Assembly: GCA_030694975.1 (NCBI GenBank)
Contig: JAUYTU010000030.1
Coordinates: 1-24,000 of the forward strand
Length of the DNA: 24,000 nucleotides
Source: Erysipelotrichaceae bacterium
Lineage (GTDB): Bacteria; Bacillota_I; Bacilli_A; Erysipelotrichales; Erysipelotrichaceae
Reading direction: 5' to 3'
Shown here: positions 1 to 24,000 of the stretch, in pieces
How positions within the stretch are numbered: position 1 is the first letter of the stretch
How the letters are laid out: each line of letters opens with the position of its first letter
Position numbers and translations under genes: made by a program
Notes under the pieces: model-generated
Seen by the model: only the letters and a program-made list of their open reading frames with translations
Database searches by the model: none
What the model was told of the DNA's origin: nothing

Positions 1-62
1 CTGCTCCATCAACAGTCTTGTTTTTCTTACTCAAACCTCAAGAATTTCATCCGTTCACACCT

Positions 63-90
63 ACAGCGTCATCAACGCTGTTTATTTTTG
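63..90 (+). terminator. Putative rho-independent terminator for a + strand gene lying off the left edge
   Basis: 7-bp stem acagcgt (63-69) / acgctgt (75-81) with a 5-nt loop, followed by ttatttttg. All three + frames are open across 1-60, so the upstream gene itself cannot be called. Confidence 0.45.
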
Positions 91-96
91 AAGTAT

Positions 97-126
97 TAAA
101 AAGTGCACCCTGTTAAAAGGTGCACT
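97..126 (-). terminator. Rho-independent terminator of the ybaK-like gene
   Basis: 8-bp stem agtgcacc (102-109) / ggtgcact (119-126). Read on the - strand, the hairpin is followed by ttttt aatac. A second perfect 10-bp hairpin (140-149 / 154-163, loop gcaa) sits just upstream and overlaps the stop codon. Confidence 0.6.
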
Positions 127-161
127 TGTCATCAGTCTGAAAAGGTCACGCAAGTGACCTT

Positions 162-632
162 TTACATCCAATCTTTACACACATCCACCCATAAGGTCGT
201 CTGTGCGTATTTTTCGAGTTCTGCCGATGTAAGTTCGATTGCGGAATATGCACTTCCACAGGCCGGAAACACTGTTTCAAAGCGCTTCATAGAAATGTCC
301 AAAGCAACGGTCAGGGGCTCTTTGAGGGCGAAGGGACAGACACCCCCCACCGGATGTCCGGTAAAACGTAGCGCTTCTTCCAAGGAGAGCATTCGTGCTT
401 TCAAGCCAAACTGCTGTTTAAATTTGGCGTTGTCGACTTTACTGTCACCTGCTGTTACTAACAGAAGTGCAGATTCGTTGTATGCAAAGGACAACGTCTT
501 GGCAATGCGTTTGGGTTCGGTATTCAATGCCTGCGCCGCCAACAGTACCGTTGCGCTGGAAATCTCAAACTCCAGCACTTTGTCAGTGATACCGTAGGAT
601 TCGAAATAAGATTTAACCTCTTTGATACCCAT
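162..632 (-). CDS. ybaK: YbaK/EbsC-family aminoacyl-tRNA deacylase (Cys-tRNA(Pro)/prolyl-tRNA editing domain protein)
   Basis: 156-aa ORF with the typical family length and motifs (KTL...LVTAGDSKVD..K, TGHPVGGVCPF). An aaggggg RBS lies 4-5 nt upstream of the ATG at 632. Confidence 0.85.
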   Translation of the reverse strand: MGIKEVKSYFESYGITDKVLEFEISSATVLLAAQALNTEPKRIAKTLSFAYNESALLLVTAGDSKVDNAKFKQQFGLKARMLSLEEALRFTGHPVGGVCPFALKEPLTVALDISMKRFETVFPACGSAYSAIELTSAELEKYAQTTLWVDVCKDWM

Positions 633-705
633 AAAACCCCCTTAAAATATTGAAGTAAGTGTAGCACTGTGGAGGAAATTTTACAATATTCTTTAACCGA
701 TACAG

Positions 706-736
706 TTGTCTTTGATGGATAAAAATGTGTTAAAAT
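706..736 (+). promoter_or_regulatory. Candidate promoter of the eamA-aldolase-mtnK-mtnA-GNAT operon
   Basis: Extended -10 element TGtTAAAAT (728-736). The -35-like ttgtct (706-711) sits at a long 19-nt spacing. A 6-1-6 palindrome agagtt-t-aactct (745-757) lies just downstream. Confidence 0.3.
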
Positions 737-770
737 TGATTGTAAGAGTTTAACTCTGATATTTAAATAA

Positions 771-1655
771 ATGAATCGAGAAATTATGAAGAAATATCTA
801 CCGATTTTATCAGCTGCACTGGCAGCACTGCTTTATGCCTTAAGCACACCTTTTCTAAAGATGACACTCGTCGTTGTTGAACCGGTGTTTTTGGCTGGTT
901 TACTTTACTTCGGGGCGGGCATCGGAATGTTGATTATGTGTATGTTTACTAAGGAAAGTCTGCCGTTTGCGAAAAAGCAGTATCCATATGTGATAGGTAT
1001 GATTCTGTTGGATATCCTAGCACCGATTTTGCTTTTGTATGGATTGCGTTTGAGCGTAGCGGAGAATGCAGCGCTGTTGAATAATTTCGAAATCGTTGCT
1101 ACATCCGTCTTTGCGTTTTTTATCTTTAAAGAGAAAATCAGTATTCGACTGAGATATGCGATCATCATCATCACCATTGCCAGTATTCTTCTGTCTGTTG
1201 AAAATCTTCAGTCAAGTTTAAGTTTCTCATTCGGATCCGTTTTAATTATATTGGCAACCATGGTGTGGGGTTTAGAAAACAATTTTACCCGCAACTTATC
1301 GGATAATTCGCCGATTAAAATTACCGCTATCAAAGGTATATTCTCGGGATTAAGTTCCATCTTACTTGCTTATTTTATTAATCAGATTATCTTTGACGTA
1401 ACTTTGATTTTGCTTTCCATGTTACTCGGATTTGTCACCTACGGACTAAGCATCATGTTTTACATATTTGCACAACGCAGTTTAGGTGCGGCGAAGACCA
1501 GTTCGTTTTACGCATTGGCACCATTTCTGGGTGCCGGTATATCGATCTTGATTTTCAATGATGTTCCGCAACTCAATTTCTATGCAGCGCTGGTTTTGAT
1601 GATTTTGGGAGTTGTATTAATAACGAAAGACACACTTGAAGGAGGGCAATCATGA
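771..1655 (+). CDS. EamA/DMT-superfamily transporter (10-TM drug/metabolite transporter)
   Basis: 294-aa highly hydrophobic ORF with two EamA-like halves. Its stop overlaps the next start (ATGA at 1652-1655). An alternative start is the ATG at 786. Confidence 0.85.
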   Translation: MNREIMKKYLPILSAALAALLYALSTPFLKMTLVVVEPVFLAGLLYFGAGIGMLIMCMFTKESLPFAKKQYPYVIGMILLDILAPILLLYGLRLSVAENAALLNNFEIVATSVFAFFIFKEKISIRLRYAIIIITIASILLSVENLQSSLSFSFGSVLIILATMVWGLENNFTRNLSDNSPIKITAIKGIFSGLSSILLAYFINQIIFDVTLILLSMLLGFVTYGLSIMFYIFAQRSLGAAKTSSFYALAPFLGAGISILIFNDVPQLNFYAALVLMILGVVLITKDTLEGGQS

Positions 1656-2389
1656 ATCAAGAAGAGAAAGCCGCGCGGACGTGGATTTGCGAAGTCGGTC
1701 GCCGCTTGTATTTGCGCAATTATGTCGCGGCCAACGATGGAAATATTTCAGTTCGATTAACGGATGGCACAATCATCGCAACCCCAACCAATGTCTCAAA
1801 GGGCTATATGAATGAAGATATGCTAGTCAAAATGAGCTTGGATGGAAGTTTGATTTCTGAAGGGTTAAGACCTTCTTCAGAAATTAAGATGCATCTGCGT
1901 GTATTTAATGAAAACGAAGAAGTGTTTGGAATTGTCCATGCGCATCCGCCGATTTCAACATCCTTTGCGATTGCGGGTATCCAATTGGATCAACCGACAT
2001 CACCCGAAGCGGTGGTTAATCTCGGAGTGATACCGATAGCCCCCTATGCCACACCGGGGACCGGTGAAGTTGCTGATTCGATAGCAGCTTTTTGTAAGAC
2101 ACATACGGCTGTGTTGCTGGCCAATCATGGCGCGTTGACATGGGGAAGAGATTTGACGGAAGCTTACTTTCGCATGGAATCATTAGAGCATGTGGCCCAT
2201 ATGACGATGATCGCGAACTTTGTGATGGGTAAGGTCAATGTGTTAAGTCAGTCTCAGGTGGATCGACTCTCACGGATGCGTGAGAATATGGATTTGATTC
2301 AAGCCACGATGCCAAAGGGAGCAGAAACGGAGTCAAACTTGAGTGATTTCGGTTCAATGTCAACGTTGAAGAGTGAGGGGAAATTATGA
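1652..2389 (+). CDS. Class II aldolase/adducin-family protein. It is either a 5-(methylthio/deoxy)ribulose-1-phosphate aldolase (Ald2/DrdA-like) or an MtnB-like dehydratase.
   Basis: 245 aa with the class II aldolase metal-site pattern (SSEIKMH, VHAHPP, LANHGALTWG). RBS gaaggaggg precedes it. It is translationally coupled on both sides to eamA and mtnK. Confidence 0.8.
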   Translation: MNQEEKAARTWICEVGRRLYLRNYVAANDGNISVRLTDGTIIATPTNVSKGYMNEDMLVKMSLDGSLISEGLRPSSEIKMHLRVFNENEEVFGIVHAHPPISTSFAIAGIQLDQPTSPEAVVNLGVIPIAPYATPGTGEVADSIAAFCKTHTAVLLANHGALTWGRDLTEAYFRMESLEHVAHMTMIANFVMGKVNVLSQSQVDRLSRMRENMDLIQATMPKGAETESNLSDFGSMSTLKSEGKL

Positions 2390-3609
2390 AATTTACAACG
2401 TATTTTACGATGAATGAAGAAGAGGCCGCAATGTATGCCAGTGAGAAGTTAGGATATCTTTTTGGTGATGAGTTTCATTTAACGTGCAAGGAAATCGGCG
2501 ATGGAAATCTGAACTACATTTTCAGAGTCGTAGATGAGATTTCGGGTCATTCAATCATTATCAAACAATCCGGTCCGGTCGCTCGGATATCGGATGAATT
2601 TAAACTGTCTCCCGATCGCAATCGAATTGAGTATGAAATATTAAAACTTGAAGATAAATTAGCACCCGGATTGGTACCGAAGGTATACGGCTATGACTCC
2701 ATGATGAACTGTACCGTCATGGACGATTTGTCGGATCATCAGATCATGCGAAAAGCGTTGATGGAATTTAAGACTTTTCCGCGTTTTGCCCAAGACATCT
2801 CGGACTTTATGGTCAATACGTTATTATTAACGACAGATGTCGTATTAGAACATAAGGTTAAGAAGGATTTGGTTAAAAATTTCATTAATCCCGAGTTGTG
2901 CGAAATTACGGAAGATTTGGTGTATACCGAACCGTTCAGTGATTATAAGCATCGAAATGATGTTTTTGAACGTAATAAAGATTGGGTCAGCGAACATATT
3001 TACAATTCGGTTGAGTTACGGTTGGAAACAGCCAAACTCAAATTTGAGTTTATGAATCATGCGCAAGCCTTGGTGCATGGCGATTTACATACCGGTTCCA
3101 TCTTTGTCAAAGAAGATTCGACCAAAGTCATCGATCCGGAGTTTGCATTTTTCGGTCCGATTGGCTATGACGTTGGAAATGTCATGGCGAACTTGATCTT
3201 TGCGTGGGTTCACAGTGATGCTCATCAGCAGGGTGAGCACAAACAATGGTTGGAAGATACTATCGTCGAAACGCTTGATCTGTTTATTGAGAAGTTCAGT
3301 CTTGCATGGGATCGCCATGTTTCGGAATTCAGCGCTAAAACACCGGGATTCAAAGAGTACTATTTAGCTACGGTCTTGCGTGATACGGCCGGTGTGACCG
3401 GTTTGGAACTTTGTCGCAGGATCATCGGATTGGCTCATGTGAAGGATATTACTTCGTTAGGTGGTAATGTTCGCGTGCGGGCAGAGCGGATCTGTCTGAG
3501 TGGAGCTATTGATTTTATTCTTAAGCGAGATAAATTTACGTGTGGTGAGGACTATTTGATTACCATGCAAGCAGCTATGTCTAAATTTGCGAGGGAAAAC
3601 GATGAATGA
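2386..3609 (+). CDS. mtnK: S-methyl-5-thioribose kinase (or 5-deoxyribose kinase)
   Basis: 407 aa carrying the hallmark MtnK N-terminal motif [11 protein letters not shown] and the kinase catalytic region [10 protein letters not shown]...[13 protein letters not shown] overlap with the upstream gene. Confidence 0.93.
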
Positions 3610-4669
3610 TGTACTTGATTTTGTGTCAGTTCGTTTGGATGATGATAACAGTGAACTGATCATATTGGATCAAAGCAAGTTGCCCAATGAACTGATTTAT
3701 CATCACTATCATACGAAGGAAGAAATTTTCAAGGCTATCACCGGGTTGGAAGTCCGTGGGGCTCCGGCGATTGGTATCGCAGCGGCCTATGGTTTGTATC
3801 TGGATGCTAAGAAGCAAGAAGATTTAAAATCTGAAGAGTTTATGGCTAATTTTAAACGAACCAAAGACTATTTGGCATCATCACGTCCAACCGCAGTGAA
3901 TTTGTTTTGGGCATTGAATCGGATGGAACGTTGTCTATTCGATCATAAGGAAAAATCAGTGGTGGAGATCATCGATTTATTGAGGATTGAATCTGAAAAT
4001 ATCCGAAGTGAAGATGAAGCGGTGTGCTACTCTATTGGGGAGCATGCCTTGACGTTACTAAAACCAAAAATGGGTTTGCTTACCCATTGCAACGCCGGAA
4101 CACTGGCAACTGCCAAATACGGCACTGCGCTTGCGCCGATGTATTTGGGGCACAAACGGGGGTATGACTTTCGGGTATATGCGGATGAGACCCGGCCGCT
4201 TTTACAAGGTGCCCGTTTGACTGCGTGGGAATTACACGAAGCGGGCATCGATGTTACGTTGATTTGTGATAATATGGCTTCCATTGTTATGAAGAAAGGT
4301 CTAATCGATGCGGTGTTGGTCGGTTGTGATCGGGTTGCGGCCAACGGTGATACGGCCAATAAAATCGGTACTTCGGGAGTGGCTATTTTAGCAAAGCGTT
4401 ACGGCATCCCGTTTTATGTGTGTGCGCCGATGTCCACCCTTGATATTTCGAGAAGTTGTGGTGATGATATTGAAATTGAATTGCGCAAAGGCGAAGAAAT
4501 CACGACGACATGGTATCAGAAGCCGATGGCTCCATCGGGAGTTAAAACTTACAATCCGGCATTTGATGTCACGGATGCGGATTTGATTACGGCAATCATC
4601 ACGGAGAAGGGGATTGTATATCCTCCATATGATCTGAATATAAAAAGACTGTTTGAAGGAGGTCAGTAG
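3602..4669 (+). CDS. mtnA: S-methyl-5-thioribose-1-phosphate isomerase (eIF-2B alpha/beta/delta-like family)
   Basis: MtnA motifs are present ([43 protein letters not shown]). I place the start at the ATG at 3602, with RBS gaggga 5 nt upstream and an 8-nt overlap with the mtnK stop, rather than at the TTG at 3587 given in the ORF track. Confidence 0.93.
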
Positions 4670-5230
4670 GTGAATCACATAGGAACTATGGAACTTTCGA
4701 CGGAGCGGCTGTTATTAAGGAAAATCCGCATCGAAGATGATCGCGATATGTTTGAGCAGTGGGCGAGTGATCCACAAGTTACGAAATATTTAACGTGGGG
4801 TGCGCATCGAAGTATTGAGGATACCCGTCAAATTATTGCATTGTGGCTAAAGGATCAAGACGAACCCCATGTTTACCGTTGGGTAATTGAATTAAAGTCG
4901 ATTGGAAAAGTGATTGGAACCATCGATTTGGTCAGTGTTGACACCCGGCACAGGTGCGGTGTCTTTGGCTATTGTCTTTCCGCCCAATATTGGAACCAGG
5001 GCATTGCAAGTGAAGCACTGAAAGTTATGTTGACATATTTATTTGTTGAGGCAGGTTTTCATCGCATTGAAGCATCACATCTGATTGAAAATCCGGCTTC
5101 CGGCAAGGTTATGCTTAAGTGTGGCATGAAACTGGAGGGGAATAAGCGAAAAAAGTTTTTGGGACATGACGGAGAATTCCATGATTTGCTTGTTTATGGC
5201 CTGTTAGAAGAAGAATTTTTGATTGATTGA
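4670..5230 (+). CDS. GNAT-family N-acetyltransferase (RimJ/RimL-like, Acetyltransf_3 type)
   Basis: 186 aa beginning TERLLLR, with acetyl-CoA-binding region YWNQGIASEA and the later motif HRIEA......N.AS..V..K.G. The GTG start falls directly after the mtnA stop and has a ggagg RBS 7 nt upstream. An alternative start is the ATG at 4688. Confidence 0.85.
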   Translation: MNHIGTMELSTERLLLRKIRIEDDRDMFEQWASDPQVTKYLTWGAHRSIEDTRQIIALWLKDQDEPHVYRWVIELKSIGKVIGTIDLVSVDTRHRCGVFGYCLSAQYWNQGIASEALKVMLTYLFVEAGFHRIEASHLIENPASGKVMLKCGMKLEGNKRKKFLGHDGEFHDLLVYGLLEEEFLID

Positions 5231-5250
5231 CTGCCGAAAGGCAGTTTTTT
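5230..5250 (+). terminator. Rho-independent terminator closing the eamA-to-GNAT operon
   Basis: Stem actgcc / ggcagt with a gaaa tetraloop (5230-5245) followed by a run of T. It lies directly after the stop codon. Confidence 0.8.
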
Positions 5251-5313
5251 AGTGAAAAAGCATTAAATTTGTTAAAAAAGGTAAAAATATTTAATAAATT
5301 GTATGCAATACTA

Positions 5314-5342
5314 TTGTAAACAATAAATAAGCATGATATATT
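5314..5342 (+). promoter_or_regulatory. Candidate sigma-A promoter of the fasciclin gene
   Basis: ttgtaa (5314-5319), 17-nt spacer, tatatt (5337-5342). A short hairpin gtcac-agca-gtgac (5355-5368) lies in the predicted leader. Confidence 0.35.
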
Positions 5343-5381
5343 GTATACAACTTAGTCACAGCAGTGACCCAGGAGGAAATT

Positions 5382-6833
5382 ATGAAGAAGATTATTAGCC
5401 TAATCTTAGCTCTCTTCCTATTTGCAGGCATAAATGTACTCGCAGTAGAACAAGACATTGTAGAAATCGCTTCAGGTAATGAAGACTTCAGTATTTTAGT
5501 AACCGCTTTGCAAGAAGCAGAACTTGTAGAAACACTTAAAGGTACTGGACCTTTCACAGTATTTGCACCGACCGATGCAGCATTCGCAGCTTTACTTGCT
5601 GATTTGGGTGTAAGTGCTGAGTACTTATTAAGTCATCCTCAACTTTCTGAAATTCTTACGTACCATGTAGTAGCTGGTAAAGTAATGAGCACAGACTTGA
5701 CCGATGGCATGACACCGGCAACCGTCAATGGCGAAACGATCACGATCGATTTGGATGGTGGCGTTAAAGTTAACAGCTCCAATGTAACAACCGCTGACAT
5801 CGAAGCTTCCAACGGTGTTATCCACATTATCGACAAAGTATTAATTCCTTCCGATTTTGAACTGTATCCGACCGTTGTAGACATCGCTGTAAACAATACC
5901 GGCTTCTCAACATTGGTAGCCGCATTGACAAAAGCAAATTTAGTAAGCACATTGCAAGGTGCTGGCCCGTTCACAGTATTTGCTCCGACGGATGCCGCAT
6001 TTGCCGCTCTATTAGCTGACTTAGGCGTTAGCGCTGAATACTTATTAAATCACCCTCAACTTTCTGAGATCCTTACGTACCATGTAGTTGCTGGTAAAGT
6101 ATTGAGCACAGATTTAACCGATGGTATGACACCGGCAACTGTCAATGGTGAAACGATTACTGTTGATTTGGATGGTGGCGTCATGATCAATAATGCAAAC
6201 GTAACTGCTGCTGACTTAGAAGCCGGCAATGGCGTTGTCCATGTAATTGACAAAGTGTTAGTACCAGCCGACTTCGTATTATACCCGACCGTTGTAGACA
6301 TCGCACTCAACAACCCTAATTTCTCAATTCTAGTAGCTGCATTGCAAAAAGCCGATTTGGTTGATGCATTGTTAGGTGATGGTCCGTTTACAGTATTCGC
6401 ACCGACCAACGCAGCCTTTGAAGATTTGCTTGAAGCATTAGGTATTACCGCAGAAGAATTACTGGCACAACCGGATTTAGCTAAAGTATTGCTGTTCCAC
6501 GTTGTTTCCGGAAAAGTTATGAGCACAGATTTAAGTGATGGTTTAATGGCTCCGACATTGAATGGCGAATCCGTAACCTTCGATTTGGACGGCGGCGTTA
6601 AAGTTAACGGCGCAATGGTTACAGTTGCTGATCTTGAAGCTGGCAACGGGGTTATCCACGTTATCGATAAAGTACTCATTCCTGCAGATTTCACGTATGT
6701 AGCACAAGAAACAGAAGGCGGATTGCCGAATACAGCTGACAATAACGCACTTAGCTTCGCATTGATCGCTTTGATGGCTGGCTTAGGTTTGGTTGTTGTA
6801 AGTTCGAAAAAACGCTTAGCAAAACAATCGTAA
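5382..6833 (+). CDS. Secreted, sortase-anchored surface protein with three tandem FAS1 (fasciclin) domains
   Basis: The ATG at 5382 has a perfect aggagg RBS 5 nt upstream. The track start at 5364 is a GTG inside the leader. Signal peptide MKKIISLILALFLFAGINVLA. Three FAS1 units carry GPFTVFAPT.AAF and NGV.H.IDKVL motifs. The C-terminal sorting signal is LPNTA (6723-6737), a hydrophobic helix and the tail KKRLAKQS. Confidence 0.9.
   Translation: MKKIISLILALFLFAGINVLAVEQDIVEIASGNEDFSILVTALQEAELVETLKGTGPFTVFAPTDAAFAALLADLGVSAEYLLSHPQLSEILTYHVVAGKVMSTDLTDGMTPATVNGETITIDLDGGVKVNSSNVTTADIEASNGVIHIIDKVLIPSDFELYPTVVDIAVNNTGFSTLVAALTKANLVSTLQGAGPFTVFAPTDAAFAALLADLGVSAEYLLNHPQLSEILTYHVVAGKVLSTDLTDGMTPATVNGETITVDLDGGVMINNANVTAADLEAGNGVVHVIDKVLVPADFVLYPTVVDIALNNPNFSILVAALQKADLVDALLGDGPFTVFAPTNAAFEDLLEALGITAEELLAQPDLAKVLLFHVVSGKVMSTDLSDGLMAPTLNGESVTFDLDGGVKVNGAMVTVADLEAGNGVIHVIDKVLIPADFTYVAQETEGGLPNTADNNALSFALIALMAGLGLVVVSSKKRLAKQS
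5451..6701 (+). repeat. Three in-frame tandem 417-bp (139-codon) repeats encoding the FAS1 domains
   Basis: Units span 5451-5867, 5868-6284 and 6285-6701. Units 1 and 2 are near-identical in protein and differ mostly at synonymous sites. Unit 3 is more diverged. Confidence 0.9.
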
Positions 6834-6838
6834 TTTGA

Positions 6839-6868
6839 CAAAGGGCATCAGACGATGCCCTTTGTTTA
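6839..6868 (+). terminator. Rho-independent terminator of the fasciclin gene
   Basis: Perfect 11-bp stem caaagggcatc (6839-6849) / gatgccctttg (6854-6864) with loop agac, followed by tttaaaa. Confidence 0.85.
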
Positions 6869-6887
6869 AAAGAAAGAAGGTATATAA

Positions 6888-7424
6888 ATGGCTATTGAAA
6901 GCGCAAAGTTTAAATTAATTAAAAAAGAAAAGGATTTTGAAGTCCGGGTGTATGATGAAATTTCTTTAGCCATGAGTAAGGAGAGCGATTTTCGCGGATA
7001 CAGCGGATTCAATGAAGCCTTTGATTACATCAGCGGATCTAACGATCAAAACCGTAAGATATCGATGACAACTCCGGTCATTAACGAGTTGGATCAAGAT
7101 TCGATGACGATGGCGTTTGTGATGCCTTCGGAAATACCGTTTGAAAGTCTGCCTAAACCGAAGAGTCAACGGCTTTCGATGATAAAGAAGGAGAATATGG
7201 TTTTTGCCTCCATTCGTTTTTCCGGAACGGTCTGTCCGACCCTACTAGCAAAAAAGAAAAAAGAACTCACGGAATGGATGTCTGCCAATCATTTGATCCC
7301 AGGATCAGTTGTCTGGTTGGCACGGTACAATCCACCGTTTATTCCTGGTTTTCTAAAGCATAATGAAGTGCTTATTTCGATTGAAAATAGTACGATTTTA
7401 ACAGATATTTCCGATCGTATTTAA
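6888..7424 (+). CDS. SOUL heme-binding-protein family protein
   Basis: 178 aa with the family pattern: FEVRVY near the N-terminus, ISMTTPV, MAFVMP, FSG, and ARYNPPF...HNEVLI near the C-terminus. RBS gaagg. The last 53 nt overlap the convergent gene. Confidence 0.8.
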   Translation: MAIESAKFKLIKKEKDFEVRVYDEISLAMSKESDFRGYSGFNEAFDYISGSNDQNRKISMTTPVINELDQDSMTMAFVMPSEIPFESLPKPKSQRLSMIKKENMVFASIRFSGTVCPTLLAKKKKELTEWMSANHLIPGSVVWLARYNPPFIPGFLKHNEVLISIENSTILTDISDRI

Positions 7425-7800
7425 CAGATAAGACTTGTAAATAAGATTTTAGCTCAGATAAAGACTCACTCCCGGACGAATAATCCTGGAGTTTTTTTTC
7501 AAAACTCGCTTTTTCATCGTCGCTTGCCAACTTTTTAAAATAACCCCAGACATGTTGCAGTGCATTGACGGCATTTCCTGTGTTCTCTTCTATAGTAAGT
7601 GCGAGTTCAATCAATCGTAAAAACTCATCTCTGGAATACCCGACTTTCACGGTTAACAACTGACGGATTTCGTTGTATAGATTAGGGCTTTTCTCAAGCA
7701 CTACATATTTAAGTTTGCTCCACTCTTGTTCTATTTTTTTAATGGGGACATTTTTCTTTTGAAGATTTGCATGCACTTGATTCAATATTTCGTTATTCAT
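7372..7800 (-). CDS. DUF1722 (YbgA-like) domain protein
   Basis: Shows the DUF1722 pattern: NALQHVWGYFKK, EK..F...L..Y..G, and YL..S.YF near the C-terminus. The start is uncertain. I prefer the ATG at 7800 (MNNEIL...). The track ORF extends to the ATG at 7851, which has no visible RBS. Confidence 0.65.
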   Translation of the reverse strand: MNNEILNQVHANLQKKNVPIKKIEQEWSKLKYVVLEKSPNLYNEIRQLLTVKVGYSRDEFLRLIELALTIEENTGNAVNALQHVWGYFKKLASDDEKASFEKKLQDYSSGSESLSELKSYLQVLSVKYDRKYLLKSYYFQSK

Positions 7801-7894
7801 ATAAACTCGCTTTCGGTAAGAGATTTCTCTTTCGATTATCATAACATACATTTGAATGTTTGTAAGTCAGTAAAAACCTCAGATTGACAAGGTG

Positions 7895-7903
7895 TGATAT
7901 AAT
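7895..7903 (+). promoter_or_regulatory. Extended -10 promoter element upstream of the helicase gene
   Basis: TGaTATAAT at 7895-7903. A perfect ttgaca at 7884-7889 is only 8 nt upstream and is therefore mis-spaced for a -35. Confidence 0.4.
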
Positions 7904-7924
7904 ACGTGAGTAAATGAAGAAAGT

Positions 7925-9379
7925 ATGAGAAACCGTATGAAATTAACCTTTGAAAGCTTTGGATTAAGTGAGCAAATCCAACGTTCTATAGAACTGCTCG
8001 GATATCAACAACCAACGGAAGTGCAATCAGTCCTTATTGAATCCATGATTGAAGGAAATGACGTTGTAATTCAATCACAGACGGGAAGCGGTAAAACGGC
8101 AGCATTTGCGATTCCGATCTGCGATAATATTGATTTTGATCAAAACAAACCCCAAGCACTGATCATTGCTCCTACTCGCGAACTCGCTTTACAAATTAAG
8201 GAAGATGTTTTTCATATCGGCCGCTTCAAACGTGTTAAAGTTTCGGTACTTTTCGGTAAGTTCCCTTATGAAGTACAAGTCAAGGAGTTAAAACAAAAAA
8301 CGCACATCGTCGTTGGGACTCCCGGACGTGTGCTCGATCATATTAAACGTGGTACATTGGATGTTTCTGAAATTAAGTATTTGATTATTGATGAAGCCGA
8401 TGAAATGTTTAAGTTGGGCTTTCTGATCGAAATGAATCAAATTATTAAGAAATTACCCGTGAAGCGACAGACCGTTCTTCTTTCCGCAACCATTCCGGAT
8501 CAGATTCAGGATTTGATAGCTTTTGCGGTTAGAAATCCGAAATTTATCAAGATTGATGAGGAGAGCAATGTTCTCGATCGTATCACTCAATATAAATTAT
8601 CGGTGGTAGAACCAGCCAAGCTGCGTTTGACCCGTGAGATACTTATGACCTTACAGCCGGATAGCTGTATGATTTTCTGTAATCTTAAGGTAACCGTTGA
8701 TGATGTCTATGATTATTTCAAAGATATGAAATTTCCGATTCAGCGTTTGCATGGCGGTATGGAACAAAATGACCGTACGCAGATCATCAAGGACTTTAAA
8801 CAAGGCGGATTTCGGTTTTTAGTGGCAACCGATGTTGCGGCGCGGGGGTTGGATATTGATCAGGTGTCATTGATTATCAATTATGATATTCCGTTAGAAG
8901 CTGAAATCTATGTTCATCGAATCGGCCGAACAGGACGTTTTGATCAAATGGGCAAAGCGATTACGTTCTACACATCGAATCAAGGTCGTTTCTTGCGTAA
9001 CATCGAGGACTTTACGGAAGTACATATGGAAAATTTGGTGTTGCCGGATAAAGAGACGTTACAAAATGCACACATTGACAGTGCCCGTCAAATTCGTGAG
9101 AAGAAGATTGTTAAAAAAGTCAAAGGTGAGCAGCTCAATGAGGGTATCACAGCTCTTCAGATTCGGGCAGGGAAGCAATCCAAGATTCGCCCGACCGATA
9201 TCGTCGGTGCGATTTGTTCGATTGAAGGTGTGAGTGCACTGGATATCGGTGTAATCAATATCGGCGAGTTGTTCAGTGATGTAGAAATACTCAATGAAAA
9301 AGGGAATTTGGTTCTTGAACAATTACAACTTCTTCCGATGAAAGGGAAGATGAGAAAAGTAGTGAAAATAAAGAAATAG
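7925..9379 (+). CDS. dbpA: DEAD-box ATP-dependent RNA helicase with a C-terminal DbpA-type RNA-binding domain (DbpA/YxiN-like)
   Basis: Q motif (F..F.L......GY..PT.VQ), motif I SQTGSGKT, motif II DEAD, SAT, HRIGRTGR, and a C-terminal segment IRPTDIVGAI......IG.I typical of the DbpA domain. An alternative start is the ATG at 7937. Confidence 0.92.
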   Translation: MRNRMKLTFESFGLSEQIQRSIELLGYQQPTEVQSVLIESMIEGNDVVIQSQTGSGKTAAFAIPICDNIDFDQNKPQALIIAPTRELALQIKEDVFHIGRFKRVKVSVLFGKFPYEVQVKELKQKTHIVVGTPGRVLDHIKRGTLDVSEIKYLIIDEADEMFKLGFLIEMNQIIKKLPVKRQTVLLSATIPDQIQDLIAFAVRNPKFIKIDEESNVLDRITQYKLSVVEPAKLRLTREILMTLQPDSCMIFCNLKVTVDDVYDYFKDMKFPIQRLHGGMEQNDRTQIIKDFKQGGFRFLVATDVAARGLDIDQVSLIINYDIPLEAEIYVHRIGRTGRFDQMGKAITFYTSNQGRFLRNIEDFTEVHMENLVLPDKETLQNAHIDSARQIREKKIVKKVKGEQLNEGITALQIRAGKQSKIRPTDIVGAICSIEGVSALDIGVINIGELFSDVEILNEKGNLVLEQLQLLPMKGKMRKVVKIKK

Positions 9380-9398
9380 TGCGGGTGCACTATTTTTT
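9376..9398. terminator. Bidirectional terminator shared by the convergent helicase and patatin genes
   Basis: 7-bp stem atagtgc (9376-9382) / gcactat (9387-9393) with loop gggt. T-rich runs flank it on both strands: tttttt on + and ttctttatttt on -. Both stop codons lie inside or at the hairpin. Confidence 0.7.
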
Positions 9399-10175
9399 AA
9401 TTTTAGCTAAAAGTTTAGGAAGTTTGGGGTGACCCATAACTGAATAATAGCCGATTTTGTAGATCTGATCGAAATGACTGACATCAAGGATGTTAAATTC
9501 GCTTAAACCATGCGGTTCAATGAGGAGATTACATTTTCTTTTCATTTCTTTGCTCAATGTACTAATACTTAATTGGAAAGTGCGAACTCCGACATCGTGA
9601 AGATTTTCAATTTTCGATACCGGTCCGGTCGCCATCACATCCACAGCGATGATGATGTCACAATCTTCAAGCAAAGGCTTAATCGGCAGATTATCAAGGA
9701 CACCACCGTCAACATATTTTTGACCATTGATCTCTACCGGTGAAAAAAGTACGGGAATAGAAGAGGAAGCTATTACAGCATCAATGACATTTCCGGATTT
9801 CATATATTCAACTTCACCGGAATAGAGATTAGTCAAAGCAATGTAAAGTTTTTTGTTCATTTCACTAAAATCTTTTTTCTTGATTATTTCGTTGAGGGTT
9901 TTGCGCAGATTATCCAAATTCATCAGCCCGTCAACGGGTAAAATGATTTTCGCATAGTCGATGAATTTCTTATCTTTCATAACTTTGTAAATATCATCGG
10001 TGCTCAAACCACAAGCGTAAAGAGCCGCCGCGATTGATCCGGCGCTGGTGCCGGAAACGACTTGAATATCTACACCGAGTTCTTCAAGTGCTTTTAAAGC
10101 GCCTAAGTGAGCCACCCCGCGTGAACCGCCACCGCTAAGTGCGATTCCTACGACTTTCTTTTTTTTACCAAACAT
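9390..10175 (-). CDS. Patatin-like phospholipase (YlbK/RssA-like)
   Basis: 261 aa with oxyanion motif GGGSRG, nucleophile-elbow motif GTSAG and catalytic-Asp motif DGG. The aagagg RBS overlaps the mgsA stop. Confidence 0.9.
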   Translation of the reverse strand: MFGKKKKVVGIALSGGGSRGVAHLGALKALEELGVDIQVVSGTSAGSIAAALYACGLSTDDIYKVMKDKKFIDYAKIILPVDGLMNLDNLRKTLNEIIKKKDFSEMNKKLYIALTNLYSGEVEYMKSGNVIDAVIASSSIPVLFSPVEINGQKYVDGGVLDNLPIKPLLEDCDIIIAVDVMATGPVSKIENLHDVGVRTFQLSISTLSKEMKRKCNLLIEPHGLSEFNILDVSHFDQIYKIGYYSVMGHPKLPKLLAKIKK

Positions 10176-10187
10176 GTACGTACCTCT

Positions 10188-10571
10188 TTAATCTCGGTGC
10201 GTCAAAGCAAACAGCATCAGATTTGCTGTGGATGGATTGCTTGCGGTTGGAATATCATACAGAACTGCGATACGCAACAACGCTTTCACATCAGGATCGT
10301 GCGGCTGTGAAGTCAGCGGATCCCAAAAGAAAATCAACATATCGATTTCTTTTTGAGCGATAGCTGCACCGACTTGCTGATCGCCGCCCAGCGGTCCGGA
10401 CATGTAAGCTTTGACATTTAGACCGGTAGCTTCAGCGATGCGTTTTGAAGTCGTTCCGGTACCACACAAATGATGTAGGGCAAGTTCTTCTTTATGGGAT
10501 TGTACCCACTTAACTAAATCTGGTTTGCGGTTGTCATGGGCGATGAGTGCAATCGTCATTTGTTTTTTCAT
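10188..10571 (-). CDS. mgsA: Methylglyoxal synthase
   Basis: 127 aa with IALIAHD..K, L.GTGTT, SGPLGGDQQ.GA and FWDPL...PHD.DV.AL.R, which closely match canonical MgsA. Confidence 0.95.
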   Translation of the reverse strand: MKKQMTIALIAHDNRKPDLVKWVQSHKEELALHHLCGTGTTSKRIAEATGLNVKAYMSGPLGGDQQVGAAIAQKEIDMLIFFWDPLTSQPHDPDVKALLRIAVLYDIPTASNPSTANLMLFALTHRD

Positions 10572-10594
10572 ATAATACCCCCGATTTCAAGTTA

Positions 10595-10623
10595 ATTGTA
10601 TCATAAAAGCCGATGTCTTTCGA
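10595..10623 (-). promoter_or_regulatory. Candidate promoter of mgsA-patatin, overlapping the heliorhodopsin terminator
   Basis: On the - strand: tcgaaa, 17-nt spacer, extended -10 TGaTACAAT (plus-strand coordinates 10595-10603). Confidence 0.3.
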
Positions 10624-10631
10624 CACCGGCT
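10604..10631 (-). terminator. Rho-independent terminator of the heliorhodopsin gene
   Basis: On the - strand: agccggtgtc-gaaa-gacatcggct (10-bp stem with one G-U pair) followed by tttt. A smaller hairpin acgaatc-tttt-gattcgt (10642-10659) precedes it. Confidence 0.7.
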
Positions 10632-10660
10632 TATCTATATCAACGAATCAAAAGATTCGT

Positions 10661-11440
10661 TTATGGTTGCATTGCACCAAACAATACTAACCAAGCGAGA
10701 ATGGATTTAGCGGCTAAACTCAGTACGATATAGGTACGTTCGCCATACAGATAATCTTTCCATTTACCGATGCCTTTGTATTGAAGGATCATGTTAATTG
10801 GGAAGGTATTGAAAGCGACGAAGTAAGTTCCGACAATCGCCCAGACAAACCATGGGATCATATCGAAGTTTCCGGTTCCGAACATATACAGGAAGATGGC
10901 GATCCAAGGTGCTAATCCGGCAAGACTTCCCCAGATAAACGGTCCCCAATTGACTTTTTTCTTTTCAGTTCCGGCATTGATTAATTCCATATCAAGACCG
11001 AATAAATTCATCGAAGCGTTGACAATGAAGATTAAGATCAGCGATACGATATCGTAAATACCGAATAAAGTTGCGATCAGTACGATCATGATGGAGGAAC
11101 TCAAAGCATATTCGAACCAGCGGAACTTATTGATGCCCAATTTAAGATCATCTTCATATTTTTTTGCGTTAAGCACGATCAATCCATGAGCGACGGCTGA
11201 GATTAACAGAAAGGATGAGACCAGAATTCCGAAGGGAAGGGCGAAAAGCTCACGGCTCACAACTTCCAGCGACATGGTTTCGAAATTGAAGGTTTGATAG
11301 AATTGAATAATGGTCGGTTGAAATTCACTTATTTTTTGGATGACGGTCGTTGCCAGAAATAACATGACCAATCCTTGGACCAGGTGGAAACCACCCATGA
11401 TTAAGTTAAAGCGTTTTAATTTTGTGTAGGTATCTTTCAT
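10661..11440 (-). CDS. Heliorhodopsin (seven-TM retinal-binding protein, HeR family)
   Basis: 259 aa with 7 predicted TM helices. Blocks match my recollection of HeR 48C12: FHLVQG (His19), AVAHG (His85), FRWFEYALSSSIMIVLIA (counterion Glu110, codon 11111-11113), NASMNLFG, and QYKGIGKW.DYLYGERTYIVLSLAAKSILAW (Schiff-base Lys245, codon 10706-10708). There is a long TM1-TM2 loop, as in HeRs. RBS aggaga. Confidence 0.88.
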   Translation of the reverse strand: MKDTYTKLKRFNLIMGGFHLVQGLVMLFLATTVIQKISEFQPTIIQFYQTFNFETMSLEVVSRELFALPFGILVSSFLLISAVAHGLIVLNAKKYEDDLKLGINKFRWFEYALSSSIMIVLIATLFGIYDIVSLILIFIVNASMNLFGLDMELINAGTEKKKVNWGPFIWGSLAGLAPWIAIFLYMFGTGNFDMIPWFVWAIVGTYFVAFNTFPINMILQYKGIGKWKDYLYGERTYIVLSLAAKSILAWLVLFGAMQP

Positions 11441-11466
11441 TTGAAAATATCTCCTTTTACAATCAT

Positions 11467-11495
11467 AGTATACGCCTAATAAAAATATAATGCAA
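11467..11495 (-). promoter_or_regulatory. Candidate sigma-A promoter of the heliorhodopsin gene
   Basis: On the - strand: ttgcat (plus 11490-11495), exactly 17 nt of spacer, tatact (plus 11467-11472). It lies about 27 nt upstream of the ATG. The palindrome gcaatt-a-aattgc (11492-11504) overlaps the -35. Confidence 0.4.
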
Positions 11496-11610
11496 TTAAA
11501 TTGCGTAAAATATAATAATCTATTTTTATGAGTTTTTTAGTTTCCGCTTTCGGTCAAAGTTCCTGTGAAATTTGTCAATTATGATATCATTGAAATAGTC
11601 GAGGTGAGTT

Positions 11611-13074
11611 ATGGTTAACAAGAAAATCAACATGGAACGTATCGGGTTTCAAATCGATAACAGTTATACTGAGTTGCCCAAAGAACTATATTCTGTGATA
11701 GAAACTAAAGATGTATCGAATCCATCGTTCGTTATGTTTAATGAATCATTAGCCGAATCCTTAGGACTGGATTTCTCAATGATCTCTGATTCCGAAAAAG
11801 CCGAAATATTTTGCGGAAACATTCGGCTGCCGAATTCAATTCCAATAGCACAGGCTTATGGAGGGCATCAGTTCGGTCGTTTTACATTTTTAGGCGATGG
11901 ACGTGCACTGTTGTTAGGCGAACACATCACACCGGATGGTAGCCGGGTTGACATTCAGTTGAAGGGTTCAGGACCGACACCATATTCACGTGGCGGCGAT
12001 GGACTTGCGGCTTTAGGACCGATGTTACGAGAATTTCTGATCAGTGAGGCGATGGCAGCATTAAACATCCCAACAACTCGCAGTCTGGCGGTTGTATTGA
12101 CAAATCAAAGGGTACACAGACAAGTAGATTTGGATGGTGCGGTTTTAACACGAATCGCAAAAAGTCATATTCGCGTCGGTACTTTTCAGTATGCTTTGGC
12201 TCAGGGTGGAGTTGAAACATTGAGAGCACTGGCGGATTACACCATTCACCGACATTTTCCAAATATCAACGATGAAAACCGCTATTTAGAATTATTGAAT
12301 GAAGTCATCAAGGCACAAGCGAAGTTAATTGCACAATGGCAGCTTGTCGGGTTTATTCACGGGGTCATGAATACCGATAATATGGCGATTAGTGGCGAGA
12401 CTATTGATTATGGTCCGTGTGCGTGGCTAGACACCTATGAGCCGAAAACAGTGTATAGTTCGATTGACTATTCCGGTCGATATGCATTTATTAATCAACC
12501 GGCAATCGCCGCATGGAATCTGGCGAGATTTGCGGAAACATTACTTCCTCTTCTTGAGAAAGATCAGTTTTTAGCTCAGAAAATGGCACAGGATGCGGTT
12601 GAAACGTTTTTGCCATTATTTAAAGATGAGTGGTTAAGTGGTATGAGAAAGAAATTAGGACTTTTCAGTGAGGAAGTTGAGGATGAAGGATTAATTGATG
12701 AGCTTTTAAATATCATGCATAAACAAAAACTCGATTATCATCTTACGTTTGTCAATCTGACGACAAATATTGACGCGTATGAAAAAAAGTTTGAATTTGC
12801 TGAGTGGCTGATTAAGTATCGTATTCGCAGGTCAAGGCAGCGTGAATCACTCGATGAATCAATTGTATTGATGAAAAGTGTCAATCCGGCCATCGTTCCA
12901 CGAAATCATCTTGTTGAGGAAGCTCTAAGCCATGCGACTGAACATGATCTGAGTAAGTTTAATCATTTGCTTGAACTGTTAAAAACTCCGTTTCAATATT
13001 CAAGTGAGCAATTGCAAGCCAATCAACCTGCATCAGCATCCTCCGTTCCGTATAAAACTTTTTGTGGAACATAA
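11611..13074 (+). CDS. selO: Protein adenylyltransferase SelO (YdiU family pseudokinase-fold AMPylase/UMPylase)
   Basis: 487 aa with AQAYGGHQFG.F..LGDGRA.LLGE, the catalytic-loop equivalent HGVMNTDNM, DYGP, and a C-terminal ...TFCGT with Cys third from the end. RBS gaggtga. Confidence 0.93.
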   Translation: MVNKKINMERIGFQIDNSYTELPKELYSVIETKDVSNPSFVMFNESLAESLGLDFSMISDSEKAEIFCGNIRLPNSIPIAQAYGGHQFGRFTFLGDGRALLLGEHITPDGSRVDIQLKGSGPTPYSRGGDGLAALGPMLREFLISEAMAALNIPTTRSLAVVLTNQRVHRQVDLDGAVLTRIAKSHIRVGTFQYALAQGGVETLRALADYTIHRHFPNINDENRYLELLNEVIKAQAKLIAQWQLVGFIHGVMNTDNMAISGETIDYGPCAWLDTYEPKTVYSSIDYSGRYAFINQPAIAAWNLARFAETLLPLLEKDQFLAQKMAQDAVETFLPLFKDEWLSGMRKKLGLFSEEVEDEGLIDELLNIMHKQKLDYHLTFVNLTTNIDAYEKKFEFAEWLIKYRIRRSRQRESLDESIVLMKSVNPAIVPRNHLVEEALSHATEHDLSKFNHLLELLKTPFQYSSEQLQANQPASASSVPYKTFCGT

Positions 13075-13128
13075 TGTAAGTTTAGTGAAAATCAACAGGT
13101 GAATTATCGACATTTTCAGAAATAACCT

Positions 13129-13155
13129 TTGACATGAATTTGTTCATGTTATAAT
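13129..13155 (+). promoter_or_regulatory. Promoter of rbsK with an embedded inverted repeat (possible operator)
   Basis: TTGACA (13129-13134) and extended -10 TGtTATAAT (13147-13155) with a 15-nt spacer. A perfect 7-4-7 inverted repeat acatgaa-tttg-ttcatgt (13132-13149) fills the spacer. Confidence 0.55.
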
Positions 13156-13174
13156 AAATCAAAAAGGAGTTCAT

Positions 13175-14092
13175 ATGGGAAAAATCGTGGTTGTTGGCAG
13201 TGTCAACATGGATTATACGGCGTTAGTAAAGGACTTACCGTTACCGGGTGAAACGTTGTTAGCTAAAGGCTTTCAAATGTCCGGTGGGGGAAAAGGGGCA
13301 AATCAGGCCATGGCCGCCGCTGCTTTTTCAAGTCATGTCAAGATGATCAGTATGTTGGGGGATGATTTGGCGGGTCATGCATTGTTTGATAAAATGCAGA
13401 ACAAAGGGATTGATATCAGTTGTGTCAGTTTTTGTGAAACACCGACTGGAAATGCCTTAATCAATGTTGCTGATATGGGGAAAAACACGATCGTCGTCTT
13501 TCCCGGAGCCAATCATAAATTAACGGAAGATGTCATCGAAAAACATCGTGATGTGATTGTTGATGCGGATATCGTGGTCATGCAATTGGAAATTCCGATG
13601 GCTACGGTAAAGAAGGTTGCAGAAATTGCCCATAATGCCAATGTTCCAATCCTTTTAAATCCGGCACCGGCACAGAAGTTAGATGCTGAACTGTTGAGTA
13701 AAGTAACTTACATCACGCCCAATGAAACGGAATTACTACGACTCACAAACTCTTTTGAGACTCAACGCGGAGCACAGGCCTTGCGCGCACTGGGTGTTAA
13801 AAATGTTATCATCACGTTGGGTTCGAAGGGTTGTTACGTAAAGACAGATACCGAAGAATTTCGTGTGGAAAGTTTTAAAGTTGATGCCATCGATACAACG
13901 GCGGCCGGCGATTCTTTTAGCGGAGCACTTGCGGCTCAGCTGGCTGTAGGCGTTGATTTGAAAACTGCATTGAAGATTGCTAATGCAACAGGTGCGTTAA
14001 CAACGACAAAGGTTGGAGCGCAGGAGGCATTACCTACCAAAGAAGAAGTAGAAGCATTACTTCTGGCGAATCCGAAATATTTGAGAGACTAA
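13175..14092 (+). CDS. rbsK: Ribokinase (PfkB family)
   Basis: 305 aa with VVGS.NMD, GGKGANQA, the NE.E motif (PNETE) and DTTAAGDSF. RBS aaaggag. Confidence 0.9.
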   Translation: MGKIVVVGSVNMDYTALVKDLPLPGETLLAKGFQMSGGGKGANQAMAAAAFSSHVKMISMLGDDLAGHALFDKMQNKGIDISCVSFCETPTGNALINVADMGKNTIVVFPGANHKLTEDVIEKHRDVIVDADIVVMQLEIPMATVKKVAEIAHNANVPILLNPAPAQKLDAELLSKVTYITPNETELLRLTNSFETQRGAQALRALGVKNVIITLGSKGCYVKTDTEEFRVESFKVDAIDTTAAGDSFSGALAAQLAVGVDLKTALKIANATGALTTTKVGAQEALPTKEEVEALLLANPKYLRD

Positions 14093-14151
14093 GGAATTAG
14101 GCTGTAAAGAATATTTACGTTGTGATTTCGCAAAATATGAATCGATTAACT

Positions 14152-14175
14152 AGAAGCGTAACTGCTTCTTTTTTA
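14152..14175 (+). terminator. Rho-independent terminator after rbsK
   Basis: Stem agaagc (14152-14157) / gcttct (14164-14169), 6-nt loop, then ttttt. Confidence 0.55.
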
Positions 14176-14245
14176 AAGGATTATCCTTAATTATTGGTGT
14201 ATGTTAAAATAGTACATATGACTAAATACGATGAGTGAGGTACGT

Positions 14246-14545
14246 ATGAATTTTCCATGGTTCTACCATATATTGATTATTACGGTTATATTAACTTTCT
14301 TGCTTTTTATTAAATTCAATAAGGAACTTGGCATGTGGGGAAGAGGTTTTTGGGTAGTGTTATTGCTTGCTGATATTTATTTGTACGTACGGATGATTTT
14401 TGCTCAATGGTTTCCTGTTTCAGGAAGTTGGGATGATCTGGTCTATGGACTATTTTTCGCATTTGCTTCATACGCTCTGTTAACCGCGATGGTAACTACA
14501 GGATTGTATATGATGTACAAACGCAAGCAAAGCAATAAAAGATAA
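14246..14545 (+). CDS. Small hypothetical membrane protein (about 3 TM helices)
   Basis: ORF with three hydrophobic segments and no recognisable family. The ATG at 14246 has a gtgagg RBS 5 nt upstream. The track start at 14231 lacks one. Confidence 0.5.
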   Translation: MNFPWFYHILIITVILTFLLFIKFNKELGMWGRGFWVVLLLADIYLYVRMIFAQWFPVSGSWDDLVYGLFFAFASYALLTAMVTTGLYMMYKRKQSNKR

Positions 14546-14619
14546 AGCCTATGGATATCCGGTTGAGAATATGTTCGCGATTTGATACAATAAACGCATA
14601 TAGTGAATGGGAGAAATAT

Positions 14620-15546
14620 ATGGATCATTTGGTTAGTGTTATTGTACCGATTTATAATGTTGAGAGGTTTTTAGAGCGCTGTTTTGAGAGCATACTTAGT
14701 CAAACGTACAAGAATTTTGAAATTATTGCGATTGATGACGGATCGAAAGATAACAGCCCGGCAATCTTAGATCAATGGGCAAAAAGAGACAGCCGTATCA
14801 AAGCGACACATCAAAAAAACGTGGGTGTTGCAGCTACGAGAAACAATGGCTTAAAATTAGCTCAAGGTGAATATGTTTTGTTTGTGGATAGTGATGATAC
14901 CATTTCGCCACTGGGCATGGATCGTTTGGTCAAAAAAGCGGTTGCATCCGATTTGGATATTGCCTATGGCGCGGGATTTCGAATCAGTATCACCGGAAAA
15001 GTTGCGGTACCGACCAACAAACCTGAGAATATTCATGAGCAGGTTCTAAGTGGTCCGGAATATATGGAAAAGGCCATTCGATCAAAATCGTATAACAATG
15101 GCGTATGGAATAAGTTGTATAAGCGTTCTTTTCTTGTTGATAATGAATTATGGTTTAAAGAGGGATTGGTTTATGAAGATCTCCTTTGGTCACCTCAAGT
15201 GTTTATGAAAGCGAAAAGAGTTCAGTTTGTTGATACTGATTTTGCGAACATATTCGTACGCCATGGCGCAATCACGCAAGATCCTTACAATCTTTCAATA
15301 CGTCATCATGACAGTCTGTATATTTTTGACACATTGACCGATATGTATCTGAATGCTCAGATCAGCGAAACGCAACGCATGGTCTTTTTGGACTATGTAA
15401 CCAACCGAAGAATAAATCTGCTGAAAACCTATCGGTCATTTTACTCGAAAGAACAAATCGATGATAATATGAGTAAAATCAGAAAGTATACCAAGCTGTG
15501 GAGTACACGAGTCAATGCTTTTTCTCTTAAATTCCGCCCAAGATAA
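14620..15546 (+). CDS. Family 2 glycosyltransferase (GT-A fold)
   Basis: VSVIVPIYNVE.FL..C..S...QTY.N.EII.IDDGS.D and the DxD motif VDSDD. The start is placed at the ATG at 14620, with a gggag RBS 6 nt upstream, rather than at the track start 14551. Confidence 0.9.
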   Translation: MDHLVSVIVPIYNVERFLERCFESILSQTYKNFEIIAIDDGSKDNSPAILDQWAKRDSRIKATHQKNVGVAATRNNGLKLAQGEYVLFVDSDDTISPLGMDRLVKKAVASDLDIAYGAGFRISITGKVAVPTNKPENIHEQVLSGPEYMEKAIRSKSYNNGVWNKLYKRSFLVDNELWFKEGLVYEDLLWSPQVFMKAKRVQFVDTDFANIFVRHGAITQDPYNLSIRHHDSLYIFDTLTDMYLNAQISETQRMVFLDYVTNRRINLLKTYRSFYSKEQIDDNMSKIRKYTKLWSTRVNAFSLKFRPR

Positions 15547-15554
15547 GGTATCTT

Positions 15555-15588
15555 AACCTCAAATGAATAGTTTGAGGTTTTTTATTTG
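15555..15588 (+). terminator. Rho-independent terminator after the GT2 gene
   Basis: 9-bp stem aacctcaaa (15555-15563) / tttgaggtt (15571-15579), 7-nt loop, then ttttatttg. Confidence 0.8.
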
Positions 15589-15645
15589 TCATGTGGGATA
15601 TAATATAGTTAATCGATCATAAACGATTGAATTAAGGGGGAAAAA

Positions 15646-16275
15646 GTGAATATTAAAATTTCCGAACAAAAACTCCACTTAATACTGCTTATCATCGGTC
15701 TTGTTGTTCTTGTGTGGTCATACATAGATCACAGACTGATGTTTGGTTGGATCTTATTAATTACGCCGATTATCATGGTTACCGCGCTGTTTATGTTAAC
15801 ATATAAGAAATTCACATTTACAACACTCGTATATGTGTTAGGATTTTTGTATGCCTGCCTTTTAATGGTAGGGGCCAAATACACATACACCTATGTGCCA
15901 CTTTTTGATTACATAAGTGACATCTTCGGATGGTCAAGAAATTACTATGATCGTGTAGCACATTTCGCTCAGGGTTTCGTTCCTTTTTTGGTATTCAGGG
16001 AGTACCTTCTTAGAAAAGGAATTTTAAATAAAGGCAAACTCAATAACCTGGTCATCCTAGCCATGGTCTTGGGATTTTCAGCTACCTGGGAACTGTTAGA
16101 ATATACAACATCCGAACTATCGGGGATGTCCCAATCGTTTGTTTTAGATATGCAAGGCGATATCTGGGATACACAACTCGATATGCTCTCGGCGCTGATT
16201 GGGGCCATAACCTCATCGATATTGTTAGGGAAGTATCATATGCAACTTATTATGAAGAAAATGAGCAATGAGTAA
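15646..16275 (+). CDS. DUF2238-family inner-membrane protein (E. coli YjdF-like)
   Basis: 209 aa and multi-TM. Blocks resemble my recollection of E. coli YjdF: MVGAKYTY..VPLF, RN.YD...HF.QGFVP.L..RE.L.R, GDIWDTQ.DM..AL.GA. GTG start with an aaggggg RBS 5 nt upstream. Confidence 0.7.
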   Translation: MNIKISEQKLHLILLIIGLVVLVWSYIDHRLMFGWILLITPIIMVTALFMLTYKKFTFTTLVYVLGFLYACLLMVGAKYTYTYVPLFDYISDIFGWSRNYYDRVAHFAQGFVPFLVFREYLLRKGILNKGKLNNLVILAMVLGFSATWELLEYTTSELSGMSQSFVLDMQGDIWDTQLDMLSALIGAITSSILLGKYHMQLIMKKMSNE

Positions 16276-16295
16276 ACATGAACAAGGAGGTCAAT

Positions 16296-17213
16296 ATGTT
16301 CGAAAAATATTTGGATATCAGCCGTGAAGTCAAAAGTGCTATAGAAAACAATCAACCGGTGGTCGCATTGGAATCAACGATTATTTCTCATGGAATGCCA
16401 TATCCCAAAAACGTCGAAACAGCTCTGAAAGTTGAGCAGATCGTTCGTGATTACGGAGCAGTTCCGGCGACGATTGCAATTTTAAACGGTCGGCTGAAAG
16501 TCGGTTTAAGTGCTGATGAAATTGAAATGTTGGGAAAAACCAAAGATGTAGTCAAATCATCGCGCCGAGACATTCCGTTTATCATTGCCAAAGGACTTAA
16601 TGGGGCTACGACGGTCGCTTCGACCATGATTCTTGCGGATTTAGCCGGTATCCGCATATTTGCGACCGGAGGAGTCGGTGGTGTTCATCGAGGTGCTGAA
16701 ACTTCGTTTGATATTTCAGCCGATTTAATTGAACTTGCACAGACCGATGTTGCGGTTGTTTGTGCCGGTGCTAAATCAATTCTTGATATTGGCTTAACAC
16801 TAGAATACCTGGAGACCCATGGTGTTGCGGTGGTTGGTTATCAAACCGATGAGCTTCCAGCGTTTTATACAAGCAAAAGCGGATTTCCGGTAGATTATCG
16901 TGTGGATGATCCTCAACAACTTGCCTTAGCTATCAAAGCTAAATGGGATTTGAATTTAAGAGGAGGTCTGCTTGTGGCGAATCCGATTCCTAAGGAGTAT
17001 GAGATGGATCCGAAAGTAATTGATGAAGCGATTCAAGAAGCGATTCGACAACAGACTGCATTGGGCATCAAGGGCAAAGAAAGTACACCGTTTCTATTAG
17101 CGAAAGTCAAGGAACTGACCGGTGGAGACAGTCTGGATTCCAATATTCAATTGGTTTATAACAATGCTAAGGTGGCAGCACAGTTGGCGGTAGAATTTAG
17201 TAAACTTAAATAA
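16296..17213 (+). CDS. psuG: Pseudouridine-5'-phosphate glycosidase
   Basis: PsuG/YeiN (IndA family) blocks are present: VVALEST.ISHGMPYP.N, ATGG.GGVHRGAE.S.DISADL.EL, VVCAGAKSILD. The start is placed at the ATG at 16296, with an aaggagg RBS 5 nt upstream. The track start at 16278 would bury that RBS inside the ORF. Confidence 0.92.
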   Translation: MFEKYLDISREVKSAIENNQPVVALESTIISHGMPYPKNVETALKVEQIVRDYGAVPATIAILNGRLKVGLSADEIEMLGKTKDVVKSSRRDIPFIIAKGLNGATTVASTMILADLAGIRIFATGGVGGVHRGAETSFDISADLIELAQTDVAVVCAGAKSILDIGLTLEYLETHGVAVVGYQTDELPAFYTSKSGFPVDYRVDDPQQLALAIKAKWDLNLRGGLLVANPIPKEYEMDPKVIDEAIQEAIRQQTALGIKGKESTPFLLAKVKELTGGDSLDSNIQLVYNNAKVAAQLAVEFSKLK

Positions 17214-17220
17214 CAAAAGA

Positions 17221-17260
17221 AAAAGATGGTTGATCACGTATGTGAAGACCATCTTTTTTT
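17221..17260 (+). terminator. Rho-independent terminator after psuG
   Basis: Outer stem aaaagatggt / accatctttt, inner pairing tcac/gtga, followed by a long T run (17254-17260). Confidence 0.8.
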
Positions 17261-17463
17261 GGTAAATAGTCATTAATTTATGATATGGAGAATACATAAA
17301 TCGATTAACACGAACTCTGACAATCATGATTATTGAATTTTCATCGGATACAATCTATACTTGCTAGTAAAGTAGAAGAAAGTTTTCTAAAGCAATTTGA
17401 GATAGGCATTGAATCATTACTAATAACATCGTAATCTTAAAGTAGTATAAAAGGGGAAAAAGT

Positions 17464-18462
17464 ATGAGTAAATATAAGTTTATAAAAAAAGTGGAAGAGA
17501 TGATAAAAACAGAAGACATCGCAACATTACGATTGATTGGACCACTTCTCAAATATGTGCCTGGAAAATTTCAAGCGAAAGCCATGGAAAGTTCAAGCAA
17601 GGATAATCCTTATTTAGGTTTTGTTGTGGAACCGTACAGTACTTTCTTATTCTACGAACTAATTGATTTAGATTGGGCCAGAAAGTTAATTCCTGATGGT
17701 TTTGAATTAGAGAAGACGAATGTTTTTAACGATGGAGAAGCGAAATATTACATCGCTTTTGCATCTTTTAATGTAAAAACACCGGCGTTTGCGGGTACTC
17801 GATTGGAAGTCAATGTGATCGCCCGAAGTAAGAAAACAGGGCTTATCAGCTGGATCATTGTCGACTACGATACCAATACCTTAAGTCATGATTCTCTTAA
17901 AGGAGTTATCGATTACACCACAAAGCAGGCCGTTTTTACCACGGACTACGCGGGTAATATTATCGTAGATATAACCAACCCTGAGAAAAACAGGTCATTA
18001 GTTTTTGATTTGGACAGTAATGATGCTGAATATAAAATGTTGGAGAGAAATTTCTGGTTGGAGGGAAACTTATCGGTCGGATATGGCAGAGAAATATCAA
18101 GAAATTCTCCCAGTGCCTTTGCAATGAAGTTTGACCCTAGGGAAGTTGAGCAAGCGTATAGAGTAGACTTGAATAAGATAAGTTCAATAAAAAATACCTG
18201 GTATCCGGGATTGTTTAAAGATCAAGTTGATGAGGTCTTATATTTTCCCTTTGCCCAGCACTTTTTATCCGATAGCCCCGGCAGTTATAGTGAACATGAT
18301 AATGTAGATGAAATGATTAAAGAATTTGAGAATTTAGACTTGGATAATATACCGCCTTATTCCGTAGAATCGTTGAGAAAAATGATTAAGATAGGTATAG
18401 TGAGCAATTCAGTCTTTATAACAATACTGCTTTTGATAATATTGGCATTATTGATAAAATAG
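17464..18462 (+). CDS. Hypothetical tail-anchored protein. It may have an acetoacetate-decarboxylase-like (DUF2071-type) beta-cone fold.
   Basis: 332-aa ORF with a good RBS (aagggga, 6 nt) and a single C-terminal TM helix (IGIVSNSVFITILLLIILALLIK). The N-terminal half has a pattern reminiscent of DUF2071 (F.YE.....AR.L.P.GFEL......DG.A.....SF........G.RLEVNV.AR). That fold assignment is weak. Confidence 0.75.
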   Translation: MSKYKFIKKVEEMIKTEDIATLRLIGPLLKYVPGKFQAKAMESSSKDNPYLGFVVEPYSTFLFYELIDLDWARKLIPDGFELEKTNVFNDGEAKYYIAFASFNVKTPAFAGTRLEVNVIARSKKTGLISWIIVDYDTNTLSHDSLKGVIDYTTKQAVFTTDYAGNIIVDITNPEKNRSLVFDLDSNDAEYKMLERNFWLEGNLSVGYGREISRNSPSAFAMKFDPREVEQAYRVDLNKISSIKNTWYPGLFKDQVDEVLYFPFAQHFLSDSPGSYSEHDNVDEMIKEFENLDLDNIPPYSVESLRKMIKIGIVSNSVFITILLLIILALLIK

Positions 18463-18478
18463 AAAACTTAGTCGTAAT

Positions 18479-18519
18479 AACCTGCAATCGAGCATACGTG
18501 AGAGCAGGTTTTTATTTTG
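18479..18519 (+). terminator. Probable terminator after the orphan gene
   Basis: 7-bp stem aacctgc (18479-18485) / gcaggtt (18504-18510) followed by tttttatttt. The 18-nt loop is large. Confidence 0.5.
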
Positions 18520-18637
18520 AGGAAAATCATCCCATCGAAAATTGATTTTCTATGCATCGGACCGCGTTTTTTTGATCGGTCAATAAGATGTTAGCATTCG
18601 CACGGCTCTTTTAGATAATAGCATAAGTTCACATCGG

Positions 18638-18666
18638 TTGACCTTTCACAAGTCAGAGCATAGGAT
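18638..18666 (+). promoter_or_regulatory. Candidate promoter of lplA (and possibly pdhABCD)
   Basis: ttgacc (18638-18643), 17-nt spacer, taggat (18661-18666). The track's TTG start at 18638 coincides with this -35. Confidence 0.35.
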
Positions 18667-18688
18667 AAAGATAAGGGAGAGTGATGGA

Positions 18689-19675
18689 ATGCGCTATTTG
18701 CTAAACAAATCAACAAATCCTTATTTTAACTTAGCGCTTGATGAATATGCTTTAAAGCATATTCATCTCGATGAAGATTTCTTCTTTTTATGGCGAAATG
18801 AACCTTCTGTTATTGTTGGTAAAAATCAAAATACCTTAGAAGAGATTAATCAGGCGTTTATTGATAAGAATAATATAAAAGTCGCTCGACGAGTATCAGG
18901 AGGCGGAGCTGTTTACCATGATTTAGGTAATTTGAACTTTACGTTTATTATGAATGTTGATGATCCAGGTGAAGTTAGTTATAAAAAATTCGTTCAACCG
19001 GTTATAGATGCACTCGCACAAATGGGTGTCAGAGCGGAAGCTTCGGGTAGAAACGATATTCTGATTAATGGTTTGAAGATTTCCGGGAATGCACAACGTA
19101 TGGCCAATAAAAAGTTGATGCACCATGGAACCTTACTTTATGATGTAAATATTGAAAATTTAGTACAGGCATTGCATGTCGCTGACGATAAATATATTTC
19201 TAACGGTGTAAAATCAGTTCGCTCAAGAGTTACAAATATAAAGGAACATTTACCCGATAGTACCGACATTGTTGACTTTTGGGATTCATTGCATTTTTTT
19301 CTGTCCAACAAAGGGAAAGACAAGGAAATTGTATTGAATGAAAAAGAAATTGCGAAGATTGAATTTGAAGCGATGAACCGATTTGCAACGTGGGATTGGA
19401 TCTATGGTAAATCCCCAGAATTTAACTTCGTGAATAAGAAGCGATTTAAAGGCGGAAGCCTTGAAGTTAAAGCCGATGTGAAGCATGGACATATTCAATC
19501 CATTCGTTTTATGGGCGATTACATAGGATTAAAAGATGTGGATGCGATTGAAGCAATAGTAAAGAATATCCGCTTCCATCGGACTGACATCGATCATCGG
19601 TTGAGTGAATATGATTTGGGAATATATTTTGGTGATATAAATAAAGAAGAAATTTTGTCACTAATGTTCGATTGA
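18689..19675 (+). CDS. lplA: Lipoate-protein ligase A (LplA/LplJ)
   Basis: N-terminal NPYFNLA.DEY, RR.SGGGAVYHD.GN.NF, the lysine motif region GLKISGNAQ, and HGTLL. The start is placed at the ATG at 18689, downstream of an agggaga RBS. Confidence 0.9.
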   Translation: MRYLLNKSTNPYFNLALDEYALKHIHLDEDFFFLWRNEPSVIVGKNQNTLEEINQAFIDKNNIKVARRVSGGGAVYHDLGNLNFTFIMNVDDPGEVSYKKFVQPVIDALAQMGVRAEASGRNDILINGLKISGNAQRMANKKLMHHGTLLYDVNIENLVQALHVADDKYISNGVKSVRSRVTNIKEHLPDSTDIVDFWDSLHFFLSNKGKDKEIVLNEKEIAKIEFEAMNRFATWDWIYGKSPEFNFVNKKRFKGGSLEVKADVKHGHIQSIRFMGDYIGLKDVDAIEAIVKNIRFHRTDIDHRLSEYDLGIYFGDINKEEILSLMFD

Positions 19676-19738
19676 ATATCATGAACAAAAAGCATGTGAT
19701 AATCAGTTGTTTGTAAACAGAAAGGATCCGATATAAAC

Positions 19739-20854
19739 ATGACAGATAACAAGAAAGACATGAAATTTGATTTTGCCGCTCACCTACAATCCGTTGAAGA
19801 GAACTATAAGATGATTCAGATACTCGATGAAAAGGGGAAAGTTGTTAATAGTGATCTAGTACCTGATTTAAGTGATGAACAGCTTGTTCAGTTATTTAAA
19901 GATATGTTGTGGTCACGTGCTCTAAATGATCGTTGCACAATATTGGCCCGTCAGGGACGTTTAGGGTTTTTTGGACCCACCGCCGGGCAAGAAGCGAGTC
20001 AATTAGGTAGTTACCTTGCATTTGAAAAAAACGACTTTCTGCTCCCGGGATATCGTGATTTTCCTCAATTAGTAAAGCATGGCTTGCCGCTTCACAAAGC
20101 TTTCCTTTGGAGCAGAGGTCATGTTGAAGGGGGCCAATTTCCTGAAGATCTAAATGCCATTCTTCCTCAAGTCATTATTGGTGCGCAAATTACGCAGGCT
20201 GCCGGTGTGGGTCTGGGCATGAAAAAGCGAGGCATAAAACAAGTGGTGTTTACGTATACCGGGGATGGCGGTACATCTCAAGGGGATTTCTATGAAGGAA
20301 TGAACTTTGCGGGAGCATTTAAAGCGCCGGTCGTTTTCTTTGTTCAAAACAACCAATATGCCATTTCTACGCATTGGCGCAAACAAACCGCCGCAAATAC
20401 GTTAGCACAAAAGGCAGCTGCCGCAGGTATTCCGGGAGTATTGGTAGATGGAATGGATCCGTTGGCTGTCTATGCTGTATCAAAGGCTGCTCGTGATTGG
20501 GCACTTGCCGGAAACGGTCCGGTTTTAATTGAGACCTATACTTCCCGATTCCAACCTCACTCTCTGTCAGGGGATGATCCGAAATTATACCGCGATGAAG
20601 CCAGTTTCGTTGAATGGGAAGCCAAAGACCCTTTGACTCGTACACGTATTTACCTAACTGAAAAAGGGTTGTGGAATAAGAATGACGAAGAGGATCTTAT
20701 TAAGCAATTTGACAAAGAAATTTTAGATGAAGTTAAAATTGCAGATAATGCACCAAAGCAAAAAGTTTCTCAGTTTTTGGAGTTAATGTTTGAGGAACCA
20801 ACCCAAACATTGAAAGAGCAAATTGAGTATTATAAACAGAAGGAGGGGAATTGA
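19739..20854 (+). CDS. pdhA: Pyruvate dehydrogenase E1 component, alpha subunit
   Basis: 371 aa collinear with Bacillus-type PdhA (RQGRLGF..PTAGQEA, TPP-binding GDGGTSQGDFYEG.NFA). The visible RBS is weak. Confidence 0.9.
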   Translation: MTDNKKDMKFDFAAHLQSVEENYKMIQILDEKGKVVNSDLVPDLSDEQLVQLFKDMLWSRALNDRCTILARQGRLGFFGPTAGQEASQLGSYLAFEKNDFLLPGYRDFPQLVKHGLPLHKAFLWSRGHVEGGQFPEDLNAILPQVIIGAQITQAAGVGLGMKKRGIKQVVFTYTGDGGTSQGDFYEGMNFAGAFKAPVVFFVQNNQYAISTHWRKQTAANTLAQKAAAAGIPGVLVDGMDPLAVYAVSKAARDWALAGNGPVLIETYTSRFQPHSLSGDDPKLYRDEASFVEWEAKDPLTRTRIYLTEKGLWNKNDEEDLIKQFDKEILDEVKIADNAPKQKVSQFLELMFEEPTQTLKEQIEYYKQKEGN

Positions 20855-20857
20855 TTC

Positions 20858-21856
20858 ATGGCTCAGTTAACAATGATTCAAGCGATTACCAATGCACTGG
20901 ATAATGCCCTTGAAAAAGATGAAAATACGTTGATCTTTGGTCAGGATGTCGGTTTAACCGGTGGTGTATTTAGAGCGACCCAAGGTTTACAAGCCAAGTA
21001 TGGTGAAGAACGTGTTTTTGATACGCCTTTAGCAGAATCTGGAATTGGCGGATTGGCGGTCGGTTTGGCATTTGAAAACTTCAAGCCAATACCTGAGATT
21101 CAGTTTTTTGGGTTCGTGTTTGAAACGATGGACGCCATTGCAGATCAAATGTCACGTACACGATATCGAACGGGGGGTACTCGAACGATGCCCATTACGA
21201 TTCGATCACCTTTTGGCGGTGGTGTGCATGCTCCCGAATCTCATTCAGATAGTCTTGAAGGTTTGATAGCTCAACTCCCGGGTATAAAAGTCGTTATTCC
21301 AAGCAATCCATACGATGCCAAAGGATTATTATTGGCATCCATTGAGGATAACGATCCCGTGATATTTTTAGAACATATGAAATTATATCGTTCGTTCAAA
21401 GAGGAAGTCCCAGAAGAATATTACACGGTTCCCCTTGGAAAAGCTAAAGTAGTTCAAGAAGGATCCGATGTAAGTATCGTAACGTATGGTTCCATGGTTC
21501 ATGAAGCCCTTAAAGTCGCAAAACAACTTCAAGAGGAGGGTATTTCCGTTGAAGTTATCGATTTAAGAACGGTATCTCCAATTGATGTTGAAACCATCGT
21601 TGTATCGGTGGAGAAGACCGGTCGATTGGTAGTCGTGCAAGAAGCACAACGTCAGGCAGGTGTTGCATCAACCATCATGGCTGAAATGGCAGAACGTAAA
21701 CGTGCGATTCTGGCATTGAAAGCACCGATCGGTCGCGTGAGTGCACCGGATAGTATTTATCCTTTTATGCTAGCAGAAAATGACTGGCTACCAAGCATAC
21801 AAACAATCACAGATAAAGTAAAAGAAGTATTCAACTTTGATAAGGAGGCTCAATAA
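20858..21856 (+). CDS. pdhB: Pyruvate dehydrogenase E1 component, beta subunit
   Basis: 332 aa, near-collinear with my recollection of B. subtilis PdhB ([67 protein letters not shown]). RBS aaggagggg. Confidence 0.95.
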
Positions 21857-23158
21857 ATGGCGTATGAAGAAAAACCATTAATTAAAGATGGTGAGAAAGA
21901 GCTAACATCTGAAAGTTCGACCTATATTTTCCGCTTGCCAAAAGTTGGAGAGGGGATCACGGAAGGAAAACTTGTCACGTGGCTTGTGTCTGTGGGAGAT
22001 GCAGTTACTGAAGATGAAGCTATTGTTGAAGTACAAAATGATAAACTATTACAAGAAGTACCTTCTCCTGTAACAGGCATTCTTTCAAAAATATTGGTTG
22101 AGGCGGGGAGTACAGCTCAAATTGAAGAAGCAATTGCTGAAATTAGGATTATGAGTCATGTTTCTTCAACAGATGAAGTAAAAGAAAATGAAAAAGATAA
22201 AGGGACGCAAGCCCGACCTTCAAAAGAAGAAAAAAATCAGTCCGTTGTCGCTGGAAGAGTATTGGCTATGCCGTCGGTACGTCAGTATGCCCGAGATAAA
22301 GGTGTTGAAATTCTGAATGTTTCCGGAAGTGGAAAGCATGATCATATAACCATCGAAGATATTGATGCATTCTTGGCTGTTCCAGCTAAAGAAGCGAAGA
22401 AAATCAATGCAGCCAAACAAACAACACAAGAAGCATATGCGATTGCGGAAACTTCCGATACGATTCGCGAAAAAATGTCTGTCACAAGACGTGCGATTTC
22501 AAAAGCGATGGTTAATTCACAACGACATGCATCCCATGTTTCAATTTTTGATGAAGTTGAAGTGTCGAAATTGATAGCTCATCGGAATCGTTTCAAAGAG
22601 GTTGCGGCTAACCAAGATATCAAATTAACTTACTTGGCCTACATGTCCAAAGCCGTGATTGCGGTATTGCGTAAATATCCGATACTTAATGCAAGTGTTG
22701 ATGAAGCCAATGATGAAATCGTGTATAAGAAATATTACAACTTGGGAATAGCTGTGGATACCCAACGCGGACTCTATGTGCCTAACATTAAGAATGCGGA
22801 TAGAAAAGGTATTTTCACGATTGCTAAAGAAATCGTTGATTTATCCGTTAAAGCCCATGAAGGCACGTTGGAGCCGAATGAAATGAAGGATGGGTCTACC
22901 ACGATTACAAGTATCGGACCGATCGGCGGGAAGTGGTTCACACCGATTATTAACTTCCCCGAAGTTGCGATTTTCGGTATGGGTAAAATTGAGAAGAAGC
23001 CGATTGTTTTGGAAGATAATACGCTAGGAATAGGAAACATTCTGCATTTATCCATGAGTTTTGATCATCGGATTGTTGATGGAGCGATTGCTCAGAAGGC
23101 AATGAATGAATTAAAACGATACATGGAAGATCCGGAACTCCTCTTAATGGAAGGATGA
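21857..23158 (+). CDS. pdhC: Dihydrolipoamide acetyltransferase (PDH E2)
   Basis: A single lipoyl domain (GEGITEG......V..GD.V.EDE....VQNDKL), a charged linker, the E3-binding domain ([20 protein letters not shown]...I), and a catalytic domain with the SFDHR..DGA motif. RBS aaggagg. The ATG directly follows the pdhB stop. Confidence 0.93.
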
Positions 23159-23165
23159 TGATGAA

Positions 23166-24000
23166 ATGGTCGTAGGAAATTTTGCGAAAGAATTGGATTT
23201 AGTTGTTATTGGTTCTGGCCCGGGAGGTTATGTTGCCGCCATTCGTGCAGCACAACTGGGCAAAAAAGTAGCCATCATCGAAAGAGATGCCATCGGTGGT
23301 GTTTGTCTAAATGTTGGATGTATTCCATCGAAAGTGTTAATTCATGCAGCTCATCATTTTGTGGATATTAAATCAGAGAAATATGGAGTTGTTGCGAAAG
23401 AGGTTGTTTTTGACTTAGAAAAAACGCAAAAATGGAAAGATGAAGAAGTAATCAGCAAACTGACAAAAGGGGTTGAGTCGCTTTTAAAAAAGAACAAGGT
23501 TGAAATAATTAAAGGTTCAGCATTTTTCAATGATTCACGTCAGCTACGTGTTGTAATCGGTGATGAAGCACAATCGTATCAGTTTAAGGAAGCAATCATT
23601 GCTACCGGCAGTCGACCTTTGGAAATTGACGGTTTCCCGTTTAAAGGTCGTGTCCTTGATTCTACCGGAACTTTAAAACTGAAAATACTACCCAAACATT
23701 TTGTTGTGATTGGCGGAGGTTACATTGGTTGTCAGTTGGCGAGTGTTTTTGCTAACGTAGGATCAAAAGTAACCATTATTGAAGCTGCGGACAATCTCCT
23801 AATGGGATTCGAAGATGATATGGTGGACTTGGTTAAAAAGCAGTTTTCATTGAAAAATGTGGATGTCATAACCAAAGCCAAAGCAAAAGTTGCAGTTGAA
23901 ACTGAGAATAGTGTTCAAATAACGTATATCATCGAAGGCGAGGAAAAATCAATAGAAGCCGACGTTGTAATGGTTAGTGTTGGTCGTGTACCAAACACAG
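23166..24000 (+). CDS. pdhD: Dihydrolipoyl dehydrogenase (PDH E3), 5' partial, continuing beyond the window
   Basis: Not in the ORF track because no stop falls within the window. My own translation from the ATG at 23166 gives MVVGNFAKELDLVVIGSGPGGYVAAIRAAQLGKKVAIIERDAIGGVCLNVGCIPSKVL. This contains the FAD-binding GxGxxG and the redox-active CLNVGC disulfide motif. The frame stays open to 24000. Confidence 0.9.
   Translation, partial: MVVGNFAKELDLVVIGSGPGGYVAAIRAAQLGKKVAIIERDAIGGVCLNVGCIPSKVLIHAAHHFVDIKSEKYGVVAKEVVFDLEKTQKWKDEEVISKLTKGVESLLKKNKVEIIKGSAFFNDSRQLRVVIGDEAQSYQFKEAIIATGSRPLEIDGFPFKGRVLDSTGTLKLKILPKHFVVIGGGYIGCQLASVFANVGSKVTIIEAADNLLMGFEDDMVDLVKKQFSLKNVDVITKAKAKVAVETENSVQITYIIEGEEKSIEADVVMVSVGRVPNT

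What the first reader, a model, noticed from the sequence alone, without database searches (positions are those of the whole stretch)
771..5250. Five-gene translationally coupled operon that looks like a DHAP-shunt / 5-deoxyribose-disposal module rather than canonical methionine salvage
Order and coupling: EamA transporter, class II aldolase, MtnK and MtnA are linked by overlapping stops and starts (ATGA at 1652 and 2386, an 8-nt overlap at 3602). The GNAT start abuts the mtnA stop at 4670. The operon ends at one strong terminator.

Pathway logic: a kinase, an isomerase and a class II aldolase without mtnW/X/D or mtnC/D/E nearby is the signature of the DHAP shunt (MtnK-MtnA-Ald2 of Rhodospirillum rubrum and ExPEC E. 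coli) and of 5-deoxyribose disposal (DrdK-DrdI-DrdA of Bacillus thuringiensis). That route cleaves 5-methylthio- or 5-deoxy-ribulose-1-P into DHAP plus an aldehyde.

The transporter and acetyltransferase additions are not part of the described core pathway.
Basis: partly seen in the sequence, partly recalled or inferred. Interest (0 to 1): 0.6.

Follow-up and report, generated by a model that had tools for sequence, protein, structure and literature searches.

The report
DHAP-shunt cassette inside a transporter-acetyltransferase pair
This is a three-gene kinase-isomerase-aldolase route that most likely breaks the sugar left-overs of S-adenosylmethionine chemistry (5-deoxyribose, methylthioribose) into DHAP plus an aldehyde; the pathway is already known, but here it uses an untested aldolase lineage and sits between a transporter gene and an acetyltransferase gene that also occur as a pair without it.

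Summary
Five co-directional genes (EamA 771-1655, class II aldolase 1652-2389, MtnK 2386-3609, MtnA 3602-4669, GNAT 4670-5230) are joined by ATGA, ATGA and ATGAATGA overlaps and a 0-nt gap, and they end at one hairpin terminator.

The DHAP-shunt reading is supported.
- **Genome content:** the 99.6%-complete genome has MtnN, SpeE and 16 radical-SAM genes. It has no MtnB, RuBisCO-like MtnW, MtnC or MtnD.
- **Aldolase placement:** the aldolase is not an MtnB. It is also not an orthologue of the tested shunt aldolases (B. cereus-group DrdA, E. coli Ald2). It belongs to a separate, well-supported clade. Members of that clade lie beside MtnA, with or without MtnK, in many Bacillota. Its sister branch sits in fucose/rhamnose and microcompartment loci.

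What changes is the "five-gene operon". A 100%-complete congener has EamA and GNAT directly coupled by an ATGA overlap and has no aldolase, MtnK or MtnA anywhere. The shunt is therefore a three-gene cassette, gained or lost as a unit within an EamA-GNAT pair. A role for those two genes in the shunt is unproven.

A transporter in a shunt operon is already described for E. coli. This scan has noted MtnK/MtnA/aldolase (DHAP-shunt-type) clusters in at least 129 other genomes. Verdict: new member of a known kind, modest interest.

The parts
728..736 (+). Possible extended -10 promoter element (TGtTAAAAT) in the 138-nt leader. No riboswitch is present.
   Evidence: Read from the sequence. It is not among the two-hexamer pattern hits. 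Rfam finds no family anywhere in the window at gathering score. Inferred, not tested.
771..1655 (+). EamA/DMT-family membrane transporter, 294 aa (the start may be ATG 786).
   Evidence: PF00892, 95 bits, two stretches. Its stop overlaps the aldolase ATG. In the congener G005 it is coupled directly to the GNAT gene.
1652..2389 (+). Class II (metal-dependent) aldolase, 245 aa. Predicted 5-deoxyribulose-1-P / 5-methylthioribulose-1-P aldolase of an uncharacterised lineage.
   Evidence: PF00596, 161 bits. No NCBIfam cut-off is reached: OtnC 149/250, DrdA-type NF005302 99/264, MtnB 72/137, FucA 77/400. His96, His98, His159 and Glu77 are conserved and the MtnB-specific insert is absent. It falls in a clade supported at 96 SH-aLRT.
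2386..3609 (+). 5-methylthioribose / 5-deoxyribose kinase (MtnK/DrdK type), 407 aa.
   Evidence: TIGR01767, 411 bits against a cut-off of 275. 302 bits to B. subtilis MtnK (2olc), with the [15 protein letters not shown] and IDPEFAF motifs aligned. It lies in kinase clade II together with all aldolase-linked kinases.
3602..4669 (+). 5-methylthioribose-1-P / 5-deoxyribose-1-P isomerase (MtnA/DrdI type), 355 aa.
   Evidence: TIGR00512, 418 bits against a cut-off of 279. 335-338 bits to 2yrf and 1t9k, with the CNAG Cys and the DNMA Asp aligned.
4670..5230 (+). GNAT N-acetyltransferase (RimJ/RimL/SpeG-like), 186 aa, substrate unknown.
   Evidence: PF13302, 117 bits. Only weak matches to RimJ, RimL and SpeG. 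In G005 its ATG overlaps the EamA stop.
5229..5252 (+). Intrinsic terminator that closes the transcription unit.
   Evidence: 7-bp stem, 4-nt loop and T6 tail. Folding energy -13.9 kcal/mol, z = -3.6.

Best explanation
Genes 1652-4669 are a three-gene DHAP-shunt cassette.

Proposed route:
1. MtnN, encoded elsewhere in the genome, cleaves 5'-deoxyadenosine (from 16 radical-SAM enzymes) and 5'-methylthioadenosine (from spermidine synthase) to 5-deoxyribose and 5-methylthioribose.
2. MtnK phosphorylates C1.
3. MtnA isomerises the product to the 1-phospho-ribulose.
4. The class II aldolase cleaves it to DHAP plus acetaldehyde or 2-(methylthio)acetaldehyde.

The aldolase is a non-orthologous stand-in for DrdA/Ald2. 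It was recruited from the lineage that also supplies fuculose/rhamnulose-1-P aldolases of fucose/rhamnose and microcompartment loci.

The cassette lies exactly between an EamA transporter gene and a GNAT gene, so all five genes are co-transcribed and translationally coupled. EamA-GNAT is also a unit of its own, and whether it serves the shunt (uptake, export or acetylation of something) is open.

Shown here: gene order, couplings, family memberships, clade placement, genome-wide absences, and the presence/absence polymorphism.

Inferred: substrates, aldol cleavage and co-transcription.
For: - **Family scores and motifs** of MtnK and MtnA.
- **Metal site of the aldolase:** the class II His/His/His/Glu residues are present.
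- **Own genome, 99.6% complete:** no RuBisCO-like protein, no ARD/MtnD and no MtnC. The only MtnB-model hit is this aldolase, at 67 bits against a cut-off of 137. MtnN, SpeE and 16 radical-SAM genes are present.
- **Aldolase tree:** the aldolase lies in a 96-supported clade apart from MtnB, OtnC and FucA/Ald2/DrdA.
- **Neighbours of the closest homologues:** 52 of the 80 loci holding the closest homologues carry MtnA and/or MtnK within 8 kb.
- **Sister subclade:** its neighbours are BMC shell proteins, PduCDE, FGGY kinases, FucI, RhaA and DeoR regulators. That context requires a deoxy-ketose-1-P aldolase.
- **Kinase tree:** the kinase groups with all aldolase-linked kinases, including the DrdK-type kinase next to a DrdA orthologue.
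- **Published pathway:** the pathway and its promiscuity for both substrates are in PMC6079011 and PMC10986504.
- **Cassette behaviour:** G005 has EamA-GNAT joined by ATGA and no aldolase, MtnK or MtnA.
Against: - No member of this aldolase clade that I could identify has been assayed.
- Its best curated-model match is the decarboxylase OtnC, below the cut-off.
- The FucA Tyr113 position is not conserved; the clade has an invariant Pro-Glu there.
- Kinase and isomerase of the same clade also sit next to MtnWXBD clusters in some Bacillales. They do not discriminate between the two pathways on their own.
- Absences rest on a draft of 42 contigs.
- Co-transcription is inferred from overlaps and a single terminator.
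Confidence: 0.78

Rival explanations
1. The cluster is mainly a nutritional route for exogenous 5'-deoxynucleosides or 5-deoxypentoses, with EamA as the importer. This would match ExPEC E. coli, where the shunt supports growth and not detoxification or sulfur salvage.
For: The E. coli operon is mtnK-mtnA-ald2 plus a GRP-family (DMT superfamily) transporter (PMC12632272), and it enables growth on 5-deoxyribose (PMC10986504). Homologous clusters in Neobacillus carry ABC and MFS sugar transporters. The EamA stop overlaps the aldolase start.
Against: EamA persists, coupled to the GNAT, in a congener with no shunt genes. It has no detectable similarity to the E. coli transporter. Its weak curated hit is to a carboxylate/amino acid/amine carrier family. 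No other of the 80 related loci outside the genus has an EamA homologue nearby.
Confidence: 0.25
2. The aldolase-family protein performs other chemistry on the ribulose-1-phosphate (decarboxylase, epimerase or dehydratase, as in OtnC, AraD or MtnB), so the cluster feeds an undescribed pathway and not the DHAP shunt.
For: The best NCBIfam and PDB matches are OtnC-type (149 bits; 6vop at 99.6 bits) and not DrdA (70.7 bits). In the tree the clade groups loosely (support 91) with OtnC and MtnB and not with FucA-like enzymes. An invariant Pro-Glu replaces the FucA Tyr113 region.
Against: All scores are far below family cut-offs. OtnC and MtnB sit on very long branches. The MtnB insert is absent. 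The sister subclade sits with FucI, RhaA, FGGY kinases and diol-dehydratase/BMC genes, where only aldol cleavage to lactaldehyde makes pathway sense. The genome has no enzymes to take a dehydration product further.
Confidence: 0.1
3. It is canonical methionine salvage, with the 245-aa protein acting as the MtnB dehydratase.
For: MtnK and MtnA pass the curated methionine-salvage models. Kinases of the same clade serve MtnWXBD clusters in some Bacillales.
Against: The MtnB model scores 67-72 bits against a cut-off of 137. MtnB forms its own 100-supported clade with a diagnostic insert. No MtnW-type RuBisCO-like protein, MtnC or MtnD is found in a 99.6%-complete genome. No S-box riboswitch is present.
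Confidence: 0.03

Closest known systems
DrdK-DrdI-DrdA 5-deoxyribose disposal cluster of Bacillus thuringiensis (PMC6079011; DrdA structure 6btd)
   Same: Kinase-isomerase-class II aldolase trio in one operon, in a Bacillota genome. The window kinase is 60% and the isomerase 55% identical to the DrdK/DrdI-type proteins of a B. cereus-group genome. The kinase falls in the same clade.
   Different: The aldolase is only 27% identical to the DrdA orthologue. It scores 99 bits against the 264 cut-off of the NCBIfam model that the DrdA orthologue matches at 407 bits, and it sits in another clade. The gene order differs (aldolase first). This genome has no separate methionine-salvage cluster.
mtnK-mtnA-ald2-transporter operon of ExPEC E. 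coli ATCC 25922 (PMC10986504, PMC12632272)
   Same: Nucleosidase elsewhere in the genome, plus kinase, isomerase and aldolase in one operon that also encodes a DMT-superfamily transporter.
   Different: Sequence identity is 38-40% for kinase and isomerase and 29% for the aldolase. E. coli Ald2 is a close FucA paralogue (273 bits to 1fua). The transporters are unrelated at sequence level. No MtnR-type regulator is nearby here.
MtnP-MtnA-Ald2 DHAP shunt of Rhodospirillum rubrum (North et al. 2017, as described in PMC6302742 and PMC10986504)
   Same: Same chemistry after the first step. The organism likewise lacks the universal methionine-salvage route.
   Different: R. rubrum uses a phosphorylase in place of nucleosidase plus kinase. 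Its Ald2 is reported to be very similar to the E. coli one (PMC6302742), so it belongs to the FucA-like lineage. I could not fetch its sequence to test this.
Fuculose/rhamnulose-1-phosphate aldolases of fucose/rhamnose and microcompartment (Pdu/PVM-like) loci
   Same: Nearest relatives of the window aldolase outside the MtnA-linked group: 45-50% identity, sister subclade with support 99, and BMC/PduCDE/FucI/RhaA neighbours.
   Different: The window protein lacks the C-terminal amphipathic tail that many of these carry. The genome has no BMC shell gene. The neighbours here are MtnK and MtnA, not FucI/RhaA and FGGY kinases.

Membership tests
DHAP shunt / 5-deoxyribose disposal module | Kinase of the 5-methylthioribose kinase family (or an MtnP phosphorylase) | tested here: met
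   TIGR01767, 411 bits against a cut-off of 275. The G-loop, HGD and DxE motifs align with 2olc.
DHAP shunt / 5-deoxyribose disposal module | MtnA-family ribose-1-P to ribulose-1-P isomerase in the same cluster | tested here: met
   TIGR00512, 418 bits against a cut-off of 279. The catalytic Cys (CNAG) and Asp (DNMA) align with 2yrf. The residue roles are recalled from the B. subtilis MtnA literature.
DHAP shunt / 5-deoxyribose disposal module | Class II metal-dependent aldolase in the same cluster | tested here: met
   PF00596, 161 bits. His96/His98/His159 and Glu77 are conserved.
DHAP shunt / 5-deoxyribose disposal module | The aldolase is an orthologue of a biochemically tested shunt aldolase (DrdA or Ald2) | tested here: not met
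   27% identity to the DrdA orthologue and 29% to E. coli Ald2. It lies in a separate clade. NF005302 scores 99 bits against a cut-off of 264.
DHAP shunt / 5-deoxyribose disposal module | Nucleosidase (MtnN/Pfs) that supplies the free sugars | tested here: met
   TIGR01704, 192 bits against a cut-off of 74, at G000:C24:254723-255397.
DHAP shunt / 5-deoxyribose disposal module | Aldol cleavage of 5-deoxy- or 5-methylthio-ribulose-1-P to DHAP plus an aldehyde | not testable with these tools
   Needs enzyme assays.
Canonical methionine salvage pathway | MtnB dehydratase | tested here: not met
   The only genomic hit to TIGR03328 is the window aldolase, at 67 bits against a cut-off of 137. It is outside the MtnB clade and lacks the MtnB insert.
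Canonical methionine salvage pathway | Downstream enzymes MtnW (RuBisCO-like) or MtnC, and MtnD | tested here: not met
   PF00016, TIGR01691 and PF03079 give no match in the 99.6%-complete genome. MtnX and MtnE were not searched.
OtnC (3-oxo-tetronate 4-phosphate decarboxylase) | Score above the NCBIfam equivalog cut-off | tested here: not met
   NF043034 scores 149 bits against a cut-off of 250. E. coli OtnC falls outside the clade.
L-fuculose-1-phosphate aldolase FucA | Score above the TIGR01086 cut-off and the conserved Tyr113 region | tested here: not met
   77 bits against a cut-off of 400. Pro-Glu replaces the His/Ser-Tyr motif.
Microcompartment-targeted aldolase | C-terminal amphipathic targeting helix and BMC shell genes in the genome | tested here: not met
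   The tail is absent from the window protein. PF00936 gives no match in the genome.

The most novel reading that the evidence does not exclude
EamA and GNAT may be a working extension of the shunt and not bystanders. For example, the transporter could import 5-deoxy or 5-methylthio sugars or nucleosides, or export the aldehyde-derived product. The acetyltransferase could modify a by-product or an amino-analogue. The precise nesting of the cassette at their ATGA junction would then reflect selection for co-expression. The aldolase lineage would be a third, independently recruited DHAP-shunt aldolase whose specificity differs from DrdA/Ald2.
Probability: 0.15. Interest if true: 0.5.

Novelty: new member of a known kind. 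Interest (0 to 1): 0.3.

Why it matters
It adds a clean genomic example of an organism that relies on the DHAP shunt alone, with no methionine-salvage back end, to deal with both SAM by-products.

It shows that the aldolase step has been filled from a lineage other than the three enzymes tested so far. Annotation by homology to DrdA/Ald2 will therefore miss such clusters. Current curated models leave this clade unnamed, and the DrdA orthologue itself hits a model named 'L-fuculose-phosphate aldolase'.

It also shows that kinase/isomerase clade membership does not tell methionine salvage from the shunt.

The presence/absence pair within one genus (the window genome against G005) offers a natural comparison for testing what the shunt contributes.

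Tried and rejected
- **AlphaFold2 model of the aldolase.** Built from the 16-row alignment A1, it came out poor (mean pLDDT 57). I ran no fold search on it and draw nothing from it.
- **blastn of the cassette against E. coli genomes.** It found nothing. I reached the E. coli operon through a protein search of the ATCC 25922 record instead.
- **R. rubrum Ald2 sequence.** Its likeness to E. coli Ald2 rests on PMC6302742 only.
- **Literature searches for Rru_A0359 and for aldolase names.** They gave nothing useful. The supplementary trees of PMC6079011 are images.
- **Junction repeat as a recombination scar.** The two cassette junctions share TTGAAGGAGG..(A/G)TGAATCA (1636-1648 and 4653-4665). 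I considered this a recombination scar. The shared part is the ribosome-binding site plus the start context, MtnA C-termini elsewhere end similarly, and relatives show it less clearly, so I do not rely on it.
- **Gain or loss of the cassette in G005.** An EamA tree gives an unresolved three-way split.
- **EamA-GNAT adjacency outside the genus.** It was not found in 60 sampled genera of the family.
- **MtnP near MtnA-only loci.** None lies within two genes.


Full report
**1. Observation**

The + strand carries five ORFs at 771-1655, 1652-2389, 2386-3609, 3587/3602-4669 and 4670-5230. Direct reading confirms each junction:
- ATGA at 1652, between EamA and the aldolase.
- ATGA at 2386, between the aldolase and MtnK.
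- ATGAATGA at 3602-3609, between MtnK and MtnA.
- TAG at 4667-4669 followed at once by GTG 4670, the GNAT start, with AGGAGG 7 nt upstream.

Gene calls in relatives give 355 aa for MtnA and 186 aa for the GNAT, which fits starts at 3602 and 4670.

Pfam and NCBIfam name the products EamA transporter, class II aldolase, MtnK (411 bits, cut-off 275), MtnA (418 bits, cut-off 279) and an Acetyltransf_3 GNAT.

The only convincing terminator is the hairpin at 5229-5246 plus T6. Its folding energy is -13.9 kcal/mol, z = -3.6. Rfam finds no riboswitch in the window, so the S-box control typical of Bacillus mtnK/mtnA is missing.

**2. Genome context**

The window is contig C2 of a 2.19-Mb, 42-contig assembly rated 99.6% complete.

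Not found in the genome:
- RuBisCO-like protein, PF00016.
- ARD/MtnD.
- MtnC.
- Any MtnB. The one hit to the MtnB model is the window aldolase itself, at 67 bits against a cut-off of 137.

Present in the genome:
- MtnN.
- A spermidine-synthase family gene.
- 16 radical-SAM domains.

Both 5'-methylthioadenosine and 5'-deoxyadenosine should therefore be made and cleaved to the free sugars, and the universal methionine-salvage back end is absent.

**3. The aldolase**

It reaches no curated NCBIfam cut-off:

| Model | Bits | Cut-off |
|---|---|---|
| OtnC decarboxylase | 149 | 250 |
| DrdA-type NF005302 | 99 | 264 |
| MtnB | 72 | 137 |
| FucA | 77 | 400 |

In the PDB it is nearest to 6vop/6voq (about 99 bits). 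DrdA (6btd) scores 70.7 bits and FucA about 65.

Reference sequences were obtained as follows:
- E. coli ATCC 25922 Ald2, FucA, OtnC and the AraD-type epimerases.
- A DrdA orthologue from a B. cereus-group genome, 465.6 bits to 6btd over all 213 residues.
- Three MtnB proteins from Bacillales methionine-salvage clusters, all above cut-off.

A 94-sequence maximum-likelihood tree gives these results:
- The window protein lies in a clade of 82 sequences with SH-aLRT support 96.
- That clade excludes MtnB (its own clade, support 100), OtnC, and the FucA/Ald2/DrdA group.
- The clade, OtnC and MtnB join at support 91, but on very long branches. I place no weight on that join.

The alignment shows:
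- The three metal histidines (His96, His98, His159) and the catalytic Glu77 are conserved.
- The roughly 10-residue insert after the HxH motif that marks MtnB is absent.
- An invariant Pro-Glu (118-119) stands where FucA-like enzymes have the Tyr113 motif.

**4. What the clade does, judged from neighbours**

A scan of one genome per species found at least 593 relatives, and the 80 best were fetched with flanks. The 80 loci divide as follows:

| Neighbour within 8 kb | Loci |
|---|---|
| MtnK and MtnA | 23 |
| MtnA only | 26 |
| MtnK only | 3 |
| Neither | 28 |

- They span Bacillaceae, Paenibacillus, Vagococcus, Clostridia, Lachnospiraceae, Christensenella, Selenomonas and a few non-Bacillota MAGs.
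- Of the 28 without either neighbour, 22 form a separate subclade with support 99.
- The neighbours of those 28 loci include BMC shell proteins, EutN, the three diol-dehydratase subunits, aldehyde dehydrogenases, FGGY kinases, L-fucose isomerase, L-rhamnose isomerase and DeoR regulators. That is the setting of fuculose/rhamnulose-1-P aldolases.
- The lineage as a whole is therefore best read as deoxy-ketose-1-phosphate aldolases. The MtnA-linked branch is the one that serves the DHAP shunt.
- Many homologues end in an amphipathic tail of the IESIVRKVTEEVL type. The window protein does not, and the genome has no BMC shell gene.

**5. Kinase and isomerase**

- The window kinase is 60% identical to the DrdK-type kinase next to the DrdA orthologue.
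- It is 55-64% identical to kinases next to window-type aldolases.
- It is 38-43% identical to clade I methionine-salvage kinases and to E. coli MtnK.
- In a 47-sequence tree it lies in a clade with support 100 that holds all aldolase-linked kinases.
- That clade also holds eight kinases that sit beside MtnWXBD clusters. The kinase clade therefore does not by itself separate shunt from salvage.
- Catalytic motifs of both enzymes align with solved B. subtilis structures.

**6. The five-gene unit is composite**

- Within the genus, five of seven other genomes have the aldolase.
- G003 and G002 match the window continuously from about 781 to 8000.
- G005, rated 100% complete, matches 140-1582 and 4700-7998 only about 100 nt apart.
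- Its sequence shows EamA (308 aa) and the GNAT (186 aa) joined by an ATGA overlap.
- G005 has no aldolase of this type, no MtnK and no MtnA anywhere.
- The three shunt genes are therefore present or absent as one block, exactly at the EamA-GNAT junction.
- An EamA tree leaves G005, G002 and the rest as an unresolved three-way split, so gain and loss are equally possible.
- Outside the genus, EamA and GNAT orthologues were not found in the same genomes among 60 sampled genera.
- Bona fide MtnA is rare in the family: two other genomes of the 60 sampled.
- Gene GC (0.42-0.46, against a genome value of 0.41) gives no clear sign of foreign origin.

**7. Comparison with what is published**

- The pathway was established in B. 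thuringiensis (PMC6079011). That paper also noted sugar transporters in some clusters and the promiscuity of the enzymes for methylthioribose.
- It was established in R. rubrum and ExPEC E. coli as well (PMC10986504).
- The E. coli operon is mtnK-mtnA-ald2 plus a transporter (PMC12632272). In the ATCC 25922 record that gene is annotated as a GRP-family sugar transporter.
- A transporter in the operon is therefore not new.
- A GNAT in this position was not seen in any other of the 80 loci. No paper I read mentions one.
- Earlier notes of this scan list MtnK/MtnA/aldolase (DHAP-shunt-type) clusters in at least 129 genomes, some wired to microcompartments. This agrees with the clade picture above but is not independent evidence.

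**8. Verdict**

- The DHAP-shunt reading is well supported for the three central genes (about 0.78).
- Canonical methionine salvage is excluded as far as sequence allows.
- EamA and the GNAT are co-expressed neighbours whose link to the pathway is unproven, and the G005 arrangement weakens it.
- This is a new member of a known kind. One feature deserves a bench test: an uncharacterised aldolase lineage fills the last step.

Noticed in passing
window 1-140: The first ~140 nt of the contig recur at 98-100% identity at or near the ends of at least five other contigs of the same assembly (C42, C41, C32, C24, C18), and at 92% in the congener G001. This looks like a multi-copy repeat that breaks the assembly.
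   Followed up: no
L144:5058-6541 (G005:C12), minus strand: The congener keeps EamA and GNAT as an ATGA-coupled pair, next to the same fasciclin/SOUL genes, with no shunt genes. This is a natural presence/absence pair for the cassette.
   Followed up: yes
L022, L023, L033, L037, L076, L094, L095 (aldolase C-termini); A1 columns ~250-292: Many homologous aldolases carry a C-terminal amphipathic tail (IESIVRKVTEEVL-like) that resembles a microcompartment targeting peptide. These include MtnK/MtnA-linked ones in Bacillaceae whose fetched flanks show no shell genes (for example L004).
   Followed up: partly
L124-L126, L128, L130, L131, L133, L135: In several Bacillales genomes, kinase/isomerase pairs of the 'DrdK/DrdI-like' clade lie beside complete MtnW-X-B-D clusters. 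The published split into Drd and Mtn paralogues does not hold across the order.
   Followed up: partly
L114:5251-5892:-: The DrdA orthologue (465.6 bits to 6btd over all 213 residues) matches NCBIfam equivalog NF005302 at 407 bits. That model's product name is 'L-fuculose-phosphate aldolase', a likely source of misannotation.
   Followed up: no
G009:C22:19473-21098: Another genus of the same family has an MtnA-like gene (213 bits, below the cut-off) immediately upstream of a distant class II aldolase (30% identical to the window's). This may be a different isomerase-aldolase pair.
   Followed up: no
window 771-790: The EamA start is ambiguous. Alignments to relatives begin at residue 6, so ATG 786 may be the true start.
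   Followed up: no

Follow-up and report, generated by a model that had tools for sequence, protein, structure and literature searches.

Heliorhodopsins (HeRs) are light-sensing membrane proteins whose function is still unsettled. The closest studied relative of the protein described here is TfHeR from Trichococcus flocculiformis DSM 2094, which boosts the DNA repair of a class-II CPD photolyase under green light; its photolyase-binding residues E97, R162, and K227 are located on cytoplasmic loops (PMC9769723). TfHeR shows no ion pumping, a λmax of 542 nm, and a slow photocycle (PMC9769723). Regulation of a partner protein has been shown for other HeRs as well (PMC9529153, PMC9769723, PMC11109279), and some members of the family are linked to two-component genes within about 10 kb (PMC8612252). 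Within Bacteria, HeRs are restricted to monoderms (PMC8612252). The statement of the initial annotation that the family is reported only from monoderm prokaryotes hence stands for Bacteria and fails as a general rule, since archaea, unicellular eukaryotes, and giant viruses have HeRs as well (PMC9448325). Its list of reported functions (glutamine synthetase, photolyase, and ion conduction) was incomplete and is extended here by an ABC-transporter partner (PMC11109279) and by the proposal of a carotenoid antenna (preprint 10.1101/2025.11.27.691015).

The window analyzed here is a stretch of 24,000 nucleotides, in which positions 10661-11440 hold an intact gene for a true heliorhodopsin; the host is a monoderm Erysipelotrichaceae bacterium. 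It is taken as monoderm because the window also encodes an LPXTG sortase-anchored fasciclin protein (5364-6833) and because the identical protein and the syntenic contigs are labelled Erysipelotrichaceae or Firmicutes. In the ORF listing, no competing reading frame of at least 60 aa lies within the gene. The product aligns over all 242 profile positions to the Pfam model PF18761 (Heliorhodopsin; E 4.9e-92; 308 bits, cut-off 26.7) and matches the NCBIfam equivalog NF038020 "heliorhodopsin HeR" with 279.9 bits against a cut-off of 100. The gene is not new: NCBI holds the identical protein as "heliorhodopsin HeR [Erysipelotrichaceae bacterium]", and homologues number in the thousands, with members in metagenome-assembled genomes of Firmicutes and Chloroflexota.

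The protein carries the key residues H19, H85, N104, E110 (counterion), and K245 (Schiff base); by residue numbering, H19, H85, E110, and K245 are located in the motifs quoted by the initial annotation. Aligned to solved structures, K245 corresponds to K241 of 48C12 and K238 of TaHeR, E110 to E107 and E108, and H19 to H23 in both, whereas H85 is matched with H80 of 48C12. The heliorhodopsins of the PDB match at E 1e-45 to 1e-53 with the lysine, the glutamate, and both histidines aligned. In a family alignment of 60 representatives, the Schiff-base column holds lysine in 53 sequences and the counterion column glutamate in 56 (the window motif being R107-W108-F109-E110-Y111, i.e., RWxEY in TM3), and histidine occupies the positions of H19 and H85 in 46 and 56 sequences, respectively. 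At 27/27 checked positions of this alignment, the window protein carries the majority residue. The fenestration residues F168, S172, G175, F210, N211, and P214 match Cv06, 48C12, and TaHeR.

The AF2 model, which is of moderate confidence (pLDDT 74), comprises seven TM helices (residues 2-39, 70-100, 107-125, 131-154, 165-189, 197-221, and 227-257). The TM1-TM2 loop, already described as long, spans residues 40-69 and is modeled as a β-hairpin with the strands 43-52 and 57-67. The ten best PDB matches in Foldseek are all heliorhodopsins with TM-scores of ~0.7, TaHeR and 48C12 being on top. Fourteen lysines and arginines are found in the N terminus and ICL1-3 (45 residues) versus one in ECL1-3 (42 residues), a distribution that fits an inverted topology with a predicted cytoplasmic N terminus according to the positive-inside rule. 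Conservation amounts to 90-97% in the cores of TM3, TM6, and TM7 and to 42-58% in the N terminus, ICL1, and ICL2, as would be expected of loops with lineage-specific contacts to partners.

The gene is under strong purifying selection. Its dN/dS relative to orthologues is ~0.006-0.03, with dS being saturated, and in four of five genome comparisons its dN (0.02-0.05) is lower than that of the other five local genes. Together with the profile matches, the alignments to 48C12, TaHeR, and Cv06, and the structure model, this selection confirms the gene as intact, as originally proposed. A recent acquisition was rejected on the basis of composition, since the GC content of 0.409 gives no signal against 0.405 for the window; GC3 (0.49) is the highest in the window, yet no outlier. 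The coordinates of the locus are compiled in Table 1.

Table 1. Coordinates of the heliorhodopsin gene, its predicted regulatory elements, and neighboring genes within the window.
Feature	Position	Strand	Basis or context
HeR coding sequence	10661..11440	-	259 aa, ATG start, stop codon included; profile matches, structure alignments, dN/dS, AF2 model with 7 TM helices and β-hairpin, Foldseek
HeR promoter and leader (putative)	11446..11514	-	block, -10, and RBS conserved in alignment of six related upstream regions
Stem-loop ACGAATC-TTTT-GATTCGT	10642..10661	-	begins at last base of HeR stop codon
Intrinsic terminator of HeR transcript (predicted)	10603..10632	-	AAGCCGGTGTC-GAAA-GACATCGGCTT, then T-run
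mgsA, methylglyoxal synthase	10188..10571	-	downstream neighbor of HeR; ORF and profile match
Patatin-like phospholipase	9390..10175	-	second gene of probable mgsA unit, starts 12 nt after mgsA
SelO/YdiU-family protein adenylyltransferase	11611..13074	+	divergent from HeR, shared 170-bp intergenic region
DUF2238 membrane protein ("Wok" lipocone family)	15646..16275	+	4.2 kb from HeR, opposite strand

A conserved promoter block, a ribosome-binding site, and a terminator support the assignment of the heliorhodopsin gene to a transcription unit of its own. The conserved block TATATTTTACGCAATTTAATTGCAT (11514-11490, minus strand) includes the -35-like TTGCAT (11495-11490) and the palindrome GCAATTTAATTGC (11504-11492). 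A spacer of 17 nt leads from TTGCAT to the -10 element TATACT (11472-11467), which reads TATAAT in relatives, and the ribosome-binding site AAAAGGAG is positioned at 11458-11451. In the alignment of the six upstream regions the flanks of these elements diverge, and in locus L002 the sequence further upstream is unrelated. The putative promoter scores below the threshold of a consensus scan (8/12 matches) with a weak -35 (3/6); its assignment is inferred from conservation. The motif is present as a single copy in the window and is confined to the window's clade, and the palindrome was rejected as a cross-phylum operator for this reason.

On the 3' side, the stem-loop next to the stop codon retains three pairs via changes on both sides among the six genomes and belongs to a 67-nt fold with z = -6.5 versus shuffles. 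The terminator exhibits an 11-pair stem in 6/6 genomes, with one pair varying between G-U, A-U, and G-C by single-side changes. It is overlapped by an mgsA promoter-like site, TCGAAA-17-TACAAT with TG, at 10623-10595. An Rfam scan of the whole window returned no RNA family and thus no riboswitch near the gene. Co-transcription with a partner is not seen at this locus, as the terminator 3' of the gene is conserved and the upstream gene is divergent. The earlier description as a stand-alone unit with promoter and terminator therefore holds, with the promoter block and the ribosome-binding site conserved in five related genomes and the hairpin stems kept.

The neighboring genes had been named correctly, SelO as divergent and MgsA-patatin as downstream on the same strand, and the coordinates agree. 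A SelO promoter-like site is found at 11572-11599. The mgsA and patatin genes are probably co-transcribed, and a bidirectional terminator lies at 9371-9398. Among the 24 window ORFs scanned, none contains a crt, blh, photolyase, or glutamine synthetase domain, in agreement with the initial annotation, which had noted neither an operon partner nor a retinal-synthesis gene in the window. Likewise, the window contains no ABC transporter, and no HisKA, HATPase, or Response_reg domain occurs in its ORFs.

The locus was compared with a set of ~80 related HeR loci, 79 of which were used for gene clustering within 4 kb. Herein, the order HeR-mgsA-patatin is found in 6/6 genomes of the window's clade, whose HeRs are 92-96% identical, and SelO shares the HeR intergenic region in five of them. 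Such a conserved neighborhood could mean a light/stress module in which HeR acts with mgsA, patatin, and SelO, for example by light-controlled methylglyoxal production or protein AMPylation; a thematic parallel comes from other HeRs, for which links to glyoxalase, glutaredoxin, and oxidative-stress genes are described (PMC8612252). However, the synteny is limited to this one narrow clade and absent from 72 other HeR loci, so that it looks like inherited gene order. Furthermore, HeR and mgsA are separated by the conserved terminator and by a promoter-like site of mgsA's own, and SelO is 9.4 kb away in L002. Hence, the module is considered unlikely. As a clue to the partner, the neighborhood was rejected by BLAST against the ORFs of 80 loci: MgsA, patatin, SelO, ribokinase, DEAD helicase, DUF1722, and SOUL are found only in the five closest genomes, which are near-identical. 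SelO, MgsA, and patatin are lineage-specific neighbors and not conserved partners.

Seventy-four other loci, whose HeRs show 74-83% identity, have different neighbors. The genes that recur near HeR (within 4 kb, 79 loci) belong to generic families, namely response regulators (18 other subclade loci), histidine kinases (11 other subclade loci), and ABC ATPases, none of which is present in the window. A photolyase gene is positioned at most 2.3 kb from HeR in 8/79 loci, belonging to Trichococcus, Carnobacteriaceae, Peloplasma, and one Anaerolineaceae. The flanks of the "Fusobacteria" HeR scaffold L012, whose host might be diderm, contain no envelope marker according to Pfam annotation.

In the window and in loci L003, L005, and L006, the distance between DUF2238 and HeR is at most 8 kb, and DUF2238 adjoins HeR in four Trichococcus/Carnobacteriaceae loci. 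A joint action of the two proteins, in which an activity that modifies lipids or the envelope would be tuned by light, draws on this proximity and on the record of the family: DUF2238 counts among the ten recurrent operon partners of HeRs (PMC11109279) and is part of the TfHeR operon (PMC9769723), with a predicted function as a membrane lipid-head-group enzyme (PMC12419801). Against it, four genes separate DUF2238 of the window from HeR, and the two are encoded on opposite strands; in relatives they are 7.5-7.7 kb apart, and ~70 other subclade loci have no DUF2238 gene within 10 kb of HeR. The link at this locus is weak and unproven, and we regard a joint action as distinctly unlikely.

Taken as a whole, the locus is explained best, with moderately good probability, by an intact, constrained, stand-alone HeR that would function as a non-transporting, slow-cycling retinal photosensor with a partner encoded elsewhere. 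The protein would reside in the membrane with its N terminus inside. All-trans retinal would be bound at K245, E110 would serve as its only counterion, and green light would be absorbed at ~540-550 nm; a slow, roughly second-scale photocycle would proceed without ion movement. Retinal binding, color, photocycle, and lack of transport are herein extrapolated from the HeR family in general and TfHeR (77% identical) in particular. As a light sensor, the protein may use its basic cytoplasmic loops (N terminus and ICL1-3) to bind a cytoplasmic or membrane partner and to alter the activity of this partner. The partner is not encoded adjacent to the gene, and a class-II photolyase bound as in TfHeR is an improbable candidate. 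Because no synthesis gene is located nearby, retinal is probably taken up from outside via the lateral fenestration formed by the residues listed above.

A light-sensing role would appear odd in view of the MAG names of several close relatives, which we take to suggest groundwater, anaerobic reactors, and sediments, and the strong constraint persists in such lineages. Literature searches combining heliorhodopsin with Erysipelotrichaceae found no paper and, with dark or anaerobic habitats, nothing relevant. The protein might have a mainly light-independent role, such as carotenoid/retinoid binding or a membrane function, or might harvest light via an exogenous carotenoid antenna instead of sensing it; the complete fenestration or carotenoid-binding motif would be in line with this (preprint 10.1101/2025.11.27.691015). 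However, the protein keeps its Schiff-base lysine, counterion, and histidines, a retention that is hard to explain without photochemistry, and carotenoid binding to a heliorhodopsin rests on preprint docking. Such a role is decidedly improbable. A broader scenario, speculative and itself unlikely, is that horizontal transfer carried the subclade of 74-83%-identical HeRs, known from Firmicutes, Chloroflexota, and wall-less Bacillota, between anaerobes of low-light habitats. The subclade would be very strongly constrained for an undescribed role, possibly a retinal/carotenoid-dependent switch acting on envelope or stress enzymes (DUF2238 or the local MgsA/SelO).

A light-driven or light-gated ion transporter, as for viral heliorhodopsins, is highly improbable. 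The viral V2HeR3 transports protons (PMC9448325), but TfHeR, with almost identical TM3, TM6, and TM7, lacks ion pumping (PMC9769723). Moreover, the transporting viral subfamily is devoid of the fenestration motif (preprint 10.1101/2025.11.27.691015), which is present in the window protein.

The function of heliorhodopsins is still unsettled, and each well-described locus provides a data point. The locus of the window adds little to this: an annotated entry for the identical protein exists already, the family numbers in the thousands, and there is no operon partner that would make the function testable. The useful results are negative ones: the neighbors SelO and MgsA are not to be read as partners, and the photolyase-helper mechanism of TfHeR is not transferable because the binding residues are absent.

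Compared with the studied systems, TfHeR (locus L079) is the nearest (76.8% identity, 259 aligned residues) and, like the window protein, comes from a monoderm Firmicutes host. The lysine, the glutamate, both histidines, and the fenestration residues are the same. The 76.8% identity and the photolyase genes near HeR in part of the subclade would speak for a TfHeR-like function, in which the window protein would bind a class-II CPD photolyase from another part of the genome and stimulate DNA repair in green light. The cytoplasmic face differs, however: E97 falls into a 3-residue deletion, R162 is replaced by T158, and K227 by G223. The TfHeR gene is clustered with class-II CPD photolyase and DUF2238, whereas the window gene forms a monocistronic unit, and none of the scanned ORFs of the 24 kb has a photolyase domain. 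The transfer of the photolyase mechanism was rejected on both grounds, leaving this function very unlikely.

TaHeR from the Thermoplasmatales archaeon SG8-52-1 (PDB 6IS6, 7CLJ, and 7U55) is the best match among solved structures (E 8.8e-53, 43% identity). It superimposes on the window model with a Foldseek TM-score of 0.70-0.73, and its Schiff-base lysine, counterion glutamate, and H23 align. In contrast to this archaeal protein, the window protein is longer by seven residues in the TM1-TM2 loop and by three in the TM5-TM6 loop. The founding actinobacterial HeR 48C12 (PDB 6SU3, 6SU4, and 6UH3) follows with E 2e-45 and ~40% identity. Its S237 and N207 are conserved as S241 and N211, whereas Q213 is replaced by M217 and A210 by P214 (as in Cv06), and the loops differ. 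AbHeR, the regulator of glutamine synthetase (PMC9529153), and OcHeR, the regulator of an ABC transporter (PMC11109279), belong to the same family and share the logic proposed for the window protein, in which basic cytoplasmic loops would touch a partner protein. Both are co-transcribed with their partner, whereas neither a glutamine synthetase nor an ABC transporter is encoded in the unit or in the window.

The heliorhodopsin (HeR) gene of the window is an intact frame that holds no competing ORF of at least 60 aa. Its product matches the Pfam Heliorhodopsin profile PF18761 over the whole profile (positions 1–242 of 242, E = 4.9e-92, 308 bits; gathering score of 26.7) and the NCBIfam equivalog NF038020 "heliorhodopsin HeR" with 279.9 bits (cut-off of 100 bits), which bears out the identity proposed in the initial annotation. 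A phmmer search of PDB sequences returned no matches other than heliorhodopsins (see table). In these alignments, E110 (in FRWFEYALSSS) falls on E107 of 48C12, the founding actinobacterial HeR, and on E108 of TaHeR from Thermoplasmatales archaeon SG8-52-1, and K245 (in SLAAKSILAW) on K241 and K238, respectively. H19 aligns with H23 of both, H85 with H80 of 48C12, and N104, S241, and N211 correspond to N101, S237, and N207 of 48C12; the residue numbers annotated earlier for both histidines, the glutamate, and the lysine are right. Among 27 positions examined in a family alignment with 59 representatives (32–52% identical), the window HeR agrees with the majority at every one, including the invariant R107.

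The AlphaFold2 model (shallow alignment, pLDDT 74, pTM 0.69) consists of seven helices and a β-hairpin (residues 43–52 and 57–67) within the long TM1–TM2 loop that had been recognized before. In a Foldseek comparison of the model with the PDB, heliorhodopsins take the first ten places (TM-score ~0.7), followed by type-1 rhodopsins (~0.4). With helix limits taken from the model, lysines and arginines number 14 in the 45 residues of the N terminus and the three predicted cytoplasmic loops and 1 in the 42 residues of the three outer loops—a distribution consistent with the inverted topology of the family, in which the N terminus is inside. NCBI nr lists the identical protein under the name "heliorhodopsin HeR [Erysipelotrichaceae bacterium]", and a Logan contig carries the same locus. 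A word-indexed search yielded 4,941 homologs at E ≤ 1e-10 and more than 100 clusters at least 78% identical, and an exhaustive search of 50%-identity representatives 2,696 matches. The window HeR is thus not new: it belongs to a large family, had been annotated before, and is an ordinary representative.

Features discussed in the text, with coordinates or structure entries
Feature	Position or accession	Strand	Remarks
HeR ORF	10661–11440	−	ATG start, 259 aa, stop codon within coordinates
Conserved upstream block TATATTTTACGCAATTTAATTGCAT	11514–11490	−	includes −35-like TTGCAT
Candidate −10 of HeR	17 nt after −35-like TTGCAT	−	TATACT in window, TATAAT in relatives
HeR ribosome-binding site		−	AAAAGGAG
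Palindrome GCAATTTAATTGC	11492–11504	−	perfect 6+1+6, overlaps HeR −35
First 3' hairpin	10661–10642	−	begins at final base of HeR stop codon; 7–8 bp
Second 3' hairpin (terminator)	10632–10603	−	11 pairs, GC-rich, with T-run
Fasciclin surface protein	5364–6833	+	489 aa, three fasciclin domains, weak LPXTG anchor match
Methionine-salvage-like cluster	1652–4669	+	
ORF beside GT2 glycosyltransferase	14231–14545	+	104 aa
ORF	17464–18462	+	332 aa
DUF2238 membrane protein	15646–16275	+	
DUF2238 in L003	1599–2309		
DUF2238 in L005	1796–2494		
DUF2238 in L006	1805–2437		
Displaced SelO region in L002	~600–10000		
HeR in L012	10001–10780		861-kb scaffold labeled Fusobacteria
Flavodoxin_5/amine-oxidase genes in L012	12055–14077	+	
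TaHeR	PDB 6IS6		phmmer E = 8.8e-53
Cv06	PDB 9VFC		phmmer E = 4.1e-49
48C12	PDB 6SU3		phmmer E = 2.1e-45

The gene is under strong purifying selection, as estimated from orthologs of six genes in the five closest, syntenic genomes (L002–L006). Its dN is 0.02–0.05 and its synonymous sites are saturated or nearly so, hence dN/dS is ~0.006–0.03. Its dN is the lowest of the six in four of the five genome comparisons, below those of the DEAD-box helicase, MgsA, and ribokinase; in the L004 comparison, the PfkB estimate is inseparable, with dS saturated there.

HeR is most likely monocistronic. The upstream block, −10, and ribosome-binding site are kept in all six genomes, and the remaining intergenic sequence is divergent. 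The promoter site scores slightly under the threshold of a consensus scan, and its assignment is therefore based on conservation. The palindrome is invariant in the window and L002–L004 and degenerate in L005 and L006; it has no second copy in the window and none upstream of HeR outside the window's clade. It may be an operator for some regulator. Downstream, the first hairpin varies in sequence over the six genomes, and its pairing is preserved by three compensatory pairs; lying ahead of the terminator, it could be a transcript-stabilizing or translation-coupled element. The terminator hairpin is invariant except for one pair (G-U, A-U, or G-C). Together, the 67-nt region 3' of HeR folds with −28.2 kcal/mol (z = −6.5 versus shuffles), and an mgsA promoter-like site with an extended −10 overlaps the terminator. 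The stand-alone transcription unit postulated initially is thus well supported by the conserved promoter elements, the hairpins, and this mgsA site. In L002, the closest relative in the genome collection (HeR 96% identical), the distance between HeR and SelO is 9.4 kb, as against 171 bp in the window, and the stretch immediately upstream of the conserved block is unrelated to the window sequence. Both point to an insertion or a rearrangement precisely at the edge of the promoter.

The neighborhood was compared over the best 80 of 281 loci with a HeR relative, found by scanning a single genome of each species. Herein, MgsA (+90 bp), patatin, SelO (−171 bp), ribokinase, and the DbpA helicase occur near HeR only in the five closest genomes, whose HeRs are 92–96% identical to that of the window; at the other 74 loci (74–83%), they are absent, bar scattered, distant DEAD-box and SOUL-family homologs. 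SelO, MgsA, and patatin were therefore rejected as conserved partners, and their placement beside HeR appears to be inherited gene order. A functional module of HeR with MgsA and SelO, close as they lie, is unlikely with recurrence so confined. The inherited-order reading agrees with surveys that found heliorhodopsin genes to be mostly solitary, with partners differing between lineages (PMC11109279; PMC8612252). Clustering of all genes up to 4 kb away from HeR, over loci from the same best 80 of 281, showed recurrence of generic families, namely response regulators at 18 loci and histidine kinases and ABC ATPases at 11 loci each. Eight loci, from Trichococcus, Peloplasma, a Carnobacteriaceae MAG, and one Anaerolineaceae, have a class-II photolyase near HeR.

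A membrane protein of the DUF2238 ("Wok" lipocone) family is encoded 4.2 kb from the window HeR. It lies 7.5–7.7 kb from HeR in three relatives (L003, L005, and L006) and adjoins it in the Trichococcus/Carnobacteriaceae loci L050, L064, L067, and L079; DUF2238 is among ten recurrent HeR operon partners (PMC11109279). In the window, the proximity could be decayed linkage or chance, and DUF2238 is quite improbable as the HeR partner.

Otherwise, the gene content of the window is ordinary housekeeping for a low-GC Gram-positive organism and includes methionine-salvage enzymes, a GNAT acetyltransferase, the DbpA-type helicase, patatin, MgsA, SelO/YdiU, ribokinase, a GT2 glycosyltransferase, DUF2238, PsuG, lipoate ligase, and a 2-oxoacid dehydrogenase cluster. 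Carotenoid and retinal genes are absent from the 24 kb, as are genes for photolyases, glutamine synthetase, ABC transporters, histidine kinases, and response regulators, in line with the earlier statement that operon partners and crt/blh are lacking here; an Rfam scan of the window found no family. The initial interpretation as a whole is supported, and the locus context offers no handle on function. The methionine-salvage-like cluster comprises a class-II aldolase (MtnB-like), an APH-family kinase (MtnK-like), and an IF-2B family isomerase (MtnA-like) in overlapping or nearly abutting frames. The 104-aa and 332-aa ORFs have no match in Pfam or NCBIfam; the former is conserved in L001 and L003–L006. 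The predicted LPXTG anchor of the triple-fasciclin protein (E = 9.6e-4, slightly below the Pfam cut-off) would mark a monoderm envelope.

The mildly unusual points—cross-phylum conservation, DUF2238 recurrence, and diderm-labeled contigs—belong to the subclade and not to the window locus. This subclade (L007–L081) is 74–83% identical over Erysipelotrichaceae, Clostridia, Christensenellaceae, Dehalococcoidia, Anaerolineae, Acholeplasma/Izemoplasmatales, and Trichococcus, whereas neighboring DEAD-box helicases reach just 35–39%, a difference suggestive of horizontal transfer or of extreme constraint. Many source MAGs presumably stem, judging by their names, from groundwater, anaerobic reactors, and sediments. 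Three HeR contigs carry diderm-lineage labels: L012 (Fusobacteria), L048 (Desulfovibrionaceae, 8 kb), and L068 (Sumerlaeota, 24 kb). If the labels are correct, these contigs would be exceptions to the monoderm-only rule; binning errors may account for the short ones, and the L012 flanks hold no envelope marker either way by Pfam annotation. About 1.3 kb downstream of the L012 HeR, a Flavodoxin_5 gene overlaps a flavin amine-oxidase family gene, a pair that could be HemG/HemY-like or CrtI-like.

As to the chromophore, uptake of external retinal is an idea reportedly raised with the TaHeR structure. In Cv06, the lateral fenestration is lined by F212, C216, G219, F254, N255, and P258 (10.1101/2025.11.27.691015), and the window equivalents are F168, S172, G175, F210, N211, and P214. 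An open fenestration would be compatible with retinal uptake from outside and, possibly, with carotenoid binding; a carotenoid antenna or a light-independent role is nonetheless quite unlikely.

The closest studied relative is TfHeR of Trichococcus flocculiformis (contig NZ_FOQC01000073.1, L079), to which the window HeR is 76.8% identical. Measured properties of TfHeR are absorption at 542 nm, a photocycle on the sub-second to second scale, and no ion pumping (PMC9769723). Because TM3, TM6, and TM7 are 90–97% conserved within the subclade, these properties would be reasonably transferable. By homology, the window HeR would thus most likely bind retinal, absorb green light, and run a slow photocycle with no ion transport; an ion transporter is extremely improbable. 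As in three studied heliorhodopsins, light would probably be signaled by altered contacts of the basic cytoplasmic face with one or more partner proteins, herein encoded elsewhere than at the window locus. The N terminus and cytoplasmic loops 1 and 2, the variable parts (42–58% conserved within the subclade), fit lineage-specific partner contacts. Carrying over the partner of TfHeR was rejected, and a photolyase helper in its manner is very unlikely: TfHeR binds class-II CPD photolyase through R162 and K227, both essential, with a contribution of E97 (PMC9769723), whereas the window HeR has T158 and G223 at the former positions, a three-residue deletion at the latter, and no photolyase nearby.
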